Positions 1 to 64,000 of a stretch of 64,000 nucleotides of DNA are shown here, one piece after another. Made by a program: the position numbers and the translations under genes. The stretch is taken from IMG/VR virus record IMGVR_UViG_3300042562_001169; one strand, given 5' to 3'. Below the pieces are notes generated by a model that worked only from the letters and a program-made list of their open reading frames with translations, was not told where the DNA came from and did not search any database. Source of the DNA: a virus. Lineage: Duplodnaviria > Heunggongvirae > Uroviricota > Caudoviricetes. Position 1 is the first letter of the stretch, and the number at the start of each line of letters is the position of its first letter.

Positions 1-58
1 TGATTTTAATTGTTCGTCAGTTACTTGTGGTTGCATAAATCTTTTTATTATAAATATA

Positions 59-409
59 TTAATCTACATTAATGTCTAGTGTTCTTATCATCCACATAGG
101 TTTTTCTTTGGATTCTATTGCTTGTAACCATTCACGAGGTGTTGGAACGTAATTGAAACAATCTTCTTTTATATGGTCGGTTAATATATATCGTGTATAA
201 ACAACTTTCCCATCTGAGTTGGTAAAGTGACTACCAAACCTTTGTTCTGCTTCGTGAATACCCATACTATGATGTCTGAACATTCTGTGTATTGAGTGTG
301 GCACCCAAAGTTTGCTTTCGTCTAGCCATTCGTGAAGGAATAGATAGTCGGTGTATAGTCCGCCATATTTTTTTGCGGATGATTTTGCGTGGATTACTGA
401 ATGTGCCAT
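59..409 (-). CDS. hypothetical protein (116 aa, His-rich)
   Basis: Clean ORF ending before the divergent junction at 410-475. No motif recognised. Confidence 0.5.
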   Translation of the reverse strand: MAHSVIHAKSSAKKYGGLYTDYLFLHEWLDESKLWVPHSIHRMFRHHSMGIHEAEQRFGSHFTNSDGKVVYTRYILTDHIKEDCFNYVPTPREWLQAIESKEKPMWMIRTLDINVD

Positions 410-475
410 AAATTTGATATTTTATTTGGTTATTAACTATTTATAATTATAATTAAAATTACCACATAGAAAAGA

Positions 476-994
476 ATGAAATTAATAATAACGGAATCCA
501 AACATAAGAGCGTCGTATTCAAATACTTTGATAAGTTTGGGGGTGAGGTAGATAATCAATTCATCAATATGTTTAAGTTGGATGATAGAACTGGTATGGT
601 TAGTTATGATGATGCTTACAAATACTTAATTGAGTGGAGAGGTGAGGAAGAATCAAAAGAACTTGCCAAAACTTTATTACTTCAGAATCCCCATCATATA
701 GATGAGTATGGTGGATACGATTTCTTCTTTGAGGTGGATGACATTGACTATTGGGAATTGGATGAAAAACAACCAAATGTTGTTGTTAGTGTAAAAGTTA
801 ATGATTTGTCGGGAACAGTTACCGTTTCAAATGGTGAGAATAGAACATTAGAAGATGCGTTAAATGATGATGATTATGGGTGGGAAGTTAGTGACGAGGT
901 TCAGTGGGGTATAAATGATTATTTCAAGGAGAACATAACATCAAAAACAGGAATTAAAGTAATATTTGATTCAGAATATATTAGTCAACAATAA
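476..994 (+). CDS. MKIIITE-family paralog (N-term MKLIITESKHK...VFKYFD; C-term WG..YFKEN..KV)
   Basis: ATG start. Carries the conserved N-terminal signature shared by many ORFs in this window. Confidence 0.6.
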   Translation: MKLIITESKHKSVVFKYFDKFGGEVDNQFINMFKLDDRTGMVSYDDAYKYLIEWRGEEESKELAKTLLLQNPHHIDEYGGYDFFFEVDDIDYWELDEKQPNVVVSVKVNDLSGTVTVSNGENRTLEDALNDDDYGWEVSDEVQWGINDYFKENITSKTGIKVIFDSEYISQQ

Positions 995-995
995 T

Positions 996-2027
996 ATGAA
1001 GCCACATTTACAAGAATATATAGACGAATTTAATTCCGGAGAATTTGAAGATTTACTTGGATTCTTTGGTAGTATGGAACAAATACTTAAGTTCTTCCAT
1101 AAACAAAATCTATTACAATATATTGACCCTTTTGACGATAATTTAAGTGATTATCAACTAGAGATACTGAATTACTTATTAAACGTCTTAAACGATAAAG
1201 AAACATTAAAATATTGTATAGCTCAATTAGATGATATAGAATTTAAAGATGATGGATGTTATTTAAGAATTACAGATAAAGAAGACTTAGCTGAGTTGTT
1301 TGATAATAATGGAAGAAATTTAACTGCAAGAGATTATGTTAAAGCCATATTTGGTGAAGATAATTGGGAACATTACAGCAATACTACCGATGATGTATAT
1401 AGAGATGTTATTGAAGAGTTGAACCCCGAGAACATAGAACGATTAAAACAACATATGTTAGATGTGTTAACTAATTGGAAAATTGAGGTTGATGATAGTT
1501 CACCTGATTTATTTAACAATTATTCTGAAGAAGGTATTTTTTATTTAACACCGGAGAATGTTGGTGATGTTATTGGTGATGAAGAATCATTTATGTATTT
1601 ACTTGATAATGATTATTTACCTGATGTAACCGGTGACTTATATAGTATTCATTCCAATGCTTATAACAATGCGTATGAAACAGAAATATATAATGACGCT
1701 ATGAGTGAATTAGAAACATTCTTTGATGTGAAATCGGGTAAATGGGAATCAAGACCAACAAGTCATAATCCTGACAAACTTATTGAAACCTATATAATAA
1801 AATTTAATCCAAACGAGGTTGTTAATTCTATTAAGAAATTTGTTGCGGATACTAGTAATTGGGGGTATTATGCGAATAACCTTGATTATGTTACTAGTTG
1901 GTTAAATATGATGAATACTTTTATGGACAATGGTGATGAACCTTGGCTTGACTTTAGAATGCCGGATTACCCGGATAGTGGTTTAGTTGATAAATACATA
2001 AATGAAATATTTCCTGACTACATATAA
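996..2027 (+). CDS. hypothetical protein (~343 aa)
   Basis: The track start at 966 is TTG. The first ATG is at 996, immediately after the upstream stop (992-994), giving a coupled arrangement. Confidence 0.55.
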   Translation: MKPHLQEYIDEFNSGEFEDLLGFFGSMEQILKFFHKQNLLQYIDPFDDNLSDYQLEILNYLLNVLNDKETLKYCIAQLDDIEFKDDGCYLRITDKEDLAELFDNNGRNLTARDYVKAIFGEDNWEHYSNTTDDVYRDVIEELNPENIERLKQHMLDVLTNWKIEVDDSSPDLFNNYSEEGIFYLTPENVGDVIGDEESFMYLLDNDYLPDVTGDLYSIHSNAYNNAYETEIYNDAMSELETFFDVKSGKWESRPTSHNPDKLIETYIIKFNPNEVVNSIKKFVADTSNWGYYANNLDYVTSWLNMMNTFMDNGDEPWLDFRMPDYPDSGLVDKYINEIFPDYI

Positions 2028-2392
2028 TGGAAGATAGAAAAATAGAATCAATTAAAAAAAACATCGTTAAATTGTTTGATGAGGTTATGGTTATAGAAGG
2101 TCAATATGGTATGCCTTATTCTAGTGGTGAGGATTATGCGGATTGGTCTGTTACTTATAAGATTGATAAAATTAGTCTTTGGAACGTCACACGATATAAA
2201 CGTTGTCAATATGGTGGGACCATATATCTTAATCCAATTGAAATTAAGGTTGGGTTTGAAGGTGATTGGGAATATATGAAATACATCACAGATTTACCAA
2301 GTTGGATTGAAGATGAAATTAAAGATTCAATTCTTGATGAGGTTGAAACTTGGTTTCCCAATGTTTGTGCGGATGTTGATTTTTCTTATTAA
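2027..2392 (+). CDS. hypothetical protein (121 aa; C-term ...TWFPNV, family-like)
   Basis: ATG overlaps the upstream stop (ATGG/TAATGG coupling). Confidence 0.5.
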   Translation: MEDRKIESIKKNIVKLFDEVMVIEGQYGMPYSSGEDYADWSVTYKIDKISLWNVTRYKRCQYGGTIYLNPIEIKVGFEGDWEYMKYITDLPSWIEDEIKDSILDEVETWFPNVCADVDFSY

Positions 2393-3045
2393 GTCAAACC
2401 ATTTCCAAATCTATCGAAATATCCAATAACAGCGTTTGAATACATATATGTGCTATCATACATATTTTTATTATTAATTATTTCTGTTATAATGTGCCAA
2501 ACCAAGTCTAATTCTTGTTCTTGAGCACTCTCGTTATAGACAAAGCTTTCAATAAATTCCCCAAGTGCGTCATCATCAATTTCTCCACCGTTAATCATTG
2601 GGTTAGTTAATTCCAACGATAAATAAAAATTAAACATTTCATGGTCTTCGTAACCAATATCCCAATTCAATACGTAACATTCCGAATTAAGTTTTTCTTC
2701 ATCATGTAACTCAATAGATGTAAAATTACTACACTTGTCATTAATTTTCTGTCTTAATTCTTGGTTAATATAAAAGTATCTTATGTTACCTACTCTACAA
2801 TATTTTTCATAAATGTCTTTTCCCCACTCTGGTAAATCTTTGGTTCCGGTCATTACCATAAAGTCGTATAGTGATTCCTCAAGGTGTCCATCAACAACAA
2901 AATTACTGTAAGATATATCGTTAGGGTTTTCTATATCCCATTCAATAGAGTCCTCGTTAAGTTGAGGATATAATAATAATCCATTGATATTAAGGGGCGT
3001 ATCTATGGTTTTAAGAAATAGTCGTAATAATTTATCTTTGTTCAT
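2389..3045 (-). CDS. hypothetical protein (218 aa)
   Basis: Long ORF convergent with the 2027-2392 gene. Confidence 0.5.
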   Translation of the reverse strand: MNKDKLLRLFLKTIDTPLNINGLLLYPQLNEDSIEWDIENPNDISYSNFVVDGHLEESLYDFMVMTGTKDLPEWGKDIYEKYCRVGNIRYFYINQELRQKINDKCSNFTSIELHDEEKLNSECYVLNWDIGYEDHEMFNFYLSLELTNPMINGGEIDDDALGEFIESFVYNESAQEQELDLVWHIITEIINNKNMYDSTYMYSNAVIGYFDRFGNGLT

Positions 3046-3087
3046 AACAATAAATATATATATTTATATAAATAATGAATATAGTTT

Positions 3088-3633
3088 ATGGGAAAATTTG
3101 AAAGTTGGTTGCAAAATTTAATTGAAAAAGAAGGATTTGACGAGGCTAAGTCAATGTTGGGTTTAACCACAATAGAATTAATTCAGAAAAGTGATTGTCA
3201 AATAGATTTTGAGATGGCAAATTATATTCTTGATTATTTATTTAGGGAAAAACTATTTCCTTGGAAATATAAAAAATGTCAATTAAGTTATGATGGGTTT
3301 AGTGGTGTAGTTAATTGGGACTGTGATTGGAGTGGTGATTTTTATAATGATTATAATGATGAAACAACATCTAGTATGGCGACACCATTTTGGGATGGTT
3401 ATGGTAATATTCCCGTTGACACTGAATTATATAAGGCGGTGGATTCAAATAATAATGGGATTTTATTAGGACCTGATGATTTGGATAATAGTCAATCTTA
3501 CACTTCTATTGAGTGGAATAAAAAATTTGATAATCTTGCCTCATACAGTATGTGGATAAGAAGATTTTACTTACCTAACGTTTATGAAGCAATCTCACAA
3601 CATTTGGATAATTATCGTAATTACGAAGATTAA
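3088..3633 (+). CDS. hypothetical protein (181 aa)
   Basis: ORF preceded by an atatttatataaat motif. Confidence 0.5.
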   Translation: MGKFESWLQNLIEKEGFDEAKSMLGLTTIELIQKSDCQIDFEMANYILDYLFREKLFPWKYKKCQLSYDGFSGVVNWDCDWSGDFYNDYNDETTSSMATPFWDGYGNIPVDTELYKAVDSNNNGILLGPDDLDNSQSYTSIEWNKKFDNLASYSMWIRRFYLPNVYEAISQHLDNYRNYED

Positions 3634-4448
3634 ATTAAAATTCTCTCGTCTGTTTTCTTTAGATATAAATCTTTTGTGTCTTTAGTTACATATAATAATA
3701 CGTCACCATTGTCATATTCTGTGTAATCATCAACAATTTCCTCAGACATACCCAACAATATTGTTTGGGAATTAAACCCAAAATTTTTAGCATCTTCTCC
3801 ATCTAATTGTTCGTCAGGTTTTGCTTTGAAGAAATAATCTTTCCAACGACCACTCCAAGATATATAATCTAAATATTGAATCTCAACTTGTTCATCACTA
3901 TATATATTTCCTGTTGCGTCACAATTTGAACAATTTACGTCTCCATCGCCACCACAATAATTGCAAGATTCTTCTCCACTACCATTACATCTTCCACAAG
4001 TCATTCTTCCGGAACCTTCACACATATCACATTCTTCACCGGCATCTTCATCCATACCTGAACCACCACAATAGTCACAATCTTCTTCACCATTACCATC
4101 GCAACGATTACATTCTGTTTCACCTGTTCCATCACAATAATCACAAGGTTCGCGTCCGTTATGACAATCAGGACAATCAACTTCAGGTTCGGTATTGTAG
4201 ATTTCAATTAACTCAACGGAATACATATTGGTTTCAATTCTGTCATAAGCTTCATCAATGTCTTGTTCCTTATTATTAATAGGAATTAAGAAACTATAAA
4301 AAATAACATCTTCAGGTGACATTCTATCTAATAATGGTTTGAAGTGTTTATCATTCCATAAAGATTGGTATACGGAGTTAGGTGATGAGTAGTCATCAAA
4401 GTAGTTTGCCGTTTTCTTAACTAATGAAAGTAATTTGTGTTTTTCCAT
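3630..4448 (-). CDS. Cys-rich protein with 8 tandem CxxCxGxG motifs (DnaJ-type zinc-finger-like repeats)
   Basis: CPDCHNG..CDYCDGTG..CNRCDGNG..CDYCGGSG..CDMCEGSG..CGRCNGSG..CNYCGGDG..CSNCDATG read directly from the translation. Confidence 0.6.
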   Translation of the reverse strand: MEKHKLLSLVKKTANYFDDYSSPNSVYQSLWNDKHFKPLLDRMSPEDVIFYSFLIPINNKEQDIDEAYDRIETNMYSVELIEIYNTEPEVDCPDCHNGREPCDYCDGTGETECNRCDGNGEEDCDYCGGSGMDEDAGEECDMCEGSGRMTCGRCNGSGEESCNYCGGDGDVNCSNCDATGNIYSDEQVEIQYLDYISWSGRWKDYFFKAKPDEQLDGEDAKNFGFNSQTILLGMSEEIVDDYTEYDNGDVLLYVTKDTKDLYLKKTDERILI

Positions 4449-4479
4449 AATATTTTAGATTACAAATATATTTATAAAT

Positions 4480-5565
4480 ATGAGAATTATAATTAAAGAA
4501 AACCAATATTTTAAAATATTAGAGAATACTGATATAGAACCGTCAAAAACAACTATTAAAAACATTTGTGATAGTGAGAAGTTCTGTAAAGCCCAAGGTA
4601 AGATTACCTTTGGTCAGTTACGAGCAATTGTTGAGAGTGCTACAAAACAAAGAATATTTAAACACGTTGGTGAAGGTGGTGTTAAAGCGACAATTAGATT
4701 ATTGCCTTGGTTCTTACCACAACTTATGATTCCTGGTATTGTTGGTGGAGTTATTAGAGCCGTTAACAAAATATTAAAACCAAGTTTAACTGAAACTGAA
4801 AATTATAAAACTTTTTGGGGTAAAGTAATTCTTAAATCATTTCAGGTTGCTGAGGGTGATTTACATTTAAGTGACCCCTTCTCTAAGATATTCTTCATAT
4901 CCGATGGTTTAATGACTATGATGGATGATAAATATAAAATTAGGTTTGCTAGACATATTGCAGAAATTGCTTCAAACAAACCGGATGACGAAGAAGTTCC
5001 TGAGTATTTTGTTGAGAATGAGTTAAGACATTGGGTTAACGATAAGTTTTTATTGGACCCACCATTATCATCAAGGTTAAACGAACAAGAGGAAATTGTG
5101 GATACAACACCCAACTTTAATAAATTAGTTTATCTACCTGAAGAGAAAGCTATGATTGGTGCCTATATGATTACCGGGGATAGTGGGAAGATGATTGATG
5201 TATTAAACATTCACGAACAATTGGATAATGCTGGTTTGTTTATGGATGGTGCGGAATCATACAACATTCATATATTCTTTAGTAAGTTACCAAAATCTCA
5301 AATAGAAATGTTAGGTCCGGTTGAAGGTAAAGAAGGTTTTGAATTTATTAAAATACCTTATTGGTTGTATAAGAAAATGTCTACAGAATTATCTATCAGA
5401 CGATACACAAAATTAAAAAGATTATCGATTGCTCGAAGTCAGGTAAATGATTACTTTCTTAAATTAATTAACAATCCGGATGTTGAGAGGTATTTTAATA
5501 TAGTTGATACGGATGATATTAGTCAACAAAGATTTAAATCATATCAAAGACATTACAAACCTTAA
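4480..5565 (+). CDS. hypothetical protein, 361 aa (N-term MRIIIKENQYFKIL, family-like leader)
   Basis: Long ORF preceded by the tatatttataaat motif 4 nt before the ATG. Confidence 0.55.
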   Translation: MRIIIKENQYFKILENTDIEPSKTTIKNICDSEKFCKAQGKITFGQLRAIVESATKQRIFKHVGEGGVKATIRLLPWFLPQLMIPGIVGGVIRAVNKILKPSLTETENYKTFWGKVILKSFQVAEGDLHLSDPFSKIFFISDGLMTMMDDKYKIRFARHIAEIASNKPDDEEVPEYFVENELRHWVNDKFLLDPPLSSRLNEQEEIVDTTPNFNKLVYLPEEKAMIGAYMITGDSGKMIDVLNIHEQLDNAGLFMDGAESYNIHIFFSKLPKSQIEMLGPVEGKEGFEFIKIPYWLYKKMSTELSIRRYTKLKRLSIARSQVNDYFLKLINNPDVERYFNIVDTDDISQQRFKSYQRHYKP

Positions 5566-6056
5566 ACAATTCTAAAGGTAGTGTCATCAATAGAATCGTC
5601 AGTAGTCTCAGAATTATAAATGTCGGTGTCAATCAAATCTCCATCCCAAACTGAGTAGTCACCCTCTTGATTCATTCCACGAGCGTAGTTAAATATATCA
5701 CCTTTTTCTGAGCTATAAGTTTCAATTTGATGTCTATATGTTTGTTTAACCCACTGAGTTTCCCACAAATACCAATCAAATTCTACTTTTTTAAATGTTG
5801 GTTTATTAAGGTTGTTGGTTAATCTATCTTCTTCAAACAAATCTTCATTCAATTTCCAAACATTATAAATGTAATCACAATCAAGTGAGCTATCGTTACC
5901 TCTAATTCCAAGAGTCGATTCAATAGTTTCAACACCTTCTTGTAATTCATAATCTTGGGATGATTCCAACGTTTCAAAATCAACCTCTTCCATCACCATT
6001 TTAATGAACTTAAATAGGGTTTTGTCGGGTATTGTGTCAAAGATACTTGCGCTCAT
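5562..6056 (-). CDS. hypothetical highly acidic protein (164 aa)
   Basis: D/E-rich composition. Possible DNA-mimic candidate. Confidence 0.5.
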   Translation of the reverse strand: MSASIFDTIPDKTLFKFIKMVMEEVDFETLESSQDYELQEGVETIESTLGIRGNDSSLDCDYIYNVWKLNEDLFEEDRLTNNLNKPTFKKVEFDWYLWETQWVKQTYRHQIETYSSEKGDIFNYARGMNQEGDYSVWDGDLIDTDIYNSETTDDSIDDTTFRIV

Positions 6057-6113
6057 AAAAGTTTTTTATAATAAATATGACGGATTAAAAAAAAATGTCT
6101 ATATTTGCCTCAT

Positions 6114-6845
6114 ATGGCACGACAAGCATTATATGATGATTTAGATTTAGTTTCCCGAGGTTATAGAATTAACCCCGATTGGAACAGGAATTTCCGTGAG
6201 GACCAAGATAAGGTAACCAAAGTAGTTAATGGAATTTTGGATATGAATTTAGGACCTTACATTAACCAAGAAAGAACAATGTTGTCAGAGTTTTATTTCA
6301 CAAAGTATTGGGGTGTTGGGAACTATTGTTTTGTTTATAAAATGAAAGAAGAATATAATCAAACTGAAGTTCTTATTGGGGCTATTATGGAATCAACGGA
6401 TGAAGTATTAAGATGGTATGACTTGACTACTATGATTAATTTCAATATTATTATCATCACACCACATAGAACAATTAGAAAAACTTATTTGGATTTGTTA
6501 TATGAATATGTTACTATGGCGGCTAACGGTAGATTTTTCTCAGCTCAAGATGTGATTCTTAATCACCCAAGAATTCAACAAATGAAAGAATGGGTTACAA
6601 GATATAGAGAATATGATAGAGTAACAAGAAAAACTGTTTTGAGTGACCACCCATATTCTAGAATGGAAAAAAATGGAGAACACGGTGAAATTCTACAATT
6701 AAGGTATGATGTTGATTCTAGAAAGAGAGAAACGATGAATCAATATATTGGTGGTGGACAACAAATGAGTTATTCTATAGAACAAAGACAAAGAGTTGAA
6801 AAAGAAAGTTTAATAACAAGAATAAAAAATAAAATAAAATGGTAA
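6114..6845 (+). CDS. hypothetical protein (~243 aa)
   Basis: The track start at 6105 is TTG. The ATG at 6114 lies 6 nt after a TAtaTTTG box (6100-6107). Confidence 0.5.
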   Translation: MARQALYDDLDLVSRGYRINPDWNRNFREDQDKVTKVVNGILDMNLGPYINQERTMLSEFYFTKYWGVGNYCFVYKMKEEYNQTEVLIGAIMESTDEVLRWYDLTTMINFNIIIITPHRTIRKTYLDLLYEYVTMAANGRFFSAQDVILNHPRIQQMKEWVTRYREYDRVTRKTVLSDHPYSRMEKNGEHGEILQLRYDVDSRKRETMNQYIGGGQQMSYSIEQRQRVEKESLITRIKNKIKW

Positions 6846-7051
6846 ATATGCAAACATTAGTGTTTAATAGTACAGAGAAAACAGCTGTACTTAAAGAAGG
6901 GTTTAGAGGAATGGAATTACTAAACTTTAAAGATGTTCCAACAGTAAAAGTTGAGAACGGGTATTACGAGGTAATGCAAATACAAGGAGAACAAAAAGTT
7001 CCGGTGTTAAGAGTACCAATGGCGAATACGAATATGTTAATTCAAAAATAA
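6839..7051 (+). CDS. hypothetical small protein
   Basis: Short ORF in a co-oriented block. Confidence 0.35.
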   Translation: MVNMQTLVFNSTEKTAVLKEGFRGMELLNFKDVPTVKVENGYYEVMQIQGEQKVPVLRVPMANTNMLIQK

Positions 7052-7052
7052 T

Positions 7053-7568
7053 ATGAACTACGTAGATTGGTGTATTGAACAACACCGTAAAACAAATCAT
7101 TTCTACGACAGATATTTGCCGTATGAATTTCACCTACGAATGGTGAACAATGTGTATGAGGATTTTCAACACCTATTAGATGAGGAGTTAAATGATTATT
7201 GTGGTAAAGCTGTTTGGGCTCACGATACAATAGAAGACACACGAGTATCTTATAATGATGTAAAAAATCAATTAGGAGATGAAGTTGCTGATATCGTTTA
7301 CGCAGTTACCAACGACAAAGGTAAGAATCGTAAAGAGAGAGCGGGAGACAGATACTATGAGGGTATTAGAAATACTCCGGGAGCTGTGTTTGTGAAACTA
7401 TGTGATAGAATTGCGAACGTTCAGTATGGTAAGATGACTAAATCTCGTATGTTTGAGATGTATAAAAAAGAAAACCCCGAGTTCATCCGTCAGTTGGGGT
7501 ATGATATGAACGAGTACAATGTATATGGGGATGTGTTCCATTATTTGAATAATTTATTTAGAGATTAA
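7053..7568 (+). CDS. HD-domain protein resembling the RelA/SpoT (p)ppGpp hydrolase domain (small alarmone hydrolase-like)
   Basis: Motifs HDTIEDT, LGDEVADIVYAVT and VKLCDRIANV match the SpoT/Mesh1 HD-domain blocks HDVIEDT ... VKLADRLHNM. Confidence 0.6.
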   Translation: MNYVDWCIEQHRKTNHFYDRYLPYEFHLRMVNNVYEDFQHLLDEELNDYCGKAVWAHDTIEDTRVSYNDVKNQLGDEVADIVYAVTNDKGKNRKERAGDRYYEGIRNTPGAVFVKLCDRIANVQYGKMTKSRMFEMYKKENPEFIRQLGYDMNEYNVYGDVFHYLNNLFRD

Positions 7569-7572
7569 AAAT

Positions 7573-7821
7573 ATGGAAGATTTATTAAAGTTTGTATTTA
7601 GATTTGTGTTATGGATGGCTTGGTTTACGACCACAATTATTGGTCTTAATCTTCTTAATCAAAAAGTTGATTGGCAAAACTATTTGGGTGTTTTTATCCT
7701 TTGTCTATCTCTATTGTGTGTTGTTTATTATGTTAAAAATAATTTCCACACACTATTAAATGTTGTAAAAGATAATTTATCAAAAATGGTGGTGTATTTA
7801 AAAAAAATGTTTAAAAAATAA
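7573..7821 (+). CDS. small 2-TM membrane protein
   Basis: Hydrophobic segments. Paralogous N-terminus (M..LLKFV) with the next ORF. Confidence 0.45.
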   Translation: MEDLLKFVFRFVLWMAWFTTTIIGLNLLNQKVDWQNYLGVFILCLSLLCVVYYVKNNFHTLLNVVKDNLSKMVVYLKKMFKK

Positions 7822-7826
7822 AAGAT

Positions 7827-8057
7827 ATGAAAAGTTTATTAAAGTTTTTAGGAGTATTAGTTGTGTTGTTTGTTTGGGTTGAATTGATTAACTTATCGTT
7901 CTATCTTATGGATTTATCTGACACCTATATTTTCTATGGTGGGGTTTTATTGTTGGCGTTGATAACAGTTGGACCAATCCTTTATTTTGGGGATAACATT
8001 GTAATGTTCTTGAAGAATATGAAAGGTGTTTTTAGTAGTGAGGAAAAAAAAGAATAA
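7827..8057 (+). CDS. small 2-TM membrane protein (paralog of 7573-7821)
   Basis: MKSLLKFLGVLVVLF...; tandem duplicate. Confidence 0.45.
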   Translation: MKSLLKFLGVLVVLFVWVELINLSFYLMDLSDTYIFYGGVLLLALITVGPILYFGDNIVMFLKNMKGVFSSEEKKE

Positions 8058-8085
8058 AAAAAATTGTATGTTAAACAAAATTGAG

Positions 8086-8093
8086 TATCTTTG
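8086..8093 (+). promoter_or_regulatory. Bacteroidota-type -7 box TAtcTTTG, with TTG at 8064-8066 as the -33 element
   Basis: Matches the TTTG / TAnnTTTG consensus of Bacteroidetes sigma-A promoters. Spacing about 19 nt, upstream of the 8133 gene. Confidence 0.5.
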
Positions 8094-8132
8094 TACTCTA
8101 ATTAAAAAATAATAATTTAAAAAAGTAAAAAA

Positions 8133-8972
8133 ATGAAAAGAATTTTAGCGATTGTGGGTGTAGTGGTATTGTTTTTAGCAGTATTTAATTCGTGTGAAGT
8201 AATTGATGCAGGACACGTAGGGGTTAAAGTTGATATGTATGGTTCCGGTAAAGGTGTCAATAACGTAACAGCGTGTACAGGATGGGTATTTTATAATCCT
8301 GTTACAACAAAGGTTTATGAGTTTCCAACTTTTATCCAACACAAAGAGTATAAGAATACTGAGGATGGGGACAACTCTTTCACGGTTAATACAAAAGATG
8401 GTTCCGAGTTCAGAGTATCTCCTATCTTAAACTACTCTGTAAGTGCCGATAAAGCTCCTTCAATCTTTGCGAAGTATAGAAGAACGTTACCGGAGTTAGA
8501 GGAAGGTTTCTTAAAGACGGCTATTTACGACGCATTCCGATTGGCGACCAATAAGTATACCGCAGAACAATTAATCTCTAATAGAGCACTGTTTGAAGTT
8601 GAAGTAAGAAAGTTGTTAGAATCACAGGTTGTTAAAGAAGGATTTATTGTGAATCAATTTACGTCTAATTTAGAATACCCAACATCGTTCAAGAATGCAA
8701 TTAACGCTAAGAACAACGCGGTACAGGCGGCATTAACCGCGGAGAATCAAGTACAGACTGCGACAGCTCAAGCTAAGATTAAAGTGGCGAAAGCACAAGG
8801 GGACGCTGAGGCTTTGTTAACAAACGCAAGAGCTGAGGCAGAATCAAACAAGTTGAGACAATCTACTTTAACACCAATGTTGTTACAACAACAATGGATT
8901 GAGAAATGGGATGGAGCACTTCCAAGTACTCAATTGGCTTCCGGAGCAAACACAATGTACGGATTAAAATAA
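8133..8972 (+). CDS. SPFH/band-7 (prohibitin/stomatin-like) lipoprotein
   Basis: Lipobox VFNSC after a signal peptide. Band-7 core followed by an Ala/Gln-rich coiled coil (AQAKIKVAKAQGDAEALL). Confidence 0.7.
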   Translation: MKRILAIVGVVVLFLAVFNSCEVIDAGHVGVKVDMYGSGKGVNNVTACTGWVFYNPVTTKVYEFPTFIQHKEYKNTEDGDNSFTVNTKDGSEFRVSPILNYSVSADKAPSIFAKYRRTLPELEEGFLKTAIYDAFRLATNKYTAEQLISNRALFEVEVRKLLESQVVKEGFIVNQFTSNLEYPTSFKNAINAKNNAVQAALTAENQVQTATAQAKIKVAKAQGDAEALLTNARAEAESNKLRQSTLTPMLLQQQWIEKWDGALPSTQLASGANTMYGLK

Positions 8973-8982
8973 TATTAATAAT

Positions 8983-9013
8983 GGAAAAGGGGTGAGATAA
9001 TTACTCCTTTTCC
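8983..9013 (+). terminator. rho-independent-like hairpin
   Basis: Inverted repeat ggaaaagggg...actccttttcc. Confidence 0.45.
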
Positions 9014-9035
9014 TATAATAAAATAAAAAAAAATT

Positions 9036-9395
9036 ATGTTAGGATTAGTATTGGTAGGATTATTGATTATAGATTTAATTCTCTTCGTGTCGTTTGAGTT
9101 AGTCAACATTAACGTATGTGGGTACCCACCAAAAGATGAGGATGTTTTAGAGTTCCTTGAGAAAGTTAAAAAAAGTAACCCATCACTTTTAGATGGTGCT
9201 AAACCGGATAGTATGTTACGTTCAAATGGTAACCCGTTTATCTCAAATAGTTTAAAAACTGTTTTAATGGGTTGTTATATTAATGATGTCGGTACAATAC
9301 CAAGATGGTATAAGTCGTATGGTGAGATTCAAAAATTATATGTTGAGTTGGGTGCGAATAGTAGTAAAACAAAAAAAGAAAAATTAGGATTATGA
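9036..9395 (+). CDS. membrane-anchored hypothetical protein (ends ...EKLGL)
   Basis: N-terminal TM segment. Tandem paralog of the next ORF. Confidence 0.45.
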   Translation: MLGLVLVGLLIIDLILFVSFELVNINVCGYPPKDEDVLEFLEKVKKSNPSLLDGAKPDSMLRSNGNPFISNSLKTVLMGCYINDVGTIPRWYKSYGEIQKLYVELGANSSKTKKEKLGL

Positions 9396-9760
9396 TAACA
9401 CTTTTAGTAATATTAGTAATTATTGTGTCAATAGTTTTAGTGGCGGTGGAAATAGTTAATTTATTTGAATTTGGTATACCCCCAAACGATTCTGACATTT
9501 TAGAGATGGTGGAAAAGTATGAGGTTGAGTACGAGGTAGATAAAAAATGGAACGATAAGTTTAAACTTAAAGCTTCTTATAGGTCAAACACTCCTAATAT
9601 AAATCAAACACAGTATAGTATTATATTTCCATACTACATAAGTGATGTAGGTTTAGTACCAATTTGGTATAAATCCACAAAAATAATTGAACAATTATTT
9701 AAAGACAAAATTGCAAAGTCTAAGTATAAAATAACAACAAGAGAAAAATTAGGATTATGA
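9392..9760 (+). CDS. membrane-anchored hypothetical protein (paralog, ends ...REKLGL)
   Basis: Start overlaps the upstream stop. Shares the YPPKDEDVLEFLEK/IPPNDSDILEMVEK core with the previous ORF. Confidence 0.45.
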   Translation: MITLLVILVIIVSIVLVAVEIVNLFEFGIPPNDSDILEMVEKYEVEYEVDKKWNDKFKLKASYRSNTPNINQTQYSIIFPYYISDVGLVPIWYKSTKIIEQLFKDKIAKSKYKITTREKLGL

Positions 9761-10314
9761 GATTAAATAAAAATTCAGTTAGTTCAAGACTATACAAATG
9801 GTTTTATGGTGTTAGTGAATACCAAGGGTTACCAAACAACTTATGTCCATACTTTTGGAAAGTAGTGTTGATGTATTTAACAATCATTCCATACACATTA
9901 ATATCAATCCCGGTGGTTGTTTATGATTTGTTTGATAAAAATTATAGCAATGGGGATAGAAAGACCGGTGAAAGATTAGGTATTAGTGTTGGTGTTTACA
10001 TTGCATTATTTATTCTTGCGACTTTAATCTCGGCAATACTTGCCTTATTCATTAAAGTTGAGAAAAACACTTTGTTTGAATTTTTGGTAGTTGGTGGTTG
10101 TTTATTTTGGACAGGTCTTATTGTTATCGGAGTGATTGAAGGTGTTAAACATTTGAGAGAATATTCTACAACTGATAAGTCCTATTATTCTGAAACAGAA
10201 AAGAAATGGATTTATGAAAAAACCAAAGTTAATCTAACTACAGAATTTATTAAGGCGAAGTATAATAAATATTGTCCTAAGATTGATTGGGTTAGTAATG
10301 AATCAAAAGATTAA
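9757..10314 (+). CDS. polytopic membrane protein (about 4 TM)
   Basis: Hydrophobic segments read in the translation. Confidence 0.5.
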   Translation: MRLNKNSVSSRLYKWFYGVSEYQGLPNNLCPYFWKVVLMYLTIIPYTLISIPVVVYDLFDKNYSNGDRKTGERLGISVGVYIALFILATLISAILALFIKVEKNTLFEFLVVGGCLFWTGLIVIGVIEGVKHLREYSTTDKSYYSETEKKWIYEKTKVNLTTEFIKAKYNKYCPKIDWVSNESKD

Positions 10315-10600
10315 TTACTTTAAAAAAATGTTGGAACACCAACACCCTAACCTCTATCATAGAGTTGGTATTAGTGCTGAGTTAGTCTCTAACTATTATC
10401 AATGTCGAGGGGTGGATGGTAGAATGAGAGCGGAACTTAATTATATCCCACAAAAATGTGAAATTGTAATTTCATTTCCCAATGTTGATTCATTATATTA
10501 CGATATGTGTTTTTATGTGGATTATCTATGGGGTGGAAACGTTGATGTAATAGCTTCATTTGATTTTAACGGAACTAATCATTTTAAATTTACAGTATAA
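10298..10600 (+). CDS. hypothetical protein
   Basis: The track start at 10283 is TTG. In-frame ATGs lie at 10298 and 10328. Confidence 0.4.
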   Translation: MNQKINYFKKMLEHQHPNLYHRVGISAELVSNYYQCRGVDGRMRAELNYIPQKCEIVISFPNVDSLYYDMCFYVDYLWGGNVDVIASFDFNGTNHFKFTV

Positions 10601-10602
10601 AA

Positions 10603-10628
10603 AACCCTCATTATGGAGGGTTTTTTTA
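10603..10628. terminator. bidirectional rho-independent terminator
   Basis: aaaaccctcattatggagggttttttt, sitting between convergent genes. Confidence 0.7.
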
Positions 10629-11213
10629 TATCTTATATTTTGTAAAGTCAGTTGAAGTTGGTTTTTCATTTTTGAAGTAATATACTTCTATCTTCCCATC
10701 ATAGTTAATTGTTTTTCTATATGCTGTTGGAACGGTTGCTCCGGACGGTAACTTAATTGATTTTGGACCGAAGATACATCTGATTTCAACTACAACTACT
10801 TTATGTGTTTTTGATAGTTCTCGTTCTCTTACTTCAAGTAATCTCCACGTTGTTCTGTTAAGGTTCTCTTGTTGTAGAGAACAATTCAGGTAAGTGAATG
10901 TTTTGAATAGAGTTTCTTTATCACAATTAAAGTCGGCCGCGGGAGCTAAATGACCTTTATCGTAAGGGTTTTTTTCGTAATCTTTAGCGTCAGATGTTTT
11001 AATTGAATCACAAACATAAAAGTCCATCCCGGTTCTTGACGCAGTTCCATTTGGACATTGAACGGTGTAACGAATAAATTTAGGTTGTTCCAACTTCTCT
11101 GAATATACAATCTCAAACATTGGTGTTTTAACCACAATACTATCTCTTAATACTTTTTGTGAAAATGATGTGAATGTGATTAGGGTAATTAATACTAATA
11201 AAATGTTTTTCAT
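10626..11213 (-). CDS. secreted DNA/RNA non-specific endonuclease (Serratia NucA family, beta-beta-alpha-Me)
   Basis: Signal peptide MKNILLVLITLITFTSFSQ. Motifs DKGHLAPAADF (compare DRGHQAP) and NCSLQQENLNRTTW (compare NxxPQ...N..W). Confidence 0.65.
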   Translation of the reverse strand: MKNILLVLITLITFTSFSQKVLRDSIVVKTPMFEIVYSEKLEQPKFIRYTVQCPNGTASRTGMDFYVCDSIKTSDAKDYEKNPYDKGHLAPAADFNCDKETLFKTFTYLNCSLQQENLNRTTWRLLEVRERELSKTHKVVVVEIRCIFGPKSIKLPSGATVPTAYRKTINYDGKIEVYYFKNEKPTSTDFTKYKI

Positions 11214-11272
11214 AATAATGTTTTACTATAAATATCGTAACCATTATTTGTTTTTGTTATATTTATAGAGGT

Positions 11273-12865
11273 ATGAAATTATTAGAAAGTATAAAACAAA
11301 TTATTACTGAGGCTTCAAAGAAAAAAATCTTAATGGATAAGATTGGTTTTAATGAGGATAATGCTGACCTATTAGATAAATTGTGTGGTCCGTTATCGGT
11401 TTGGATGGCAAAAAAAATGATGGAGTTCCAACAATATAGTAGTGGAAGGTTGGGTAATCAAGTAAAAACGGGTTCTGAATTAATAGACCAAATGAATAAC
11501 AATGGTGTTTTAAGAATGAAACAGAGTGGTATCCAATCTATTATGGATTGGGTTCGGGTTGGTTTAAACGGTAATTTGGGCGAATATAAAGATTTACCTT
11601 TTGTTGACTTGGTTTTACAGTCAAAAGAATGGCACGATAATTTGGAAATTGGACAGGGTGATATTAATTATAAAGAACAAAACCCAACTATATTAGATTT
11701 CACTGATGAAAATGGAAATGGGTTTTATTGGGCTGATTTGAATACAAAAAACTCATCAGAAGAATGTAATAGAATGGGACATTGTGGAAGAAGTTCTTAT
11801 GGATATCTTTATTCATTAAGACAAGTAATTCCGATTAACAACAAATATAAATTAAACAAATCAGTTCTAACTGCGGCAATTGGTGAGGATGGTATTATGT
11901 ATCAGTTGAAGGGTGTTAAGAACTCAAAACCAAAAGATGAATACCATCAATACATTCAACCGTTATTCTATGTGTTAGGTGGTGAAGGTGAAGAAGATGA
12001 TTATCTAATTCAAGGTTTTGGAACGGAATACGCATCTGAACAGGATTTTAAATTGTCTGACTTACCGGAACAAACAATCAAAGAATTGTATCAAAATAGA
12101 CCGGAGTTGTTCTCGTCAAGACCTATGCAACGATTGTTAGATAAGATGGGTATTATTGAAATGGAACCATTACCAACAGGATTCTCATTAGAAATTAAAC
12201 CTGAGGATTTTGATGATTATATTGATGGTGGAACTTATAATACATATACCAATAGAACAACCGGAAAACAAACAAGAACAAGTATTTTTGTTGAAATAAT
12301 GGCTGGTGACGCTTGGGATTTGTGGAATCAAGACGGTTACGAAGATTTTGGTAGTTACTTCCAATATACAGTAGACAAACCAACCGAAGAAAGATTGTGG
12401 GATATTGTTAGAAAAATGACAGAAAGAGATGGTGTTGAATTAGATGAGGATTTAGATTTAGAAGATTCTATTAAACAAGTGGATGATGATTGGGAAATAA
12501 GAAATGCTATTGGTGGTGCAATAAATGACGCTGACGCAAATGATTATGTTGATTACTTACAAAAACAAATTGAATCGGCGTTAGAATTCTATGGTAATGT
12601 ATATGAATTTAATGATACCGGAGCCAAAATCCAAGTTGATTTAGCTAATTTGGTTGATATTGATGAGGGTTGGGTTGATGAAATATTTGAAAATCATATG
12701 AATAGGGATGGTAAGTATGATTTAGAAGGAATATTTAATGAATTATTATCTGAAAGTCATATTGATAAACCTGACTTTGACCCCGATGACAGATGGTATC
12801 CATCACCTGATGATAGTGTCGTAAATGAAAATGTTAATTATAGATTAGATGATATAAGTATATGA
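11273..12865 (+). CDS. hypothetical protein, 530 aa, acidic C-terminal half
   Basis: Long ORF. A ttatatttatag motif lies 6 nt upstream of the ATG. Confidence 0.6.
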   Translation: MKLLESIKQIITEASKKKILMDKIGFNEDNADLLDKLCGPLSVWMAKKMMEFQQYSSGRLGNQVKTGSELIDQMNNNGVLRMKQSGIQSIMDWVRVGLNGNLGEYKDLPFVDLVLQSKEWHDNLEIGQGDINYKEQNPTILDFTDENGNGFYWADLNTKNSSEECNRMGHCGRSSYGYLYSLRQVIPINNKYKLNKSVLTAAIGEDGIMYQLKGVKNSKPKDEYHQYIQPLFYVLGGEGEEDDYLIQGFGTEYASEQDFKLSDLPEQTIKELYQNRPELFSSRPMQRLLDKMGIIEMEPLPTGFSLEIKPEDFDDYIDGGTYNTYTNRTTGKQTRTSIFVEIMAGDAWDLWNQDGYEDFGSYFQYTVDKPTEERLWDIVRKMTERDGVELDEDLDLEDSIKQVDDDWEIRNAIGGAINDADANDYVDYLQKQIESALEFYGNVYEFNDTGAKIQVDLANLVDIDEGWVDEIFENHMNRDGKYDLEGIFNELLSESHIDKPDFDPDDRWYPSPDDSVVNENVNYRLDDISI

Positions 12866-13572
12866 GTTTAAGTAAGGATTTAACAATTGTAATCCCCTGC
12901 AAAAATGAGGGATTAATCATAAAGAAAACTTTAGGATTGTTAAACTTGCAAAATAATATTAAAGGTGTAAATGTAATGGTTGCCGATTCTTCAACGGACG
13001 ATGGATTCACACAGAAATGTATTCTTGGTTCATACCATACCAACATCAATGTAAAAATAGTTAAAGGGGGATTTCCGGCTGAAGCCAGAAACAATGGTGT
13101 CAAAAAGATAAAAACTCCTTATGTTTTATTTTTGGATGCCGACATATTCATCAACCAATATTGTTTATTAAATTGTATGGTTGAAGTTATGAAAGAAAAT
13201 GATTATCATTTGTCAACAACTAAAATGAGAACTGACGATGGTGATTACAATTATGTGTACAAATCATTTGATGTTATCCAATACTTAACCAAATTCTCCA
13301 CACCCTTTGCGGTTGGAGGATTTATGTTATTTAATTTAGAGGAATTCAATTCATTGGGAGGATTTAATCCGGATGACAAGTTCGCTGAGGATTATCATTT
13401 AAGTTCAAAAATAAAACCAAATAAGTTTTATGTGGCAAACAAAATTGTTTATACCACATCAAGACGATTCAAGAACAAAGGTTTATTCTATATGGTTAAG
13501 ATGATGATTAAATCTTGGTTTAATAGAAATAATGATGAGTTCTTCACAAAGGAACATAATTACTGGACATAA
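12862..13572 (+). CDS. family-2 glycosyltransferase
   Basis: N-term LTIVIPCKNE, DAD motif (LFLDADIF), and GT-A fold spacing. Confidence 0.6.
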   Translation: MSLSKDLTIVIPCKNEGLIIKKTLGLLNLQNNIKGVNVMVADSSTDDGFTQKCILGSYHTNINVKIVKGGFPAEARNNGVKKIKTPYVLFLDADIFINQYCLLNCMVEVMKENDYHLSTTKMRTDDGDYNYVYKSFDVIQYLTKFSTPFAVGGFMLFNLEEFNSLGGFNPDDKFAEDYHLSSKIKPNKFYVANKIVYTTSRRFKNKGLFYMVKMMIKSWFNRNNDEFFTKEHNYWT

Positions 13573-14291
13573 TGAAATACAAAACAATAATTCTATCAGA
13601 CATTCACTTGGGTTCCAAATCAAGTAGAGCCAACGATGTTATAGAATTTCTTGAAAACAACACCACAGAGACATTAATATTAAATGGGGATATCGTTGAT
13701 GGTTGGGCACTCAAAAGAGGTGGTAAATGGACCGAAAGTCATACCAAAGTATTGAGAAAGATAATGAAGATGAGTGAGAAAGGTGTGAATGTTATTTGGC
13801 TTAGAGGAAATCACGATGAGTTCCTAAAAGATTTCATTCCATTTCATTTATCCAATCTAACAATCACGGAGGATTATACCTTCACATCCATAGATGGTCG
13901 TAAGATGTATGTGTTTCACGGAGATGTATTGGATGTATTCATTACCAAAGCAAAATTTTTAGCTCACATCGGTTCAATAGGTTATGATATAGCATTATGG
14001 ATGAATAGAGTTTACAACAAATATCGTGAGATGAGAGGGTTACCTTATTATTCCATCTCCAAAGATATTAAAAGTGGGGTTAAGAAAGCCGTTAATTTCA
14101 TAAATGATTTTGAACATAACGCAATACTATTGGCTTACAAAAAAGGATGTGATGTTGCCGTATGTGGACACATTCATCAACCGGAGTTAAAAGACAATTA
14201 TATGAATAGCGGGGATTGGTGTGAAAACTGTACCTCATTAGTGGAAACAAAAAAAGGAACGTGGAAAATAATAGAGTTTCACAAAAAATAA
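13572..14291 (+). CDS. calcineurin-like metallophosphoesterase, LpxH-like
   Basis: Motifs ILSDIHLG, LILNGDIVDGW and LRGNHDEF, similar to the UDP-2,3-diacylglucosamine hydrolase pattern D-x-H...GDxxDxW...GNHD. Confidence 0.6.
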   Translation: MKYKTIILSDIHLGSKSSRANDVIEFLENNTTETLILNGDIVDGWALKRGGKWTESHTKVLRKIMKMSEKGVNVIWLRGNHDEFLKDFIPFHLSNLTITEDYTFTSIDGRKMYVFHGDVLDVFITKAKFLAHIGSIGYDIALWMNRVYNKYREMRGLPYYSISKDIKSGVKKAVNFINDFEHNAILLAYKKGCDVAVCGHIHQPELKDNYMNSGDWCENCTSLVETKKGTWKIIEFHKK

Positions 14292-14293
14292 AA

Positions 14294-14472
14294 TGGAATA
14301 TAAGATAAATACCGAAAATAAAACTATCACAATAACTGATAGTGCTGGAAGAGTTGATGAGATTAAATCATTGATGACTTTATTCCCTGACTATACCCTA
14401 ATTACAGGTATATTCAAGAAGGAATGTGTCTGTAATCCATCCAAAGGTGGTGACGGAATTTGTAAATGTTAA
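14294..14472 (+). CDS. small Cys-containing hypothetical protein (59 aa)
   Basis: ORF just below the track's size cut-off, found by eye. Confidence 0.3.
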
Positions 14473-14671
14473 AAAAAATAACCCTAAGAGTTGAATTCTT
14501 GGGGTTTTTTATTTATATTTGTGCTATGGATAATTTAAAAAACTTTATAGTAAATAATAAATACGACTTTTTATCTTTAGGTTGTATAATTTTAATGTTC
14601 TCTGTTAGTGCGGTATTTGCCATACCATCACTTGTTTTTCTTGTAATCGGAGTAAGTGAATCAAAAAATTA

Positions 14672-15187
14672 ATGGGTAAGTTATTACCTGTACCATATCC
14701 CGGTCAATCTATGGATGAATACCGGGAACAATTAGTTAACTTCCAAAAGAATTATTGGAGTTTCTTAAAACCATCCAAAGGTGGAAGTAAGTTCATCCCT
14801 TTACCACCATTAACATTAATCAAAAAAACAAAAGAAATGAGTTCAAAAAAATTAAGCGAACACGTCGAACAAGAATTATTCGACAAAGAAAAAAGAGTTA
14901 TACCAAGTGTTTCACCTGAATACAGAGTGAAATTAAACGAAGGAGTTGACCCTAAAAAAGTTATTAAAACAACACCTGTAATCCGTAAAGAATCTGTATT
15001 GGGGTCAGTTGAGGATAAACCGGTTAAAAAGAAAAAACCATACTACAGAAAAAAATACAACAAACCAAAACCTGTTGAGGTTGTGATTCCGGAATCAACT
15101 AACCCAAACACTTTTGTTAGAGGATTTGTAATTGGGGTTATTGTTGGTATTATATTAACATCAATTATTGAAACAATTATAAATTAA
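14672..15187 (+). CDS. Lys/Pro-rich protein with a C-terminal TM anchor
   Basis: C-terminal sequence ...FVIGVIVGIILTSIIETIIN. Confidence 0.5.
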   Translation: MGKLLPVPYPGQSMDEYREQLVNFQKNYWSFLKPSKGGSKFIPLPPLTLIKKTKEMSSKKLSEHVEQELFDKEKRVIPSVSPEYRVKLNEGVDPKKVIKTTPVIRKESVLGSVEDKPVKKKKPYYRKKYNKPKPVEVVIPESTNPNTFVRGFVIGVIVGIILTSIIETIIN

Positions 15188-15314
15188 AAAACTATTATTT
15201 GTATGTGGTTCTATATTTTAATTGTAATATTTGTTGGTTTAGGTGTTGGGTCTTGGTTGTATATAATGTTTGAGTTATTTAGAAATATTGTTAGACGATT
15301 AAAAGAAAAAAAAG

Positions 15315-15632
15315 ATGTTTAAAGAGGGTGATAAGTATATCCACTTTACCAAGTATGGTGGGATAAATAAAGGTGTTGTTAGTGAATTTTTTAATACACA
15401 TTGTATTGATACTAAAAACTGTGTTGCGTATGAAGTTCCCCACGTTAGAAATGAGAATGGAATTGTATTAAATCTTAGAGAAGATGGACTTATTTATAAG
15501 ATAACGCACGAATATTCGGAAGAAGAGTGTGAAAATATAAGAAAAGTTGGGAAATATTATCAAAATAGGAAACAAAACAAAATAGATGAATATTTATCCG
15601 ATGAAGATGTATTAATCTTCCCTAATCTATAA
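15315..15632 (+). CDS. hypothetical protein
   Basis: Clean ATG ORF. Confidence 0.45.
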   Translation: MFKEGDKYIHFTKYGGINKGVVSEFFNTHCIDTKNCVAYEVPHVRNENGIVLNLREDGLIYKITHEYSEEECENIRKVGKYYQNRKQNKIDEYLSDEDVLIFPNL

Positions 15633-16145
15633 GTAATTCCAACAAAAATGAAATTCATTGCACCTGTCGCAATTCTAGTGATTTTAGTGTCGCTAGCTCT
15701 TTATTTAGTAAAGAAAAAACCTAAACAAATTGTTTCAGAGGAAGTGGTTATTGAACCACCGGTGAAGAAGAAAAGAGTGTATAAAAAGAAAACAAAGAAG
15801 GTATAATGGTAACACCTGACCCTTCCGCACCACTACCGTTATTAATCGGTGTGATTTGTTTGTTTGTGATAATAGTGTTGAGAGATGAGTTTAAAAAAGA
15901 TAAAGATAAGAGTTAAATTATTATTTGTGTTCCTTGGATGGTGTGTATCAGATATCCGAGAGAACTACGGTGATATGAAATCTCGTTATGTTTTGGAAAC
16001 CGACCCTGAATTATTTGAACTTCAAGAATTTGTTAAAGAACTAATTAAGAAAAAATGAATGATTGTGTAACTTTTTTGATGTCTGTTACGTATAATAACT
16101 GACAATAAAGTTGATGAGATAATAAATAAAAAAAACTTTAAAAAA

Positions 16146-16177
16146 GTTTGGTAGTATTAAAAAAAGTGTTATCTTTG
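16146..16177 (+). promoter_or_regulatory. complete Bacteroidota-type promoter (TTTG at 16146-16149 as -33; TAtcTTTG at 16170-16177 as -7)
   Basis: Consensus elements with 20-nt spacing. No long ORF follows. Confidence 0.5.
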
Positions 16178-16183
16178 TCAAAC

Positions 16184-16364
16184 AAATAAGGAATAAAAGA
16201 TTATGTCGAAAAAGAGGGGCGGAAACCCAAATACGTCGAAAGATGGTGACAAGGAATGTTAGGCAATCCTAAAACCTAACTGCTAAGAATCAAGTGTTAT
16301 GATTCGGGTTAACAACCTCAACTTATGGTGAAACAAAAAAAGGTTCCTTCGGGAACCTTTTTAA
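16184..16364 (+). ncRNA. candidate small RNA or micro-peptide transcript (about 180 nt) between a host-type promoter and a strong terminator
   Basis: Internal hairpins (gggcggaaaccc; gttaggcaatcctaaaacctaac). Only a 19-codon ORF is present (MSKKRGGNPNTSKDGDKEC). Ends at the hairpin aaaaaaaggttccttcgggaacctttttaat. Confidence 0.3.
16334..16364. terminator. bidirectional rho-independent terminator
   Basis: aggttccttcgggaacct flanked by an A-run and a T-run. Confidence 0.7.
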
Positions 16365-16846
16365 TTGGGCATATTTCTTGTAAACACATCACCATATCTA
16401 TCAACAATAATTGTTGGGGATTCGTTAACTCTAAATTTAAGATGGTTAGGGTGTTGAATTGATGTATTTATAATTATTTTAATCCTATTATGTGTTCCAT
16501 TTAACCACATATGATAATCAATACCCGCTACATTGTCGATAACATTAATTGAACATCTAACAACACATTCTTGCATTATTCTTCTTGCTGATTGTATTAT
16601 TGTTGATTCTATATCCATTATAGAATCGTTAATTTCATCTGGGTCAACTCTTTGAAATGAACTACTAGAACCGACAGACTCCTGAGAATGGGGGTTTTTA
16701 TACAAGTTAATTAAACTATTTTCACTTCTATGTAATCTTCTAATAAAATCTTGTTCACCTAAGATATTATTTACAACAATTTCATATATTAAAATTGGTT
16801 TTGGTTCTGTATATTCCCTTAATATCTGTCTAATTAATTCCTTCAT
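16361..16846 (-). CDS. family paralog, ILREE-type leader (MKELIRQILREYTEP...)
   Basis: The internal Met at 16846 is preceded (on the minus strand) by atatatttattact. The track start at 16885 lies further upstream. Confidence 0.5.
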   Translation of the reverse strand: MKELIRQILREYTEPKPILIYEIVVNNILGEQDFIRRLHRSENSLINLYKNPHSQESVGSSSSFQRVDPDEINDSIMDIESTIIQSARRIMQECVVRCSINVIDNVAGIDYHMWLNGTHNRIKIIINTSIQHPNHLKFRVNESPTIIVDRYGDVFTRNMPN

Positions 16847-17216
16847 AGTAATAAATATATATTTTTTCAATAAATGCTTGTGCAATTAAAGTAAATGTGT
16901 TACTTTTGTCCTATCAAACTGAAACAATAACCTTAACACATACAGAAACTATGAAAACAATTACCTTCACAATGCAAGAGATATGGGCGGCTTCTCGTCC
17001 ATCTGTTCAAAAAAGTAAAAAAGCTTACAACAGAAAACCAAAACACAATAAAGATAAGTACTAATATCAAACCCATCTCCGGATGGGTTTTTTATTTAAC
17101 GAGAGTAAAAAGTTAAAATAATTACCTTCGTTTTATTTTGGGGAGTAAAAAATTGATAAAATTACCCTCGTAATATAAACGAGAGTAATTTTTACCTTCT
17201 TGTTATATTTATAGAT

Positions 17217-17585
17217 ATGGATGTTAAAATTAGTGAGGGGAAGTTAGAGTTTTTAATGGATACTATCTTTGATGGTTTGGGTGTAGATGTCAATCGTCTA
17301 TCACACAATTTCCAAGTAAGAATGAGTTATTTAGAATTTTTAGCTTCTGTAACAACAAGACGAGAAATGGTTGCTAAATATGATTTTGAGTGGAATTACA
17401 TAATTGTGTTTGATGATAAGTTTTATGATTTGGTTAAACCTTGGGTTTCTCGGAAAGTTTATGATGTAATTAAAGAAGATTTAATTAAGAGAATTTTTAA
17501 GGTGTATACCAAGAAATATAAATCAATATATAAAGAGGAGCCTAAATCAATTAAATTTGTTGATAAGGATTTTAATAAAGTTTAA
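17217..17585 (+). CDS. hypothetical protein (MDVKISEGKLEF...)
   Basis: ttgttatatttatag lies 3 nt before the ATG. Inverted repeats sit upstream. Confidence 0.5.
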   Translation: MDVKISEGKLEFLMDTIFDGLGVDVNRLSHNFQVRMSYLEFLASVTTRREMVAKYDFEWNYIIVFDDKFYDLVKPWVSRKVYDVIKEDLIKRIFKVYTKKYKSIYKEEPKSIKFVDKDFNKV

Positions 17586-17594
17586 TAAAAAAAA

Positions 17595-17625
17595 GAAGGA
17601 AGTAGTTGTTACTTCCTTTTTTTAT
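17595..17625 (+). terminator. rho-independent terminator
   Basis: Hairpin aggaagtagttgttacttcct followed by ttttttt. Confidence 0.6.
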
Positions 17626-17640
17626 GCCTACTTTTGTCGA

Positions 17641-18132
17641 ATGGAAATGGACTTTACAAAATACTCGGTAGAAGAATTAAGAGAACTTCAAAACAAGATT
17701 GGTTATTATTTACAAACTCGTAATGATGATTTTGTTTATATCTGTGAGATTAGGTCGTATGGTAAAAATTGGGTGAATAAATACACCAATGAACTTGCTG
17801 TGAATGATTTGTGTGCTGATTACGATGGTTATGATGGTATCGTGGATGTATATACAACCAATCCGGACGCTAACATTAGTAACTATGGTGAGGTTAATTA
17901 CATTAAATCTGAGGACCAATACCGTAAGTGGAAACAGAGTGAGACATTAATCTCTCAGATAAAAAGTGCGGAAGATAAGTTGGCGAAATGGAATGATAGA
18001 GATAACATCCCATTCCATTCAAGACCAACCTTTGCTCCGATGTGGACAGAACAAGATATCCTTGGGTGGAGAAATGAATTAGAAACAATTGAGTGGGATT
18101 ATGAAGAGCCCGTTTCAATTAAAAAAAAGTGA
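17641..18132 (+). CDS. hypothetical protein
   Basis: The track start at 17557 is TTG and lies inside the terminator. The first ATG is at 17641. Confidence 0.5.
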   Translation: MEMDFTKYSVEELRELQNKIGYYLQTRNDDFVYICEIRSYGKNWVNKYTNELAVNDLCADYDGYDGIVDVYTTNPDANISNYGEVNYIKSEDQYRKWKQSETLISQIKSAEDKLAKWNDRDNIPFHSRPTFAPMWTEQDILGWRNELETIEWDYEEPVSIKKK

Positions 18133-18548
18133 AGACGATTATGATGAATAACGATTCTTATACAGGAAATGAAATGGGTGATAAACCGAAAGAGTTGACT
18201 ATGAAAGAGATTAACGAGAAATATGTTAATCGTATTATTGAGTCATTAGAGAATGACAAAGAACTTTGGGTGAGAGAAGTCATGTGTGGAATGGGAGGAT
18301 GTTTTGTGGATTATTATAGTCCAAAATATTCAACTAAAGATGGAGGAACTTTACAATTCTCGGACAAGGAATATGCCAAAGCTCATATTGATGGGAGACC
18401 TGCTTGGGAAATTCCATTTTGGATGTATCATAACCCATTTAGTGACAAGTCAAGAAGATTAAGAAGAGCGATGGATGTAATGAGAGTATATCTTATTAAC
18501 AAGAAAGACAACGAGTATAAAGATAAATTAAGTAAATCAATTGAATAA
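18129..18548 (+). CDS. hypothetical protein
   Basis: Start overlaps the upstream stop. Confidence 0.5.
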   Translation: MKTIMMNNDSYTGNEMGDKPKELTMKEINEKYVNRIIESLENDKELWVREVMCGMGGCFVDYYSPKYSTKDGGTLQFSDKEYAKAHIDGRPAWEIPFWMYHNPFSDKSRRLRRAMDVMRVYLINKKDNEYKDKLSKSIE

Positions 18549-18750
18549 TATGTGGGTAGAAACTAAAATAGTGATGGATGGTGGTTACCAAGAGGCAATC
18601 ATCTCACAAAATGAAACACAAAACGCAATTGTCTTAAATATTGTTGAGGTTGAAGAACCGGGTTCGGCAAGATTGTATATGTCTTATGATGAGGCGTTAA
18701 GATTGGCAAATGAGTTAATAGATTTTGTAAGTAAAAACAGAGGGAAATAA
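18541..18750 (+). CDS. hypothetical small protein
   Basis: Coupled ORF. Confidence 0.4.
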   Translation: MNNMWVETKIVMDGGYQEAIISQNETQNAIVLNIVEVEEPGSARLYMSYDEALRLANELIDFVSKNRGK

Positions 18751-19358
18751 TGGAAGGATACATTTATTTAGGGGAATATTACGATGTGATTGGTAGACCT
18801 GTTGCTTTACCGGATAAAAAAATAGGGTTTTCTAAAGTTCCGGTTTCAAGAGAATATCAACTCAATAGAACTAAGTCTCCGATTGGATATAGAGTTCTTG
18901 AAGTTTATAAGGTTGATAATATGAATAAGGTTGAAAAAATGTTACATTCCATATTGGATAGCCGTAGGTTAGTTGGGGAGTGGTTTAGAGATGATGAAGA
19001 TACATTAACCGGTGACTTTATTAACTTTATGATTTCTTATGGTGGTGTAGTATCAAGTATTAGTGAGATTAAAGAATCAAAAGAATTTTTAGAATCTACT
19101 CCTGATACAAGATTAATTGATTTGGCAAACAAATTATGTAACGATACAATATTAATTAGAACTTATTTAGGTAATGACTATGAAGTGACCCTTACAACGA
19201 AAGGCATGTTGGTATTCAATGGGGAGTCATTTGACACACCAAATAAGTTATACAATAATGGGGTGGTAAAGTTTGTTAAAGGTGTTAAAGGTGGTAGTGG
19301 AACAAATAACCTATCACAATTTAAATTTAAATTAACGGGTGAGCGTTTAAAAGATTAA
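18750..19358 (+). CDS. T5orf172/MUG113-like (GIY-YIG-superfamily) domain protein
   Basis: N-terminal GYIYLGEYYDVIG ... KIGFSK ... RRLVGEWF resembles the T5orf172 pattern (GxIY...KIGxT...EWF). Confidence 0.45.
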   Translation: MEGYIYLGEYYDVIGRPVALPDKKIGFSKVPVSREYQLNRTKSPIGYRVLEVYKVDNMNKVEKMLHSILDSRRLVGEWFRDDEDTLTGDFINFMISYGGVVSSISEIKESKEFLESTPDTRLIDLANKLCNDTILIRTYLGNDYEVTLTTKGMLVFNGESFDTPNKLYNNGVVKFVKGVKGGSGTNNLSQFKFKLTGERLKD

Positions 19359-19360
19359 TT

Positions 19361-19696
19361 ATGGAAAAGAAATTAGGAAAGATTGAGTCAATAAGTTTTG
19401 GTCTTGGTGGTTATCAGGGAGCAATGATTGGTCTTCACGTTACATTAGGTAATGGAAGTTGGGGTGTTGGAGATTCAAGAGCCAATTGGGATGCGGAGCA
19501 AATAAAGTGGTCCGAACATAGCAAATGGACAGAAGAAGATAGAGACGGTTGGTATGCTGAAATTATGAGATATGTTTCATCGTTACTAAAAGACGCTAAG
19601 GTTAACTCAGTTGACCAATTAAAAGGAAAACCGGTTGAGGTAACCTTTGATGGTAATATGTTAAAGAGTTGGAGAATACTAACTGAAGTATTATAG
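19361..19696 (+). CDS. hypothetical protein
   Basis: ORF in a coupled block. Confidence 0.45.
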   Translation: MEKKLGKIESISFGLGGYQGAMIGLHVTLGNGSWGVGDSRANWDAEQIKWSEHSKWTEEDRDGWYAEIMRYVSSLLKDAKVNSVDQLKGKPVEVTFDGNMLKSWRILTEVL

Positions 19697-19700
19697 TATT

Positions 19701-19910
19701 ATGGGGTGGAAATCAACAATTGATATTAGTCGTGAAGAAGCAATTAAATTAATTCAGTCAAAGATGTCTGATGAGGTTTTTAAGTCTATGTTAAATAGAG
19801 ATATTGAGTATATGATGGAAGATATGGGGTTTGGAGACAATCCGGATTGGGAATATTTTGGTCATAACTTCTTTGTTGTGAATGAAGTAAAGGAATATGA
19901 AAATGACTAA
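19701..19910 (+). CDS. hypothetical small protein
   Basis: ORF. Confidence 0.4.
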   Translation: MGWKSTIDISREEAIKLIQSKMSDEVFKSMLNRDIEYMMEDMGFGDNPDWEYFGHNFFVVNEVKEYEND

Positions 19911-20097
19911 GTTTAACTACGCAAAGATAGAGACTCCGGATGGTGAACTTGTAGGGTATATTGCTATGGAGATTGACACAGAGAATGAAGTGGCGGTGTT
20001 AGATTATGTTGCAGATAATGGATACGTTTTAATCAAATCCACAAAGGAAGAATATGATGGTGCCGATGATGAATACACCGAAATTGAGATAAGATAA
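19897..20097 (+). CDS. hypothetical small acidic protein
   Basis: ORF. Confidence 0.4.
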   Translation: MKMTKFNYAKIETPDGELVGYIAMEIDTENEVAVLDYVADNGYVLIKSTKEEYDGADDEYTEIEIR

Positions 20098-20101
20098 TAA
20101 T

Positions 20102-20128
20102 AACCCCCACAATGATTGGGGGTTTTTA
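20102..20128 (+). terminator. rho-independent terminator
   Basis: aacccccacaatgattgggggttttta. Confidence 0.7.
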
Positions 20129-20149
20129 ATTTATATGATATTTATTGTT

Positions 20150-20344
20150 ATGAAGTTAATTATAACAGAGTCACAATATGAAACCATCAACGAGATGATT
20201 AAACTTAACATTAAGGTAGGTGATACCATTATGGGTGGAAAATTTAAGAACAAGAAGGTTGTTGTGAAGACAATCGACAAGAATGAAAAGGGGGATATTA
20301 CAATAAACGGTAAACCATTGTTACGTTTTAGAATCATAGAATAA
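20150..20344 (+). CDS. MKIIITE-family paralog (MKLIITESQYETINEMIKL)
   Basis: The internal ATG at 20150 reproduces the family leader. The track start at 20135 lies within the terminator tail. Confidence 0.5.
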   Translation: MKLIITESQYETINEMIKLNIKVGDTIMGGKFKNKKVVVKTIDKNEKGDITINGKPLLRFRIIE

Positions 20345-20673
20345 TGAAGATATTGATTAAAGAAGATAAAAGAGATAGAATTGCCAAACGGTTATTAACT
20401 GAGGAATTCTCCGGAATGTATGAAGATGTTAATTATATGACAGATTCACGGGGGGAACACAAAACAATCGAATACCGTAATGGTGAAGGAATCATAATGA
20501 TTTACGGTAATACTGATAATATTTTATATATCTGTGAAGATGTCACTCGTCCACTTAATCTACTTAGTTACACACCAAAACAACTTAAAGATGTTATTGG
20601 TGAATGGTTCTCAGAGTTTTTTGAATTACCGGTTCAATATATTCATCACGTAAATAAATCAGTGTTAAACTAA
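20344..20673 (+). CDS. MKIIITE-family paralog (MKILIKEDKRDR... C-term EWFSEFFELPVQYI)
   Basis: Carries both the N-terminal and the C-terminal family motifs. Confidence 0.55.
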   Translation: MKILIKEDKRDRIAKRLLTEEFSGMYEDVNYMTDSRGEHKTIEYRNGEGIIMIYGNTDNILYICEDVTRPLNLLSYTPKQLKDVIGEWFSEFFELPVQYIHHVNKSVLN

Positions 20674-20674
20674 T

Positions 20675-21268
20675 ATGAAAGAGTTAATTAAAAAAATATT
20701 ACGAGAGGAAGTTCAGAAGAGATTTACAAAATCTAATCAAAGTTTTGAGCGTCTTATTATTAAACAGATGGAGTCTTTAATATCCGAAACAAATAGAGTT
20801 GTTGTCCCACCTGAAGAGAATTATGGAAACTTTAATGAGGAGTGGTGTAAAGGTGATAAAATTATTATGCAGGCAAGATACTTTTTCAGTAGTGAAGATA
20901 GTGATGAAGAAAAGTTTTTTGGTGGTGATTTATATGTTAATAAAGAAGAAATTGATTTTTTATCTCAAATGTTACAGGTTAGAAAACCCTATTTACTTAA
21001 TGTAATTACCGAATGGTATGATGAGAAATACGCTACCAAGTTTGGTCAAGAAACCGGACACCCGGAATTGGAGATTGATGAGACTCACGAAACGGATAGT
21101 GACCATAAATGTTATAAAATGATTAATACTTCAAACCTAAGTAGAGAATATATGATTGATTATATTGATACAAATACATTATATAAACTTAGTGAATTGG
21201 AAAAACTACCTGATGATGAGTTAGAAAGAAAATACCGAAGTGTTTATAATATCCAATTAAATAAGTAA
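20675..21268 (+). CDS. family paralog, ILREE-type leader (MKELIKKILREEVQKR)
   Basis: Tandem array member. Confidence 0.55.
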   Translation: MKELIKKILREEVQKRFTKSNQSFERLIIKQMESLISETNRVVVPPEENYGNFNEEWCKGDKIIMQARYFFSSEDSDEEKFFGGDLYVNKEEIDFLSQMLQVRKPYLLNVITEWYDEKYATKFGQETGHPELEIDETHETDSDHKCYKMINTSNLSREYMIDYIDTNTLYKLSELEKLPDDELERKYRSVYNIQLNK

Positions 21269-21648
21269 TGAAAGTATTAATAACTGAGAGCAGATTAGAA
21301 AGTTTAATCATTGATTACTTAAATGATTCGTATTACCCTGATTATGGGTGGGCAAATCCTGATGTTTATCAAAAAGATGTTAAACAATATGGTGATGTTC
21401 TTTTCTTTGTTGATGACCGAGAATCTTATATTTATTATGGTTGTAATGCAAACGCCGGTCCGGAAGATGAGTTCTTTGCGGGTTATGGTCATCTACATAA
21501 TTATAAATGTCCTTTACTGTCAATATACCCCCTTATAACTCAAAGATTGGATTCTACTTTTGGTGACATATGGAAACCAATATTCAAGAAATGGTTTGAA
21601 GATAATACAGGGTTAGAGGTTACTCAATTAACAACAAATTTCATATAA
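21268..21648 (+). CDS. MKIIITE-family paralog (MKVLITESRLESLIIDYLND... C-term KKWFEDNTGLEVTQL)
   Basis: Carries both the N-terminal and the C-terminal family motifs. Confidence 0.55.
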   Translation: MKVLITESRLESLIIDYLNDSYYPDYGWANPDVYQKDVKQYGDVLFFVDDRESYIYYGCNANAGPEDEFFAGYGHLHNYKCPLLSIYPLITQRLDSTFGDIWKPIFKKWFEDNTGLEVTQLTTNFI

Positions 21649-21947
21649 TGAAAGTATTAATAAAGGAAAGTAAGTATAATAATTTAATTGAGAACTATAT
21701 CCTCAATGGTTATCCTGTAGTTAAAAACGTGACATTTACAACAAAGGATGTTTACTTGGCTAGTGGTAATAAAAGTGAGAGAAGAACAATTCAAAGAAAC
21801 ATCATTAATGTTGGGTTTAGAGGAGGTGAGATGCAGAATAGTCCAACACGAACATTAAGAGAAATTAGAGCTGATATTAATCGTATGTTTGGTTTGGATA
21901 TTGATATGTCAGGTTCACATTGGGGTATTGAGTATAAAATGTTGTAA
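21648..21947 (+). CDS. MKIIITE-family paralog (MKVLIKESKYNNLIENYILNGYP)
   Basis: Tandem array member. Confidence 0.55.
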   Translation: MKVLIKESKYNNLIENYILNGYPVVKNVTFTTKDVYLASGNKSERRTIQRNIINVGFRGGEMQNSPTRTLREIRADINRMFGLDIDMSGSHWGIEYKML

Positions 21948-21949
21948 GT

Positions 21950-22279
21950 ATGAGAATAGTAATCACAGAAAATAAAAGAGATATGTTATTTAGAGAGGAG
22001 TTTAAAAACCTGTTTAATAAATTAACTCCAACAAGAGCCGGACATACCGAGAACATTATCTACATATACTTTGATGAGGTATATGATGATAATGCGGTTA
22101 CAGGGTTGGTATATAGACCAAGTAATCGTCAATTAATTATATATCCGGATTACTTTATTAGTTTAAGAATGTTTGTTTCATCTGAAGAAGAACTAAAGGA
22201 AATGATAGGAATATGTTATGAGGAATTAACTGATAAAATAGTTAGATATTCTTGGATTTGGATAGATAATGAGTTATGA
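21950..22279 (+). CDS. MKIIITE-family paralog (MRIVITENKRDMLFREEF)
   Basis: Tandem array member. Confidence 0.55.
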   Translation: MRIVITENKRDMLFREEFKNLFNKLTPTRAGHTENIIYIYFDEVYDDNAVTGLVYRPSNRQLIIYPDYFISLRMFVSSEEELKEMIGICYEELTDKIVRYSWIWIDNEL

Positions 22280-22605
22280 AAATATTAATCACAGAAAATA
22301 AAAGATACCAATTAGCCTACAAGATATTAGACGATATTTTGAATGGATTGACTCGTGAGGACATTGATTTAAATAAGGATTCCGTATTTAGTAACCAACA
22401 AATAATATTCAGAGATAACAGCGATGACATTTTTATGTGGTGGTCCGAAAAATACGATTTATTGGAAGTTAATAAAGTTATGTGGGAACCACTAAGATTG
22501 TTCTCATTCAGTGGAGAAGAACTTGAAAGAGTTATTCATTGGTGGGTTAAAAATAGATTAAGAATAGAACCGGAGGAGATTAATTTAATTGGTGACTATT
22601 ATTAA
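22276..22605 (+). CDS. MKIIITE-family paralog (MKILITENKRYQLAYKILDD... C-term HWWVKNRLRIEPEEI)
   Basis: Tandem array member. Confidence 0.55.
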   Translation: MKILITENKRYQLAYKILDDILNGLTREDIDLNKDSVFSNQQIIFRDNSDDIFMWWSEKYDLLEVNKVMWEPLRLFSFSGEELERVIHWWVKNRLRIEPEEINLIGDYY

Positions 22606-22656
22606 ATGTCTTTTATTCTGAACAAAAACAATAATAATGTCCGTAATAACGGACAT

Positions 22657-22714
22657 TTACATTTATTCCTACGTAAAAGTGTTGCCAATTACATTTATTC
22701 CTACGTAAAAGTGT
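22657..22714. repeat. perfect 26-nt direct repeat x2 (ttacatttattcctacgtaaaagtgt) with a 6-nt spacer, preceded by the hairpin aatgtccgtaataacggacatt
   Basis: Copies at 22657-22682 and 22689-22714, in a convergent intergenic region. Confidence 0.8.
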
Positions 22715-22777
22715 AATCAACAAATATATTTCATTTGTATAACTCCACACAATGTGTAGTGGAACGCAAACAGAATA

Positions 22778-23056
22778 TTACTTCATATTCTTTAACACAG
22801 CCTCCAACATAGAGATAGATTCCTTATCTTTTTTTGATTTCACTGACTTAGAATTAAGATACTCCAACGACTCAACCATCTCCTGTTTTTTATCCATAGG
22901 TTTGAAAGGGGAGTTTGGAACATTAATAGACTGTTTAACAACTTGTGGTTGATAAACGGGAGGAGTCACGTTAGGGTATAACGTATTATATACCTTGATG
23001 GCATTATCGGACCCCTTAGTGGTTAGACGAATGATTAAGTATTTAAGTAGTTTCAT
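22778..23056 (-). CDS. hypothetical protein (92 aa)
   Basis: Preferred over the overlapping plus-strand ORF 22752-22952. Confidence 0.4.
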   Translation of the reverse strand: MKLLKYLIIRLTTKGSDNAIKVYNTLYPNVTPPVYQPQVVKQSINVPNSPFKPMDKKQEMVESLEYLNSKSVKSKKDKESISMLEAVLKNMK

Positions 23057-23104
23057 ATTTCAAAGATACAACATATTTTTTGTTCTCACAAGATATTTAT
23101 CACT

Positions 23105-23512
23105 ATGGACATACAGGAAAACGTATATAGAATTAAACAAATAATGACTGAAGGTAAGGACGCTTATGTCTCAAGAGCTCGTTCTGACCAAGAGTATGAG
23201 GAAGAATATCCAAAATGGAAAAAAACTATAATTAAACTTTTAGAGATGGAAATAGATTCAAAGGCAGAAATTAACAATGGTAAAATAATAGTTTTGCTTA
23301 ATGGGAAAAACCTTGACAAAAATCTAATTAAATATGATAAAATAAATGAAAGATTATGGTATGATTATTCCTTACAAGAAAATTTGGAAGGTTATATACC
23401 ATACGGTTATTTATCAAGACATTTTAAATACGGACTTCAGGACTTCTTCAAAAAACATTTCCCGGACTATGGTGTTAGAGAACTAACGGCTGCGAGTTTA
23501 GTAAGTTACTAA
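23105..23512 (+). CDS. family paralog, MNLNE-type leader variant (MDIQENVYRIKQIMTEGKD)
   Basis: gatatttatcact lies before the ATG. Confidence 0.5.
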   Translation: MDIQENVYRIKQIMTEGKDAYVSRARSDQEYEEEYPKWKKTIIKLLEMEIDSKAEINNGKIIVLLNGKNLDKNLIKYDKINERLWYDYSLQENLEGYIPYGYLSRHFKYGLQDFFKKHFPDYGVRELTAASLVSY

Positions 23513-23517
23513 TGAAA

Positions 23518-23919
23518 TTATTCCAATAAATGTTTAACATCGTTATAACTTTTATTGTTATCCATACAAAAATCATATAGTTTTATAACACTATCAATCT
23601 CGGGGTGTTTATTTTTAATCCATTCCATCATAACAATATTAAATTTGTCAGAAGGTAAAGATAACATAGGTGCAAGTAGGTTTGAGAATCCGTAAATACC
23701 TTTGACAGTATAACCATCATTTATATATGTTACATTCTGACCGGTCCCAAATATTTTTTTCTTACGTCGTTTAATTCCGATAATTGATTGTTTCCCATAA
23801 GAAAATAAAAAATAACCATTCATACTGACAACCAATACTTCTTCCAACGAGGTTATCTCGTTAATTTTAGGATAGAATACACTAATGTATTTGTCTATTA
23901 TTTTAAGTTGGTCCAACAT
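23518..23919 (-). CDS. hypothetical protein
   Basis: ORF coupled to 23919-24197. Confidence 0.45.
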   Translation of the reverse strand: MLDQLKIIDKYISVFYPKINEITSLEEVLVVSMNGYFLFSYGKQSIIGIKRRKKKIFGTGQNVTYINDGYTVKGIYGFSNLLAPMLSLPSDKFNIVMMEWIKNKHPEIDSVIKLYDFCMDNNKSYNDVKHLLE

Positions 23920-24197
23920 TACACTTTGAAGATAAATTCTTTAGACATATTCTTTTTACACTCAGTTCCGATTGGGAACATACCTTGACTATTAGAAACA
24001 TCTTCACAGTCAACAGCAAGCCAATCAGTAGTCATATGAACCATAAACTTTACTTGTTCCGGTTTCATAGGTTTGTTACAACAAACACATCTCTCGGTGT
24101 GTCCATCCTTTTGTAATCTTTCGTTTTTATCGAAGTTAGGGCTGATGTATAGTTCGGTAGTGTTCATAATAATATCATTTAGATTACAAAGATACAA
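23919..24197 (-). CDS. hypothetical Cys-rich protein (possible zinc ribbon: CVCC...C..C)
   Basis: ORF. Confidence 0.45.
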   Translation of the reverse strand: MYLCNLNDIIMNTTELYISPNFDKNERLQKDGHTERCVCCNKPMKPEQVKFMVHMTTDWLAVDCEDVSNSQGMFPIGTECKKNMSKEFIFKV

Positions 24198-24244
24198 TTA
24201 TATTTTTATTTGACAAAATAACTTTCAATGATTATTATTGTTGT

Positions 24245-24493
24245 ATGAGAATTAAAGCGATATATAAGAAAAACTTAAAGATGAGTGAGGGTAAAGTGGC
24301 GGCACAGATTGCTCACGCAGTTAAGAATTTGGGAATAACACCGGTTGATAGTGATATCATAGTATTAAAGGTGTCAGATAAGAAGTTTGATGAGTTAACA
24401 TCACAGAATGATTGTTACATTCAAACAGATAAAGGTATGACCGAGGTGGAGTCGGGAACACAAACCGCGGCGGCGTGGATAGAAATACAATAA
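24245..24493 (+). CDS. minimal PTH2-family peptidyl-tRNA hydrolase-like protein
   Basis: MSEGKVAAQIAHAV matches GKGKVAAQCSHAAV. ...IQTDKGMTEVESGTQTAAA matches IQDAGRTQIAPGSQTVLGI of Pth2. Confidence 0.55.
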   Translation: MRIKAIYKKNLKMSEGKVAAQIAHAVKNLGITPVDSDIIVLKVSDKKFDELTSQNDCYIQTDKGMTEVESGTQTAAAWIEIQ

Positions 24494-24774
24494 TGATATT
24501 ACCTGCTGACTACACAAAATTAACCCAACCACAAAGGAGGGAAGTTAGACTACAATATATCAAGGAACAGAATAATCTTTGTATGTATTGTGGTGAAACA
24601 TTATATGAAGGCGCACCCGAAAGAATAACAAAAAAACCAATTACTTGGGGTTTATTTCCTCCGGGATTTTTAGACCACCCAATCCATCTTCAACATTGTC
24701 ATAAGACTAATATGACTGAAGGTGCCGTCCATAGTTATTGTAATGCCGTTCTATGGCAATACGAGGGGAGATAA
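24493..24774 (+). CDS. HNH / endonuclease VII-like zinc-finger protein
   Basis: ATGA overlap with the PTH2 stop. CMYCGE ... HLQHCHKTNMTEGAVHSYCNAVL resembles the Endo VII motif DHDHxTGxxRGLLCxxCN. Confidence 0.45.
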   Translation: MILPADYTKLTQPQRREVRLQYIKEQNNLCMYCGETLYEGAPERITKKPITWGLFPPGFLDHPIHLQHCHKTNMTEGAVHSYCNAVLWQYEGR

Positions 24775-24783
24775 AATTAAACG

Positions 24784-24810
24784 AGGGAAAGTAATTTTTC
24801 CCTTTTTTTT
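24784..24810 (+). terminator. rho-independent terminator
   Basis: gagggaaagtaatttttccc followed by tttttttt. Confidence 0.6.
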
Positions 24811-24822
24811 ATATTTATAGTT

Positions 24823-25593
24823 ATGAACTTACACGAAGATATACAAAGAATAAGACAAATGATGATTTCTGAGGAGATGGTCCAATCAGATGCGTGGAAA
24901 TCAATCAAAAAAACATTAGACATTCTTAAAAAGAAAAAGAAAGTTTTAATCTTAAGTTGTTCCAATAGATATAATTGGGATGAAAAAAACCTTGACATAC
25001 CAAAATCAAAGATGATTGCAATGTATCTTAACGATGAGTTAAAAGACTCAGTGTTAATTGATGTTTCCGAACTTAACATTGTTCCTTGTGAGGGGAATGT
25101 ATCAAGAAAAGACGGGAACAGTTGTGGATTACTTAAATCTATGCTCAAAGATAAGAAAAAGAATCCATCCGGAGACCATAGATGTTGGGCAAGTTATAAC
25201 AATCCAAAGGATGAGTTATGGAAGATATCCAAAGAGTTATTTGAGTCAGATGCTGTTGTATTCTTTAGTTCAATTAGATGGGGACAAACCAATATGTTCT
25301 ATCAGAATTTAATTGAGCGATTGACTTGGATTGAGAACAGACACGCAACATTGGGGGAATCAAATCTTGTTAAAGATATTGAGACAGGATTCATTTGTGT
25401 TGGACAGAATTGGAATGGTGAGAACGTAACTGAAACACAGAAAGAAGTTCATAAGTTTTATGGATTCAAACCAAACAATGACTTGTATTGGAATTGGCAA
25501 TATACCAAAGATGTGAATGATGAAACTCAAAAATCATATAAGGATTCACACAAGAAGTTTATTAAAGATACAAAATTACCTGAAGATAAATAA
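24823..25593 (+). CDS. flavodoxin-like-fold NAD(P)H oxidoreductase-like protein carrying the MNLHEDIQRIRQMM family leader
   Basis: KKVLILSCSNRYNWDEKNL and ESDAVVFFSSIRWGQTNMFYQNLIERL resemble the FMN-reductase/Flavodoxin_2 family motifs. Confidence 0.45.
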   Translation: MNLHEDIQRIRQMMISEEMVQSDAWKSIKKTLDILKKKKKVLILSCSNRYNWDEKNLDIPKSKMIAMYLNDELKDSVLIDVSELNIVPCEGNVSRKDGNSCGLLKSMLKDKKKNPSGDHRCWASYNNPKDELWKISKELFESDAVVFFSSIRWGQTNMFYQNLIERLTWIENRHATLGESNLVKDIETGFICVGQNWNGENVTETQKEVHKFYGFKPNNDLYWNWQYTKDVNDETQKSYKDSHKKFIKDTKLPEDK

Positions 25594-26318
25594 TGAACTT
25601 ACGACATGACATAAAAAGAATATTAAGGGAAGAAACAAATAAAGATTTAACTTCGGTAATAGAAATGTTATTAGAGGGATTTGTTAATGACCACAAAGAC
25701 ATTCTTTGTAAGGTTGAGGTTAAGCACCCGGACAAGAGAACCAAACTACCACATTCGGATAATGTTTATGAGAATTACAGAGCAACATTTTATTTAATTG
25801 CTCATAAAGGTGGGTATTCAACAACAAGAGCTCAATTGATGGATAACGTAATGAATGAGGTGTGGGATTTGGTATATAATTATACCGGACAGAAATTAGA
25901 TATGTTTACCAAACACGTAAAGAGTTGTGACGATATTATAAAAGAGAGTAAAGATAATAGTATTTCTGATATGATAAAAACTTTGGGGGTTTCTGATGCC
26001 ATTAAGTATTTTGGGAATTACTACACAATTGAGCCATACTTAAAAGTGGTTGATAAAGTTAATTTTATTAAAGAAAAAGTTAGAGAATTAAGTGATGATG
26101 GTAGTGGTGTTGGTTTACACGAGATAAATGAAGAGCCACTTCATTATAGTGATGAAGATGGGGAGGAACATCAAATAGAATGGTTAGGACTAACAAGTGT
26201 AGACATTAGTGTATATGAAGATGAGTATAGTGGTCATTTAAGGGACTATTATTCTAAGTATGAAAGTTTACCTGTGCAAATAATTGAGGAATTGGTTGAG
26301 ATATTATTAAACCACTAA
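25593..26318 (+). CDS. family paralog (MNLRHDIKRILREETNKD)
   Basis: Tandem array member, coupled start. Confidence 0.5.
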   Translation: MNLRHDIKRILREETNKDLTSVIEMLLEGFVNDHKDILCKVEVKHPDKRTKLPHSDNVYENYRATFYLIAHKGGYSTTRAQLMDNVMNEVWDLVYNYTGQKLDMFTKHVKSCDDIIKESKDNSISDMIKTLGVSDAIKYFGNYYTIEPYLKVVDKVNFIKEKVRELSDDGSGVGLHEINEEPLHYSDEDGEEHQIEWLGLTSVDISVYEDEYSGHLRDYYSKYESLPVQIIEELVEILLNH

Positions 26319-26321
26319 GAT

Positions 26322-26867
26322 ATGAATTTAAACGAGAACATACATAGAATCCATCAGATGATGGGTGTAGTGAGTGAAGATGTGAGTCCAAACACTGTTA
26401 AAACAATAATTGATATATTAGGTATTAGAGATGCTATTAATTATTATGGGGGTTATGAGAACCTTAAAAAATATCTAAATTTGGTTTATGATAGGAAGAG
26501 TGGTAAATGGGTGCACGCGAGTACATTACAGACCAATCCTGTTGATTTAAATACTATTACATCAAGAGAAGATAAGATTGAGTTTATTAAGGATACAATT
26601 TTTACTCAATACTACGGATTGTTTACTTATGGAGATGAAGGTTGGGACGAGAGTGATTATTCTGTGTTAGAGAGTACTGAAACTTATGAAAAGGTAGCAT
26701 TTACATACTATACTGATGAATTAAATGTAACAACATTTTATAGAAATGAGAATGGTGAGTTTTCATCTCAAACCGAAAATGATGACCATAGTGAAACAAT
26801 TAAATATGAGGATTTACCGGATGATATGATTAATAACGCATTTGAGTTTATAGCTAAAAAAATTTAA
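26322..26867 (+). CDS. family paralog (MNLNENIHRIHQMMGVVSED)
   Basis: Tandem array member. Confidence 0.5.
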   Translation: MNLNENIHRIHQMMGVVSEDVSPNTVKTIIDILGIRDAINYYGGYENLKKYLNLVYDRKSGKWVHASTLQTNPVDLNTITSREDKIEFIKDTIFTQYYGLFTYGDEGWDESDYSVLESTETYEKVAFTYYTDELNVTTFYRNENGEFSSQTENDDHSETIKYEDLPDDMINNAFEFIAKKI

Positions 26868-26869
26868 TT

Positions 26870-27328
26870 ATGAATTTAAACGAGAACATACATAGAATCC
26901 ATCAGATGATGGGGATTATCAATGAGAATAAAGTGGTTGATGTTGTTCAAGAAATGGGGTTATACCAAGCCACTCGTTATTTTGGGGGTTATGACAAAGT
27001 TACAAAATTAATGGGGGATTATGTGTTCTCAAATGAAGAAATGATTGATTTTATTAGAGAGGCTATAAAACATTTAGCTTACAAACATAATTCAACCGGG
27101 ATATCTACGTATGAATTAAATATGAATTCTATTCCATATGGTTCTCCTGATGAGGAGTTACATCAAATTGAGTATTTCAACCCGGAGTATGTTACCATAG
27201 ATGTTTATGGTGGTGAAGAGTATGAAAGACACAGAAGTAGTTATACTGAACGATATGAGGATTTGGATGATAATACATTAGATGAGGTTTTCCTGTTTAT
27301 GGTTGACGCAGTAGAACACTACAAATAG
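26870..27328 (+). CDS. family paralog (MNLNENIHRIHQMMGIINEN)
   Basis: The first 15 residues are identical to those of the previous ORF. Confidence 0.5.
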   Translation: MNLNENIHRIHQMMGIINENKVVDVVQEMGLYQATRYFGGYDKVTKLMGDYVFSNEEMIDFIREAIKHLAYKHNSTGISTYELNMNSIPYGSPDEELHQIEYFNPEYVTIDVYGGEEYERHRSSYTERYEDLDDNTLDEVFLFMVDAVEHYK

Positions 27329-27330
27329 AT

Positions 27331-27744
27331 ATGAGTTTACAAGATACCATAAGAAGAATATTAAGAGAGGAATCCTATTCTCCGGCGAGTGATGAATATA
27401 CTCCGGGGGAATATATTGTTCATAAATCAAATCCTATATGGAGAGACAACATAGAACTTACCGGATTACAAACATCGGTGGGGGAATGTTATCAATCACA
27501 CGTCGGTGACGATGAAGAATGTAAACCATCCATATTTGCAACAGATTCATTAGATGAAAAAGATATGTTTGATTCCACATATGACGATGACATTTGGATT
27601 ATCAATACGGAATGTGCCGGGGTTACTTGGTATAAAGACAAACATTTTGATGGTGGATATTACAAACATCATATAGTTACATTCGAGAACATATCACCGG
27701 ACTGTCTTAGATTATTATATAAAGGAACGGGGAAAAGTTATTAA
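27331..27744 (+). CDS. family paralog (MSLQDTIRRILREESYSPA)
   Basis: Tandem array member. Confidence 0.5.
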   Translation: MSLQDTIRRILREESYSPASDEYTPGEYIVHKSNPIWRDNIELTGLQTSVGECYQSHVGDDEECKPSIFATDSLDEKDMFDSTYDDDIWIINTECAGVTWYKDKHFDGGYYKHHIVTFENISPDCLRLLYKGTGKSY

Positions 27745-27812
27745 TGTATATTATAATATACAAAACACAATAAAAACGGGGATAATGTATATTATAGTAT
27801 ACATTTAACACT

Positions 27813-28070
27813 ATGGAGGCAGTATTAAAAATAGTAGATAAGTTAATAGATAAATTCATATTACCTATGGATGATGATATTATGGAATATCACATAACAT
27901 CATATGATGATACAATAGAGATTACATTTTGGATGGCAGGAACCGAATCGGAAGTTGAGGAGGAGATTGTGGAAGAATGTTGGACCGTTTTAAGTACACT
28001 TGGTTCAATACCCTACAGATTTTTATTTAGATTCACTACAGAGGGGGACAATTTCTACGAATACTCATAA
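27813..28070 (+). CDS. hypothetical acidic protein
   Basis: ORF. Confidence 0.4.
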   Translation: MEAVLKIVDKLIDKFILPMDDDIMEYHITSYDDTIEITFWMAGTESEVEEEIVEECWTVLSTLGSIPYRFLFRFTTEGDNFYEYS

Positions 28071-28122
28071 TATAAGTCCTAAACCTTATAAACCACTAAT
28101 ATAAGTCCTAAACCTTATAAAC
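28068..28122. repeat. perfect 26-nt direct repeat x2 (taatataagtcctaaaccttataaac) with a 3-nt spacer
   Basis: Copies at 28068-28093 and 28097-28122, in a convergent intergenic region. Confidence 0.8.
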
Positions 28123-28128
28123 GTGGGA

Positions 28129-28482
28129 TTAATCAATATGATATTTAGTGATATGATATCTACCACATTTATTACAATGCCAAGTAGTATATACAACCTT
28201 TTCAACGTGTAGATTATATCTTTCCATAAACCAAGGGATAAAGATATCGTTTATATCATAACCACTTGTAACACCAAACATAGATACTAATTGATTTGAT
28301 ATCTCCTCAGATAATTCAACTATTCCATTATCACGATTAAATGTGAAAGACATATCGTCACCACTATCTTTATAGATAATAAATCTATGACCAACGGAAT
28401 ACTTCCTTAAGTTACCATAGTCCATATCCAACCATTTGGTAACGACATTTTTTCTCTTGTTCTCTGTGATTATTACTTTCAT
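28129..28482 (-). CDS. MKIIITE-family paralog (MKVIITENKRKNVVTKWLDMDYG; C-term PWFMERYNLHVEKVV plus CNKCGRYH ribbon)
   Basis: Carries both the N-terminal and the C-terminal family motifs. Confidence 0.55.
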   Translation of the reverse strand: MKVIITENKRKNVVTKWLDMDYGNLRKYSVGHRFIIYKDSGDDMSFTFNRDNGIVELSEEISNQLVSMFGVTSGYDINDIFIPWFMERYNLHVEKVVYTTWHCNKCGRYHITKYHID

Positions 28483-28784
28483 ATTTGTTCTACTCTATGA
28501 CATTTCTTGGCTCTAAACCCAAACTTTTTATTACCCCAATCCAATAACAACTCACTAACTTCATCGTTATCAAATCCGAACATACTACGGATAAAATCCC
28601 ATATTTCATTTAAAACATAGAATCCTTTTACTCTACTGTTGTAAAGCATTTTGAACATTCCCTTATCGGATATGAATACTCCTTCGTGTGAGGGGAATAT
28701 CATCTTTTTTAAGTCGGGATATTCCTCTTCTAACCAATTAATGGCGAGACGGATTCGTTTGTTCTCTGTGATTATAATCTTCAT
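28479..28784 (-). CDS. MKIIITE-family paralog (MKIIITENKRIRLAINWLEEEYPD)
   Basis: Coupled to 28129-28482. Confidence 0.55.
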   Translation of the reverse strand: MKIIITENKRIRLAINWLEEEYPDLKKMIFPSHEGVFISDKGMFKMLYNSRVKGFYVLNEIWDFIRSMFGFDNDEVSELLLDWGNKKFGFRAKKCHRVEQI

Positions 28785-29035
28785 ATCAAATAAATATCTA
28801 ACAAAGATAAAACATTTTATTGATTATCCGGGGGGAATTATATATAATTAGAGTATGGAAGAATTAACATTATTAGAAGCGTTATGTATTGTGAGAACAG
28901 GTTTTGCCACAGAGGAGGAAAAACAACTTCTTTTTATGGCGGAAGATGTTATACAACAGGAAAGTAGAAGGTTACACTTAATATATAGAAAAGCGTTAAT
29001 AGAAAACGAACTAAAACAAATAAATAAATAATACT

Positions 29036-29659
29036 ATGGAATTAATAGAATCGTTACAGTGGAGATATGCCACCAAGAAAATGAATGGGGACAAAATCCC
29101 ACAAGATAAATTAGAAAGAATCTTAGAGGCGACAAGATTGGCTCCGAGTTCATATGGGTTAACACCGTATCAGGTAATCGTGGTGGAGGACCAAGAATTA
29201 AAGGAGAGATTGGTGGGAGCTTGTTACGGACAAACTCAATTAAAGGATTCATCAGCTGTATTGGTATTTGCGGTGTGGGACGAGATTACTGAATGGGCGG
29301 TGGAGAATTATATCAATGATATTGCAAACCAAAGAAATATCCCGGTAAATGTATTAGAGGATTTCAAAGGAATGATGATAGGGACAATCTCCAATATGAC
29401 GGAGGAACAAAAACAAACGTGGGCTCAGAAACAAACGTATATAGGATTAGGATTCTCATTAGTAGCATCAGCAGTAGAAGGTGTGGATTCAACTCCAATG
29501 GAGGGATTCTTACCTAATAAAGTAGATGAGGTATTAGGATTAAGAGAATTAGGATTAAAGTCTACATTAGTTCTTACATTAGGATATAGAGATACAGAAG
29601 GAGATTCATTATCTACAATGAAGAAGATAAGAAGAGATAATCTATTCATCAGAAAATAA
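29036..29659 (+). CDS. NAD(P)H nitroreductase family protein
   Basis: RLAPSSYGLTPYQVIVV ... IGLGFSLVASAVEGVDSTPMEGF matches the nitroreductase fold. GC content and codon usage are higher than the flanks. Confidence 0.75.
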   Translation: MELIESLQWRYATKKMNGDKIPQDKLERILEATRLAPSSYGLTPYQVIVVEDQELKERLVGACYGQTQLKDSSAVLVFAVWDEITEWAVENYINDIANQRNIPVNVLEDFKGMMIGTISNMTEEQKQTWAQKQTYIGLGFSLVASAVEGVDSTPMEGFLPNKVDEVLGLRELGLKSTLVLTLGYRDTEGDSLSTMKKIRRDNLFIRK

Positions 29660-29671
29660 TAGATAGAAAGA

Positions 29672-29700
29672 ACCTCACCAATTAAAGGTGGGGTTTTTTA
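29672..29700 (+). terminator. rho-independent terminator
   Basis: cctcaccaattaaaggtgggg followed by tttttt. Confidence 0.7.
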
Positions 29701-30581
29701 TTATAAGATAAAATACTAAACGATAAATCTATTCGTTCATAGTCCTACACTCCGTTCCGGAATTCACTCATAGTTTCATCCTTTACTATTTTCTTATGTA
29801 TAAGAAATCCATTTATTTATACACGTCAACTTCCATATGTATAAAAAACTCAATAATTTATACATAACAGTTTACAGTTTACTATAAACAGTCAATAGTA
29901 AACAATCCCCCCACTTATACCGGGGGAACAGAGTTCCCCCCTCTGAAGAAGGGGACAATAAAGGGACACGATTAGTTATCCGGTATGGTGTTCATTATTA
30001 ATGAATGTTCATTTGCAATGAACAATAAGATTAAATGAACATTGTAATGGATATTACGGTAACTTGTATTACGGTATCGATTAAAAAGTTATGTTTTGTA
30101 TCAATACAGTCAGTTTTAAACTCACAAGAGTGATACGAAACATAAGTTTTAATGGTATTTTGTGTCTCTATGGTGTCCCATATATAAATCATTTAGTTCG
30201 TCCATTGTAGGGTATTTAATTGTCCCCTAACGGTTCGTTGAAGTAATCTTCCTAACACCTAACGGTTCCCACGCATCATACACCATTACTGACATTTATC
30301 GCTGGGAAACACCTATAGTAAAATAATTAGTCCTGAGAGTATCGTCAGGGGGAAAAAATTGACTTCTCACTATGCTGGAACACAATAATGGTGGGAGAAA
30401 GTGGTAAACTAAGGTAAGTCTGTGGTATTAAAAGGGGGAAAAGGATTATCCCCAATGACGAAAGAGACTGACATTTTGTCAAAAACAAGAATTTTAACAT
30501 AAAAAGTTATTAACAATTCCCCCTGACAGTGTTGATAAGTGGATTGTTGATAACTATATTTAGAAAAAGTTATTAACAATT

Positions 30582-30875
30582 ATGGTACCAAAACAATACT
30601 TAACCGGATTTACCCCTACTGTCAGTGTGTCAGGTGATACATATATAGTGGATTATGAGATAGGGGAATGTGTATACACCTATTCGAGGGTGGGGAAAAG
30701 AATAAAACAGGAGGTCCTTCAACTTATCAAATGTGATATGTGGAAGGTGATTACATTAATTAATGAGGACAACCAATTAGACGAGGGGGATTATAGGGAT
30801 ATCAATATGGAAATCCGGAATCATTCCCTACGTTATGTGACTGAGTTTATAAATGGTCAGAGTCTTCATCTATAA
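30582..30875 (+). CDS. hypothetical protein (island gene, atypical codon usage)
   Basis: ORF inside the C-tract-rich island. Uses ccc/ggg/cta codons that are rare elsewhere in the window. Confidence 0.35.
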   Translation: MVPKQYLTGFTPTVSVSGDTYIVDYEIGECVYTYSRVGKRIKQEVLQLIKCDMWKVITLINEDNQLDEGDYRDINMEIRNHSLRYVTEFINGQSLHL

Positions 30876-31326
30876 TAGTTCTCTTCCACCACTTCAGGAA
30901 CTTGTTATCCGGAGAAAGGTGGGGGATGATAAGTTTGTCTATCAATATCATTATGATGGATAGAGAACCCATTACCATTAGGAAGATTAAAAATGTCAAC
31001 ATAGTTTATATTATTAAGAGTTACCGGTGATAATCACCGTCAATTAGTAAAGATACAAATAAATTATGACATTCTCAACAAAAGGGGGGATTGTTTAATA
31101 ATAATATTAAATAAAAAAAATAAACCCTTAGTGTGATTATGAGATTCGTAATAAAATGGGGGATTTATATAAAAAATATAAAGCAGGTTGGAGTCTACTC
31201 TTCCACCACTCGGTCCGCCCCCTGTCGGGTTGATTACCGATTCAGTGATACAAATATACGACTAATAATTTACACCACCAAACAAAACCGGGGATTATTT
31301 AATATTATTTCAATATATTTATCTGT

Positions 31327-31809
31327 ATGGCAAAAGAAGAAACACCAAAGGACATTACCCCAAAGAAAAGAAGGGGAATAGATATTGCAGTCAATGGACT
31401 AAGAAAGACATATCCATTTGTAATAGGGTATGAGGATGACCCGGGAGACCAATACGCAGCATCACACTACATTGATTTAATAATAGACCTACAGAAACTA
31501 TCTGACTATATGGATGTTCCTGTTAATCCCTATTGGGTGAACTTCGCAAGTCATCCGGACTATAGAAGGATATACTCCTTATGGTCCTACCTGAAGTTCC
31601 CCGAGGAAATTGAGGTTACATATGATAGAGACATATCAAACCATCCCGGATATAAATTGGGGAAGGATGTAATCTATCTACTTGAATCTATATATGAATA
31701 CATCCCCGAGGAATACAAACTGTTCTATGAGTTCACCTCTGAGTTTGCCCCCGACAAACCTATGACACTCCCCGTGACTCTAAAGGTTAACGGATACATT
31801 ATGACATAA
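31327..31809 (+). CDS. hypothetical protein (island gene, atypical codon usage)
   Basis: ORF preceded by atatatttatctgt. ccc/aga/ata-rich codon usage. Confidence 0.45.
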   Translation: MAKEETPKDITPKKRRGIDIAVNGLRKTYPFVIGYEDDPGDQYAASHYIDLIIDLQKLSDYMDVPVNPYWVNFASHPDYRRIYSLWSYLKFPEEIEVTYDRDISNHPGYKLGKDVIYLLESIYEYIPEEYKLFYEFTSEFAPDKPMTLPVTLKVNGYIMT

Positions 31810-31901
31810 GGTCATGTTCATAACCTGTTGATAACTTCTTATCATAAGTTATTAACAACTGTCACCCTGTCATGTTGATAACTTTATTTGGATATATCGA
31901 A

Positions 31902-31935
31902 TACACTCCCTACCCCCCTATAATTACATAGGGGG
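31902..31935 (+). terminator. rho-independent terminator
   Basis: cccccctataattacatagggggttttttt. Confidence 0.55.
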
Positions 31936-32040
31936 TTTTTTTGACCCCTCCCCGGTAAACACCCCCCATACCCCCTCCCTTACTACCGTGGGGGTATCCC
32001 CCCTCCCCTCCCTCCCCCTATAATAGTCCAAATAGGGGGG
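31936..32040. repeat. C-tract-rich structured segment (G-quadruplex/i-motif-capable: G5-A-G3-A-G4-A-G6 on the minus strand)
   Basis: gacccctccccggtaaacaccccccataccccctcccttactaccgtgggggtatcccccctcccctccctccccctataatagtccaaatagggggg. Confidence 0.6.
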
Positions 32041-32175
32041 ATAATCCCTTCTGCAACGTCTAAGGGTAAAAAAAACTTTATATGAAAATCGTTTTAAAAT
32101 TTCTAAAAAAATTTTTGGGAAAAAATCCCCCCAATTAATGGGGTGTCCGGATAGTGAAAAAAAATTTTTGGAAAA

Positions 32176-32207
32176 ATTTGGTGGGAATTATGGAATGTAT
32201 TATCTTT
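32176..32207 (+). promoter_or_regulatory. Bacteroidota-type promoter (TTTG ...20 nt... TAtcTTTG)
   Basis: -33 element at 32176-32179 and -7 element at 32200-32207, upstream of the 32222 ORF. Confidence 0.5.
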
Positions 32208-32221
32208 GTAAAAAATAAGAT

Positions 32222-32470
32222 ATGGGAAAAGAAACGGTTGAGCAGGGGTTTGATAGAATATACGATTCAATGGATTTTACTGAATTTTGTTTTCCTTCAT
32301 TTAAGTTGGGGGTTAAATGGGAACAAGAACAAAATGGTTTAACTATGGATGAGGGGATTGACTTTGGTAAGGAGTTATCTAAATGGGGTTACAATAAGGG
32401 TAATTCAATTGATGTTGAGATTTTGGTTAATGAGATACTTCCGGATTTATTCAAACAATTTAATAAATAA
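32222..32470 (+). CDS. hypothetical small protein
   Basis: ORF after the promoter. Confidence 0.4.
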   Translation: MGKETVEQGFDRIYDSMDFTEFCFPSFKLGVKWEQEQNGLTMDEGIDFGKELSKWGYNKGNSIDVEILVNEILPDLFKQFNK

Positions 32471-32473
32471 GAT

Positions 32474-33229
32474 ATGAGAAATATATTTTTAATCCCCACT
32501 TCAATGGAGAGTAGATTGTGGAGGGATTTGGATTCCAATAAATTGACGTTTGAAAATTTATCGAAACCCAATAGTAATGAATGTACCAAGTGTTCCAATG
32601 AGTATGTGTATATTACCTCTGATGAGAAATTTGTTAGAGATGAATATATAACTGATGGACTTGAGGTAATTAAGGCAACACCAAAGTTGGTTGATGCTCA
32701 AGGATTGGTTAATAGAAGAGAATGGAAGAAAATCGTTATGACCAATGACTTGGAATTAACTGAGAATGGTATTCAACAGATTGGGGATTTATTTTTCCGA
32801 TGGTTTGTTTTGAATCCTACCTGTGAGGAAGTTGAGATTGGTAAAACCAATAAACTCCTTGATGTATATGAGGACAAGTGGGAAGTGAGATATCACATTT
32901 ACGATATACACGAGAAACCGAAAAAGAATTTCTATTGTGGGGATGAGGTTGACTATGGGGAACAGTGTGACTTTCAATGTGAGAGATGTGTTAATTGTAC
33001 CGGAGTTGATTATGGATATCTTCCAAAGGAGGATTTGGGTTATACCACTAAGATTGGGATTAAGGTTGTCGATGGTATGGTTAGACCTCTTATGGTTCCA
33101 AAGAAATATTTTGGTGAAGTTGAACATATACATTATAGTTCGGTATTTGATTGGTTATCTAAAAAGGATTACCTATCTGATAAACGAGAAGATATACAGA
33201 GAGAGTTTGAACAATACTTAAATAAATAA
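32474..33229 (+). CDS. hypothetical Cys-rich protein (CGDEVDYGEQCDFQCERCVNC)
   Basis: ORF; terminator downstream. Confidence 0.45.
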   Translation: MRNIFLIPTSMESRLWRDLDSNKLTFENLSKPNSNECTKCSNEYVYITSDEKFVRDEYITDGLEVIKATPKLVDAQGLVNRREWKKIVMTNDLELTENGIQQIGDLFFRWFVLNPTCEEVEIGKTNKLLDVYEDKWEVRYHIYDIHEKPKKNFYCGDEVDYGEQCDFQCERCVNCTGVDYGYLPKEDLGYTTKIGIKVVDGMVRPLMVPKKYFGEVEHIHYSSVFDWLSKKDYLSDKREDIQREFEQYLNK

Positions 33230-33239
33230 TATTGATATA

Positions 33240-33267
33240 CCCCCGCTTATGTAGTTGGGGGTTTTTT
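33240..33267 (+). terminator. rho-independent terminator
   Basis: cccccgcttatgtagttggggg followed by tttttt. Confidence 0.7.
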
Positions 33268-33324
33268 ATTTGACATTGGGGATATAATTGATTATTCTTT
33301 AATTCCATAAGGTATATAACAATT

Positions 33325-33732
33325 ATGGTAAAAACAAAATCAATTTCGTTTCTCAAATACAATAGGTTTGAGTTCGGAGAACAAATCGTTAGTCAATTCG
33401 TGGTCTTTGAATGTAAGTGGCTATTCTCAATCATCTTCTTTTATTTTCATAAATCTCTTGGTAGTCAGGATAGGTTTCATACCCACGCTTTTAACGCGTG
33501 GTCTGTAAAACTGTTTGGGGGATATGATGAGCACATCTTGGATGACGAGGTTGGTGGGGAATATCATATTGTTAGACGTGAGAAGGTCTTGGTTTACTTC
33601 CCCCGGGATTCGTATCATCGGATATCTAATAGTGATGGATGTATGACGGTATTGTTCTCGGGTCCTTGGAAAAAGACTTGGAAGGAATATGTTAATGGGG
33701 AAGTTGTTCACTACGGTTGGGGTCGGGAATGA
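33325..33732 (+). CDS. hypothetical protein (135 aa; higher GC)
   Basis: ORF followed immediately by copy 1 of the 43-bp GC-rich repeat. Confidence 0.4.
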   Translation: MVKTKSISFLKYNRFEFGEQIVSQFVVFECKWLFSIIFFYFHKSLGSQDRFHTHAFNAWSVKLFGGYDEHILDDEVGGEYHIVRREKVLVYFPRDSYHRISNSDGCMTVLFSGPWKKTWKEYVNGEVVHYGWGRE

Positions 33733-33743
33733 CGGACCTCTGA

Positions 33744-33786
33744 CCACCCGAACTCCCTCCGGTCGTATTCAAATCCCCCCGCCCCC
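33744..33786 (+). repeat. 43-bp GC-rich direct repeat, copy 1 (ccacccgaactccctccggtcgtattcaaatccccccgccccc)
   Basis: 41/43 identical to the copy at 35897-35938. Both copies sit directly after stop codons. Confidence 0.85.
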
Positions 33787-33803
33787 TTTTTTTGAAAAAA
33801 TAT

Positions 33804-33834
33804 TTGTTAATATAAACTTTTTATATTATCTTTG
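33804..33834 (+). promoter_or_regulatory. Bacteroidota-type promoter (TTG ...20 nt... TAtcTTTG)
   Basis: -7 box at 33827-33834, upstream of the 33855 gene. Confidence 0.5.
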
Positions 33835-33854
33835 TGGTATTAAAATAAACTACT

Positions 33855-34931
33855 ATGATAAATCAGGAATTATTGGCTGAGGCAACAAATAAATTTAAGA
33901 CATCGAATGACGACATTAAGTTAGAGGGGAATATTATTGACCTATTGATGAAATGTTATATTAAGTATGACCCATCAAAGAGGGGGAATACTCTTCAGAA
34001 GTTGATTATCGAATATTTGGGTAAAGACGTTCTTACGATTCCGGCTACTTGGAACTGTGGGGACTTTGCGTTGGGTGTAGAATCATTCAAGGGGAATAAG
34101 TTATTGAGTAAGATTTTAAAGAAATTGGATTATATCATTGGGGAGACTAAGGTTAAGGATTCTAAATCTATGATAAAGATGAGAAATGACATTATTCAAA
34201 GATTCTTTGAAATTGTTTCAACCTTCTATGAGATTAAGACATCTTATTTGAATGATAAGGGTTCCTACACAATTGGGAACATTAGGACATATCAGAATTA
34301 TCACAACTTGATTGTTTTATTGGTTGACTGTGAGGATTCGTTTAATTATAAACTTCTTTCAATTCCGAAGGAGGATTTAAAGGAGTTTAAGATGCACCAC
34401 CAACACGGAACTAAGGAATCTAACAATGATACAAAGAACCCCCATTTATCGTTTCACGTTAAGAAGGGTTCTGATATTGAAGATAGTTTAAAGAAGTGGG
34501 AGTTACCGGGAGGTTTTGAGGGATTGAACAAGGTATGTAAGATTCAAAGTAGTAAAGTTCGTAGAAATAGTTCAAAGTTGACAAAGGAACAATATGATTA
34601 CATCATAAATGATGAGGTTAAGTTATTCTTTAGTGAACGTGGTTTTGAGGATTATGTAATTGACAATGAGATTGACATTATTCCGTATATCTACAAGAAA
34701 TTCCGTAACATTAAGAAAAGTTCATATAGTAGAGGGGAATCTTATTGGGAGAATGACATGGGTGAGGTTTTATTTTATTATCAGAACCGGTCTTACATTG
34801 TATATGATAGTGTACTTGAGGATATATCTGAAAAGTTTAATTTAACTTATAAGGATGTTATGAATTATCTATCCGTATATTTTGATTTGAGGTATCCTAA
34901 TTTGAAACACTATCAGGTTTTGGAGAATTAG
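33855..34931 (+). CDS. hypothetical 358-aa protein with a possible N-terminal PD-(D/E)xK nuclease motif (E53 ... D70 ... E97-x-K99)
   Basis: ...NCGDFALG ... DYIIGETKVK... has spacing compatible with the restriction-endonuclease-like fold. Motif-level evidence only. Confidence 0.5.
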   Translation: MINQELLAEATNKFKTSNDDIKLEGNIIDLLMKCYIKYDPSKRGNTLQKLIIEYLGKDVLTIPATWNCGDFALGVESFKGNKLLSKILKKLDYIIGETKVKDSKSMIKMRNDIIQRFFEIVSTFYEIKTSYLNDKGSYTIGNIRTYQNYHNLIVLLVDCEDSFNYKLLSIPKEDLKEFKMHHQHGTKESNNDTKNPHLSFHVKKGSDIEDSLKKWELPGGFEGLNKVCKIQSSKVRRNSSKLTKEQYDYIINDEVKLFFSERGFEDYVIDNEIDIIPYIYKKFRNIKKSSYSRGESYWENDMGEVLFYYQNRSYIVYDSVLEDISEKFNLTYKDVMNYLSVYFDLRYPNLKHYQVLEN

Positions 34932-34941
34932 ATATATTGAA

Positions 34942-34972
34942 CCCCCCGCTTTTATTGGTTGGGGGTTTTTTA
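34942..34972 (+). terminator. rho-independent terminator
   Basis: accccccgcttttattggttggggg followed by tttttt. Confidence 0.7.
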
Positions 34973-35011
34973 TTTGAAATTAATTGTTTATACTTAAGAA
35001 AAAAAGTTATT

Positions 35012-35437
35012 ATGAAAAAGTTATTGTTATTATTTGCTCTGTTGTTGATGATTGGGTGTAATATGCCTGTTTATAAAACATATCACACAGATAAAATTTA
35101 TTTAAGACAATTGGTGAATCGTGATGTTACGGAAACTCATACTTCGGGTTCGTTCTTTTTGATTGCCGGTTCGGTTAGTTCGGATAGTGAAACCCAAACT
35201 GTTATAAAAGTTATGGGTGAGGTTAATGGTGAATATCGTTTTATGCAATTTGATTTTACTAAAGCAAGAATCAAAATTGATAATAAGGTCACCACCCCAT
35301 ATATTGTTTTGAATTATGTGGACGATGAAAATAAATCAGTTGATTACTTATTGGAATACGATTACAACGTAAAGTCCGTTACCATTATTTGTCCGGAACA
35401 ATATTTACCTGAGAAATTATTACCAATTCAAATATAG
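35012..35437 (+). CDS. small lipoprotein (MKKLLLLFALLLMIGC...)
   Basis: The internal ATG at 35012 gives a classic signal peptide with Cys lipobox. The track start at 34937 lies inside the terminator. Confidence 0.5.
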   Translation: MKKLLLLFALLLMIGCNMPVYKTYHTDKIYLRQLVNRDVTETHTSGSFFLIAGSVSSDSETQTVIKVMGEVNGEYRFMQFDFTKARIKIDNKVTTPYIVLNYVDDENKSVDYLLEYDYNVKSVTIICPEQYLPEKLLPIQI

Positions 35438-35444
35438 AGATATT

Positions 35445-35894
35445 ATGGAAAACGAAGATAATATAATAAACCTTGCCAACTTTTATGATGGACCTTATGG
35501 TGGTGTTCCATCTCGGATTGCAACACCTCAACCCACCTTTAATGAGTTCCCGGATAACAAGGAAATTGATGTCCCCGAAAAATTAAAGGATGTTGTTAAG
35601 AAGATGTGTCCCGAGATTTTGAATATTGTTTCGGTTGGGTATAGAGAACAAACTGTTTATAACCCTATGAACTTTGAACCGGTATACAAGTATTTGGTTG
35701 GTGTTGATTTATATTTTGATAATCATAATGGAATGAAAAAAGGTAAACACGAATATAGTAAGGAAATTGATGATTATTTTAAAATGACATACGGTAGTGA
35801 GATGGATTTTATATCCTTTCACGTTCAGTCATTTATCTTTCCCCCCGAGAAGACCACTAAGGACAAGTTCTTTGAGTTGTTTGGTAAGGTGTAA
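35445..35894 (+). CDS. hypothetical protein (149 aa)
   Basis: ORF followed by copy 2 of the GC-rich repeat. Confidence 0.45.
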   Translation: MENEDNIINLANFYDGPYGGVPSRIATPQPTFNEFPDNKEIDVPEKLKDVVKKMCPEILNIVSVGYREQTVYNPMNFEPVYKYLVGVDLYFDNHNGMKKGKHEYSKEIDDYFKMTYGSEMDFISFHVQSFIFPPEKTTKDKFFELFGKV

Positions 35895-35896
35895 CC

Positions 35897-35938
35897 CCAC
35901 CCGAACTCCCTCCGGTCGATTTCAAATCCCCCCGCCCC
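35897..35938 (+). repeat. 43-bp GC-rich direct repeat, copy 2
   Basis: ccacccgaactccctccggtcgatttcaaatccccccgcccc. Confidence 0.85.
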
Positions 35939-35981
35939 TTTTATTTTGGAGTTGGGGGATATTTATTATAAAAGATATATT

Positions 35982-36314
35982 ATGTTTTCAGCAGGTGGAG
36001 TTTATGTAATGGTAGCAGGAATCCTATTGGGATTAGCTGTTATAGGTGGGTCAGTTTATTATGTTAATAAAATGTTTGCTGATAACACTCAGGAAATATT
36101 GGTTCGGTTTATTTTATTAATATTCACCTCATTGGTTGCGTTATTTATTGTTGATAAGGTAATTGCTTGGCAGGTTAAACTATTGAGTGATGAGCAGAAT
36201 GGGCAATTATTTGATTTGATTAAAACATTGGTGTTAATGATATTCTCGTATTACTTTGGAACTAAAGAAGGAGTTGAAACCAATGGTGACCAAAATAAGA
36301 AAGATAAAGAATGA
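35982..36314 (+). CDS. small membrane protein (3 TM)
   Basis: The ATG at 35982 is preceded by gggggatatttatt. The track start at 35946 lies in the repeat/terminator. Confidence 0.45.
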   Translation: MFSAGGVYVMVAGILLGLAVIGGSVYYVNKMFADNTQEILVRFILLIFTSLVALFIVDKVIAWQVKLLSDEQNGQLFDLIKTLVLMIFSYYFGTKEGVETNGDQNKKDKE

Positions 36315-36616
36315 AAATTATTATAACAGAAGAACAGTATGGTAGAATGTTTAATTCCAAACTTTGGTTAAGACGTAACTATGATTTGGTTAAACAGGAG
36401 TTGAAGGCTACAATGGACTTCACCCGGGACCGTATCTGTGATAAAGATGAATTTGAAAATTTTGAATATTATTTCTTCTCCGTGTTTATGGATTGCCTTC
36501 ACCCTTATTATTATGAGGAAGAGAATTTTGATTATAAGGAATTTCAAACCACGTTAACTGATATGTTCTATGTTGAATGTACCGAGTTTTATTTTAACGG
36601 TAGAGAGAAATGTTAA
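36311..36616 (+). CDS. MKIIITE-family paralog (MKIIITEEQYGRMF)
   Basis: Tandem array member. Confidence 0.55.
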   Translation: MKIIITEEQYGRMFNSKLWLRRNYDLVKQELKATMDFTRDRICDKDEFENFEYYFFSVFMDCLHPYYYEEENFDYKEFQTTLTDMFYVECTEFYFNGREKC

Positions 36617-36650
36617 CACCCCTTTTAAAGTTAAGGGATATTTATTTGAT

Positions 36651-37016
36651 ATGAGAATTATTATAACAGAAAGTAAATTTAAAAGTATGGTTACCAAAAT
36701 GGTTGGGTATGATTTATCCCACCGTATTGAGATGATTACAAGTTGGGAGAATTTAACCGGTTCGGAAAAACATAATGTATTTGGTGATAATAAATCTATT
36801 TTTGTTCAGTATCAAAACCATTATGGTCCGATGTATATATTTTCAAATTTTAAAGGACATAATTATTTGGCTCAAAATCAAAAAGGTAAACTATGGTTTA
36901 TTGTTGATACAAGTACTGGATACGAAATAGATTACTATGATTTTTTACAAATGCTTAATCTTGATATGACGGGTATTAGTTTAAGAAAAATAATCGATGA
37001 ATTTGCTGAAGAATGA
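36651..37016 (+). CDS. MKIIITE-family paralog (MRIIITESKFKSMVTKMVGYD)
   Basis: The ATG at 36651 is preceded by gggatatttatttgat. The track start is upstream, within a hairpin. Confidence 0.55.
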   Translation: MRIIITESKFKSMVTKMVGYDLSHRIEMITSWENLTGSEKHNVFGDNKSIFVQYQNHYGPMYIFSNFKGHNYLAQNQKGKLWFIVDTSTGYEIDYYDFLQMLNLDMTGISLRKIIDEFAEE

Positions 37017-37351
37017 AAATAATAATTACAGAAAGTAAAGTTGGGCAAGTAAAAAATTTAGTACAAGAAATTATTGATGATGAGTTAAATAACTTACGTC
37101 AAGAGGCTGATGAAGAGTGGGGTTTGGGTGAAATGGATGAGATAAATGAGGTTGGTTCTGTTGAAAAGATTGTTGTTGATGAAATAAAAACAACTGATGG
37201 TATTAGTGTTAATGTCAATCTTTATTTAAACACAGATAGAGAAGATTTTGAAATAATTTTACCAATGATTGAATATACTATTGAGCAATGGATTCCTAAT
37301 GCTAAAATTCATATAAACAAAATATATCTAAATGAAAATAATAATTACTGA
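37013..37351 (+). CDS. MKIIITE-family paralog (MKIIITESKVGQVKNLVQEII)
   Basis: Coupled start. Confidence 0.55.
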   Translation: MKIIITESKVGQVKNLVQEIIDDELNNLRQEADEEWGLGEMDEINEVGSVEKIVVDEIKTTDGISVNVNLYLNTDREDFEIILPMIEYTIEQWIPNAKIHINKIYLNENNNY

Positions 37352-37652
37352 GAGACAGAATAATTTATTGATGGAGGATTTACCCATTAGTCTTCGTAGA
37401 CGAATTAATTATAATATTCTTAAAGACCATTTGGATTTTTCCATATTAGAATCCGTTAATCCTTGTGATTATAGTACATTAGGGGATTTTATTGGTGAGA
37501 TGTGTGATATGATGGTTGTGGATTTTTTAGATGATTTTGAATATGATAGCGGTCTAAAAGTTAGTCCAAAAGATAAAGATGATTTTTATTATTTTATGAC
37601 TGATAATTTTGCTGATTACCTTCAAGAATTTTATGATAAACAATGTGCGTAA
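37332..37652 (+). CDS. MKIIITE-family paralog (MKIIITERQNNLLMEDL)
   Basis: Array member. Confidence 0.55.
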   Translation: MKIIITERQNNLLMEDLPISLRRRINYNILKDHLDFSILESVNPCDYSTLGDFIGEMCDMMVVDFLDDFEYDSGLKVSPKDKDDFYYFMTDNFADYLQEFYDKQCA

Positions 37653-37680
37653 CCGATATATTTATATTAAAACAAATTAT

Positions 37681-38172
37681 ATGAAAAAAATTGTAAGATT
37701 AACTGAAGGAGAGTTAACAAATTTAATAAAAAGAATATTAAAGGAGGATTCGACAAAAAATAATTGTCATAAAGAATATACAAACCCTGAATCCAATACA
37801 GACCCATACATATATAGAATGGGTCCGGAATGTATTTGGCAAACTAAAAGTGATAAAACAAAAAAACAAATAGGTAAAGAAATACCTGATTGGATTTCAT
37901 TATATAAAAATGAAAAGGCAAACCAAAAACTTGATAAATGGTTCCCAAACGCTAAATCGGATTGTTCAAAATGTAAAAATGGTGGTATTAAAAAAACCCC
38001 ACCATCTGATTTAATTAAGAAAAAAGTTGATTTAGTTAAGGGTAAAATTGGTGAAAATAAATGTCCTAAAACCATAAATTGTATGCCGTCACCTAATGGT
38101 AAACCTAACCCTTGTGATGATTTTTTTATTAGTTACTGTATCAAATCAGGTAAGACTTCGGCAACATATTAA
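37681..38172 (+). CDS. family paralog with Cys/Lys-rich C-terminus (MKKIVRLTEGELTNLIKRILKED...)
   Basis: ATG at 37681. Combines the LTE-type and ILKE-type leader motifs. Confidence 0.5.
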   Translation: MKKIVRLTEGELTNLIKRILKEDSTKNNCHKEYTNPESNTDPYIYRMGPECIWQTKSDKTKKQIGKEIPDWISLYKNEKANQKLDKWFPNAKSDCSKCKNGGIKKTPPSDLIKKKVDLVKGKIGENKCPKTINCMPSPNGKPNPCDDFFISYCIKSGKTSATY

Positions 38173-38177
38173 TAATT

Positions 38178-38639
38178 ATGAAAAAGAAAATTATAAAATT
38201 AACGGAATCAGATTTAAAAAACATTGTGATGAGAATTATCAATGAACAATTTGATATGGACTACTACGACATTATTTTGGATTTATATAACGAGGTTGGT
38301 CTTGAGGGTATGACTGATGAAGAAATTGAATATTTGAAAAGTGGCGGTGAGAGTAATGTCCCTGAAAGATTTTTGGGTGGAGACTTGGATATTGATTCTG
38401 AGGAATCTGAAGATTTTGGTGGACTTGATAGATTCAAGGAAATTATGGACGGATACAATCATAAGATTGTGGATACCGCTCCCGACGGTAAGTTGAGAGT
38501 TGTCTTTAGAGAAAACCCTGAGATATTGGAAAGACTTGATGGTGTGGTTCCGGAATCATTAATAGAAGTTAGACAAGGACATATAATCATTCTTGTTCCT
38601 GAAAATTGGACGGATGATATTTTCGGAGAAGAAATATAA
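38178..38639 (+). CDS. family paralog, acidic (MKKKIIKLTESDLKNIVMRIINEQ)
   Basis: ORF; terminator downstream. Confidence 0.5.
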   Translation: MKKKIIKLTESDLKNIVMRIINEQFDMDYYDIILDLYNEVGLEGMTDEEIEYLKSGGESNVPERFLGGDLDIDSEESEDFGGLDRFKEIMDGYNHKIVDTAPDGKLRVVFRENPEILERLDGVVPESLIEVRQGHIIILVPENWTDDIFGEEI

Positions 38640-38644
38640 TTTAA

Positions 38645-38671
38645 GACCCCACCTTGACAGTGGGGTTTTTT
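38645..38671 (+). terminator. rho-independent terminator
   Basis: gaccccaccttgacagtggggtttttt. Confidence 0.7.
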
Positions 38672-38701
38672 ATTTCTATCTTTAGACAAAACTTAAACAT
38701 T

Positions 38702-38884
38702 ATGTCAAAACATTATCAGGTAGATTATTATTTAATCTATGAAGGAGGGGGTAAAGCATCTCAATCAACAACACTAATTATGGAATCAGACTCTGATTCG
38801 GAAGCAATTAGAAAAATTAAAGGTAAGAATAATTTAACATCCAATGTTAAAGAAATTCAAATAATTAAAATAAAAAAATCTTAA
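38702..38884 (+). CDS. hypothetical small protein
   Basis: First ATG after the terminator. Confidence 0.4.
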   Translation: MSKHYQVDYYLIYEGGGKASQSTTLIMESDSDSEAIRKIKGKNNLTSNVKEIQIIKIKKS

Positions 38885-38888
38885 CATT

Positions 38889-39173
38889 ATGTCAGAACAA
38901 ACACCAAAAACAATTGCAGTATTCGCTACAGAATATTATGAAACATCAATCACCAGAGAACCGGTAGAATTAACCCTTGCAGATTATCCTGAATTGGAAG
39001 GTATGTCACAGGACGAAGCTATTAACTATGTTGAATTAAATGCTTCGGATATGGCATCAACAAATCCTGATATGTATGAATCATTGGAGGAAGAATTAAA
39101 TGATATGGATATTCGTAGAGACAAAATCACGAATGAAACCCAAGAAATTAACGCGGTAGCTGAAATGTTTTAA
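38889..39173 (+). CDS. small, strongly acidic protein (DNA-mimic candidate)
   Basis: 94 aa with a large excess of D/E over K/R. Confidence 0.45.
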   Translation: MSEQTPKTIAVFATEYYETSITREPVELTLADYPELEGMSQDEAINYVELNASDMASTNPDMYESLEEELNDMDIRRDKITNETQEINAVAEMF

Positions 39174-39180
39174 GAATTAA

Positions 39181-39210
39181 ACCCCAATTATTTATTTAGT
39201 TGGGGTTTTT
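39181..39210 (+). terminator. rho-independent terminator
   Basis: accccaattatttatttagttggggttttttt. Confidence 0.7.
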
Positions 39211-39226
39211 TTATTATCTTTGTCAA

Positions 39227-39487
39227 ATGAAAAAGTTGGTATTCAAATATTTTGACACATTTTGTTACGGGGAACTAATTCCGGATGAGGGTGACTCTAA
39301 TTGGATGAAACCATTTATTGAGTATAATGCGTTTGGATATTCAATTAACGAAAACTATCTATTTTATAATGGAGGTTTGATGGACGATGTTATGGGGATG
39401 TTTAGTGTCGGTAAAGCTGACTTTAGAGAATATTTAATGGAGTGGTTTCAAAATAGATATAATTTACCGGTATCAAATGTTGTGTAA
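39227..39487 (+). CDS. MKIIITE-family variant (MKKLVFKYFDTF...; C-term EWFQNRYNLPVSNVV)
   Basis: ATG sits 4 nt after a TAtcTTTG box (39215-39222), so the mRNA is probably leaderless. Confidence 0.5.
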   Translation: MKKLVFKYFDTFCYGELIPDEGDSNWMKPFIEYNAFGYSINENYLFYNGGLMDDVMGMFSVGKADFREYLMEWFQNRYNLPVSNVV

Positions 39488-39504
39488 TAAATAAAAATAA
39501 AAAA

Positions 39505-39783
39505 ATGAATGAGTTAACAGTTGCTGTAACGTGGAGACGAAAAGATAAAACAAATTATTTTGATATTAAATTCCCAAAGGACCAAGAGTTATTATCGGTT
39601 AAGGAATCAATAATGATGTTGGCTGCCGGTATGTCTATGTTAATTAAAGCCGGACACAAACGAGGAGATTTTAAAGATTACGAAATGTTTGAACACGTAA
39701 TTGATTATATGAAAAGTGAGTTTGTTTCTACAGAATCATTTGAAGACGCTACTATCCAACCAAACACAATTAAGAGTGAGTAA
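39505..39783 (+). CDS. hypothetical protein
   Basis: ORF. Confidence 0.45.
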   Translation: MNELTVAVTWRRKDKTNYFDIKFPKDQELLSVKESIMMLAAGMSMLIKAGHKRGDFKDYEMFEHVIDYMKSEFVSTESFEDATIQPNTIKSE

Positions 39784-40036
39784 TAAAAGAGAACAAAACA
39801 TTTTTAAATTTTTAGATATTACCTATGGTAGTTGTATATTATTTGAAAACGATACGTGTTACTATATTGCCGGTGTTTGTATCTATTACAAAAGTTCTAA
39901 ACAAGTTGGGTGGACAGGTGTTACTCATTTAGATTTAGTTAGAACTTTTGGTGAAGGAAGATACTACCCCCAACTAAACAAATGGTTCTCTGAGAAATAT
40001 AATTTAGAAGTTATTAAAACCCCCATCTTTAATTAG
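39716..40036 (+). pseudogene. family member lacking an ATG start (IFKFLDITYG ... NKWFSEKYNLEVIKTPIFN)
   Basis: Clear family C-terminal motif. The only upstream in-frame start is GTG, inside the preceding gene. Confidence 0.3.
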
Positions 40037-40056
40037 ATTGGGGGATATTTATTTAT

Positions 40057-41184
40057 ATGAATATTAAGATAAGTAAAAATCAATACGATAAATTAAAAAA
40101 GAAAATACAATTGACAATTGATTTCCCAAAAGAAATCGTTGTTAGGTTTGGAGGTTTTAAACCCGACGACTATTACCAACCAACATTTGTGTATCTTGAT
40201 GAAATGCCTGAAGATGATATTCTTAAACTAAAAGAGTTAAAAGATAGAAACGAGGGTTTAACCGTTAAACTTAATAATATTTACACAAAAGAAGAATTTG
40301 ATTTCCCGTTGGAAATTATAAATTTCACTAAATCACGAGGTAATCCATACATATTTAAATCAGAATACGAAAAGATTGAATCCGAACTTGAATCCCACGA
40401 ACTTATATTAAGTGCTGATTTATTAAAAAAATCAATTTCAAAATTTCCTCAATTTATGTTGAATACGTTATATGACCTATATCCAAATAATATTGGTAAA
40501 AATAGTTTCATTGATGGTGATGGTATTTGTAATAGTGAAGATGGGTTGATAGATATTCCAAACACAAATGTTCCCGGACAAACTTGGTCAATCCTTAATT
40601 ATTTTGATACCAATCCAATGGTTATCAAAAAACTTATTGAATGGTTTATGCACGGGGTATTTAATAATAATGAGACACCAAAGATAGTTTCTAACGAGAA
40701 ATTTAAGGAATGGATTAAAAATAATTCATCCTCATTGTTTAAAGATGGTGAATACTTGGAGGAACTCGTTAACATTAATCTTAAATCATATAAGTCAGGG
40801 GTAAAAACCGAAAATTCGGCAATTAAAAAATTAACTGAATCACCATTTAATATTGATGGAAAAAACATTAAACAATATTGTTCAGGTTCAAAACAAGATA
40901 GAGTTGATGGTAAAGATATTGAAATAACGACTACTGAAGGTGTTCGTTATGCTCAGATTAAACCATTATCGGGGTATAAGGTTAATGAAATTACAATAGA
41001 AAATAAAATTACAAAAGAATATGAGGTTAACACTTATCAAATGAAAAACTATAAGAGTAAACCAATTCAATATCTTATTTTCTCAAACGCAAAAAATATT
41101 TTAATATTTGAAAATAATAATTACAAAATTATTGGTACCGGTTTAGTAGTGTTTAAAAATCCACCATTATCTAATTTAGATTAA
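40057..41184 (+). CDS. hypothetical 375-aa protein (N-term MNIKISKNQYDKL, leader variant)
   Basis: gggggatatttattt lies before the ATG. Confidence 0.55.
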   Translation: MNIKISKNQYDKLKKKIQLTIDFPKEIVVRFGGFKPDDYYQPTFVYLDEMPEDDILKLKELKDRNEGLTVKLNNIYTKEEFDFPLEIINFTKSRGNPYIFKSEYEKIESELESHELILSADLLKKSISKFPQFMLNTLYDLYPNNIGKNSFIDGDGICNSEDGLIDIPNTNVPGQTWSILNYFDTNPMVIKKLIEWFMHGVFNNNETPKIVSNEKFKEWIKNNSSSLFKDGEYLEELVNINLKSYKSGVKTENSAIKKLTESPFNIDGKNIKQYCSGSKQDRVDGKDIEITTTEGVRYAQIKPLSGYKVNEITIENKITKEYEVNTYQMKNYKSKPIQYLIFSNAKNILIFENNNYKIIGTGLVVFKNPPLSNLD

Positions 41185-41185
41185 T

Positions 41186-41506
41186 ATGAGGGTTATAATT
41201 ACAGAAGATAAAAGGGAACGTCTTATTGATAATTTTTTATCTGAGGAATATGGTGGATTAATCCGATATGAACCTAAAAACAGACCTGACCTTATTTTTT
41301 TTGTAAAAGACACGGGAAAAGACCCTATAAAAAGAGATATTGTATTATTTTACAATAAAGATGACCAATATGCTTTTATTAATTGGAATATTGTGGATAG
41401 TATTAGAATGTTCACCGGTGATGAATGGGACTCAGAACAATTTGTTAAAAGATGGTTAAAGAAAACTTACGGGATTGACCCGATTAAATTATACAACAAT
41501 TTTTAA
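41186..41506 (+). CDS. MKIIITE-family paralog (MRVIITEDKRERLIDNFLSEEYGG; C-term KRWLKKTYGIDPIKL)
   Basis: Array member. Confidence 0.55.
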   Translation: MRVIITEDKRERLIDNFLSEEYGGLIRYEPKNRPDLIFFVKDTGKDPIKRDIVLFYNKDDQYAFINWNIVDSIRMFTGDEWDSEQFVKRWLKKTYGIDPIKLYNNF

Positions 41507-41507
41507 T

Positions 41508-42323
41508 ATGAACAAAAGATTAAAATACTTATCTCTTATTAAGAAATTAATTTCTTGCGAAAGTCGTGAGCAATTATCCGACACTATTAAAGAAATTAAT
41601 GAATTTAATAAAGAATATTCTATTACCTCAACGTCGGAAGAATTTAAAAAATTTGAAATTGCTATTGCAGTAATGAGAGTTAAATTAAAACGTAAACACG
41701 ATATTATAGAAAACCAATTGAGGGGTCAAAAACAAAATAACAAGACTAATATGAAAATAGTAATTACAGAAAGACAAGAAGATTTATTATTCAGTTTACT
41801 AACCGAAGGGGAAAACAAACCAACCAACCCAAAGTTATGGGCACAATGTCTTGCTTGGGCAAGGTCAAGATATAAAGTATGTCCAAGTGCGTATTGTAAT
41901 GGAGCTGCTGCCAAACGATATAAATCAAAAGGTGGTGGATGGAGAAAAAATAAAAAATCCACTAATGAGGCATCAAGTCCAACACAACAAGCGGCGATTG
42001 CCATCAATATGAAGAAGAAAGGGGTTGAACCAAAGAACGAAAATGTTAATGAAGATTTGAAAAGATGGTTTAAGGAGAAGTGGGTTGATGTAAGCAAAAA
42101 AGTTGACGGGAAACATCCACCCTGTGGAAGAAAGGACGCTGATGGTAAGTCATATCCAAAATGTCGTCCATCAAAAAAGGTTTCATCTGAAACACCTAAG
42201 GTGGCTTCATCATATGATAAAGATGAGAAGAAAGCGATGACACAACAAAAACGAAGAGCTGAAAAGAAAGACCCAAAAGTGGGAACAGGAAATAAACCAA
42301 CAATGACACATTACGAAAAATGA
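41508..42323 (+). CDS. MKIIITE-family paralog with Lys/Cys-rich body. The leader (MKIVITERQEDLLF) begins at 41751, and an in-frame 81-codon N-terminal extension runs from 41508.
   Basis: There is no stop codon between 41508 and 41751. Confidence 0.45.
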   Translation: MNKRLKYLSLIKKLISCESREQLSDTIKEINEFNKEYSITSTSEEFKKFEIAIAVMRVKLKRKHDIIENQLRGQKQNNKTNMKIVITERQEDLLFSLLTEGENKPTNPKLWAQCLAWARSRYKVCPSAYCNGAAAKRYKSKGGGWRKNKKSTNEASSPTQQAAIAINMKKKGVEPKNENVNEDLKRWFKEKWVDVSKKVDGKHPPCGRKDADGKSYPKCRPSKKVSSETPKVASSYDKDEKKAMTQQKRRAEKKDPKVGTGNKPTMTHYEK

Positions 42324-42691
42324 AAATAGTGATTACAGAATCTCAATACAACAAACTATTCAACGACTTAGACGATAGTTTTTTTGGAACCGTAGAAGAA
42401 ACCAACTTTGTTGTTGGTGACTTACTGACTGAGGCGGAATATCAGGGACGCAAAGTTCAACTTGGTAAAATTATGCAAGGGGATGTTAAAAAATTCAAAG
42501 TGTATGTTAAGAACGACAAAGGAAATGTTGTTAAGGTTAACTTTGGTTTTGGTGGTAAATCGGCAAAAGGAAAACGAATGGTTATCAAAAAAAATAATCC
42601 GGCTAGAAGAAAATCTTTTAGAGCAAGAATGAATTGTGATAGTCCGGGACCAAGATGGAAAGCAAGATACTGGGCTTGTAGAACTTGGTAA
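42320..42691 (+). CDS. MKIIITE-family paralog, basic (MKIVITESQYNKLFNDLDD)
   Basis: Coupled start. Confidence 0.55.
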   Translation: MKIVITESQYNKLFNDLDDSFFGTVEETNFVVGDLLTEAEYQGRKVQLGKIMQGDVKKFKVYVKNDKGNVVKVNFGFGGKSAKGKRMVIKKNNPARRKSFRARMNCDSPGPRWKARYWACRTW

Positions 42692-42692
42692 T

Positions 42693-43064
42693 ATGGATGT
42701 AAAAATTAAATACGATAAATTGTTTTCCACGTTTGAAAAAATGATGGAAGAGTATTCCAATTTGGACCACACCGAAAAATCTTACGATTCTTGGATTCAG
42801 GAAAAGGGTGGTTATATTGATTTGGATGTTATAAATTTTTATCGCGATATTGAAGAAGATTATGAAGATGATGATTGGGTTATGCAATATCAAGATAGTT
42901 CAGGTGATGAAGGAAGAGATGAAGATTTACCAATATTAAGATATGGTGATGGTTATTCATTTAAATCTGAACAGTCAATGTTTGGGCATCACTTTGATGA
43001 GTTATTAAAAGATTGGTTTGAAAAAGTATACGGGTATAATGTTAAAACAATTGAAAGGATATAA
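42693..43064 (+). CDS. family-like acidic protein (MDVKIKYDKLF...; C-term DWFEKVYGYNVKTIERI)
   Basis: ATG at 42693, right after the upstream stop. The track start at 42636 overlaps the upstream gene. Confidence 0.5.
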   Translation: MDVKIKYDKLFSTFEKMMEEYSNLDHTEKSYDSWIQEKGGYIDLDVINFYRDIEEDYEDDDWVMQYQDSSGDEGRDEDLPILRYGDGYSFKSEQSMFGHHFDELLKDWFEKVYGYNVKTIERI

Positions 43065-43456
43065 TGAATATAGAAGATGAAATAGTTCCCAAAATGATTA
43101 CCAAGTATATGAATACTTTTGGTAATAAAAAAATAAATGAAATGACTTGTTCCGACACAAAGTATAACTTCAGTGTTCATATTGTTAATTTGTATAAAGG
43201 TGAGGAACGTTGGAAGTTTGATGATAGTTGGAGAAATACATACGACTATGTTCTTGTTATTGATTCTGAGATTCCGGTCCCTAATAATATCTGTGATGAG
43301 TATAAAGAAAAACATTTTAAGGATGAAAGAGCTTTAAAATACCCGTTATTGTGGGCGTTTGACACTGAAATGATAGATGATTTAAAATATATGGGGGTTG
43401 ATTTAACCTCTTGGTCATTTGGTAAAGCGGGGTTACATTTTAAAAATAGAGAATAG
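43064..43456 (+). CDS. hypothetical protein
   Basis: Coupled ORF. Confidence 0.5.
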   Translation: MNIEDEIVPKMITKYMNTFGNKKINEMTCSDTKYNFSVHIVNLYKGEERWKFDDSWRNTYDYVLVIDSEIPVPNNICDEYKEKHFKDERALKYPLLWAFDTEMIDDLKYMGVDLTSWSFGKAGLHFKNRE

Positions 43457-43603
43457 TGATACTTATTAGTAAATCATTATTATGTCAAAATCAAAAAAAA
43501 TAGGGAAACCTAAAAAAAACAGAGTAAATGTTGTTAAGAAATTAAAGATAATGAATAAAAACAACGAAATCCTTTCAAGATTAAAATCTGAATTGTAAAA
43601 TTA

Positions 43604-43630
43604 ACCCCATCCTAAACGGTGGGGTTTTTT
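43604..43630. terminator. bidirectional rho-independent terminator
   Basis: aaccccatcctaaacggtggggtttttt, between convergent genes. Confidence 0.7.
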
Positions 43631-44334
43631 AATTTATCTTCCATCATCGAATATACCTTCTCCTTTAATTTTTTGGTGTCCTTAATTGTTAACCCGTCAA
43701 CACTAACCTCATCTAAAAATACAACACGATTTATTCCCGGAGTTAACCCAAACAAACTTGAATGATGAAGACGTTTATCTGTGTCCAACAATAACATTGG
43801 TTTAATAGGTGTTTGAGTTTCAATAGCAATTCTAAATGCTCCGTCAAAGAAATCACATAACGTATCATCCGTATCATTAAACTTACCTTCCGGAAATAAA
43901 AATATTGAAATCCCTTTTGAAATTTCTGATTTTAATTTTCTGATACTCTCAACACGACTACTTGACTCAGTCCGTTTAATTGTTATTACACAGGTTTTCC
44001 AAATGTAACCCAACAAAGGTATTGATGATGTTTCGTGTTGACCCAAAACTCTAAAAGGTTGATTGATACTCAACGCAATTGATGGTGCGTCCATATAGGA
44101 TTTATGGTTTGAGATAAAAACATATTGTTTATTCTTATCGTGAGGTTTGTCGTAAATTATTTTGTGACGAATACCAATTAAGAAGAACCAAGATTTTGCC
44201 CACAGGTTAACCACCCGGTAATTCATATTGGTCCCTTTCATACCAAAAAATGAAAATACAAATATGATTGGTGATATCAATAACATTATTAAGACAAATG
44301 TTATTAACGAATAAATTGTAAATATTTTTTTCAT
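43612..44334 (-). CDS. PlsC-type lysophospholipid (1-acyl-sn-glycerol-3-phosphate) acyltransferase
   Basis: HX4D box (FISNHKSYMDAP), FPEG motif and an N-terminal TM segment. The likely start (MKKIF) abuts the upstream stop. Confidence 0.6.
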   Translation of the reverse strand: MKKIFTIYSLITFVLIMLLISPIIFVFSFFGMKGTNMNYRVVNLWAKSWFFLIGIRHKIIYDKPHDKNKQYVFISNHKSYMDAPSIALSINQPFRVLGQHETSSIPLLGYIWKTCVITIKRTESSSRVESIRKLKSEISKGISIFLFPEGKFNDTDDTLCDFFDGAFRIAIETQTPIKPMLLLDTDKRLHHSSLFGLTPGINRVVFLDEVSVDGLTIKDTKKLKEKVYSMMEDKLKNPTV

Positions 44335-44335
44335 A

Positions 44336-45769
44336 TCAAATTTGTTTTCCATATTCAATAACGGTTTCAGTTTTTTCTTCTTGACGGTGACCGCCAACAT
44401 AAGTTCCACATACTTTATTACCATTATCAATCACGTCCTCAATTTGAGTCTCCCATCTAATATATAGAAGACTTGTTGATGGGTCGGTATAATTTCCTGA
44501 CATAGTTTTTTTTACACCGTTTTTAATCACACCATTAATTCTTCCTTTGTGGTGATATACATCTTCATAGGTTTCTTTAACACCTTCACTAATAACGTCC
44601 TTTATTAAATCTGTTGGGACATCCCAATCACATTCAATGGTGTCCGTAATACCTTTGTTAATAATCTTATCAATTATGTTTTCACCAACATATTGACGTG
44701 GGGTGGAACTTCTCACACCATCTCTAACGACAAGATGTGATTCTAAAATAAGTTCTCTACCGCTAGTATCTAAAATCAGAAGAGCATTCTTTTTTTGTTT
44801 TGTTTCTTTTACACCATTTTTAAGTGCGTCTTCCATTTTATTATCAAAAAATTTCATCACATCAACGTGACTAGTTTCTTTAACACCAATATCAATCACT
44901 TTATAAGCATCAACCCTAAGTTTTGACATATGATATTTAGTTTCCTTCACACCCTTATCAATTACTTCTTCACATAAAAATTGGAATTTATCTCCCGATT
45001 TGGTTTCTTTCACACCTTCTTTAATGACACCATTAATCCAACTTTGATTTTCGTACTCACTATATTGAGTGTCTCTCACACCATTTTGAATAACATCTTT
45101 AACGTCACCTCTAAATCCTTTATACTCGTAAATTTCTTTCACCCCATTTTGAATGATGTCGTTAATATCTCCAAGTTTTTTATCTGAACTTCCGTTATCG
45201 GTATCTTTAACAAGGAATGGTCGATGGAAATGGAGGGGGTCAGTTTTCTTCACACCATTTTCAAGAGTACCCTCAACTGATAAGGTTCTTTTATCGCCCC
45301 AATAATCGGTGTTCTTCACCCCATTTTGAATGATATCGTCAACCCCAAGAAGAGTACGTCGTAATGTGCTATTAGTTTCTTTCACCCCATTCTCAATGGT
45401 ATCGTCAACGGACCAACACGTTTTCATATGAGCCATCTTAGTTTTATTTACACCATTTTCAAGAGTATCTTCAAATTGTTGTTTTCTATCCCGGGCATCT
45501 CTAAAGAGTGTAACATAAGTTAACTCTTTATTTATAATATTGTCTTCCACCCATTTTGTGATGAGGTGTTGATTCTGAACGCAATCCAACGAAGCGTAAG
45601 CAAAAACACTTTTAAAAAAGTTGTAATTATACCACAGAGTTTTATTCTCAGTTAATTCAATCACCCATTGTTTAGTCTCAGTAAAGATTAACCAAGTGGA
45701 ATCATTGTGGGTGTAGGTATCCACACCTTCGGTAAATTCGTTGATTAGTTTATGTATAATTTTTTCCAT
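44336..45769 (-). CDS. 477-aa protein with about 15 degenerate repeats of the motif [IV]-x-N-G-V-K-[EK]-T
   Basis: Repeats read directly (ENGVNKT, IENGVKET, IQNGVKNT, LENGVKKT, IQNGVKEI, IQNGVRDT, IKEGVKET, IDKGVKET, IDIGVKET, LKNGVKET ...). Coupled to the acyltransferase. Confidence 0.6.
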   Translation of the reverse strand: MEKIIHKLINEFTEGVDTYTHNDSTWLIFTETKQWVIELTENKTLWYNYNFFKSVFAYASLDCVQNQHLITKWVEDNIINKELTYVTLFRDARDRKQQFEDTLENGVNKTKMAHMKTCWSVDDTIENGVKETNSTLRRTLLGVDDIIQNGVKNTDYWGDKRTLSVEGTLENGVKKTDPLHFHRPFLVKDTDNGSSDKKLGDINDIIQNGVKEIYEYKGFRGDVKDVIQNGVRDTQYSEYENQSWINGVIKEGVKETKSGDKFQFLCEEVIDKGVKETKYHMSKLRVDAYKVIDIGVKETSHVDVMKFFDNKMEDALKNGVKETKQKKNALLILDTSGRELILESHLVVRDGVRSSTPRQYVGENIIDKIINKGITDTIECDWDVPTDLIKDVISEGVKETYEDVYHHKGRINGVIKNGVKKTMSGNYTDPSTSLLYIRWETQIEDVIDNGNKVCGTYVGGHRQEEKTETVIEYGKQI

Positions 45770-45825
45770 ACAACAAAGATACTAAAACTATTTCTTATTA
45801 TCTAATAATAATTTATATTTTTACA

Positions 45826-46122
45826 ATGAAGAAGTTGATTATTATCAGAAAAGTGTTTAAGGAATTATATCCTGAGTTAAAGGTGCTTGTCCGGTATAAC
45901 CAAAAAAAGTATTTTGAAATCATTCTCAAAAATGTTAAAGGGTCTTATGTAGACGACACTTCATTTAAATATATGCTCACCATCCCGGGTTCTGAAAATA
46001 TTGTAATTGAAGATTTTGTTAATTCTTTATTTGGGTATTGTTCCATTCTCAATGAGGATAATTGTATAATAAAGTATTTGGATAAAAAAGGTTCCCGAAC
46101 AATCACTAAAATATTACAATAG
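45826..46122 (+). CDS. hypothetical protein
   Basis: ORF. Confidence 0.45.
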   Translation: MKKLIIIRKVFKELYPELKVLVRYNQKKYFEIILKNVKGSYVDDTSFKYMLTIPGSENIVIEDFVNSLFGYCSILNEDNCIIKYLDKKGSRTITKILQ

Positions 46123-46133
46123 ATTATTGATAG

Positions 46134-46340
46134 ATGAATAAATTTTATCTATACTTACCTATGGAAGAATCTAAAATAACAAGAACTATTAAGTTCGTAG
46201 ACAAAAAATGTGTTATGAAACCAATGGATGGAGAAACCGGTTTAACTGAAACTTGGAACACCCACCCAACCGTTGACAATCCAAGAGATGTTTTTTTTAA
46301 ACAAGAAGGAACCACATATTATTTAGTTTCATCTAAATAA
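46134..46340 (+). CDS. hypothetical small protein
   Basis: ORF. Confidence 0.4.
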   Translation: MNKFYLYLPMEESKITRTIKFVDKKCVMKPMDGETGLTETWNTHPTVDNPRDVFFKQEGTTYYLVSSK

Positions 46341-46384
46341 TTCTAACCTCCGGTTAAACGGGGGTTTTTTAATTTAATGAAAAT

Positions 46385-46879
46385 ATGAAATTTATTATTT
46401 GTTTATTGTTTTGTTTGGTTGGGTATTCACAGATTCCCAATAACATTATTATCGGAGATTCCCAAACTCCATACGTTGATAGAAACTCAAAAAAAGTAGA
46501 GAGGGTGGTTGGACTATGGAAAGGTGGGATTGCTGTCCCATACCTTACAAAAATGGTTCAGAGATATAAAGTTTCACCCAATGTCCAAAATGTTTTTTTG
46601 TGTATTGGAACCAACGACTTATATGTGGATAAAGGAATTGATAAATTATTTAAGTCAATACGGATTACATTTCCAAATACCAAGATTTATGTTATTCAGG
46701 GTTCTTGGGGTTGGGGTGGTGTTACTCACACCAAGTATGATAAGATTAAAAAATATTATAAACGATATCAAGAATTGGGTGGAACAATAATTGGACCACC
46801 AATTGGTAAAGGTGACCCCCATTGTGATTGTCCTGTATATAAAGAAATCGGAAAAGTTATTGATAATATCTTGTTGTGA
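46385..46879 (+). CDS. secreted SGNH/GDSL-family hydrolase (lipase/esterase)
   Basis: Signal peptide. Block I GDSQT and block III IGTNDL. Confidence 0.6.
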   Translation: MKFIICLLFCLVGYSQIPNNIIIGDSQTPYVDRNSKKVERVVGLWKGGIAVPYLTKMVQRYKVSPNVQNVFLCIGTNDLYVDKGIDKLFKSIRITFPNTKIYVIQGSWGWGGVTHTKYDKIKKYYKRYQELGGTIIGPPIGKGDPHCDCPVYKEIGKVIDNILL

Positions 46880-46892
46880 GATATTTATTGAT

Positions 46893-47285
46893 ATGAAAAT
46901 TATAATAACTGAGAGTAAATTAAATCAAGCGGTCATTGATTACCTGAACGAGACATACGATACCAATAACATTGGTTGGACATATGGTATTGATGATTGG
47001 GGTAATGAAGTGGACTACGCAATTGAATTTTATACTGACGATTATGATGAAGGTGATAATACTTTATTTAGATGGTATGGTGAAGATTATTGGGATAGTG
47101 ATGATGCTGATGGTTGGGGTGAACCATATCGTAGCGAATTAAAAAGTAAATCTCCTTTGTTAATATTTGAAAATGATGATGTTTTTATTGCTTTAAACGG
47201 TTATTTTGGTGATAAATGGAAACAACCATTTATTGATTGGTTTTGGGATAAATTCCACGTACCGGTTAAGACAATCAATAAGTAG
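46893..47285 (+). CDS. MKIIITE-family paralog (MKIIITESKLNQAVIDYLNETYD; C-term DWFWDKFHVPVKTINK)
   Basis: ATG at 46893 preceded by gagatatttattgat. The track start at 46791 overlaps the upstream gene. Confidence 0.55.
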   Translation: MKIIITESKLNQAVIDYLNETYDTNNIGWTYGIDDWGNEVDYAIEFYTDDYDEGDNTLFRWYGEDYWDSDDADGWGEPYRSELKSKSPLLIFENDDVFIALNGYFGDKWKQPFIDWFWDKFHVPVKTINK

Positions 47286-47366
47286 TGGAAAATAATTGAT
47301 AAAATACCTCTTTTAGTGGAAAAAAACGCCATAAATGGTATAAAATTTGATATTTAATGGAAAACT

Positions 47367-47627
47367 ATGAAAAAAATTGTATTACTTTTAATGTTGGTTT
47401 TGTTAACTTCTTGTGAAGGTTATCAGACTATGGTTTACGCTTACGGTATTCGTCAAAGACCAGAACCACAACCAAGACCAAAACGAGTGTATCATTATTA
47501 CACACCATACACTTATTATCCGGTAGTGACTCCGGTTTATGTTTATCCACGAAGATTTTCCGCACCATATTTTAATGTTAGAGGGAACAACTTTGAACAA
47601 CAACATCAGGGGGGAAGAAGACGTTAA
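47367..47627 (+). CDS. small Pro/Tyr-rich lipoprotein (MKKIVLLLMLVLLTSC...)
   Basis: Cys lipobox. Confidence 0.5.
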   Translation: MKKIVLLLMLVLLTSCEGYQTMVYAYGIRQRPEPQPRPKRVYHYYTPYTYYPVVTPVYVYPRRFSAPYFNVRGNNFEQQHQGGRRR

Positions 47628-47751
47628 TTTTTTTTAATCAATTTGGATTTTTATTTTTTTGAGATATTTATAAAAACTAGAGCATTATATTACTAGTTTT
47701 TTTTATTAAATTTATTCTTATTATTAAGATAAAAATATCAAGACCCAAATT

Positions 47752-47775
47752 CCCTCCTGTCCGGAGGGTTTTTTA
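47752..47775 (+). terminator. rho-independent terminator
   Basis: ccctcctgtccggaggg followed by tttttt. Confidence 0.7.
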
Positions 47776-47796
47776 TTTACACAGATATTTATAGTT

Positions 47797-48915
47797 ATGA
47801 AAATTAAGATTACCGAAACTCAATATAAAAATTTAGACGAAGCCGTTGGTGTCCCAACCAATATTATTTCCGTCTCCCAACAACTATACGATAAGATGAT
47901 GTTGGAACTTAGACCCAACGCCAATTTAAACGCTCAATTCCAAAAAACAATTACCTTAAAAGGTGATTTTCAAATTAACGAATATAAGTTTGACACAATA
48001 AAATTATCTTTTAATGTTCACGATTTGGATGATTATGAATTTGACGGTATAGAAAAACCTAAAGTGTTGTTAAATGGTATGACACACCACGGGAAGGTTA
48101 AGATGAATGCTAAGTTTAATTATGAGGCAAACCAAAATATGAACAAAATTGAATTGTCAATTACTTTTGTTGTTGATAATGATGCGACAAGTCAAGACGT
48201 TATTGATGAGTTTAAGAAAGAACGAACATTAATGATTTCAAGTTTGGCTCACGAACTAAAACACGCTTATGATGAATCTGTTAACCCAATAGTTCAAACA
48301 CATAAAAGAGTTGATTATAATATTGGGACTCAAAGAAGATTTGGGAATATCCCACCGTTAAATAAATTATTAAATTATATGTATTTTGCTCACACCACAG
48401 AAAATTTGGTTAGAGCAACTGAAGTATATGCCGCGTTGGAAGAGAGTGGAATCACAAAGGAAGATTTTCTTAAATTTATCACAAACCATAAAGTTTACGT
48501 TGCCTATAAAGATGGGATTAATTTAACTTACGAGGGATTAAAAGAAGATTTAAAGAATATTATTCCTCAAATTAAACAAACTTTTGACGATAGTGGTATT
48601 AGTTATCCGGAGGACGCATCTGATGATGAGATGGTTGAAGTGACATTAGAGGTATTCTTTAAAACATTATTACAATGGAAAGCTGGTGGTATGAGAGATT
48701 TTTTAACCGATGATTTTATGGAAGAACTATTTGGATTCAGAGGTGCTAAACAAAGATATTTTGATAAGTATCTTAGTAAGATTACTCGATTTGGTAACGA
48801 CTACGAGAAATTCTTCAAATATGAGATTAATCAAACAAGAAACATTTGTCTTAAGATGACAAAAAAATTAAGTAAATTATATTCCTTAATAAAAGACAAA
48901 AACCCCCAACAATAG
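47797..48915 (+). CDS. 372-aa protein with family leader (MKIKITETQYKNL) and HExxH motif (LAHELKHAYDE): putative zinc metallohydrolase
   Basis: Motifs read from the translation. The fold is not established. Confidence 0.5.
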   Translation: MKIKITETQYKNLDEAVGVPTNIISVSQQLYDKMMLELRPNANLNAQFQKTITLKGDFQINEYKFDTIKLSFNVHDLDDYEFDGIEKPKVLLNGMTHHGKVKMNAKFNYEANQNMNKIELSITFVVDNDATSQDVIDEFKKERTLMISSLAHELKHAYDESVNPIVQTHKRVDYNIGTQRRFGNIPPLNKLLNYMYFAHTTENLVRATEVYAALEESGITKEDFLKFITNHKVYVAYKDGINLTYEGLKEDLKNIIPQIKQTFDDSGISYPEDASDDEMVEVTLEVFFKTLLQWKAGGMRDFLTDDFMEELFGFRGAKQRYFDKYLSKITRFGNDYEKFFKYEINQTRNICLKMTKKLSKLYSLIKDKNPQQ

Positions 48916-48933
48916 TTGAGGGTTTTTTTATTA

Positions 48934-49266
48934 TTAAGATTTAAATTTTTCTCCTTTAACTTTCACCCATTCCAAATCACCATCTAAAATTAAGACATCA
49001 CTATATGATGGGACATCTTTAGTGTTTTCCTCGGTGTGTTTATCATCATAATCATCCCCAATAGATGGGATAACTTTAACAAAATCAGAACCTTCTTCGG
49101 TGATTGTTATTTTCCATTCACCATTATATAAAATAGTTCCTTTAGTCCCTAATGAAGTTTTAAACTTGATAGGTTTTCTCTCGGATGAGTAAGCCTCGAC
49201 CTCATCAATAATTTGTCCGTCAATCTCAATTAAATCATCGGACGCTCCGTAAATCCTTGTTATCAT
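48934..49266 (-). CDS. hypothetical protein
   Basis: ORF downstream of clpP on the minus strand. Confidence 0.45.
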   Translation of the reverse strand: MITRIYGASDDLIEIDGQIIDEVEAYSSERKPIKFKTSLGTKGTILYNGEWKITITEEGSDFVKVIPSIGDDYDDKHTEENTKDVPSYSDVLILDGDLEWVKVKGEKFKS

Positions 49267-49267
49267 A

Positions 49268-50002
49268 TTATCGTTTTAAGATTTCTTTAGAGTAAAATTC
49301 ATCAAACCCAACCATCATTTCTGTCATAGATTTGTTTGTCTCTAATCCAACGATGTTATCAATTAAACCAAACTTTTTCGCCTCATCTGAGTTGAACCAT
49401 TTGTCATTTCTTGATGACTCATACATCTCGTCAAATGTTTTCCCACAATTCTCCGCCAAGATTTTGAATAACATATAGTTATACTTCTCCGCCTCCAATT
49501 GGTTGATACGAGTGTCCTGAACATTTCCTTGTGTTCCGTGAGATACCATATGTGTCATAATTTTTGAGAAGATTAATGAACTTCTTTTTCCTTTGGCTCC
49601 TGACGATACTAATACGGAACCCATAGACGCACACATCCCAACATTTAATGTTGCAACATCCGGTTTGATGTAGTTCATAGTATCTCGGATTCCAAGACCT
49701 GACAATACGGAACCTCCCGGAGTGTCAAGATACATACTGATATCTTTTTTATCTGTGGTTTCCAAGAAGATAAGTTGAGCTTGTATGATAGATGCCATCT
49801 GACTCTCAACCGGTCCGGAAACCCAAATAATTCTGTCCATCATAAGTCGGGAGAAAATATCAAGTTGAGTTGCTCTCATCTCTCTTTCTTCCAAAATGTA
49901 TGGAGTAACACTCTCGATGTGTTTTTGGTAGTAATCCAAATTAAGTCCTGAAATACCTCTGTCGCTCATCGCGAACTTTTGAAACTCTTTTCCGTAATTC
50001 AT
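49268..50002 (-). CDS. clpP: ATP-dependent Clp protease proteolytic subunit ClpP
   Basis: Canonical blocks: LDTPGGSV, catalytic Ser in GMCASMGS and catalytic His in MTHMVSHG. Full-length match to bacterial ClpP. Confidence 0.85.
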   Translation of the reverse strand: MNYGKEFQKFAMSDRGISGLNLDYYQKHIESVTPYILEEREMRATQLDIFSRLMMDRIIWVSGPVESQMASIIQAQLIFLETTDKKDISMYLDTPGGSVLSGLGIRDTMNYIKPDVATLNVGMCASMGSVLVSSGAKGKRSSLIFSKIMTHMVSHGTQGNVQDTRINQLEAEKYNYMLFKILAENCGKTFDEMYESSRNDKWFNSDEAKKFGLIDNIVGLETNKSMTEMMVGFDEFYSKEILKR

Positions 50003-50259
50003 TATGCTTTTTGTTTGGTTGGTACTAATGTTAATGCTTTTGCAACGGCAGCATCTTTGGACTTTAATCCTTTCTCAATAAGTTTTCCGTTTTTGTAGAT
50101 TCGGAAATCATACGTCATTGAATACCCGTGTTTTTTTGTTGTATCTGGTTTTGACGTTGCTAACACATAAATGTCATTAAGACCCACTTTAACAACATAC
50201 TTCCCTTTTGAACTTTGTTTTCCCATCTTTAAATGTTTTAGATTATTAATATTGGACAA
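50002..50259 (-). CDS. small basic protein
   Basis: Its stop overlaps the clpP start (TAATG). Confidence 0.45.
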   Translation of the reverse strand: MSNINNLKHLKMGKQSSKGKYVVKVGLNDIYVLATSKPDTTKKHGYSMTYDFRIYKNGKLIEKGLKSKDAAVAKALTLVPTKQKA

Positions 50260-50325
50260 AGATATACAAAAAATGTTATTACAACAACTTTTAATTAAAA
50301 ATATTTTTATTATACTTGTGGTATT

Positions 50326-50559
50326 ATGGAGCAGAAAAAATTTGAAAAGATATTATATTCATTATATCCCGACCTTGAGGTTATGGACTACACCTTGTTT
50401 GAGAGGTATGACGTTGGTGAGGATGGTCAATTTGAGAATAAAATGACTTCGGCAATTTTTGTTACGGTTAAAGGTGAGTTTCAAAGTACCGGTGTTAGTA
50501 TTGGTGAAGATATTAGTCGTATGGCAAATATTGAAGTTGTTGTAGATAAATTTGAATAA
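50326..50559 (+). CDS. hypothetical small protein
   Basis: ORF. Confidence 0.4.
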   Translation: MEQKKFEKILYSLYPDLEVMDYTLFERYDVGEDGQFENKMTSAIFVTVKGEFQSTGVSIGEDISRMANIEVVVDKFE

Positions 50560-50979
50560 ATGGAGAAGAAACCGGATTTAGTTGTTTGGAGTGAAAAGGA
50601 TGGTTACGACGCAAAATTAAAGTCGTATCCGACGAGTGCTGGTGGTCAAGGTTTTGACTTACCTAATGTTCCGTTGTTTAGAGAACAGTCATCAAAAAAG
50701 ATGATGGATGTCTTTAACAGGGAACATCAAGAAATAAAAGAAAGGATTGAAAAGATGTATGATGAGTATAATACTTCCATTATGGTGTGGGAATCTAAAA
50801 TTTCTTTTGAGCCGATAGTAGGAAAGTCATATTTTTTATATAACTTTGCAGGAGAATTAACATTATCTCTTATTGCACCCAATGAATGGAGACGAGGAGA
50901 CGATTTTGTTGGTGAGTATTTATTAAATTCTGATAACAAATGGATAACAAAAAATCTTGCAAAGAATGTCCCTGGATAG
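50560..50979 (+). CDS. hypothetical protein
   Basis: ORF. Confidence 0.45.
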   Translation: MEKKPDLVVWSEKDGYDAKLKSYPTSAGGQGFDLPNVPLFREQSSKKMMDVFNREHQEIKERIEKMYDEYNTSIMVWESKISFEPIVGKSYFLYNFAGELTLSLIAPNEWRRGDDFVGEYLLNSDNKWITKNLAKNVPG

Positions 50980-51161
50980 TTAGGAATCACTTTAACGATA
51001 TGATTATCGGACATTCAATGAAACACGACAAGTCCCACAATTGTCATATGATACCTCCGGATAAAAGAGGTGGTCTGTGGGAAACAAAAGAAGAAACTAA
51101 ATGTATTGGTAGAAAACAATTTGAAAAACAAAAAGAATATGAAAGCAACATTATCGTATAA
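50940..51161 (+). CDS. small Cys/His-rich protein (CKECPW ... HNCH)
   Basis: ORF overlapping the end of the previous gene. Confidence 0.35.
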   Translation: MDNKKSCKECPWIVRNHFNDMIIGHSMKHDKSHNCHMIPPDKRGGLWETKEETKCIGRKQFEKQKEYESNIIV

Positions 51162-51387
51162 CTTAAACGACCCGGATGACAGAATGGCTCATATGAGAGC
51201 GGTTAAATCTTTGGATATGGCATCCGCATTATTTGAAATTACAAGAAACCTAAAAAAACAAGTTGAAAGAAAGTTTGAGAATGATGATAAAGAATATGAC
51301 GAATTTGATGGTATCCAAGAGGTATTTGAAAGAATTTACGAAATATTGGGAGATAACAGTATAGATATAGATGAATTAATTAATTAA
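51139..51387 (+). CDS. hypothetical protein (MKATLSYN...)
   Basis: Internal ATG at 51139. Confidence 0.4.
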   Translation: MKATLSYNLNDPDDRMAHMRAVKSLDMASALFEITRNLKKQVERKFENDDKEYDEFDGIQEVFERIYEILGDNSIDIDELIN

Positions 51388-51390
51388 GGT

Positions 51391-51594
51391 ATGGAACAAA
51401 CAGAATTAGAATTTATGTTCTTTATGAAAGGAACATCAGGGTCATTTATGACAAACTTATTTAAAACCATAATGAATGCTGATATAGGTAATCAAGTAAA
51501 ACTATCATTGGGATTCCCTAACGAAGTTGAGGTGGTTCGTAGATATCAAAACGAAGATGGTTATTGGCAAGAATTACAAAAAAAATTAGGGTAA
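51391..51594 (+). CDS. hypothetical small protein
   Basis: ORF. Confidence 0.4.
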   Translation: MEQTELEFMFFMKGTSGSFMTNLFKTIMNADIGNQVKLSLGFPNEVEVVRRYQNEDGYWQELQKKLG

Positions 51595-51595
51595 T

Positions 51596-51982
51596 ATGAA
51601 AAAAAATACACGAATAGCGGTAATTGCTCACGACGGGAAAAAAGCGGATATGGTCGCCTTTATTATGAAGAGATTAGATTTCTTTAAAAAGGTTGATGTT
51701 ATGGCAACAGGTACAACTGGAAAACATATTGAACACGCGGGACTTGATGTGAATTGTCTTAAATCAGGTCCTTTAGGTGGTGATGCTCAAATTGCTTCGT
51801 TAATATCTGATGGTAAAATAGACGCTGTTGTGTTTTTTATTGACCCATTAGGTCTTCATCCCCATCAGGTAGATGTGAATATGTTATTACGAATTTGTAA
51901 TGTTTATAATATACCATTGGCGACAAATTATTCCACAGCATCTTTAGTAATAAGTGGACTTAAAAAAAAATTAAAACTGTAA
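51596..51982 (+). CDS. mgsA: methylglyoxal synthase
   Basis: IAVIAHDGKK, ATGTTG, GPLGGDAQIASLI, IDAVVFFIDPLGLHPHQVDVNMLLR and NIPLATN align block-for-block with E. coli MgsA. Confidence 0.8.
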   Translation: MKKNTRIAVIAHDGKKADMVAFIMKRLDFFKKVDVMATGTTGKHIEHAGLDVNCLKSGPLGGDAQIASLISDGKIDAVVFFIDPLGLHPHQVDVNMLLRICNVYNIPLATNYSTASLVISGLKKKLKL

Positions 51983-51996
51983 CGTTAAATTAAATT

Positions 51997-52449
51997 ATGA
52001 AAAAGTTAGTATTATTATTGTGTTTAGTATTGTCATCGTGTTATGTTCCTGAAGTTCACGAAGGACCAATAGATAACACCGGACCAATTATCGTAAATCC
52101 CCCACCGGGTAGTGGAGGCGTTATCACAACACAAAGTTTGGTTGGTCAAACTTGGAAAATATTTTATTACCGAGTTGGTCCGATGGGAACGGTTATGAGT
52201 GCGAATGACACGTTAATCTTTTTAACCTCATCGACTTACACTTATAACGGATATCAATCAACATACTACTTAACCCCAACCGGTTCCGGATATAATTTAA
52301 GTTTGTATGAAACTCCTTGGGGTAATTTGAGTGGTTCAATATTATCAAACAATATAACTCAGGGACAAATATTGGGAACCAAGTTTGTGGACATCTCAAC
52401 CGGGTCGTCAAATACCACTGAGTATTACTTGTGGATGAACAAAATATAA
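51997..52449 (+). CDS. lipoprotein (MKKLVLLLCLVLSSC...), Ser/Thr/Gly-rich
   Basis: Cys lipobox. Confidence 0.5.
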   Translation: MKKLVLLLCLVLSSCYVPEVHEGPIDNTGPIIVNPPPGSGGVITTQSLVGQTWKIFYYRVGPMGTVMSANDTLIFLTSSTYTYNGYQSTYYLTPTGSGYNLSLYETPWGNLSGSILSNNITQGQILGTKFVDISTGSSNTTEYYLWMNKI

Positions 52450-52496
52450 CGATGTCTCCGACATTGATGTCGGGGACATATTAAAAAAATAATAAA

Positions 52497-53051
52497 ATGG
52501 ATAACGCAATTTACGAATACATAAAAAACGGAATAACTATTAATGGTAATCCAATTGATGGATATACTGTTTTCACAATCCCAACCCAACATTTCAAAAT
52601 TGATAATTTGGATGAATTAACGAAATGGACTTTTGAAAATGAGATTAGAAAACAGAAAGAACACGATGAATTAACTTCTGAGATATTCAAGGAAGTTCAA
52701 AAAGAAATTGACCAAGAGATTCTAAACCAATTACGTGGTGGTGAACCTAACCCGGATTTCATCCCAATGAATACGACTGATAGATTATTTCATAAATTTT
52801 TGGATGCTCCTGACCCCGATGCTGACCCGGACGTAATATGGGGTAAAAACCAATTTGTTAATATGTTATTAACCGATGATGACTTCTACCAAAAGTGGGG
52901 TGAGAATTGTTGTGAAGAATTAACTTACGAAGAAAGATATAAATATTGGTTTTCACATAACTATGAAACCGGATTTGAATATACACCAACTATTGAACCC
53001 GATTTTGATAATGATTATTTTGAACCAACACCAAAAAGAAAATTAAAATAA
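52497..53051 (+). CDS. hypothetical acidic protein (contains TDDDFYQKWGE)
   Basis: ORF. Confidence 0.5.
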   Translation: MDNAIYEYIKNGITINGNPIDGYTVFTIPTQHFKIDNLDELTKWTFENEIRKQKEHDELTSEIFKEVQKEIDQEILNQLRGGEPNPDFIPMNTTDRLFHKFLDAPDPDADPDVIWGKNQFVNMLLTDDDFYQKWGENCCEELTYEERYKYWFSHNYETGFEYTPTIEPDFDNDYFEPTPKRKLK

Positions 53052-53052
53052 A

Positions 53053-53715
53053 ATGGAATTAAGTGTAATGGAAAGGTATGTTGCATTCATTTGTAGTGAA
53101 CTACCAAAAACAAGAAGAGTATTACTAACGCCACCACCTCCAATGGAAAACGGAGAGTATGGGTATAAGAGAATGAGTAAAGTCGGACCTCACGTTTATA
53201 TGCCTGTGGAAATTGAGATTGTTGAAACATATACTCGTTCTGCTAAGTTGTGTGTCAAATTTGAGGATTATCAAATGAATGATATTTTCTATATGTCCCG
53301 TCATAAAGGACCGGATAAATTATTGGAGGAAATTGACAAGAAGATTGATAAGATTGTTAATAGAACCTTGATTGATGATGGAAGACAGGAGTGGGTTAGA
53401 GAACAATATAAAATCAAGAGTGATGATTTCCCGTTATTTAAACTTCGTCCGGGAGTTGAGGTTGATGTGTATGGTGATTTGTATAAGAGGTATCTTGTAC
53501 ATACTATTGAAGGTGTGAAAAATGGTTTTGATAGAATAAAAGGTTATTTAGATAATTGTTTAGTTGAGTTTGATGGTTCATATGAACACTTCTCTAACCC
53601 ATCATTCCAATATGGGTATAGACCTCATACACAAGAAGAATTTATTGAGAAGTTAAAAACCGACGAGGAGTTTAACAAAAAGTGGGGTGGTATGAGAAAA
53701 AATATTGTTGAGTAA
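53053..53715 (+). CDS. hypothetical protein whose C-terminus (TQEEFIEKLKTDEEFNKKWGG) copies the ThyA small-domain insert
   Basis: 19 of 23 residues are identical to ThyA TQEEFINKIKTDDEFAKKWGE. Confidence 0.5.
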   Translation: MELSVMERYVAFICSELPKTRRVLLTPPPPMENGEYGYKRMSKVGPHVYMPVEIEIVETYTRSAKLCVKFEDYQMNDIFYMSRHKGPDKLLEEIDKKIDKIVNRTLIDDGRQEWVREQYKIKSDDFPLFKLRPGVEVDVYGDLYKRYLVHTIEGVKNGFDRIKGYLDNCLVEFDGSYEHFSNPSFQYGYRPHTQEEFIEKLKTDEEFNKKWGGMRKNIVE

Positions 53716-53893
53716 TATGGAAATTAAAATAAGTAGTTTAGACCCAACCGGTGTATCAGATGAAATTTTCTCAACTGATACACATATAAAGTATTTTCGG
53801 TTTTTAGTTGAAATAGACGGAGTTAAATATATGTTAACCAAATTTGACTCTTACGTAATTGAAAATAATAACCCAAATAAAACTGAAGAGTAA
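53705..53893 (+). CDS. hypothetical small protein
   Basis: ORF. Confidence 0.35.
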   Translation: MLSNMEIKISSLDPTGVSDEIFSTDTHIKYFRFLVEIDGVKYMLTKFDSYVIENNNPNKTEE

Positions 53894-54084
53894 TGTATAT
53901 CATAGTTTGGAGAAATAGTCACCGGGAACCATTTATTGATGTGAATCATAGTCAATTTATGGAATCGTATTATAGTTACGAGGAGGCTAAGGCTGTTGCC
54001 GAAGAAATTGTTAAGAACGAAAGTGAGGGTGAACCAAGTCCTTGGTATTTTGATTATAAAATTTATGAAGAGGCAAATGGATAA
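53893..54084 (+). CDS. hypothetical small protein
   Basis: ORF. Confidence 0.35.
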   Translation: MYIIVWRNSHREPFIDVNHSQFMESYYSYEEAKAVAEEIVKNESEGEPSPWYFDYKIYEEANG

Positions 54085-54239
54085 AAAATTAGACATTAGT
54101 TGGAAATCTTATTCAAAAACCTTACCTTTGTCCAGAGAGATATATTTGGAAGTATTTGGTGAGCCAAAGACCCACGCAGAATGGGCGGATAGTTTTAATA
54201 AAATAGGAAGAATAAACGGATTAATAATAAAACACACAA

Positions 54240-54557
54240 ATGGCAACTAAAAAAGAAAAGAAAGTTAGAGAAATAATTGATTTGGACCACGATACCCTTA
54301 TGGACTTGTGGGACAATGTTGGTTATAAAGGTGATAGTCACGAATTAAATGGTGAGACATATACTCACGTTGATAAAATAAACACATCGGATAAGTCCGA
54401 CGGTGATTCTTGGGATTACATTATACAAAGAAAATCAGATGGGAAACATTTTAAATTTAATGTTTGGGATGCTGGTTCACATAATGGATATGTCTTTGAA
54501 GATAAGTTCTTAAAAGAAGTATTCCCTAAAACAGTTACAACAACCAAATATAAATAA
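54240..54557 (+). CDS. hypothetical protein
   Basis: ORF. Confidence 0.45.
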   Translation: MATKKEKKVREIIDLDHDTLMDLWDNVGYKGDSHELNGETYTHVDKINTSDKSDGDSWDYIIQRKSDGKHFKFNVWDAGSHNGYVFEDKFLKEVFPKTVTTTKYK

Positions 54558-54558
54558 A

Positions 54559-55062
54559 ATGGCGAAATACGATAATAAAAACAGAAAACCCCACTTAGGA
54601 TTACTAAATTTTGAGGGTGACACATTCAGAGCATACAAACTTGGTGTTTCTGATTACGTAATTGTGGATGACCACCACGAGATAATTGAATTTACCAATA
54701 CAAAAGGTATAATCTTTATTATGAATGGTGGTAAATCTTTAACAACAAGTTATGGTAGAACATATACCATCCCAAACGAACACGAGAACGCAAGACCATC
54801 TGACGAACAATTAAGAAGTTTCTTGGGGTTGGCATCTTTGGAACAAGAAGAAGATGATTTGGAACTTTGGGAGTCCGTTCAATATAGAATGGATGCAGAA
54901 GGTTTTGACTATTGTTTTGAGAGTTATAGTCATTGGGATGAAATCAAAGATGAAGAATTCCACCGGTTAAGAAAAGAGTTTTTAAGAACGATGGAAGAAC
55001 TGAGAAACTATATTGATAATAAAGTTGATGAAGGAAGACAAAAAGAGTGGGATGGGGAATAA
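54559..55062 (+). CDS. hypothetical protein
   Basis: ORF. Confidence 0.5.
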   Translation: MAKYDNKNRKPHLGLLNFEGDTFRAYKLGVSDYVIVDDHHEIIEFTNTKGIIFIMNGGKSLTTSYGRTYTIPNEHENARPSDEQLRSFLGLASLEQEEDDLELWESVQYRMDAEGFDYCFESYSHWDEIKDEEFHRLRKEFLRTMEELRNYIDNKVDEGRQKEWDGE

Positions 55063-55391
55063 TCCACAAGTAATTCACGATGAATTGTGGGACCATTACA
55101 GCGGGTTACCAAATCCGATGTGGTATCAACATATTACAGAATTAGAAGATGAAGAAGAAGATACAAGTGATAGTGATGATACTGAAGTTACTACTGAATA
55201 AAATAAAACAAAAAAGAAAAAGTATATGGGATTTATAGATAATCTTTACGCTGTGTATGAAAAAGTACCAGCACACGGGAGTAAAGAACATAATGTAATC
55301 TTGGCTCCTTTCAAAACTAAAGAAGAAGCAGAACAAAGCAGAATTAAATATGGTTATAACACCGATAATTATTACGTAGATATTTTGAAAT

Positions 55392-56663
55392 ATGAATAAA
55401 TTAGACAAAACATATCAGGACTTACTCCAAGACATTCTTGACAACGGAGTAGTAAAACAAGACAGAACAGGGACGGGAACAATCTCGGTATTCGGAAGAC
55501 AAATCAGACATAAAATGTCAGAAGGATTCCCATTACTTACAACCAAAAAAATGCCATTCAAAACAATCGTAACAGAACTTCTTTGGTTCTTAAGAGGTGA
55601 TACCAACATTAAGTTTTTGGTTGATAATGGATGTAATATTTGGAATGGTGATGCTTATAAGAACTACATAAATAACCCAGCTTACAAAGCTGAATCTGTT
55701 GCCGATTTAATGGGTTCACAAGCAGGTCAATTGGTAAAATGCTCAACACAAGAAGAGTTCATCAACAAAATAAAGACAGATGATGAGTTTGCTAAGAAGT
55801 GGGGTGAATTGGGTCCAATTTACGGTAAGCAATGGAGAAATTGGGGGAGGTTTGAGTATGAAGGTTTCACCCAAGAAGGTAGCGAAACATTAAATAACAT
55901 AGATGTAAATTGGAAAATACCAACAGACCAAATCCAAAACCTAATCAACGACCTTAAAACAAATCCAGACTCAAGACGATTGATGGTTAATGCTTGGAAT
56001 GTTGGAGAACTGGACCAAATGGTTCTTCCACCTTGTCATTATGGATTTCAAGTTTATACAAGAGAGTTGAGTAATGAAGAACGATTAGATTGGATGAGAG
56101 GTAATAAGTCTAAAGTAATCTTACCAATGAGAGACCCTAATATTGAGTTTTCTATGGATGAATGGTTTAGACCATACGGAGTTCCTAAACGAGCAATCTC
56201 TTTAATGTGGAATCAACGTTCAGTAGATACATTCTTAGGATTACCATTCAACATTGCTTCTTATGGATTGTTATTAGAAATAATTGCAAAAGAAGTTAAT
56301 ATGGTTCCTGACCAGTTGATTGGGAATCTTGGTGATGTTCATTTATATTCAAATCATATTGAACAAGCCAAAGAACAAATTGGAAGAGAATATACTCACC
56401 AAGAAAGAGATGAATTGTTACAACAAGAGATGGGTAGAGAAAGATATAATAAGGCGGTTGATGAATTGATGCCGTTCGGTGGGGGATTAAGTGGATATTA
56501 TGAATTTTATAAAATTCCATATAGAACAAGAGAACCTTATCGATTACCAACATTAGTAATGGTTACTAACCCCGATTTAAAGTTTGATGAATATGTTTAT
56601 GATAATTTAAAACTTGTAAACTATCAATCACATCCAACCATTAAAGCACCTTTAAGTAATTAA
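55392..56663 (+). CDS. thyA: thymidylate synthase ThyA, long form with small-domain insert and extra C-terminal insertion (423 aa)
   Basis: DRTGTGT, PLLTTKK, LPPCHYGFQVY (catalytic Cys), DTFLGLPFNIASY, GDVHLYSNH. Insert ...DEFAKKWGELGPIYGKQWR as in the L. casei/B. subtilis ThyA type. Confidence 0.9.
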   Translation: MNKLDKTYQDLLQDILDNGVVKQDRTGTGTISVFGRQIRHKMSEGFPLLTTKKMPFKTIVTELLWFLRGDTNIKFLVDNGCNIWNGDAYKNYINNPAYKAESVADLMGSQAGQLVKCSTQEEFINKIKTDDEFAKKWGELGPIYGKQWRNWGRFEYEGFTQEGSETLNNIDVNWKIPTDQIQNLINDLKTNPDSRRLMVNAWNVGELDQMVLPPCHYGFQVYTRELSNEERLDWMRGNKSKVILPMRDPNIEFSMDEWFRPYGVPKRAISLMWNQRSVDTFLGLPFNIASYGLLLEIIAKEVNMVPDQLIGNLGDVHLYSNHIEQAKEQIGREYTHQERDELLQQEMGRERYNKAVDELMPFGGGLSGYYEFYKIPYRTREPYRLPTLVMVTNPDLKFDEYVYDNLKLVNYQSHPTIKAPLSN

Positions 56664-56665
56664 AA

Positions 56666-56902
56666 ATGTTAATACATATTCAGACACAGGAATTGGAAAA
56701 AGAGTTTATAAATCCGGTTAAAAATGGGTTTGTATTTCAACCGGCAATTGATTACCAAACAAATGCCATCCACGCACAATTTGAAGGGAAAGATGTTATC
56801 ATCTTTAACTTCAAAAAGTATGGATGGTTTAACGATAACAGATTTAACACCTACAACCTATCATTAGGACCGGCAGGTATAACAATTGAAATACTATTAT
56901 GA
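56666..56902 (+). CDS. hypothetical small protein
   Basis: ORF. Confidence 0.4.
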   Translation: MLIHIQTQELEKEFINPVKNGFVFQPAIDYQTNAIHAQFEGKDVIIFNFKKYGWFNDNRFNTYNLSLGPAGITIEILL

Positions 56903-57105
56903 CTATAACACAAATAACGACACCTACTTTTGAATATGACGGTGAAAAATATAGTGTATTTATCCGAAGGTTTATAGATTTTAATGATTTTCAAAATTAC
57001 TTGGAAAGAAAGGAAAAATTAGGTAAAACAAAATTATTCATTCATTCCATATTTACATTACCTGAACAAACAGAAATTTGGATTAAATATCAAATACTAT
57101 TATGA
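56899..57105 (+). CDS. hypothetical small protein
   Basis: ORF. Confidence 0.4.
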   Translation: MTITQITTPTFEYDGEKYSVFIRRFIDFNDFQNYLERKEKLGKTKLFIHSIFTLPEQTEIWIKYQILL

Positions 57106-57320
57106 TAGTTAACGAAAAGGTGGATGATAAAGGTAGAGTTGTTGAAAAGAAAATAACAGGTTCTTACTATAATTCCATTTGGAGTTATATCTATGACGAT
57201 AAAAACCAAACCGTAACCCAAAAAAGAAGTGATTCACCTTTTTATAAAATTATTACGGATTTAATAAGTAAAACAAGTAAAATCGTTTGGAACGATGGTA
57301 AAGAAGAACAAATAATATGA
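57102..57320 (+). CDS. hypothetical small protein
   Basis: ORF. Confidence 0.4.
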   Translation: MIVNEKVDDKGRVVEKKITGSYYNSIWSYIYDDKNQTVTQKRSDSPFYKIITDLISKTSKIVWNDGKEEQII

Positions 57321-57583
57321 AAAGTCCATTAACCGGAAAAGAAATGAAACTAATGTCGGAACCATCCACAATGGATTATAAAGGTAAGACATACAATGTG
57401 ATTCACCACCATTATCTGTGTGAATTAACAAATGAACAATTCACAACATCAGAGTTAGATGAAATGAATTTATTAGAACTAAACAAACAAGTTAAACTTG
57501 ATTTTTTAGACCAATTCGAGGCAACTGAGGGGAAAATTAACATAGCAACCTTATACGAAGGTAAAGATAAACAAACAATATGA
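57317..57583 (+). CDS. hypothetical small protein
   Basis: ORF. Confidence 0.4.
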   Translation: MKSPLTGKEMKLMSEPSTMDYKGKTYNVIHHHYLCELTNEQFTTSELDEMNLLELNKQVKLDFLDQFEATEGKINIATLYEGKDKQTI

Positions 57584-57771
57584 AAGAATCGACAGAATTT
57601 GAAATGATGAGGTCACTCCATACATTATGGGTGAAAGGGTTAATAACTTTTGAACAAGTTGAACTATTATTAATTCAAAATAACCAATTAGAACTAACAT
57701 TCTTAAATAAGAATGAATTTATGGCAGAAACATTAGATGGAAAAACAAAATATAGACTCGGAGAACAATAA
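57580..57771 (+). CDS. hypothetical small protein
   Basis: ORF. Confidence 0.4.
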   Translation: MKESTEFEMMRSLHTLWVKGLITFEQVELLLIQNNQLELTFLNKNEFMAETLDGKTKYRLGEQ

Positions 57772-58090
57772 TTACTTTAAGAAAAATAAAGTAAAAATTA
57801 ATAAAATTGTTAAGGAATATGAAAATGCCACCACAAAAGAAGTTTGGGAAGGTGTAAGAGATAATTTTACCTTTGGGTTCATAGGAGCTACCTTAGTAGT
57901 TTTCATAGCAACACGGACAGATATTGCAGTTTTAATGGGGTATATAATATATTACTTCTTTATGGGTAAGATTGTGAACCGACCAAAATACGTGACTGAT
58001 TTGGGTAAGTTAATTGTATTCCCGATACCGTCAGCGTTGGGTGCATTTGCCGGATATAAATTAAGTTATGTTCTACTACATTTAATATAA
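57737..58090 (+). CDS. small membrane protein (2 TM)
   Basis: Hydrophobic segments. Confidence 0.4.
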   Translation: MEKQNIDSENNNYFKKNKVKINKIVKEYENATTKEVWEGVRDNFTFGFIGATLVVFIATRTDIAVLMGYIIYYFFMGKIVNRPKYVTDLGKLIVFPIPSALGAFAGYKLSYVLLHLI

Positions 58091-58096
58091 AAAAAA

Positions 58097-58125
58097 CCGA
58101 CTGATGTCGGTTTTGTTGTTTTAAG
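58097..58125. terminator. bidirectional terminator hairpin (accgactgatgtcggttttgtt)
   Basis: Sits between convergent genes. The stem resembles the hairpin at 52453-52478 (ccgacattgatgtcgg). Confidence 0.6.
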
Positions 58126-58888
58126 CCAAATTCAAATTAGCACTTGTCATAACTGAAGCTACTTTATCTTGATTATGTAAATTTGTACTTTTTCTATCGG
58201 AAATTGCTTGTTTAATTAATTCTTCATCAGATTTACCTGATTTAATACCTTCATCTAAACTTTTTGCAAATTTCTTAAAATATCCCGGACCATTCCAGCA
58301 AGCGTATGAAAAGTGCATTAATAAACTATCATTAGCCTCAACACGTTTTTTAAGTTCAGGATTTGTAAAATAGTTTTTTGAATTAGTGTCATATTGATTT
58401 TTCATTATTTTAGCGGCTAAAGTTTTTAATGTATCCTCTAGTTGACCCCCTCTATAATAATGTTTCCAAGTTTTACAAAACTGTTGCATACCTAAGTCAG
58501 TTTTTTCTTTATCAATAATTCTAAAAAATTCCTTACCCTCAGGTGAACTTTCAATACTACCATTGTATCTGTCAAGACCAAACATAGTTTCTGTTGATAC
58601 ACCCATTCCTTTAGTTGAATGTCCACATTTAGGATTCCAGTAACCACCTTCAAATTCGTCAATCACTTTTTTGGTTACGTTTTCCCATTTAGAATCAACA
58701 GACCCTGAACTTAAATCAAATTTTCCAATTGCCGATTTTATTTTATTTCCAAAATCACCGGTTTTAAGCATATTAACAATTGTATCTGCCAAACCTTTAA
58801 GTGCGTCACCGGCTCCTTGTTCGTTAATATTATATAATGATTTAATATTGTTTTTTTCTTCTTCGGTTATTAATAATTTTTTTGACAT
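58121..58888 (-). CDS. putative peptidoglycan hydrolase, GH108-like N-terminal motif (FEGGYWNP...STKGMGVS)
   Basis: Resembles the GH108 signature EGGYxNDPxDxGGxTxxGI. Weak, motif-level only. Confidence 0.35.
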   Translation of the reverse strand: MSKKLLITEEEKNNIKSLYNINEQGAGDALKGLADTIVNMLKTGDFGNKIKSAIGKFDLSSGSVDSKWENVTKKVIDEFEGGYWNPKCGHSTKGMGVSTETMFGLDRYNGSIESSPEGKEFFRIIDKEKTDLGMQQFCKTWKHYYRGGQLEDTLKTLAAKIMKNQYDTNSKNYFTNPELKKRVEANDSLLMHFSYACWNGPGYFKKFAKSLDEGIKSGKSDEELIKQAISDRKSTNLHNQDKVASVMTSANLNLA

Positions 58889-58940
58889 ATCAAATTTTCT
58901 TTTATTATAAATACTAACATATTTTAATATATTTATAAAT

Positions 58941-59330
58941 ATGAAAATAACGATTAAACATATTGATTCGGATGTCCCAAAAGAGAATTATGAATTTTAT
59001 AATGATTTTATCCAATATCTACAAAAATCTTATCCGTTAAAAAATAATATAATAATTAAGTTTGTTGGAAAAAGAGTTGGAGGTATGACTACCGGACAAA
59101 GAAATACTCAAAATGAGTTAATAATATTATCTAAAGGTAGAATGAATAGGGACATTTTAAGAACACTTGCTCACGAATGGGTTCACGAATATCAAAGAAC
59201 CATTTTAAATCGAGACCAAGGTCCTGATATAGGTGGAAAGAATGAAGATGAAGCAAATTCTGAGTCAGGTTCGATAATTAAGAAATTTGAACAATCTCAC
59301 CCTAAGGATGAGAAAAAAATGTATGAGTAA
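58941..59330 (+). CDS. small SprT/WLM-like zincin (LAHEWVHEYQ), with a MKITIKH leader variant
   Basis: HExxH motif in a 129-aa protein. atatatttataaat lies before the ATG. Confidence 0.4.
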   Translation: MKITIKHIDSDVPKENYEFYNDFIQYLQKSYPLKNNIIIKFVGKRVGGMTTGQRNTQNELIILSKGRMNRDILRTLAHEWVHEYQRTILNRDQGPDIGGKNEDEANSESGSIIKKFEQSHPKDEKKMYE

Positions 59331-59891
59331 TTACGTTCCTTTAATGTATACCCAATTTTTTTGATAATTTTTATTCTTTATACAGAATAACGCATATCCG
59401 TTAACAATAGGTCTCCCGGTATTATAACATCCGCAAACTAAACCCCAATTTCCGTATCTACCGTATAATTGATTAAGTAATTTCATACTTGTCCGGATAT
59501 TGAGTTCAATGTTATTTTTTAAATCCCCTTTTGATATTTTTTGTTTATGAATATAATTTGCTGTTGATGGCATAATTTGCATTGGTCCCACAGCACCGGC
59601 AAATGAAGTTTGTCCGGGTTTATATTTCCAATCAAATGGTCCTTTATAGTGAGTTTCTAAATACGCAACATTAAAGGCGATGTATTTGGGTATTTTGTAA
59701 ATATTGGAGTAGTGGTCAATTAACTCGTACATCTTTAACGGAGTTGGGGAACTCACATCCGAGTTCCCCAATTCTGAAAGTTCAATACTTAGTTTTTTTT
59801 CTACTTTATTGTTCATCAGTTTGAACGACATTGTTATAATCATTGTCGACAAAATCAGTGTCGTAAATAAGATAATTCCTCGTATTTTCAT
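59331..59891 (-). CDS. lytic transglycosylase (SLT domain) with N-terminal signal-anchor
   Basis: AYLETHY (catalytic Glu) ... SFAGAVGPMQIMPSTANYI. The likely start is MKIRGIILFTT at 59891; the track start is upstream. Confidence 0.65.
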   Translation of the reverse strand: MKIRGIILFTTLILSTMIITMSFKLMNNKVEKKLSIELSELGNSDVSSPTPLKMYELIDHYSNIYKIPKYIAFNVAYLETHYKGPFDWKYKPGQTSFAGAVGPMQIMPSTANYIHKQKISKGDLKNNIELNIRTSMKLLNQLYGRYGNWGLVCGCYNTGRPIVNGYALFCIKNKNYQKNWVYIKGT

Positions 59892-59896
59892 AGTTT

Positions 59897-60238
59897 TTAT
59901 TTTATAGTTGATGTCGAAACAGGGTTGTTTTGACCCCATACGTTTTTGGCGTATAGTTTAAAAATTGTTTTACCAATTGAGTCTTGGTATATACTATAAT
60001 TACCTGTTTTTTTCTCAATAACGATTAAATGGTTATTTTCATCTATCGCAAGATTGACTTCTGACTTAACAATTGTTCTCACTTGAACCTTTGAAATCTT
60101 GTCTTTGTTTATCATTTGGTTATAAAATATCCCGATAAAGAACGACGCAGTTACAGAACATAAGATAATTCCGTAAATTGTTACACTTTTAAAAAAAGGT
60201 GTAATTTTTTCTTTTAAACTTTTTAGTTTTTCATTCAT
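59897..60238 (-). CDS. membrane-anchored protein upstream of the transglycosylase (possible lysis accessory)
   Basis: N-terminal TM (IYGIILCSVTASFFIGIF). Confidence 0.45.
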   Translation of the reverse strand: MNEKLKSLKEKITPFFKSVTIYGIILCSVTASFFIGIFYNQMINKDKISKVQVRTIVKSEVNLAIDENNHLIVIEKKTGNYSIYQDSIGKTIFKLYAKNVWGQNNPVSTSTIK

Positions 60239-60323
60239 AATTTTTAATTTTTAATGTTTTGACAAAAATAAAGCTAAGAAACGAGTCCACCAACTTTATT
60301 AACAAAAAGTTGTTAATATCTCA

Positions 60324-60749
60324 TTACGAGATACTAACAACTTCTAAATCAAAGATTAATTTTTTTCCTGCTAAAGGATGATTGGCGTCTAAAGTAACAG
60401 TTTCTTCGTTAACTGCAATTACTAGTACATTCACCGGTCCTTGAGGTCCATTACCTTGTAATGATTCACCAACTTGAATTCCTTCAGGAACATTAGCTCT
60501 TGGAACTTCGTTAATAAACTCAGGTTTTGGTTCACCGTAAGAATCTTCAACAGAAAGCTCAATAGTTTTTTTATCACCTTCAACCATATCGATTAAACCT
60601 GATTCAAATCCTTTAATAAGTTGTCCTAATCCTAACTCAACCTCTAATGGTTCACGACCTTCAGCGATTGATGTGTCAAAGATTGTTCCGTCTTCTAATC
60701 TTCCTGTGTAATGTACTTTTACTTTACTCGTTGTTTCTACTTTTTTCAT
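60324..60749 (-). CDS. FKBP-type peptidyl-prolyl cis-trans isomerase, SlyD-like
   Basis: VKVHYTGRLEDGTIFDTS ... LAGKKLIFDLEVVSI with an inserted IF-domain segment; aligns to SlyD/FkpB. Confidence 0.8.
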   Translation of the reverse strand: MKKVETTSKVKVHYTGRLEDGTIFDTSIAEGREPLEVELGLGQLIKGFESGLIDMVEGDKKTIELSVEDSYGEPKPEFINEVPRANVPEGIQVGESLQGNGPQGPVNVLVIAVNEETVTLDANHPLAGKKLIFDLEVVSIS

Positions 60750-61057
60750 AAATTAAATGTTTTTGATAATAATAAGATTAATAAAAATAAAAATCAAACA
60801 TTATTGATTAAAAAACAAATAATCACTATAATTATATTAATAATTAACCCCCAAAAACCCTTATAATCTTATGTCAAACGAAGAACACGTTGAGGAAATG
60901 TACTATTTCGCTCACATTTCAGGAGTATTTAAAGAATTCTCAAATGAAGTAACTAAAATTAGAAATAATGACCCTAAAAAACATTTTTCGGAGGTTGTTG
61001 AAGACGTGTTTAATAAATTTGTTAACGGAGGATTAATTCAAAGTGATTTACACCTAT

Positions 61058-61363
61058 TTATTTAACATCAATTGTTGATGTTAGGTTAATATTTTCTTTT
61101 TTACCCATATATTTCCAACCTTCTAAGACCAAATGTTCCATTCCTACCGGAAATGACTCTAAACATAATTCAGGGTCGGTGGTGAGTAACTTACAATCAA
61201 CGGTAAAACATTTATTATTAGTAGAATATCGGATAAAATTGACTACAATGACGCTACCCACACCAAATAATAGTTCAAGGTCGTCTTTTAGGACAATATT
61301 TATAAAAAATTCAAAAGCTTTCTTCATATTATTAAATATAGGTGGAAAAATAGGTTTTTCCAA
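61058..61363 (-). CDS. hypothetical protein
   Basis: ORF. Confidence 0.4.
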   Translation of the reverse strand: MEKPIFPPIFNNMKKAFEFFINIVLKDDLELLFGVGSVIVVNFIRYSTNNKCFTVDCKLLTTDPELCLESFPVGMEHLVLEGWKYMGKKENINLTSTIDVK

Positions 61364-61371
61364 TTAACCAT

Positions 61372-61662
61372 TTGATTTATATTAAATCATTATTTATAAT
61401 TAAAGAAAAAACTATGTATTTAAATGTAATTTTAACGATTTTCGTGGTTGTCCAAGTTGCCACACTAGTATTAATCTATAAATGGTGGGACAAATACGGA
61501 AGAAAACTATTCACATCATTTACTGATATGAAAAAAGGATTTTCAGATAACCCATTTGTTGGTCCCACGAGTAAAGGTCCAAACCCATTTGGAAATATTC
61601 CGGATATGAGTCAAATGATGAAACAATTTGAATCTATGACCAAAAATATGGGAAAAAAGTAA
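61372..61662 (+). CDS. small membrane protein
   Basis: TM segment LNVILTIFVVVQVATLVLI. Confidence 0.4.
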   Translation: MIYIKSLFIIKEKTMYLNVILTIFVVVQVATLVLIYKWWDKYGRKLFTSFTDMKKGFSDNPFVGPTSKGPNPFGNIPDMSQMMKQFESMTKNMGKK

Positions 61663-61685
61663 GTTATAACTGAGAAAAATAGAAA

Positions 61686-61718
61686 AAGGAGTTAGTTTTT
61701 TACTAATTCCTTTTTTTA
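61686..61718 (+). terminator. rho-independent terminator
   Basis: aggagttagttttttactaattcct followed by ttttttt. Confidence 0.65.
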
Positions 61719-61733
61719 TTTGGAAAAATGTCT

Positions 61734-61741
61734 TATCTTTG
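61734..61741 (+). promoter_or_regulatory. Bacteroidota-type -7 box TAtcTTTG
   Basis: Upstream of the 61757 gene. Confidence 0.45.
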
Positions 61742-61756
61742 TAAAAAATATTAAAA

Positions 61757-62392
61757 ATGGAGCCAGAAAAAGACATATTCGACGAATGGGCGGACGAAAG
61801 AAAAAAAGAATCGTGGATTATGAGAAAACTACGTTTTATTCCGGCATGGTGGGACCACGATGGTCAATATTACCATAAATACGTTAAAATGGGTGTAAAA
61901 AACCTAATTTATTGGTTCCCAATCATATGGAAAGACAGAAATTGGGATAGTCATTACATCTTTGATATAATGAAACATAAATTATCGGGACAAGCTGATT
62001 ATATTGGACGTAGAGATTTACATACACGTGCACAAGAAGACGCAAAAAGAATGAGGTTATGTGTAAAATTGATGGGTTTGGTTCAAGAGGAGTTTTATTC
62101 TTCTGAATACTCCGATTTTCATAAAACCAAACATTGGTTTGAACCTGTTCCGGATAAACCAAATTTATCATCTTGGGAATCACGATTATTAGAAGAAAAT
62201 TTTGATGATTACTTCAAAAAATACCCATTAATTTACAAAAGAGTGTTAAATGGCGAGGGAGTATTTAATAGAGAAGGTCGTGAGGAAGATAAACAAATCA
62301 TTGCGATGAACATTGGACATATAAACCACGACAGAGCAAGAAAATTGTTATTCAAAGTGATGGAAGAAAATATCGAGAGATGGTGGGATTAA
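61757..62392 (+). CDS. hypothetical protein (211 aa, Trp-rich)
   Basis: ORF. Confidence 0.5.
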   Translation: MEPEKDIFDEWADERKKESWIMRKLRFIPAWWDHDGQYYHKYVKMGVKNLIYWFPIIWKDRNWDSHYIFDIMKHKLSGQADYIGRRDLHTRAQEDAKRMRLCVKLMGLVQEEFYSSEYSDFHKTKHWFEPVPDKPNLSSWESRLLEENFDDYFKKYPLIYKRVLNGEGVFNREGREEDKQIIAMNIGHINHDRARKLLFKVMEENIERWWD

Positions 62393-62678
62393 TATGAGCA
62401 CATTTGATGAAGTTTGGGATAAAGTTGCGGAAGAACTCCGAGGAAATCTAACTGTTGAGGAATATAAAGAGTTAATCACTCTTGAATATGTATTAACTTG
62501 GGGTTATGGAAGTCCTGAAGACGATGAACGGTTTAAAGAATTAAGAATTAAAAAACACGGAGTGTAATGAGTAACGAATTAATTTTTACAATAGTATTTG
62601 GGTTAGCTTATTTGGGTGTAATAATTCTATGGGTAGAAGGGATTGATTATATGAAAAAAAATCATCCTGATTATAAAG

Positions 62679-63032
62679 GTGAAGATTTATTTAACGAAGA
62701 AGAAGGTAAAGACGAAGAAAAAAATGATTGAAGATACAAAAGGACATTCAACAAGACATAAGGCTAAAGAATATCCATTAACATATAAAAAAAATATGAA
62801 AAACTATGTAGTTGGAATTTTAAGTATGTATGAAAATGACTTAAAATTATTTAAAGTTGAAGCTGAAGACAAATATGAGGCTTTAAAAAAAGGGATGGTG
62901 GATTTTACTTCGGAAGAGTATAAAGAACACGAACTTGAATTCCAAAATGGTGCGATATGTCCCCCCAATTTTGAATCATTAACCGGATTTTATAATGTTG
63001 GAGATATAATGACAAATGTTATAGAAATATAA
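62679..63032 (+). CDS. hypothetical protein (likely start MIEDTKGHST around 62724)
   Basis: ORF; upstream small ORFs at 62400-62568 and 62568-62732. Confidence 0.4.
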   Translation: MKIYLTKKKVKTKKKMIEDTKGHSTRHKAKEYPLTYKKNMKNYVVGILSMYENDLKLFKVEAEDKYEALKKGMVDFTSEEYKEHELEFQNGAICPPNFESLTGFYNVGDIMTNVIEI

Positions 63033-63042
63033 TATTTTTTAT

Positions 63043-63050
63043 TATCTTTG
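63043..63050 (+). promoter_or_regulatory. Bacteroidota-type -7 box TAtcTTTG
   Basis: Upstream of the 63067 gene. Confidence 0.45.
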
Positions 63051-63066
63051 TAAAAAAATAGAAATA

Positions 63067-63759
63067 ATGAGAGTTACATTTATAAGTGATACACACAACA
63101 AACACAAACAAGTCACACAGGATTTACCTGGTGGAGATTTACTAGTGCATAGTGGAGATTTAACATCTATGGGTTACGAACACGAAATCAGAGAGTTCTG
63201 TAAGTGGTTTAATAACATAGAAGGTTATACTCACAAGGTATTCATCGCCGGAAACCACGATTGGGGTTTTCAAGATAACGTTGACAAGGTAAAAGAGATA
63301 TTAGATTTCTACACCGGAATCACATATCTTCAAGATAGTGCATTGGTAATCAAAGTTGGGGATGAAAGAGAAGTAAAAATCTATGGTAGCCCTTGGCAAC
63401 CTTGGTTTCACGATTGGGCATTCAACTTACAAAAAAATGGTATGACGTTGGCAGGTAAATGGGAAGGAATCCCTGATGATACTGACATCTTACTTACTCA
63501 CGGACCAGCGTTCGGAATCTTAGACACTGTTGACGGTAGAAGATACGATAATTTAGGTTGTGAGTTATTATCTGAGAGATTAGAAAGATTAAACGTTAAA
63601 CTTCATAATGTTGGTCATATCCACACCGGATATGGTTACGTTAAAAAAGGGGACACACATCACTTTAACTCTGCGGTATTAGATGAGAGATACATCTACA
63701 CTCAAAAACCAATGACTGTTGATTGGAATCCGGATACAAACGAAGTAGAGTTTGTTTAA
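63067..63759 (+). CDS. calcineurin-like metallophosphoesterase
   Basis: FISDTHNKH, VHSGDLTSMG, IAGNHDW, LLTHGP, GHIHTGYG. Confidence 0.6.
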   Translation: MRVTFISDTHNKHKQVTQDLPGGDLLVHSGDLTSMGYEHEIREFCKWFNNIEGYTHKVFIAGNHDWGFQDNVDKVKEILDFYTGITYLQDSALVIKVGDEREVKIYGSPWQPWFHDWAFNLQKNGMTLAGKWEGIPDDTDILLTHGPAFGILDTVDGRRYDNLGCELLSERLERLNVKLHNVGHIHTGYGYVKKGDTHHFNSAVLDERYIYTQKPMTVDWNPDTNEVEFV

Positions 63760-63765
63760 TAAAAA

Positions 63766-63792
63766 ACCCCCTTAATTGGGGGTTTATTTTTT
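63766..63792. terminator. bidirectional rho-independent terminator
   Basis: aaaaaacccccttaattgggggtttatttttt. Confidence 0.7.
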
Positions 63793-63976
63793 AAGACATA
63801 ATCTGTTGTAACTTATTCATTATACGACCCTGTTCTTCTTGGAGTTGTCTAATTTTCAGTAACTGATTTGAATTTAGGTCGATACTCTCACCTTTAATTG
63901 AGGCGATTTCGTTAGACAGCTTATCAAAACTATAAGTTAATTGGCTGTACAATTGGGCTTTTTGGTCGTTGTTCAT
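63791..63976 (-). CDS. small coiled-coil protein
   Basis: ORF. Confidence 0.35.
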   Translation of the reverse strand: MNNDQKAQLYSQLTYSFDKLSNEIASIKGESIDLNSNQLLKIRQLQEEQGRIMNKLQQIMS

Positions 63977-64000
63977 ATCCCAATAATAAATAAGTAAATT

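Follow-up and report, generated by a model that had tools for sequence, protein, structure and literature searches.

A short N-terminal leader on unrelated proteins of T4-like huge phages of Bacteroidota: a possible capsid-targeting and cleavage tag

Four tandem open reading frames (ORFs) at 36311-37652 of a 64-kb stretch of tailed-phage DNA (hereafter the window, meaning the whole stretch that was analysed) open with M(K/R)IIITE. We found that an MKIIITE-type leader begins 19 ORFs of the window and that the leader or a related N-terminal variant begins about 32 of 138 (~23%). The tag is in use in a lineage of huge T4-like Bacteroidota phages, the bS21 phage group, in which bS21 is encoded. 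We put it at slightly under an even chance that the leader is a capsid-targeting and cleavage tag of the T4 type whose cargo is packaged and delivered. The support is circumstantial and comes from a promoter-like motif shared with head genes, a gp21-family prohead protease in the lineage, and selection on the leader as a peptide.

The four ORFs lie within an operon at 35982-38639, which ends in two ORFs with longer leader variants:

35959..35967, plus strand: ATATTTATT motif at the head of the operon
36311..36616, plus strand: leader ORF 1, 101 aa, MKIIITEEQYG...; the stop codon of the preceding membrane-protein gene (35982-36314) overlaps its ATG
36638-36646 and 37658-37666, plus strand: further ATATTTATT copies inside the operon
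36651..37016, plus strand: leader ORF 2, 121 aa, MRIIITESKFK..., with GATATTTATTTGAT immediately 5' (the longest-ORF call begins further upstream, at 36570)
37013..37351, plus strand: leader ORF 3, 112 aa, MKIIITESKVG..., pI 4.2; its start overlaps the ORF 2 stop
37332..37652, plus strand: leader ORF 4, 106 aa, MKIIITERQNN..., MKIIITERQNNLLME followed by D
37681-38172, plus strand: ORF with longer leader variant, starting MKKIVRLTEGEL; leader MKKIVRLTEGELTNLIKRILKE followed by D
38178-38639, plus strand: ORF with longer leader variant, starting MKKKIIKLTESDL; leader MKKKIIKLTESDLKNIVMRIINE followed by Q

I-T-E stands at residues 5-7 of all four, as the first-pass annotation of this DNA had described, and the L-N-E and L-R-E leaders that it listed are also in place (MNLNEN at 26322 and 26870; ILREE at 20675, 25593 and 27331). 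The protein at 37681 has both LTE-9 and LKE-22. Exact window leader proteins have been called as genes on 79-92 public contigs; that of ORF 3 occurs on 79, the longest of 272,437 bp, and the window phage is at least 272 kb in size. The exact ORF 2 protein is a member of a 74-member cluster, and MK[IYF]IITEEQY is retained in the 185 homologues of the ORF 1 protein. The four ORFs gave no BLAST matches to one another, and by eye ORF 4 appears to be a distant paralogue of ORF 1 (RRR..NY...C...MD pattern). Pfam and PHROGs searches with the ORFs at 36311-37652 returned no matches, nor did a megablast of the window DNA against GenBank phages.

Leader genes recur throughout the window, singly and in arrays:

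476..994, plus strand: leader ORF, 172 aa, MKLIITESKHK...
4480..5565, plus strand: leader ORF, 361 aa, MRIIIKENQYF..., ATATTTATAAAT 5'
16361..16846, minus strand: ORF with helix-type leader, MKELIRQILREY..., ATATTTATT 5'
20150..22605, plus strand: array of 7 leader ORFs, MKLIITE, MKILIKE, MKELIKKILREE, MKVLITE, MKVLIKE, MRIVITE and MKILITE; ATATTTATT at the head, 20138-20146
24823..27744, plus strand: array of 5 ORFs with helix-only leader variants, MNLHEDIQRIRQMM, MNLRHDIKRILREE, MNLNENIHRIHQMMG (twice) and MSLQDTIRRILREE; ATATTTATA at the head, 24811-24819
28129..28784, minus strand: two leader ORFs, MKIIITENKR and MKVIITENKR; GATATTTATTTGAT 5'
40057..43456, plus strand: operon of MNIKISKNQYDKL (375 aa), MRVIITEDKR, a DUF5872 protein with an internal MKIVITE at 41751, and MKIVITESQYNKL; ATATTTATT at the head, 40045-40053
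46893..47285, plus strand: leader ORF, 130 aa, MKIIITESKLNQ..., GATATTTATTGAT 5'; the protein has 141 homologues
47797..48915, plus strand: leader ORF, 372 aa, MKIKITETQYKNL..., GATATTTATAGTT 5'
58121..58888, minus strand: ORF with leader variant, 255 aa, MSKKLLITEEEKNNI..., GTATTTATA 5'

Several members of the array at 20150..22605 form a true paralogue family, and tblastn with one of them gave no match.

The enrichment of ITE at N-termini is far above chance: 13 of 137 called ORFs have it among their first 10 residues, versus 8 of 1586 internal 10-residue windows. The generic [LI]xE alone is weakly enriched (22% of N-termini against a background of 10%). When the pattern was searched in IMG/VR, 141 of 149 matches fell at the start of an ORF no shorter than 50 aa. 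The leader had been taken as seven residues, but the conserved module runs longer. Among 133 IMG/VR examples, Q9 is present in 89%, Y/L/F10 in 73% and L/I13 in 91%, and a second hydrophobic-x-E ends at residue 15-16 in 53%; the conserved span is about 16 residues. Across 112 orthologues I5 and E7 are invariant, and conservation continues past E7, with E8 at 91% and Q9 at 99% in one family (A1) and K9 and L10 each at 90% or more in another (A3). From the sequences, the consensus can be read as MKIIIT-E followed by a short helix, x-Q-(Y/L/F)-x-x-(L/I)-hydrophobic-x-E, some 7-16 residues in all. Of the first-pass proposal that the leaders share one (I/L)xE signal, the presence of all three motifs holds but their equivalence does not, since ITE/LTE stands where the leader helix begins and ILRE/IINE where it ends.

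Synonymous codons vary freely within the leader, which argues that it is selected as a peptide. Its Lys, Thr and Glu codons match the codon usage of the genome (p = 1.0, 0.18 and 1.0), and the sole shift is that of Ile codons towards ATA (p = 0.007). Leader genes inside operons that have no promoter of their own retain the leader as well. We therefore rejected conservation at the DNA level, whether as promoter, initially transcribed sequence or recombination box. No paper turned up in a literature search for 'MKIIITE', and searches for an N-terminal tag conserved among huge phages gave nothing of relevance.

The proteins behind the leader are unrelated. We sorted 132 MKIIITE proteins from IMG/VR into 59 cargo clusters, among which Pfam recognized Phage_lysozyme, Hydrolase_2 with PG_binding_1, Phage_L5_gp82, Pterin_4a, a sigma-70 ECF factor, Peptidase_M78 and LRR domains. 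With so many clusters, unrelated domains and four tandem ORFs lacking mutual BLAST matches, we discarded the idea of a single paralogue family. Some cargo resembled DHH-like and GIY-YIG-/Vsr-like (homing-nuclease-like) proteins by eye; Pfam gave no match, and we do not claim these assignments. A tblastn search with a leader-bearing lysozyme found ordinary endolysins that have no leader, and nothing else. At a median of 5.4, the pI of the leader proteins does not differ from that of the other ORFs of the window.

In two confident AlphaFold models, residues 1-6 are predicted to be a free overhang outside the cargo fold. The ORF 1 model (pLDDT 90) is a helical bundle of residues 16-98 in which residues 1-6 are coil and the first ten residues have a mean pLDDT of 55; in the model of the 46893 protein (pLDDT 90.4) residues 1-6 are again coil, and a helix of residues 7-21 is integrated in the fold. 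By these models the leader would be dispensable for folding of the cargo, but the helix from E7 onward appears to belong to the fold in the 46893 family. A Foldseek search of the ORF 1 model against viral structures returned nothing significant.

The link between the leader and one promoter-like motif is the strongest new evidence that the leader could be a tag of the T4 type. Of the 32 leader genes of the window, 30 belong to operons with TATTTAT[AT] at their head, and operons that have only the host-type TAnnTTTG in this place contain none (OR 61, p = 2e-14). The association recurs in 119 IMG/VR loci (OR 3.2, p = 2e-17). The same motif stands 5' of the protease gene in 42 of 42 loci, the scaffold gene in 28 of 28, the portal gene in 18 of 25 and TerL in 8 of 10, against a background of 1.7% per 50 nt, and it also precedes structural genes in the cultured Flavobacterium phage immuto. 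We infer the timing of the tagged genes from this sharing of TATTTATW between leader and head genes; the label 'late' is based only on the association with structural genes, and TATTTATW could also serve a middle class. This shorter motif is the real unit: GATATTTATTTGAT, considered as one fixed 17-mer, has merely 2 exact copies.

A gp21-family protease is absent from the 64-kb window and was found in close relatives. The first-pass annotation had suggested looking for a T4 gp21-type protease, and the head modules of the lineage, on related contigs, do contain a PF03420 homologue. The relatives' protease aligns with T4 gp21, its best GenBank matches are annotated gp21, and the best 120 of its 5444 homologues are all PF03420. 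One such gp21 homologue is encoded at L131:6001-6684. Homologues of gp18, gp20, gp21 and gp23 occur on leader-bearing contigs. Three window proteins (g053, g087 and g088) have homologues of 73-86% identity no more than 6 kb from the protease and major capsid genes on related contigs (L130, L131, L135 and L143), where homologues of the 40057..43456 operon adjoin head modules. The first gene of the 24823..27744 array has an 84%-identical homologue about 2.5 kb from the major capsid gene in L131, and in three further loci (L031, L038 and L051) leader genes lie between the protease and scaffold genes. At the level of the lineage, then, these homologies point to a T4-type head module (portal, scaffold and major capsid) with a PF03420 protease. 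A PHROGs search of the head-module neighbours returned nothing useful. The maturation site of the major capsid protein is ambiguous, either LINE/A or GSFE/T, the latter aligned with T4 FLTE/A.

The other protease that had been suggested, a ClpP-type prohead protease near the portal and major capsid genes, did not materialize. The window has one ClpP gene:

49268-50002, minus strand: ClpP, 177 bits to PF00574, Ser/His/Asp triad intact

It is a canonical ClpP, close to cellular ClpPs, and has no head genes nearby; we rejected it as a prohead protease.

If the leader is a capsid-targeting tag, the promoter type of the head genes would drive the tagged genes, so that their proteins would be made during prohead assembly. 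The exposed hydrophobic overhang would bind the scaffolding core, in the manner of the T4 capsid-targeting sequence (CTS), and the gp21-family protease would cut after the Glu of I-T-E, and after the later hydrophobic-x-E where present, freeing the cargo in the head. The cargo would then enter the next host with the DNA. For the leader MKIIITESQYKKLLES, the candidate cut would fall after E7 or E16. Core binding, cleavage, packaging and ejection of the tagged proteins are thus all inferred steps, and a literature search found no virion proteome of the cultured relative immuto.

The precedent lies in T4 itself, whose CTS is, like the leader, a short N-terminal peptide on unrelated proteins (IPI, IPII, IPIII and Alt). 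The internal proteins of T-even phages are diverse and the CTS alone is conserved (PMC3012670); gp21 cuts after L/I-x-E, and Alt sheds a 7-residue propeptide (PMC9026906). Both CTS and leader end in (I/L)-x-E, and Alt does start with MELITE, as the first-pass annotation had stated (MELITELFDE in AF158101), so that it has I-T-E in common with MKIIITE. The T4 internal proteins IPII and IPIII start MKTYQEFIAEA in the same record; with the T4 CTS MKTYQEFIAE the leader shares only M-K and the terminal x-E, short of sequence similarity. T4 and this lineage both have a gp21-family protease with a T4-type portal, scaffold and major capsid module, and while T4 internal proteins are made at prohead assembly, the tagged genes here carry the promoter motif of head genes.

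The proposed likeness to a capsid-targeting and cleavage signal is supported in part, by the motif, the protease in the lineage, selection on the peptide, modularity, the overhang and the operons, and is weakened by the number of tags, the nature of the cargo, conservation beyond E7 and pI. Tagged genes number in the tens per 64 kb here, versus about 4 per T4 genome, which has roughly 280 genes, and a share of ~23% of ORFs far exceeds every packaged set that is known. Among the cargo are a sigma factor, a pterin-4a dehydratase, which would be expected to be active in the producing cell, and, judged by eye alone, the GIY-YIG- or Vsr-like proteins mentioned above. Unlike in the T4 CTS, the conserved module extends beyond the first Glu, and thus past the putative E7 cut, and in one family reaches into a helix of the fold; packaging and cleavage here are putative. 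Finally, the cargo, enzymes and sigma factor included, is mostly acidic, whereas T4 internal proteins are basic.

Giant phages of the phiKZ type (phiKZ, 201phi2-1 and SPN3US) offer a second comparison: they are myoviruses with a gp21-related protease that process many packaged and ejected proteins at a short motif ending in x-E, with paralogues having identical N-termini (PMC5694885). Their propeptides are mostly longer than 100 residues, carry (S/A/G)-x-E as the motif and occur on 8-19 processed proteins, whereas the leader is 7-16 residues long, Ile-rich and on far more genes. SPN3US has about 50 head proteins altogether, and the number of tagged genes here is without precedent. The bolder proposition, that an abundant lineage of freshwater T4-like megaphages loads about a hundred late accessory proteins by one 7-16-residue tag, trims them with a gp21-type protease and injects them with the DNA, we regard as doubtful, with perhaps a third of the weight on its side. 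The cargo would then comprise a sigma factor, peptidoglycan hydrolases, peptidases and many small proteins of unassigned role, and would be by far the largest pre-packaged phage takeover proteome known.

Several observations could also be explained if the leader stayed on its protein in the producing cell. It might be a docking or assembly tag for some other late partner, neither packaged nor cleaved, with the KIIIT strand pairing with a hub or with itself by beta-strand addition; late accessory proteins would then be gathered in a common complex, compartment or membrane site. The conserved, hydrophobic and unstructured overhang, the unrelated cargo and the late-type promoter common to tagged genes are all compatible with docking, the sigma factor and pterin dehydratase could work where they are made, and conservation past E7 into a sometimes-folded helix fits a permanent element better than a removed one. 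Docking nonetheless seems unlikely to us: no candidate hub came out of the analysis, the invariant Glu after the strand and the frequent second hydrophobic-x-E would be left with no obvious role although both fit gp21 specificity, and it is the cleaved tag that has a known precedent in T4-like phages. We gave a low probability to an N-terminal degradation signal read by a Clp-type protease (host ClpX or ClpA with host or phage ClpP) for timed turnover. M-K-I-I-I fits positions 1-5 of the ClpX N-motif-2, reportedly Met-basic-hydrophobic x3-X5-hydrophobic (as attributed to Flynn et al. 2003), and such degrons are unstructured, as the leader terminus is; later leader positions misfit, however, with position 11 being K/R/N rather than hydrophobic in ~65% of leaders and the conserved T6, E7 and Q9 not part of the motif. 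N-terminal ClpX degron classes do exist (PMC12723719) and the window encodes a canonical ClpP with its triad intact, yet among 1.7 Mb of loci, mostly short fragments, a ClpP homologue was found only in L081 and L004, and programmed turnover is harder to explain for late-type operons.

Translation offers another account, which we consider just as improbable as degradation: an A/U-rich start or 'ramp' peptide that boosts initiation in hosts that lack Shine-Dalgarno sequences, possibly involving near-leaderless late mRNAs and the phage bS21 encoded in the lineage (PMC9723584). The promoter-like motif often ends 3-5 nt 5' of the ATG, codons 2-5 are purely A/T at positions 1 and 2 with Ile shifted to ATA, and the related megaphage LR745206 has a different common start, MKYLKxFE. 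The genes presumably most highly expressed late (major capsid, scaffold, portal, sheath and TerL) nevertheless lack the leader, while operon-internal genes are tagged; third positions of Lys, Thr and Glu codons are no A/T-richer than the genome, substitutions preserve hydrophobicity (I/V/L) rather than nucleotides, and T6, E7, Q9 and L13 are conserved. It is very improbable that the leader has no common function and is simply what remains of common ancestry, in a single huge paralogue family that diverges fast, or a by-product of the shuffling of cassettes where genes begin. True paralogues do occur among the window members, and at many leader genes terminator, promoter motif and start codon make up a compact cassette that resembles the mobile regulatory cassettes of T4-type phages (PMC2839356). 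Against a relic, the tag must have been joined to the unrelated Pfam folds of the cargo, within orthologue families whose sequences are 50-60% identical the leader equals the structural core in conservation, and DNA identity is not kept. Those cassettes, the PeSLs, are reportedly conserved DNA with early promoters. Like the cassettes here, they are compact and regulatory and are found where small accessory genes begin, in plastic parts of the genome; they conserve DNA, whereas here the peptide is conserved, the DNA is not, and the motif is that of structural genes. PeSL-like cassettes are a plausible route by which the tag spreads to new genes.

Should the leader indeed act as the T4 CTS does, the products of many small 'dark' genes in huge phages of Bacteroidota would be made late, carried in the head and first active in the next cell, which would explain why genes that look like takeover functions sit behind a head-gene promoter. 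The tag would then mark hypothetical proteins as candidate injected effectors or anti-defence factors, and would provide a short peptide for engineering the loading of foreign proteins into capsids of Bacteroidota phages. Even if nothing is packaged, a peptide tag that 15-25% of genes bear and that goes with one promoter class is an undescribed organising principle. The phage group is very common, with 5444 close homologues in public data for the protease alone.

The first-pass annotation described four ORFs beginning M(K/R)IIITE at 36311-37652, and all four were found as claimed. They lie in tandem, show no BLAST match to one another, and are followed by two further ORFs.

36311-36616, + strand, leader ORF MKIIITEEQYG, first of four in tandem
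36651-37016, + strand, leader ORF MRIIITESKFK, second of four in tandem
37013-37351, + strand, leader ORF MKIIITESKVG, third of four in tandem
37332-37652, + strand, leader ORF MKIIITERQNN, fourth of four in tandem
start 37681, ORF after the tandem, N-terminus MKKIVRLTEGEL
start 38178, ORF after the tandem, N-terminus MKKKIIKLTESDL

The MNLNEN leader (starts 26322 and 26870) and the ...ILREE leader (20675, 25593 and 27331), also named there, were likewise present. Genes were called by a simple longest-ATG ORF procedure and leader classes were set by regular expressions, with some false positives admitted. By this census 18 window ORFs had M[KR][ILV][ILV]ITE-like starts, and a leader of the MKIIITE kind, relaxed variants included, was carried by 32 of 138 called ORFs. 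"ITE" was found among the ten N-terminal residues in 13 of 137 ORFs versus 8 of 1586 internal ten-residue windows. Because bare [LI]xE was only twofold enriched at the N-termini of window ORFs, the information resides in the whole leader and not in the tripeptide. Exact copies of the leader proteins were present on 79-92 public contigs, the longest of 272,437 bp, and there were 185 homologues of the 36311 protein and 141 of the 46893 protein, which indicates that these ORFs are real genes.

The leader is modular and is joined to unrelated cargo. At least 132 IMG/VR leader proteins, among the matches listed, fell into 59 cargo clusters, with Pfam domains that included Phage_lysozyme, Hydrolase_2 with PG_binding_1, Phage_L5_gp82, Pterin_4a, ECF-type sigma factor, Peptidase_M78 and LRR. 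AlphaFold models of the 36311 and 46893 families (pLDDT ~90 each) place the leader, residues 1-6, outside the fold: these residues are modeled as coil in both, and mean pLDDT over the first ten is 55 and 69, respectively. In the 36311-family model residues 16-98 form a helical bundle, and in the 46893-family model a helix at 7-21, beginning at E7, belongs to the domain.

Selection acts on the leader peptide. Its Lys, Thr and Glu codons followed genome usage (p = 1.0, 0.18 and 1.0), Ile codons alone being shifted, towards ATA (p = 0.007); substitutions were I/V/L and K/R exchanges, and the leader was kept in operon-internal genes that have overlapping stop and start codons and lack their own promoter. 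I5 and E7 were invariant in both orthologue alignments (36311 and 46893 families), and the leader is conserved as strongly as the structural core. The module also exceeds seven residues. Among the matches listed in an IMG/VR set selected solely on a DNA pattern covering residues 1-7, 133 distinct proteins conserved Q9 (89%), Y/L/F10 (73%) and L/I13 (91%), and 53% had a further hydrophobic-x-E whose Glu is residue 15 or 16 and is most commonly followed by S, D, N or A. The module is bipartite: KIIIT, strand-like, is followed by a Glu and by an amphipathic helix that ends ...ILxE. From the conservation of residues 9-16, the leader classes of the first-pass annotation are parts of this one module. 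Orthologues of one head-module family (YMFFSNLEQ...HDWAQDHI) bear either leader form.

The lineage has a head module of T4 type that includes a gp21-family protease. Using tblastn with the T4 proteins of AF158101, we found homologues of gp18, gp20, gp21 and gp23 on IMG/VR contigs bearing MKIIITE genes. One conserved module recurred in 80 further loci, in the order TerL, portal, 235-aa gene, bS21, 150-aa gene, gp21-type protease, scaffold and major capsid protein; most of these loci have bS21 on the opposite strand. Three loci of relatives illustrate the bS21 position.

L031 9625-9891, bS21 gene inside head module
L055 3276-3467, - strand, bS21 gene inside head module
L131 5240-5431, - strand, bS21 gene inside head module

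Because bS21 lies inside the head module, the leader-bearing contigs can be tied to the published bS21 phage clades, which have the same architecture, reach 331 kb and have predicted hosts among Flavobacteriia and other Bacteroidetes (PMC9723584). Homologues of the window proteins g053 (84% identity), g087 (86%) and g088 (73-79%) lay no more than 6 kb from the genes for protease and major capsid protein in four loci (L130, L131, L135 and L143), and in L031, L038 and L051 leader genes sat between the protease and scaffold genes. The lineage protease could be aligned with T4 gp21, and the GenBank entries that match it best carry the annotation gp21. At E < 1e-30 it had 5444 homologous proteins, on contigs of up to ~324 kb, and the best 120 of the 5444 were all PF03420. 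Thus the gp21-type protease that had been sought near portal and capsid genes occurs in the head-module loci of relatives, and is absent from the 64-kb window; since relatives carry it, the objection that an IxE-cleaving protease might be lacking does not apply to the lineage.

Major capsid proteins of the lineage keep ...ENQAS(F/H/Y)LINE|A in their N-terminal region. LINE|A is an uncertain candidate maturation site, because a weak global alignment sets T4 GSFLTE|A opposite GSFET of the lineage protein. Beside the major capsid gene, a DUF5872-fused family has N-termini of 8-47 residues; in 7 sequences these lead to the same conserved junction, (I/L/V)-x-E|(A/V/G)-T, a pattern that is no more than suggestive. 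In the window, a 271-aa ORF (41508-42323) whose C-terminal part is DUF5872 has MKIVITE internally at codon 82, and may be a gene fusion or have an alternative start; its relatives start at the leader (L102) or have other N-terminal parts fused (L131, L135).

Tagged operons share the promoter motif of the head genes. In the 80 head-module loci TATTTAT[AT] was present in the 50 nt preceding the genes for protease (42/42), scaffold (28/28), portal (18/25) and TerL (8/10), against a background of 1.7% per 50-nt window. It also stands ahead of the genes for TerL, portal, sheath, tube, baseplate hub, tape measure and tail spike in vB_FspM_immuto, a Flavobacterium phage that has been cultured and annotated, and it is similar to the T4 late promoter, TATAAATA. 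When window genes were assigned by operon head, TATTTATW operons contained 30 of 32 leader genes, operons with TAnnTTTG alone contained none, and the other 2 were in operons headed by neither (odds ratio 61, Fisher p = 2e-14). The enrichment recurred in 119 independent IMG/VR loci, where leader genes made up 33% of TATTTATW-operon genes versus 13% elsewhere (OR 3.2, p = 2e-17). A second over-represented window motif, TATCTTTG (20 copies versus 4.5 expected), precedes non-leader genes and agrees with TAnnTTTG, the housekeeping -7 element of Bacteroidetes. The two classes split the window (examples at 8086, 23061(-), 32201, 33827, 39215, 45774(-) and 61734). ATATTTATW, that is ATATTTAT(A/T), had 26 window copies versus 12.9 expected and often ended merely 3-5 nt before ATG, a spacing suggestive of late mRNAs that are leaderless or nearly so, "late" being assigned through association with structural genes. 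Structural genes of bS21 phages are transcribed together in late-stage replication (PMC9723584). A 188-aa IMG/VR ORF (L111) with MKIIITE encodes a sigma factor of the ECF type (E 1e-11 to 3e-17 for Sigma70_r2 and r4); it could either recognise the TATTTATW promoters or be injected as a takeover factor.

The leader is an N-terminal tag that is exposed, modular and selected as a peptide, and T4 capsid-targeting sequences are the closest known system. Those of T4 internal proteins have 10-19 residues, Alt loses 7, and gp21 cuts after L/I-x-E (PMC9026906). In AF158101 Alt begins MELITELFDE, in agreement with the MELITE given in the first-pass annotation, and IPII and IPIII begin MKTYQEFIAEA. The leader is like these in logic, length, position and the I-T-E tripeptide, but differs in overall sequence and in its far larger tagged gene set. 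We tentatively read it as a T4-type capsid-targeting and cleavage signal, the likeliest of the readings weighed and a quite possible one, by which cargo would be packaged and ejected: tagged proteins would be made together with proheads, the tag would bind the scaffolding core, the protease would cut after E7 and/or a later Glu, and the cargo would leave the capsid. A rough mass argument, from T4 copy numbers and our own arithmetic, indicates that a capsid of such size could physically accommodate ~100 protein species, each in tens of copies. If true, this would be a new form of the T4 signal in a very abundant uncultured phage group; within the library searched there was no paper with MKIIITE, and literature searches found nothing relevant on a shared N-terminal tag in huge phages.

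Several observations count against capsid targeting: its scale (~23% of window ORFs tagged), acidic cargo (median pI 5.4, not different from that of other ORFs), conservation past E7, and the plausibly intracellular nature of part of the cargo. That the leader is instead a tag by which proteins dock or assemble with some other late partner seems unlikely. We give little credence to an N-terminal degron linked to ClpP, and just as little to a translation or expression element; a general enhancer of expression is argued against because the major capsid, portal, TerL, protease and sheath proteins themselves lack the leader. A relic of ancestry or cassette shuffling is very improbable.

The window has 31% GC, genes mostly on the + strand, and no tRNAs or Rfam matches. 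It encodes ThyA and ClpP.

49268-50002, - strand, ClpP (PF00574, 177 bits), N-terminal extension of ~30-45 residues
48934-49266, 110-aa gene downstream of the ClpP gene

In alignments with ClpPs of solved structure, their catalytic triad matches Ser, His and Asp of this ClpP. It is canonical and lies outside any head module, so the suggestion of a ClpP-type prohead protease was rejected for the window. Relatives are L081 (88% identical), LR745206 (60%) and Lak phages (~43%); the nearest GenBank phages by ClpP are huge uncultured ones (LR745206, 635 kb) and Lak megaphages. The thymidylate synthase (55392-56663) is unusually long at 423 aa, and its Pfam match in two stretches, spanning residues 6-337, suggests an insertion or extra C-terminal domain. 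A 50-nt direct repeat, CCACCCGAACTCCCTCCGGTCG.ATTCAAATCCCCCCGCCCC then a T-run, is found shortly before two gene starts (33744-33793 and 35897-35946, 92% identical); it had no tRNA or Rfam match and may be a terminator or small structured element. Coding density is low at 29700-31900 and 33250-33340, where ORFs are short and doubtful; AAAGTTATTAACAA boxes recur at 30497, 30560 and 31839, and the stretch could be a regulatory or origin-like region. The 635-kb relative (L004, LR745206.1 55122-95859) does not use MKIIITE; ~10 of its 65 ORFs there start MKYLKxFE or MKYIxSF-like (for example MKYLRTYEEI, MKYLKKFDSINES, MKYIQSFNEKF), and each megaphage lineage may have its own shared N-terminal tag.

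Follow-up and report, generated by a model that had tools for sequence, protein, structure and literature searches.

The window, the whole 64,000-nucleotide stretch of Caudoviricetes DNA that was analysed, contains on its minus strand a gene for a 477-residue protein with an internal repeat, directly followed by a gene for a 240-residue protein of the PlsC/lysophospholipid acyltransferase family (Table 1). A promoter-like box of the Bacteroidota type, TAnnTTTG, precedes the repeat gene, ending 4 nt before its ATG, and all five loci compared keep this distance. At the opposite end of the unit lies a terminator-like hairpin, which in relatives that carry no PlsC overlaps the repeat-gene stop codon. 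The repeat gene is oriented against its neighbours in the window and in the closer relatives, and shares their direction in the more distant ones that were examined. The neighbours in annotated loci are small unknown ORFs or nucleotide-metabolism genes; in related locus L001, one small ORF with a tail-collar domain lies about 1 kb upstream of the repeat gene. Furthermore, a ClpP-family protease gene, labelled 'head maturation protease' in PHROG, is located 3.5 kb away in the same orientation.

Table 1. Features of the repeat-gene and PlsC locus, with positions in the window.
Feature	Position	Strand	Basis or remark
38-aa basic ORF, conserved, convergent with the unit; synteny marker	43482..43598	+	Locus comparison
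Terminator-like hairpin AACCCCATCCTAAACGGTGGGGTT, flanked by A and T runs	43603..43626	.	Overlaps PlsC stop
PlsC/lysophospholipid acyltransferase-family gene, 240 aa	43612..44334	-	PF01553; stop TAG 43612-43614
FPEG motif, residues 147-150	43885..43896	-	Alignments
HX4D catalytic motif HKSYMD, residues 77-82	44089..44106	-	Alignments
N-terminal hydrophobic membrane-anchor segment, about residues 5-30	44245..44322	-	Kyte-Doolittle
Junction TGA-T-ATG (repeat-gene stop, 1 nt, PlsC start)	44332..44338	-	Sequence; identical in L006
Cassette-repeat protein gene, 477 aa	44336..45769	-	ORF list; stop TGA 44336-44338
C-terminal tail NGNKVCGTYVGGHRQEEKTETVIEYG..., conserved	44336..44449	-	Homologue alignment
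Array, 14-16 units of about 22 residues	44450..45484	-	Motif search, unit alignments, codon entropy
N-terminal domain, residues 1-95, conserved	45485..45769	-	W/F/Y/L invariants, AlphaFold2
TATCTTTG, TAnnTTTG promoter-like box, Bacteroidota-type	45774..45781	-	Locus comparison
98-aa ORF, conserved, divergent from the repeat gene; synteny marker	45826..46122	+	ORF list, locus comparison

The array and the conserved domains at both termini of the repeat protein share one reading frame. Frame 0 contains no stops, and the other two frames of the array contain 23 and 56. Each unit consists of a core, [VI][ED][DE][VTI][IL]xNGVK[EH]T, and approximately 10 unit-specific residues. A preliminary description of this DNA had counted about 15 copies of an NGVKET motif separated by 12-25 variable residues; the count stands, with 14-16 copies of [IVL]xNGVKET at a period of 21-24 residues, and the separation is roughly right, the actual unit being a 12-residue core plus about 10 variable residues. 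With a relaxed pattern, 14 copies are found at residues 103-447, spaced by 21-24 residues except for degenerate stretches of 37 and 77. The statistical support of the repeats was checked by shuffling, and the strict pattern G[VI][KR][EKDNS][TI] occurs 11 times against 0.05 expected and a maximum of 2 in 20,000 shuffles. The repeat is also seen at the DNA level, where copies 63 or 66 nt apart share 62-89% identity. Tandem Repeats Finder reported no repeat in the region because the spacers are unrelated to one another.

Across homologues, the core consensus is VEDTIQNGVK[H/E]T, 12 residues in length, with the E of VKET conserved in just 63%. Conserved hydrophobic residues occupy positions -7, -4, -3 and +1, and an aromatic residue is frequent near +9. 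A spacing of 22 residues accounts for 602 of approximately 1,170 unit pairs in 120 homologues, and the distant relative L026 possesses 24 consecutive units with an exact 22-residue period. The family layout comprises a folded N-terminal domain of about 80 residues, 5-24 units and a conserved tail of about 30 residues, giving proteins of 280-780 residues. More than 1,478 homologues were found, none of them named, and they form 585 clusters at 50% identity with a single architecture throughout. A profile search of 1.84 billion representatives revealed the repeat in no other architecture, and the matches that seemingly lacked the N-terminal domain were all truncated fragments. The exact window protein is present in 108 blocks of the assembly collection. 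The gene is conserved across a lineage of large uncultivated phages, with contigs of up to 332 kb, whose hosts are probably freshwater Bacteroidota. Among bacterial genomes there is one partial match, which lies at the terminus of a 10.5-kb contig assigned to a Pseudarcicella MAG; it hints at Bacteroidota and carries no further information.

The repeat belongs to no known class, as the preliminary description had supposed: the window protein matches no Pfam family at E <= 1 and gives no matches in NCBIfam, PHROG or PDB sequences, nor does it match GenBank phages by blastn or tblastn. Pfam searches with 60 homologues gave only scattered sub-threshold matches (DUF4316, Dodecin and BACOVA_N), the best of which, DUF4316 at 6e-4, covers 14 residues in one member inspected. 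In the N-terminal domain, many W/F/Y/L residues are invariant among 60 homologues. The domain is predicted by AlphaFold2 to fold as a helix, four strands and further helices, with a pLDDT of 70-83 at residues 11-50, and Foldseek found no structural neighbour for it in the PDB or BFVD at E <= 0.001. A kinship of this domain with the small 'MKIIITE...' proteins of the window was considered and dropped, an HMM search of all window ORFs having yielded no paralogue. For the array, two monomer AlphaFold2 runs (one on the whole protein with 60 aligned sequences, one on six units with 43 homologue fragments in register) returned a pLDDT of 26-45, no strands and short low-confidence helices over the cores, which speaks against the β-solenoid suggested earlier. 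The core itself is predicted as a short amphipathic helix, an N-G cap and then an extended VKxT. Literature searches with the motif strings retrieved nothing relevant, the lone match being an unrelated paper on soil EPS. A paper about aquatic jumbo phages with Bacteroidota hosts, the 'moraphage' paper (PMC12619734), is silent on all of these genes, and no link from it to the present lineage was found.

In a catalogue of 879 units, 129 types are distinguished, 40 of which hold 84% of the units. Within a protein, a type appears about once, and the order of types is largely collinear (87% consistent). Within a type, spacer identity is 0.86, compared with 0.82 for the N-terminal domain in the same protein pairs. 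Between the window and L006, the flanks are approximately 97% identical and the N-terminal domain 99% identical, and the array has been rebuilt via whole-unit changes. Arrays of otherwise near-identical phages differ through the gain, loss and replacement of whole units, most likely by recombination between the conserved 36-nt cores. Entropy at the three codon positions is 0.72/0.37/1.23 in the cores and 1.76/1.65/1.81 in the spacers, which by this measure shows the cores to be under selection at the protein level. In L026, the cores share 86% DNA identity and use G/C-ending codons in a genome of 31% GC; in L026 and L047, the flanks of the cassettes are near-identical even at synonymous sites and the cassettes are saturated. 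Such synonymous-site identity in L026 hints at a constraint on DNA or RNA, or at concerted evolution, and the model favoured below does not explain it.

The second gene had been described as an HX4D/FPEG acyltransferase with an N-terminal transmembrane segment, and this is borne out. The protein matches PF01553 with E = 6.9e-19 (68.4 bits, cut-off 23), and the Kyte-Doolittle 19-residue maximum in residues 1-35 is 2.76. A possible mis-assignment of the motifs was checked against the structure of T. maritima PlsC (5KYM; 5.5e-8), with which HX4D and FPEG are both in register; HKSYMD aligns with NHQSLMD, and its H and D are invariant in the alignment of phage and host proteins. The residue after FPEG is K in the aligned phage copies and T in the aligned host copies (FPEGTF). 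TPIKP is present at residue 175, and HX4D, FRVLG, FPEG and TPIKP are all conserved between phage PlsC and the host proteins. However, TIGR00530 matches at 2.4e-19 with 69.4 bits, under its cut-off of 102.95, PRK15018 scores 46 against a cut-off of 501, and models of lyso-ornithine-lipid acyltransferases also match weakly; by the NCBIfam cut-offs, the equivalog level of 1-acylglycerol-3-phosphate O-acyltransferase is not reached.

Identity among PlsC copies is 85-98% inside the phage clade and then falls to 52-55% for Chitinophagaceae PlsC, the closest cellular relatives, and a host homologue is located in an ordinary bacterial chromosome context. Among 50,697 GenBank phage records, PlsC matches only 8 unannotated faecal contigs at 21-30% identity, and a text search of the literature found no paper on a phage plsC; a lipid acyltransferase of this type seems to be rare in phages. 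Its sequence marks PlsC as an auxiliary gene that came from Bacteroidota (Chitinophagaceae-like), and it is confined to one subclade. It shares with bacterial PlsC the domain, the HX4D and FPEG motifs, the N-terminal anchor, the length of the Chitinophagaceae proteins and the level of identity given above. The window protein differs in being phage-encoded and under the equivalog cut-offs, in carrying FPEGK in place of FPEGT like the other aligned phage copies, and, in the window lineage, in having the repeat-gene tail (KNPTV) in place of its own C-terminus.

At the junction, which reads ...GGA AAA CAA ATT TGA T ATG AAA AAA, the stop occupies 44338-44336, the T 44335 and the ATG 44334-44332, so the earlier statement that the repeat-gene stop lies 1 nt from the acyltransferase start is confirmed. 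The acyltransferase ORF as listed spans 43612..44430 (-). Its upstream in-frame ATG at 44352 arises from conserved E-Y-G codons of the repeat gene, and it is the ATG at 44334 that corresponds to where the PlsC copies of other phages begin. The spacing of stop and start fits termination-reinitiation, with no separate promoter-like box or intergenic space. In relatives without PlsC, the last codons of the repeat gene, ...EYGTKNPT[VD]*, lie over the hairpin AAAAAACCCCACCG.T.A..TGGGGTT. The insertion of PlsC has shortened the tail of the window repeat protein, which ends in KQI* where the ancestral end was TKNPT[VD]*; the ancestral last codons (KNPTV) and the terminator hairpin now end PlsC. Among the 65 related loci first examined, PlsC adjoins the repeat gene in one (L006). 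It is also co-oriented behind the repeat gene in L066 and L067, both of which carry the exact window protein. In L069 and L070, PlsC is convergent with the repeat gene, possesses its own hairpin and TATCTTTG box, and retains a host-like C-terminus (KYGSPPS). Because PlsC is rare beside the repeat gene, convergent elsewhere and has taken over the end of the repeat gene, the 1-nt junction is read as a scar of insertion or inversion and not as evidence of co-function, and the functional pair proposed earlier is not upheld.

The favoured reading, to which we assign a probability of roughly 0.6, is that PlsC and the repeat gene are neighbours by insertion history and not partners, the repeat protein being a display or adaptor protein and PlsC an enzyme that acylates a lyso-lipid. 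When the loci are aligned, they show a history of insertion and inversion of PlsC. PlsC first stood convergent to the repeat gene at a shared terminator, with its own promoter. In the window lineage, an inversion then placed it within the repeat-gene 3' end, where it now uses the promoter and terminator of that gene and is probably translated by termination-reinitiation across TGA-T-ATG. Whereas the motifs of PlsC are intact, its biochemical activity and substrate are what we infer: a membrane-lipid activity is plausible, and the enzyme would most likely acylate a lysophospholipid (1-acyl-glycerol-3-phosphate or a related lyso-lipid) in the inner membrane of the host during infection. For the repeat protein, our best guess from the architecture alone is a non-enzymatic display or adaptor role. 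The N-terminal domain would anchor the protein, the cores would form a common scaffold or a common binding element, and the unit-specific decapeptides would provide a diversity-bearing contact surface in phage-host or phage-phage interactions. The repeat protein is likely a player in phage-host conflict.

The array may alternatively fold into an elongated fibre or solenoid, probably only as an oligomer, in which the 12-residue cores form a spine, the 10-residue inserts act as surface loops tuning the binding of host or surface, the N-terminal domain docks on the virion and the C-terminal tail serves as a cap or oligomerisation element. The strict 22-residue period, exact even in a relative as distant as L026 with its 24 units, together with the conserved hydrophobic and aromatic positions, would fit such a rigid, possibly oligomeric structure better than a flexible adaptor, and the terminal domains stay conserved while the number of units runs from 5 to 24. 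In addition, the repeat gene lies in the minority orientation of its block, like the ClpP-like 'head maturation protease'. T-even tail-fibre adhesins have conserved motifs that delimit hypervariable segments. Against a fibre stand the strandless, low-pLDDT array of both AlphaFold2 runs, although monomer AlphaFold2 often fails on obligate oligomeric fibres and could miss such a fold; a composition of about 31% charged residues with a GRAVY of -0.67, unlike that of β-structured fibres; a host-type promoter-like box; neighbours that are small unknown or nucleotide-metabolism genes, bar the tail-collar ORF of L001; and the lack of any PHROG, Pfam or Foldseek link to tail or head proteins. A structural fibre is considered unlikely.

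A further proposal, which we regard as doubtful, treats the array as an encoded combinatorial peptide library, in which the cores are landmarks for recombination and processing and the cassettes, as the active entities, are released or displayed and reshuffled as a device in an arms race. The cassettes would come from a repertoire of over 100 types and, if displayed, would stand one per unit. The more specific version, in which the N-terminal domain is a leader, the 12-mers are processing or recognition sites and the 10-residue cassettes are released and possibly modified, is improbable. Cyanobactin PatE is a multi-core RiPP precursor, and the repeat protein resembles precursors of this kind in form only, with a leader followed by conserved flanks around hypervariable cassettes of constant length, the flanks being kept even at the DNA level in some family members (L026 and L047). 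The conservation of each cassette type across phages, the predicted lack of structure in the array and the ClpP-family protease gene nearby agree with a precursor as well. However, no YcaO, radical SAM, subtilisin-like protease or cyclase gene is found among the neighbours in L001, L003, L005, L006, L066 and the window, and the poorly conserved E of VKET makes a poor protease P1 site. Unlike PatE-type precursors, the repeat protein is phage-encoded, has a folded N-terminal domain, and at 280-780 residues is far larger than known precursors, with no processing or modification enzymes nearby; to our knowledge, peptide-library precursors have no precedent in phages.

The model of the preliminary description, a coupled repeat-PlsC pair within a programme of envelope remodelling that also involves a GDSL hydrolase, a GT2 glycosyltransferase and an LpxH-like enzyme, for example to block superinfection, is highly improbable. 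It draws on the 1-nt junction, on the intact motifs of PlsC, on the position of PlsC at the 3' end of the repeat gene in both known arrangements and on the synteny of the SGNH/GDSL-like gene. However, most members of the repeat family have no PlsC, the convergent copies of L069 and L070 are independently promoted, the junction is an insertion scar, and the SGNH/GDSL-like gene keeps its synteny with the repeat gene in loci with and without PlsC. The product of that gene (46385-46879) matches Lipase_GDSL_2 of Pfam weakly (E = 0.081, 13.9 bits against a cut-off of 32.9) and has no relative in the PDB; it carries GDS at residue 24 and GTND at 75, and its last block is DPH, not DxxH. The LpxH-like ORF (13572-14291) matches NF003743 over its full length with 49.3 bits against a cut-off of 134, and the generic Metallophos family at 1.5e-14; this gene and the GT2 lie 30 kb from the locus. 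A coordinated programme of this kind is not supported, superinfection exclusion is speculation, and the coupled pair is largely refuted by the comparison of loci. As the adjacency of PlsC to the repeat-gene 3' end is kept in both arrangements, a small chance of a weak functional link persists.

Another reading takes the array for CRISPR-like or otherwise non-coding repeats and spacers that were mistaken for an ORF. It could be evoked by the geometry of 36-nt repeats and 30-nt unique spacers, by the 24 units of L026 (repeats 86% identical, spacers at the random level of 0.28) and by the position of the more broadly shared units, which lie towards one array end. This reading has almost no probability and was rejected for the window on the coding evidence and the absence of any match to CRISPR-DR in Rfam: frame 0 is open over 477-632 codons and the other frames hold 23-81 stops, core variation falls mostly on third codon positions, the window repeats are just 66% identical, the array is in frame with the terminal domains, and the amino-acid composition of the spacers is hydrophilic, unlike a random AT-rich translation. 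For 361 unique 30-nt spacers, no protospacer-like match beyond chance level was found outside arrays in 719 kb of related loci, the other matches being to second, paralogous arrays. Tandem repeats in protein-coding genes that resemble repeat-spacer arrays have been termed 'false CRISPRs' and are defined as being without diverse spacers (Zhang & Ye 2017, PMC5294841). The repeat gene is likewise a coding tandem repeat, with its 36 + 30 nt geometry callable as CRISPR in L026-type relatives, but its 'spacers' are fully diverse, and miscalling is therefore more likely.

Recombination between conserved motifs is known for the glycine-rich motifs of the T-even adhesin gp38, for TALE repeats and for the LRR cassettes of lamprey VLRs. 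Like them, the repeat protein alternates invariant short elements with diverse segments and exchanges whole units, and some family members have cores homogenised at the DNA level. However, it has neither sequence nor predicted structural similarity to these proteins, and its 22-residue unit contains a 10-residue variable part with no predicted fold. As for the second gene, phage morons, or auxiliary metabolic genes, are host genes inserted near a terminator and expressed from the promoter of a neighbour. PlsC corresponds to them in that it is one gene of host origin, carried by part of the lineage, whose insertion point is a terminator hairpin and which has its promoter and terminator in common with the resident gene. 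It differs in the seeming rarity of its enzyme type in phages.

As this locus illustrates, a stop and a start codon 1 nt apart can be the scar of an insertion and not a sign of co-function. In relatives with homogenised cores, the array can pass for CRISPR and could thereby introduce errors into phage CRISPR catalogues and into the prediction of hosts from spacers. The phage-borne PlsC of Bacteroidota origin would extend auxiliary metabolic genes to phospholipid synthesis, and its origin points to the host group. Meanwhile, the repeat protein represents a widespread phage protein family without any annotation, whose cassettes are swapped between near-identical phages; if the array were indeed a combinatorial library, no earlier description of a RiPP-like or VLR-like diversity system in a phage would exist.

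The protein encoded by the repeat gene had been described as carrying about 15 copies of a short motif, and this is borne out: residues 103–447 contain 14 matches to a relaxed pattern, and the strict core G[VI][KR][EKDNS][TI] is present 11 times, compared with an expectation of 0.05 and a maximum of 2 in 20,000 shuffles, which gives the repeats firm statistical support. The motifs lie 21–24 residues apart, except in two degenerate stretches, corresponding to DNA copies spaced by 63/66 nt with 62–89% identity. Tandem Repeats Finder reported no repeat in the window array because the segments separating the cores are unrelated to each other.

In 60 full-length homologues, residues 1–80 (the N-domain) are highly conserved with many invariant aromatics, the last ~30 residues are also conserved, and the middle is of variable length. 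Across 120 homologues, each unit comprises the core [VI][ED][DE][VTI][IL]xNGVK[EH]T and ~10 variable residues (the spacer), with a spacing of exactly 22 in 602 of ~1,170 unit pairs. The proteins contain 5 to 24 units, the number following protein length (r = 0.92), and distant relatives are more regular still; in the related locus L026, a unit made of VEDTIQNGVKHT and 10 further residues is repeated 24 times without a break. Clustering of 879 units yielded 129 types, 40 of which account for 84% of the units. Because each type is present about once per protein, the relative order of types is 87% consistent, and the spacers within a type are as conserved as the N-domain (identity 0.86, somewhat inflated by the clustering cut-off, versus 0.82), the variable segments are not drift. 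Units towards the C-terminus are the more widely shared ones. Between the window and the related locus L006, the flanks are ~97% and the N-domains 99% identical, and the arrays show insertions, deletions, and replacements of whole units. Members of the window protein's 90% cluster measure 404 to 479 aa, plus one 258-aa fragment. Some phages carry two paralogues with a common unit; in the L039 and L050 loci, two divergently oriented paralogues have one nearly identical unit in common, GV[RK]HTSSGPYLSSEDVE. When 1.84 billion representatives were searched with a profile, 585 clusters emerged, with a single architecture throughout.

At the DNA level, the array consists of a 36-nt core and a 30-nt unique spacer, and L026 combines 86% identity among its cores with 0.28, the random level, among its spacers. 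Such geometry and identities form the pattern sought by CRISPR finders; a CRISPR-like array is nevertheless ruled out by decisive coding evidence. The frame is open across 477–632 codons, with 23–81 stops in the other two frames, and variation in the window cores, which are mutually only 66% identical, falls mostly on the third codon position (0.72/0.37/1.23 bits). The spacer-encoded residues are hydrophilic in composition, the spacers have no match outside the arrays, and an Rfam search of the array returned no match. In the cores of L026 and the related locus L047, synonymous sites are conserved too, with G/C-ending codons in an AT-rich genome, a pattern that would imply concerted evolution or a constraint on the DNA or RNA. 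These coding arrays, with up to 24 units, would probably be called as CRISPR by automated finders.

Sequence and profile searches detected no relative of the repeat protein in Pfam, NCBIfam, PHROG, PDB, or the GenBank phages. AlphaFold2 places a helix, four strands, and then further helices in the N-domain (pLDDT 70–83). The structure prediction proposed in the preliminary description gave no confident fold for the array (pLDDT 26–45), and when six units were modelled separately from an alignment of 43 in-register homologue fragments, the pLDDT was 40, with only short helices over the last spacer residues and VEDxIxN. Foldseek identified no structural neighbour in PDB or BFVD. It is well supported that the repeat gene is autonomous, conserved, and quick to rearrange, and that a promoter-like box of its own lies at a constant position. 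We infer a product of modular build without an enzymatic role, serving for display or as an adaptor, in which the cores would act as a common scaffold or common binding element and the decapeptides would confer specificity. Alternatively, the array may form an oligomeric fibre or solenoid that is invisible to monomer modelling, or the protein may be the precursor of a processed peptide library.

The downstream gene was assigned to the HX4D/FPEG acyltransferases, and this assignment holds: the protein matches PF01553 (6.9e-19), contains HKSYMD (the HX4D motif), FRVLG, FPEG, and TPIKP, and aligns with the T. maritima PlsC structure 5KYM (5.5e-8) with the motifs in register. The protein is a member of the PlsC/LPLAT family, and the N-terminal TM segment claimed for it corresponds to a strongly hydrophobic N-terminus. 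The phage copies form a clade of 85–98% identity, followed by a gap and then bacterial proteins at 52–55%; the nearest cellular relatives are Chitinophagaceae proteins, and one bacterial homologue sits among cytochrome-c maturation and PriA genes. All catalytic motifs are kept in PlsC, except for a T-to-K change beside FPEG, where all five aligned Bacteroidota host copies read FPEGT. This fixed change beside the substrate-binding motif might alter specificity.

Among the 65 loci with a relative of the repeat gene that were first examined, PlsC is present only in L006. The gene order in related loci is SGNH-like, orf98, repeat gene (opposite strand), orf38, orf130, and DUF5872. In PlsC-less relatives, the repeat protein ends in EYGTKNPT[VD] and its stop lies inside a hairpin, AAAAAACCCCACCG.T.A..TGGGGTT. 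In the window and L006, the repeat protein ends in EYGKQI, PlsC follows 1 nt later, and it is the PlsC C-terminus (KLKNPTV) that lies inside the AAAAAACCCCACCG hairpin. In a second lineage (loci L069/L070), the PlsC is 86% identical, keeps a host-like C-terminus (KYGSPPS), has its own upstream hairpin and TATCTTTG box, and is convergent to an intact repeat gene, the two meeting at the shared hairpin. In the simplest history, a Bacteroidota plsC was captured once, at the repeat-gene terminator, and was then inverted into the 3' end of that gene in the window lineage.

The stop of the repeat gene had been placed 1 nt from the acyltransferase start, and the junction indeed reads CAA ATT TGA T ATG AAA AAA. 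The ATG at 44334 agrees with the start of other phage PlsC copies in the alignment; a second in-frame ATG upstream, at 44352, is a by-product of the conserved E-Y-G codons of the repeat gene. Given a single capture and inversion, the 1-nt junction is therefore a scar of that history. Co-transcription and termination-reinitiation would likely follow from it, and they are no evidence for co-function. Together with the presence of PlsC in 1/65 loci and its convergent orientation in L069/L070, this largely refutes the proposed functional pair; PlsC as a captured host-type gene, now reliant on the expression signals of the repeat gene, is well supported.

The coordinated programme of lipid or envelope remodelling, also suggested in the preliminary description with superinfection exclusion as a possible purpose, finds no link among its genes. 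The SGNH-like ORF, a putative GDSL hydrolase, shows GDS and GTND blocks, but its Pfam match is weak (E = 0.08) and the ORF is syntenic with the repeat gene irrespective of PlsC. Similarity of the metallophosphoesterase to LpxH extends across the whole protein, but it scores 49 bits versus a cut-off of 134 and lies beside a GT2, 30 kb from the repeat gene.

The window has a GC content of ~31%, no tRNA genes, and genes for thymidylate synthase, an SPFH protein, GT2, the metallophosphoesterase, a ClpP-family protease, an SLT transglycosylase, and a non-specific endonuclease. IMG/VR and metagenome contigs as long as 214–332 kb carry homologues of the repeat protein, with neighbours including T4_Y16D, ClpP, and DUF5872 genes; 108 blocks of the assembly collection list the exact window protein, and a member of its 90% cluster with the same length is encoded on a 272-kb contig. 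The genome is therefore that of a large uncultivated phage. A Bacteroidota host is indicated by the Chitinophagaceae affinity of PlsC, by TAnnTTTG boxes, and by one partial match on a Pseudarcicella-binned contig. The boxes, the Bacteroidota -7 promoter motif, cluster genome-wide 10–29 nt upstream of ATG (14/24 occurrences within 100 nt of a start). With the shorter distance at the repeat gene, the mRNA would be leaderless or nearly so.

The length and split Pfam match of the window thymidylate synthase, and the seemingly split gene in L047, suggest an insertion or intron-like element, for which T4 td is a precedent. Separately, the N-terminal tag M[KR][IVL][IV]ITE[SNDR][KQR] opens 17 otherwise dissimilar window ORFs, among them the DUF5872 protein, and also relatives from the L058, L061, and L039 loci. 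T4 internal proteins share a capsid-targeting sequence and an (I/L)xE protease site, which the tag resembles in form.

Coordinates of features in the window and in related loci (L-numbered)
Feature	Position	Strand	Remark
Repeat gene, 477-aa ORF	44336..45769	-	acyltransferase ORF next on same strand
TAnnTTTG promoter-like box	45774-45781	-	ends 4 nt before repeat-gene ATG in 5/5 loci
FPEG site	43885-43896	-	FPEGK in 4/4 phage PlsC copies aligned
Basic 38-aa ORF (MSKSKKIGKPKKNRVNVVKKLK...)	43482-43598	+	always convergent on repeat-gene terminator; 77-100% identity in relatives whose other genes diverged far more
ClpP-family serine protease	49268-50002	-	Pfam 3.3e-52; PHROG 'head maturation protease' 1e-30; 3.5 kb from repeat gene, same minority orientation, likewise in L001, L003
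Non-specific DNA/RNA endonuclease	10626-11213	-	PF01223, 3.6e-19
Endonuclease homologue	L061:5949-6542		starts with typical Bacteroidota signal peptide (MKKFLLSLFFIFPLLLLSQ)
Thymidylate synthase	55392-56663	+	423 aa; Pfam match in two stretches; relatives 350-363 aa
Thymidylate synthase	L047:9111-10810		seemingly 218-aa N-terminal part, intervening ORF, later fragment
Repeat-protein paralogues	L039:1936-2997; L039:5001-6080	-; +	L050 alike
Coding arrays	L026:4968-6866; L047:4977-5840		near-perfect arrays: 36-nt core (~85% pairwise DNA identity), unique 30-nt spacer
Tagged ORF starts, first nine	476, 20150, 21268, 21950, 22276, 28482(-), 28784(-), 36311, 36651		
Tagged ORF starts, last eight	37013, 37332, 40057, 41186, 41751, 42320, 46893, 47797		

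The repeat proteins represent an undescribed family, widespread in phages, with cassette-like units and a CRISPR-mimicking geometry, and the phage-borne PlsC is a rare case with a well-resolved insertion history. For these phages, miscalled arrays could affect both CRISPR catalogues and the prediction of hosts.

Follow-up and report, generated by a model that had tools for sequence, protein, structure and literature searches.

Why do proteins of quite different kinds begin with the same few residues? The question is raised by a gene at positions 47797 to 48915 of the window (the whole stretch of phage DNA that was analysed, 64,000 nucleotides), whose 372-aa product carries a short peptide at its extreme N-terminus. 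The first-pass annotation had described this peptide as one leader preceding four unrelated bodies, in the proteins starting at 47797, 4480, 24823 and 58941, and had taken it for a portable module.

The 372-aa protein and its locus

The gene and its flanks comprise the following features:

47752..47768, + strand: GC-rich hairpin and T-run (CCCTCCTGTCCGGAGGG TTTTTTATTT), intrinsic-terminator-like, closing the upstream unit
47785..47792, + strand: ATATTTAT box, promoter-like, 4 nt upstream of the ATG at 47797
47797..48915, + strand: 372-aa ORF of a conserved family of T4-like jumbo phages (homologue search, alignment, AlphaFold)
47797..47841, + strand: leader residues 1-15 (MKIKITETQYKNLDE), with I-T-E at 5-7 and L-D-E at 13-15
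48250..48264, + strand: codons of the invariant HELKH (H152, E153, H156), from the family alignment
48898..48927, - strand: terminator-like 13-bp hairpin with T-runs, located between convergent genes and ending the monocistronic unit of 47797

The ORF begins with MKIKITETQYKNL and contains HELKH at residues 152-156. Its earlier description as an HExxH protein with a leader is borne out, as the ORF is real, the motif invariant and the leader present. All 266 homologues stem from metagenomes, and H152, E153, H156, D159 and E202 are invariant across the family, including sequences down to 28% identity. Despite the HExxH motif, neither a zincin fold nor a significant profile match was detected for the body, and structure comparison against BFVD gave matches only to uncharacterised Caudovirales proteins. 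A tblastn search of 50,697 phage records with the protein gave no match, so there is no cultured relative from which proteomics could be borrowed. The only blastn matches of the region were weak ones at the level of ClpP, to uncultured phages of 634-642 kb. Scans of the window for tRNAs and Rfam families were empty. In a scan of GTDB genomes, a single match was found in a probably mis-binned Phycisphaerales MAG, so that no host can be assigned.

The conserved body begins at AVGVP, right after L-D-E. A hydrophobic-x-E motif stands directly before (A/S)(L/V)GVP in every family member, including those in which the leader is a stub of 7 aa. In the AlphaFold model, residues 1-6 form a coil (pLDDT ~63) and residues 7-16 a helix.

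In most lineages, the neighbours of the gene are P-loop kinase, phosphoesterase and RNA-ligase-like genes and not head genes. A ClpP gene (3e-52) is a conserved near neighbour, adjoining in two related loci (L001 and L002) and separated by one small ORF in the window. In another locus (L061), the 372-aa gene lies within a tail/baseplate module. A virion role of the protein was considered on the basis of synteny and rejected, as the tail/baseplate location in L061 is inconsistent with the RNA-repair-like neighbours elsewhere.

The leader peptide and the proteins that carry it

The first ~15 residues of the 372-aa protein represent one copy of the consensus M-K-[IY]-I-I-T-E-[SN]-[QK]-[YL]-x-x-[LI]-x-E, which in its short form reads MKIIITE-SQY..L..E and is located at the extreme N-terminus of proteins. 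Its layout comprises a hydrophobic, strand-prone MKIII, then T-E-[SN]-[QK] and an amphipathic helix that mostly ends in [LI]-x-E. Helix-only (type B), long strand-plus-helix and tandem variants were also seen, the latter with two to three copies within single proteins in three mutually distant relatives. In AlphaFold models of two different leader proteins, residues 1-6 are unpaired. In the window, further leader genes are found at these positions:

476..994, + strand: 172-aa type-A leader protein (MKLIITESKHK), by regex match
4480..5565, + strand: 361-aa protein with type-A leader MRIIIKENQYFKILE, by orthologue comparison
20150..22605, + strand: operon-like type-A array with starts at 20150, 20344, 21268, 21648, 21950 and 22276; the type-B gene 20675 is interspersed and a ATATTTAT box with a hairpin precedes the first gene
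23105..27744, + strand: type-B (helix-only) leader array, its genes starting at 23105, 24823, 25593, 26322, 26870 and 27331
28129..28784, - strand: two type-A leader paralogues with starts at 28784 and 28482
36311..38639, + strand: leader gene array with type-A starts at 36311, 36651, 37013 and 37332 and long strand-plus-helix variants at 37681 (MKKIVRLTEGELTNLIKRILKE) and 38178 (MKKKIIKLTESDLKNIVMRIINE)
41186..41506, + strand: 106-aa type-A leader protein (MRVIITEDKR) of a small paralogue family, by sequence comparison
41751..42323, + strand: leader MKIVITERQEDLLFS on a DUF5872 (Pfam) body, in frame within the longer ORF 41508-42323
42320..42691, + strand: leader and acidic linker (residues 1-38), then a phrog_7595 / Aegir gp13-like body, by homology
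46893..47285, + strand: 130-aa type-A leader protein directly upstream of the 372-aa gene (AlphaFold)
58121..58888, - strand: 255-aa protein with the leader variant 'LLITEEEKNNIKSLY', by sequence comparison

A six-frame translation of the window contains 20 matches to a regular expression for the type-A leader, all of them at the starts of ORFs (of at least 40 aa), compared with 0.04 in shuffled sequences. In 1.5 Mb of related phage DNA, picked without reference to the leader, 235 of 2736 ORFs carry the strict motif and 302 of 2594 the core motif (9-12%). The leader is a property of a lineage of uncultured aquatic T4-superfamily jumbo phages with contigs of ~260-320 kb, in which it occurs on about 9-12% of the proteins. 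One example among the full contigs of 270-320 kb is IMGVR_UViG_3300032280_000442. All phages carrying it are uncultured. Full-text literature searches for the leader strings and for N-terminal motifs of jumbo phages returned nothing relevant.

Conservation is confined to the very start of the proteins. Among 19 leader proteins of the window, mean pairwise identity is 66% over residues 1-9, 14% over residues 10-18 and, beyond residue 18, at the random level of 5-9%. At position 5, 98% of the copies have I or L, and E occupies position 7 in 96%. Of 29 independent cargo clusters, 20 have a second [LI]-x-E between residues 11 and 18 (69-82% of cases, compared with 7% in control windows). Synonymous codons at the leader positions match background usage: Ser8 is encoded by both TCN and AGY, and Glu7 by GAA and GAG in a ratio of 80:20. 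This background usage indicates selection on the peptide rather than on the DNA, and a repeat or recombination signal in the DNA was therefore rejected as the main cause. In detail, there is a mild excess of A-ending codons at positions 3-6 (ATA 0.53 against 0.32, ACA 0.61 against 0.44). At its start, over ~7-16 residues, the 372-aa protein carries one copy of a short N-terminal module that is under selection at the peptide level. The median pI of leader proteins is 5.6 and that of non-leader proteins 6.0, a negligible difference in charge.

Two known kinds of short motif were rejected as explanations of the peptide. A signal peptide or SAR-type secretion signal does not agree with a hydrophobic run of only 3-4 residues and with cargo such as sigma factors and CCA-adding enzymes, and a sliding-clamp (PIP-box) motif of the form Q..L would require a different spacing.

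The bodies behind the leader are highly diverse. The exact sequence MKIIITE[ST]QY occurs in at least 120 IMG/VR stretches and begins at least 103 complete ORFs, which fall into at least 29 clusters of unrelated bodies, with lengths of 92-748 aa among the matches listed; looser variants in IMG/VR precede 158 body clusters. Pfam domains behind the exact 10-mer include Peptidase_M23 with PG_binding (5e-23), SET with DHH, and GNAT, and those behind looser variants Phage_lysozyme with LysM, an ECF sigma factor and a PolyA_pol/CCA-adding nucleotidyltransferase (2e-40). Hydrolase_2 is also among the cargo domains. In the window itself, Pfam and PHROGs searches with the four proteins of the first-pass annotation and six small leader proteins found nothing significant except phrog_7595 for the body of 42320, and a PDB sequence search with the protein starting at 58888 on the minus strand found nothing.

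Leaders and bodies are also separable in evolution. Leader types are exchanged among the orthologues of both the 372-aa and the 4480 proteins. The same 372-aa-family body carries type A, type B or a 7-aa stub, with type A in two non-sister clades, and the orthologues of 4480 begin with MKIKITESQY, with MNKNYIVSESQLQRIIE or with the type-B sequence MRDRIKQILQEQ. The body of 42320 exists without a leader in Pelagibacter phage Aegir. Upstream of the 41751 leader lies an 81-aa segment that is found again in another sequence (P0375), fused there to a different leader-plus-body.

Four bodies were named in the first-pass annotation, and their unrelatedness was confirmed by the absence of mutual BLAST similarity among 47797, 4480, 24823 and 58941. 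That they share one leader holds for 47797 and 4480 only. The N-terminus of 24823 (MNLHEDIQRIRQMM) is of the helix-only type B, common to 23105, 25593, 26322, 26870, 27331, 16846 on the minus strand and 20675, and a profile built from the type-A helix fails to detect it, so that the claim of an identical leader was not upheld. Nor was a flavodoxin-fold oxidoreductase recovered for this protein, for which Pfam, PHROGs and PDB sequence searches gave nothing significant. The MKITIKH of 58941 had been counted as a leader as well, but MK[VI]T[IV].H is conserved throughout the family of this protein, without the T-E-[SN]-[QK] core, and is probably the first strand of its fold. Its assignment as a SprT-like zincin has an HEWVH motif in its favour, whereas the match to the Pfam SprT-like profile, with E=0.065 and 13.5 bits, stays below the cutoff of 25.6 bits, and the PDB match, to Spartan, has an E-value of only 1.5.

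Simple paralogy had been set aside in the first-pass annotation. According to this explanation, the leader would be the conserved first beta-alpha unit of a single diverged family. It does account for the arrays of small proteins: the ~100-130-aa leader proteins are true paralogues with similarity extending past the leader (20344, 21950, 22276, 28482, 28784 and 41186; and 21268, 46893 and 476), and in the model of 46893, in which residues 1-6 are unpaired coil, helix 7-21 (pLDDT ~95) belongs to the domain. As a general explanation paralogy is very improbable, given the unrelated bodies of 47797, 4480, 42320, 41751 and 29-158 other clusters with distinct Pfam domains, the exchange of leaders among orthologues, and the leaderless homologues of one body in other phages. 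It is refuted for the large leader proteins and holds only for the small-protein arrays. Taken with the tandem copies, the diversity of the cargo, the leader swaps and the leaderless Aegir body make it very likely that the leader is a portable peptide-level module, evolutionarily separable from the bodies downstream.

Candidate roles of the leader

A first set of observations concerns transcription. The TATTTAT core of the box is kept 4-6 nt before the ATG in 372-aa orthologues down to 28% identity, and the hairpin at 47752..47768 is also kept upstream of orthologues in related loci. This box, which we infer to be a 'late' promoter, is also found ahead of the genes for TerL, portal, S77 protease and tail sheath. 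Of the leader genes, 36% have it at a distance of 3-7 nt upstream of the ATG, compared with 8% of the remaining genes; when the loci picked without reference to the leader were tested more strictly, the odds ratio was 9.3 (p = 7e-42). At 47797, the distance of 4 nt between the ATATTTAT box and the ATG implies a putative leaderless or near-leaderless mRNA.

These data would suit an expression 'start cassette', in which the opening codons or the nascent peptide are tuned for initiation on leaderless or SD-poor mRNAs and in which a unit of terminator, promoter, ATG and leader spreads by recombination in the manner of PeSL elements, capturing genes behind it and involving no targeting. The box only 4-6 nt from the ATG, for which leader genes are enriched, the mild enrichment of A-ending codons at positions 3-6, the hairpin-plus-box composites upstream of 47797, 20150 and 40057, and the toleration of leader swap or loss among orthologues all agree with such a cassette, and PeSL-mediated shuffling is documented in T4-like phages (PMC2839356, PMC4122927). 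What it leaves unexplained is conservation at the level of amino acids: Glu7 is kept in 96% of copies though other A/U-rich codons would suit an RNA role, and the amphipathic periodicity and [LI]-x-E reach residue ~16. Moreover, the 45 nt upstream of about half of the leader genes lack a TATTTAT box (in the window, such genes sit inside operons and encode the same peptide), and internal tandem copies without an initiator Met are kept in divergent relatives. We therefore regard the start cassette, including its spread by recombination, as unlikely.

A docking tag for a partner of some kind is, judging from the sequence data, the probable role of the leader. The peptide would then act as an address that brings unrelated cargo to one shared partner, most likely the prohead core. 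In the mechanism proposed here, leader proteins would be made from the same promoter class as head and tail genes, and the exposed N-terminal leader would bind scaffold or core. A T4-type S77 prohead protease would cut after Glu at I-T-E (5-7) and/or [LI]-x-E (13-16), in the 372-aa protein between L-D-E and AVGVP, and the cargo would stay in the head and be ejected along with the DNA.

This specific form of docking, a head-targeting peptide like the capsid targeting sequence (CTS) of T4 with proteolytic removal, is proposed tentatively, with the balance tipped somewhat against it. It is suggested by the S77 proteases of the lineage, by the two [IL]-x-E motifs in the leader and by the promoter box shared with structural genes. 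Two related leader-bearing contigs (L120 and L132) encode Peptidase_S77 (1.9e-22 and 1.4e-21), and in L132 two leader genes lie between portal and S77 protease; leader-bearing contigs also encode Portal_T4 (7e-77), a T4-type TerL and tail sheath. Candidate scaffold or core proteins are encoded beside the protease, with 259 and 145 aa in L120 and with 247 and 155 aa in L132. The 64-kb window harbors no S77 protease. Against head targeting, 9-12% of the ORFs correspond to some 40-60 proteins per genome, which are many to package, and a CCA-adding enzyme and a sigma factor are not classically virion-borne. The 372-aa gene of L061 lies in a tail/baseplate module, and tail parts are not processed by prohead proteases. 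In addition, [LI]-x-E might merely end an amphipathic helix, and in the 130-aa family only the first 7 residues could be removed as a propeptide, because helix 7-21 is confidently modelled within the fold.

The shared partner could instead be intracellular, with a hub of the phage or the host, a chaperone and an unfoldase of the Clp type as candidates; in the Clp version, the leader would be a recognition signal or degron timing the lifetime of many accessory proteins. The strictly N-terminal and predicted exposed position of the leader, the broad range of cytoplasmic functions among its cargo and the tandem copies, which fit avidity binding, are compatible with such a partner. The conserved bona fide ClpP gene near the 372-aa gene would point to Clp, as would the start of the leader: the ClpX 'N-motif 2', reportedly described by Flynn et al. 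in 2003, is said to read Met-basic-hydrophobic x3-X5-hydrophobic, and M-K followed by three hydrophobic residues resembles its beginning. The remainder of this motif does not fit, as position 11 of the leader is polar, and neither a ClpX nor an adaptor gene was identified within the window. As an intracellular partner would also leave the [IL]-x-E enrichment, the structural-gene promoter box and the leader genes in the head module unaccounted for, we give this explanation and its Clp version together only a small share of the probability.

Self-association of the leader, with the MKIII strand and the amphipathic helix driving oligomerisation into a shared condensate or assembly, is more doubtful still. 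The strand-prone hexapeptide is unpaired in monomer models, the helix pattern is amphipathic and tandem repeats are present; nevertheless, it is implausible that over 150 cargo families, besides M23 peptidases, sigma factors and CCA-adding enzymes, should all depend on one oligomerisation element.

If head targeting is extended to the whole lineage, a cosmopolitan and uncultured T4-superfamily clade with genomes of ~300 kb would load dozens of effectors by means of one tag of 7-16 residues, which is cut by S77, and eject them with the DNA. This extension, put forward from sequence and rather doubtful, includes as its cargo peptidoglycan hydrolases, a sigma factor, RNA-repair and RNA-modification enzymes, the HExxH protein and many small proteins. 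It would amount to the T4 internal-protein system in modular form and on a massively enlarged scale, with the whole injected arsenal predictable from sequence. Should the leader be an address label, one motif would mark the full set of proteins routed to one destination in widespread lake and ocean jumbo phages and would offer a very short, ready cargo-loading tag for the engineering of large phage capsids. With the capsid as destination, this set would be the injected "first-strike" proteome, probably rich in anti-defence and host-takeover functions, all of which now go under the annotation 'hypothetical'. An expression or stability cassette, on the other hand, would illustrate the way in which new genes become domesticated where mRNAs are SD-poor and leaderless. 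In both cases, the motif and the TATTTAT box make about 10% of the "dark" genes of these phages accessible to testing.

Comparison with known systems

Conserved N-termini on variable cargo are known from polymorphic toxins and PE/PPE proteins, in which a trafficking domain precedes hypervariable C-terminal cargo. Those N-termini fold into domains of 90-180 aa and belong to dedicated secretion systems, whereas the leader measures 7-20 aa and no secretion system is apparent. Another parallel is offered by the encapsulation peptides of bacterial microcompartments and the cargo-loading peptides of encapsulins, in which a short amphipathic helix with a linker docks unrelated enzymes into a shell. 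Encapsulin shells have the HK97 capsid fold, and their peptides are usually C-terminal. Unlike these systems, the phage DNA studied here contains no shell genes, and the leader has no sequence similarity to such peptides.

The upstream region resembles the PeSL composites of hairpin and promoter, which flank variable genes in the hyperplastic regions of T4-type phages and mediate modular shuffling (PMC2839356, PMC4122927): a stem-loop terminator (47752-47768) is followed by a box (47785-47792), and the same order is found at 20150 and 40057. PeSLs are, however, non-coding and have early sigma70-type promoters, while here the conserved unit runs into the ORF as a peptide and the ATATTTAT box is common to structural genes.

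Giant phages package tens of different proteins, some of them paralogous, which are cut after Glu by a gp21-like protease (PMC9026906, PMC5694885). The head and ejection propeptides of phiKZ, 201phi2-1 and SPN3US differ from the leader in that their motif is S/A/G-x-E, they are long and they have no shared near-identical tag.

The CTS of the T4 internal proteins IPI, IPII and IPIII has been described as a means for T4-like phages to load varied proteins into their heads (PMC9026906, PMC3012670). Its first 10 residues are enough for head targeting, and gp21 (Peptidase_S77) removes it by cutting after L/I-x-E (PMC9026906; PMC3012670). When Asp stands at the cleavage site in T4, processing is blocked while targeting persists (PMC9026906). 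For the leader, packaging and cleavage are predictions from sequence. The T4 internal proteins IPII and IPIII both begin with MKTYQEFIAE|A on unrelated bodies, and beyond the MK start and the I-x-E end the leader has no similarity to this sequence. The leader also differs in its occurrence on ~10% of the proteome and on large enzymes, compared with 3-4 internal proteins for the CTS, and in its helix-only, long and tandem variants, with the helix being part of the folded domain in some families. In common with the CTS, it is a short peptide at the extreme N-terminus of otherwise unrelated proteins of one phage, starting with MK and ending, at the sequence level, with [LI]-x-E. In both cases an identical peptide is found on unrelated and rapidly diversifying bodies, whose genes are often located in arrays of small, diverse proteins.

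The leader peptide and its forms

A short N-terminal leader recurs across the window. Its type A pattern, M[KRN][IVLKY][IVLKR][IVL][TKRNS][EKQ], matches 20 times in the six-frame translation, every match opening an ORF of 40 aa or more (20/20), compared with 0.04 matches in shuffled sequences. Ungapped pairwise identity among 19 window copies is 66% over residues 1-9, 14% over residues 10-18 and at random level (5-9%) past residue 18. A set of 167 distinct DNA instances yields the consensus M-K-[I/Y]-I-I-T-E-[S/N/E]-[Q/K]-[Y/L/F]-x-x-[L/I]-[I/V]-(E). In 1.5 Mb of related loci, fetched solely for encoding a relative of the 372-aa HExxH protein, the strict motif was found on 235 of 2736 crude ORFs and a looser core on 302 of 2594 ORFs. 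The leader is real, and a literature search on leader strings and jumbo-phage N-terminal motifs found no published description of it.

Codons of the leader track background synonymous usage position by position. Ser8 is encoded by TCN and AGY in background proportions, Glu7, conserved in 96% of copies, uses GAA and GAG at 80:20, and A-ending codons are in no more than mild excess at positions 3-6. This usage argues that the leader is constrained as a peptide; the same background-like codon choice rules out a DNA repeat or RNA element. In AlphaFold models of the 372-aa protein and a 130-aa protein (46893), residues 1-6 form an unpaired coil of lowest confidence and a helix starts at residue 7. 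This helix is a confident part of the domain in the 130-aa model; in the 372-aa model its confidence is lower and it stops at the invariant E15-x-x-G-V-P.

The first-pass annotation, although based on a real observation, had partly mis-described it by assigning the same leader to four bodies. Two carry it, namely the 372-aa protein (47797) and the 361-aa protein at 4480. The protein at 24823 starts with MNLHEDIQRIRQMM, a different, helix-only N-terminus of a related class (type B), and the protein at 58941 carries no leader, its MKITIKH being conserved among its own homologues and having no T-E-[SN]-[QK] core. Family and PDB sequence searches confirmed neither the flavodoxin (24823) nor the SprT (58941) label. 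Type B, exemplified by MNLNENIHRIHQMMG, MSLQDTIRRILREE and MKELIKKILREE, is located as follows:

23105-27744, tandem array of type B N-termini
16361-16846 (-), type B on a scattered gene
20675-21268, type B on a scattered gene
11273-12865, type B among the scattered genes

Since type B replaces type A in some orthologues of the 372-aa and 4480 families, both types may be functionally equivalent.

Portability across unrelated bodies

The proposal that the leader is a portable N-terminal module is strongly supported. More than 120 IMG/VR stretches among the matches listed contain the exact 10-mer MKIIITE[ST]QY, and at least 103 complete ORFs bearing it group by body into at least 29 clusters (92-748 aa) that are unrelated to one another; a looser motif gives 472 distinct leader ORFs in 158 clusters. 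Pfam identifies as cargo Peptidase_M23+PG_binding_1 (5e-23), SET+DHH, GNAT, a treble-clef Zn finger, Phage_lysozyme+LysM, Hydrolase_2, an ECF-type sigma factor (r2 4e-12, r4 8e-15) and PolyA_pol/CCA-adding enzyme (2e-40).

Orthologues also exchange their N-termini. The one conserved body of the 372-aa family follows type A (MKIIITESQLKFINE-ALGVP), long forms (MKKIIKLKESDLESIVNKVISE-SLGVP), type B (MELNKIIKKVLRE-AVGVP) or 7-aa stubs (MKKNIRE-AVGVP). A neighbour-joining tree of the bodies places type A in two clades that are not sisters. Orthologues of the 4480 family likewise swap leaders, and in one lysin-like family the leader stands in place of an N-terminal PG-binding domain. The body at 42320 is homologous to gp13 of Pelagibacter phage Aegir (79 aa), which begins straight at the body, and this body type has other N-termini in HTVC008M and C48C1.

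A 30-column leader profile retrieved 84 representatives (E <= 1e-3) among 1.84 billion proteins, 73 of them matching from residue 1, and two to three tandem copies (MKVVINESQYNKLFNKTKTK-LVIDESQYNRLFNKTKTK-LVITESQFNSLMSE...) occur in three mutually distant relatives. The leader is thus a discrete unit of about 20 aa, kept even without an initiator Met. The tandem-copy proteins (P0369, P0435, P0434) are homologous and 486-571 aa long, with the units of about 20 aa at their N-termini, and the copies are conserved between representatives sharing less than 50% identity. Simple paralogy fails for the large leader proteins and holds for the arrays of 100-130-aa proteins.

At 41508-42323 of the window, an 81-aa segment (MNKRLKYLSLIKKL...) runs in frame and with no stop into the leader MKIVITERQ (41751) and a DUF5872 body; protein P0375 joins the same segment in frame to another leader and body, of the 42320 type. 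A genuine fusion could explain this, as could an internal start or two genes that have no stop codon between them.

The HExxH gene and its phage lineage

The gene of the 372-aa protein appears to be its own transcription unit, judging from the following elements:

47752-47768, GC hairpin and T-run upstream of the ORF
47785-47792, promoter-like box ATATTTAT, 4 nt before the ATG
47797-48915 (+), ORF of 372 aa (ORF translation)
48898-48927, second hairpin, separating the gene from the convergent one downstream

All 266 homologues of the protein are metagenomic. Homologues occur on IMG/VR contigs of 257-318 kb, and the protein is absent from the cultured phages searched. In a 35-sequence alignment reaching down to 28% identity, invariant residues include E15, G18, V19, P20, M95, H152, E153, H156, D159, Y174, Y196, E202, V205, R206 and E209, so that its naming as an HExxH protein was correct; 'zincin' is a guess at motif level. 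In most lineages the gene adjoins P-loop kinase, phosphoesterase (metallophosphoesterase in several) and RNA-ligase-like genes. In one distant lineage, L061, it is part of a tail/baseplate module (4161-18116), where the genes run sheath, tube, baseplate hub, HExxH, 623 aa, 1587 aa, gp25-like wedge. These contexts hint either that the protein is a hydrolase associated with the virion or that it is linked to RNA repair.

A bona fide ClpP gene (3e-52; 49268-50002, -) lies close to and convergent with the 372-aa gene. One small ORF (48934-49266) intervenes in the window, and the pair is directly adjacent in syntenic, 48%-identical marine contigs (L001/L002), where the arrangement is kept. This neighbour is relevant to an alternative explanation of the leader as a degron.

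With a G+C content of 31% and tightly packed short ORFs, the window resembles the accessory region of some large phage. Its products include ClpP, thymidylate synthase, an SPFH protein, a nitroreductase and phosphoesterases, and no structural genes were found among its encoded proteins (64 kb). The 4480 protein has 100% identical copies on 66 contigs, the longest of 272 kb. In related loci, tblastn with T4 head and tail queries matched TerL, portal, tail sheath and gp21 prohead protease, Pfam detected Peptidase_S77 (1.9e-22, 1.4e-21) and Portal_T4 (7e-77) on leader-bearing contigs, and L061 carries the 372-aa homologue together with tail sheath, tail tube, baseplate hub and gp25-like wedge protein. 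These genes place the lineage, by sequence, in the T4 superfamily.

Further features were observed. At 423 aa the thymidylate synthase is of unusual length, and its Pfam match is split in two stretches. Two upstream ORFs (184 and 220 aa) resemble it locally, at 34-38% identity across 41-72 aa, and may derive from ThyA as fragments or be paralogues (all within 52497-53715 and 55392-56663). Small paralogous membrane-protein pairs (9036-9760 and 7573-8057) flank the SPFH/Band-7 gene (8133-8972); 9036 and 9392 share 38% identity, and 7573 and 7827 are alike in hydrophobic profile. Apart from a 97-aa ORF at 30582, the region 29660-31300 (about 1.6 kb; G+C slightly higher, 0.33-0.36) has no convincing ORF; tRNA was not found there and Rfam gave no match even at E <= 1. 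In the related locus L132, the T4-type portal gene (22-2730, 902 aa) contains an N-terminal insertion that is large and shows HNH/intein-like features, and immediately ahead of the S77 protease gene comes a gene for a GIY-YIG endonuclease. This head module contains selfish elements.

The upstream box and the role of the leader

A strongly positioned (A)TATTTAT box recurs in the window, with the following examples:

47785-47792, 4468-4475, 20138-20145, 24811-24818, 40045-40052 and 58929-58936, (A)TATTTAT boxes

It was also found in the related loci L120, L132, L061, L095 and L144, and upstream of orthologues of the 372-aa protein down to 28% identity; the coding strand of the ThyA block (window 50-58 kb) has none. 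A box 3-7 nt before the ATG occurs in 36% of leader genes vs 8% of other genes, and in a stricter test on loci chosen independently of the leader the association held (odds ratio 9.3, p = 7e-42). Over about 4,250 ORFs, the box-to-ATG distance is bimodal (4-6 nt and 12-18 nt), the shorter distance implying a predicted leaderless mRNA. Because TerL, portal, S77 protease, scaffold-like and sheath genes have the box too, 15-31 nt upstream, it is probably the structural or late promoter of this lineage. The leader could be part of an expression cassette, an explanation kept alive by its strong linkage to a box that stands 4-6 nt ahead of the ATG and by the documented shuffling of PeSL, the terminator-promoter stem-loop cassettes of T4-type phages (PMC2839356, PMC4122927).

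What the leader does we infer from sequence, and a close known parallel is the capsid targeting sequence (CTS) of T4. Its first 10 residues direct proteins to the core of the prohead, gp21 cleaves after L/I-x-E, and it has been proposed as a general means for T4-like phages to bring varied proteins into the head (PMC9026906, PMC3012670). Leader position 5 is I or L in 98% of copies and position 7 is E in 96%; 20 of 29 independent cargo clusters have a second [LI]-x-E within residues 11-18, vs 7% of control windows, and a hydrophobic-x-E directly precedes the body throughout the 372-aa family. Two leader genes of L132 lie between portal and protease. Given these motifs, the CTS parallels, the shared box and the L132 placement, we tentatively favour a CTS-like address peptide, a reading we hold to be possible rather than probable. 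As caveats, the tag is on about 10% of ORFs, the CCA-adding enzyme and some other cargo are not obviously virion-borne, and the 372-aa gene stands beside kinase, phosphoesterase and RNA-ligase-like genes in most lineages.

Like the leader, the CTS is a short N-terminal peptide on unrelated bodies: T4 IPII and IPIII share the identical start MKTYQEFIAE-A, cut after E. The leader is best filed as a new, greatly expanded variant of such N-terminal cargo-targeting peptides.
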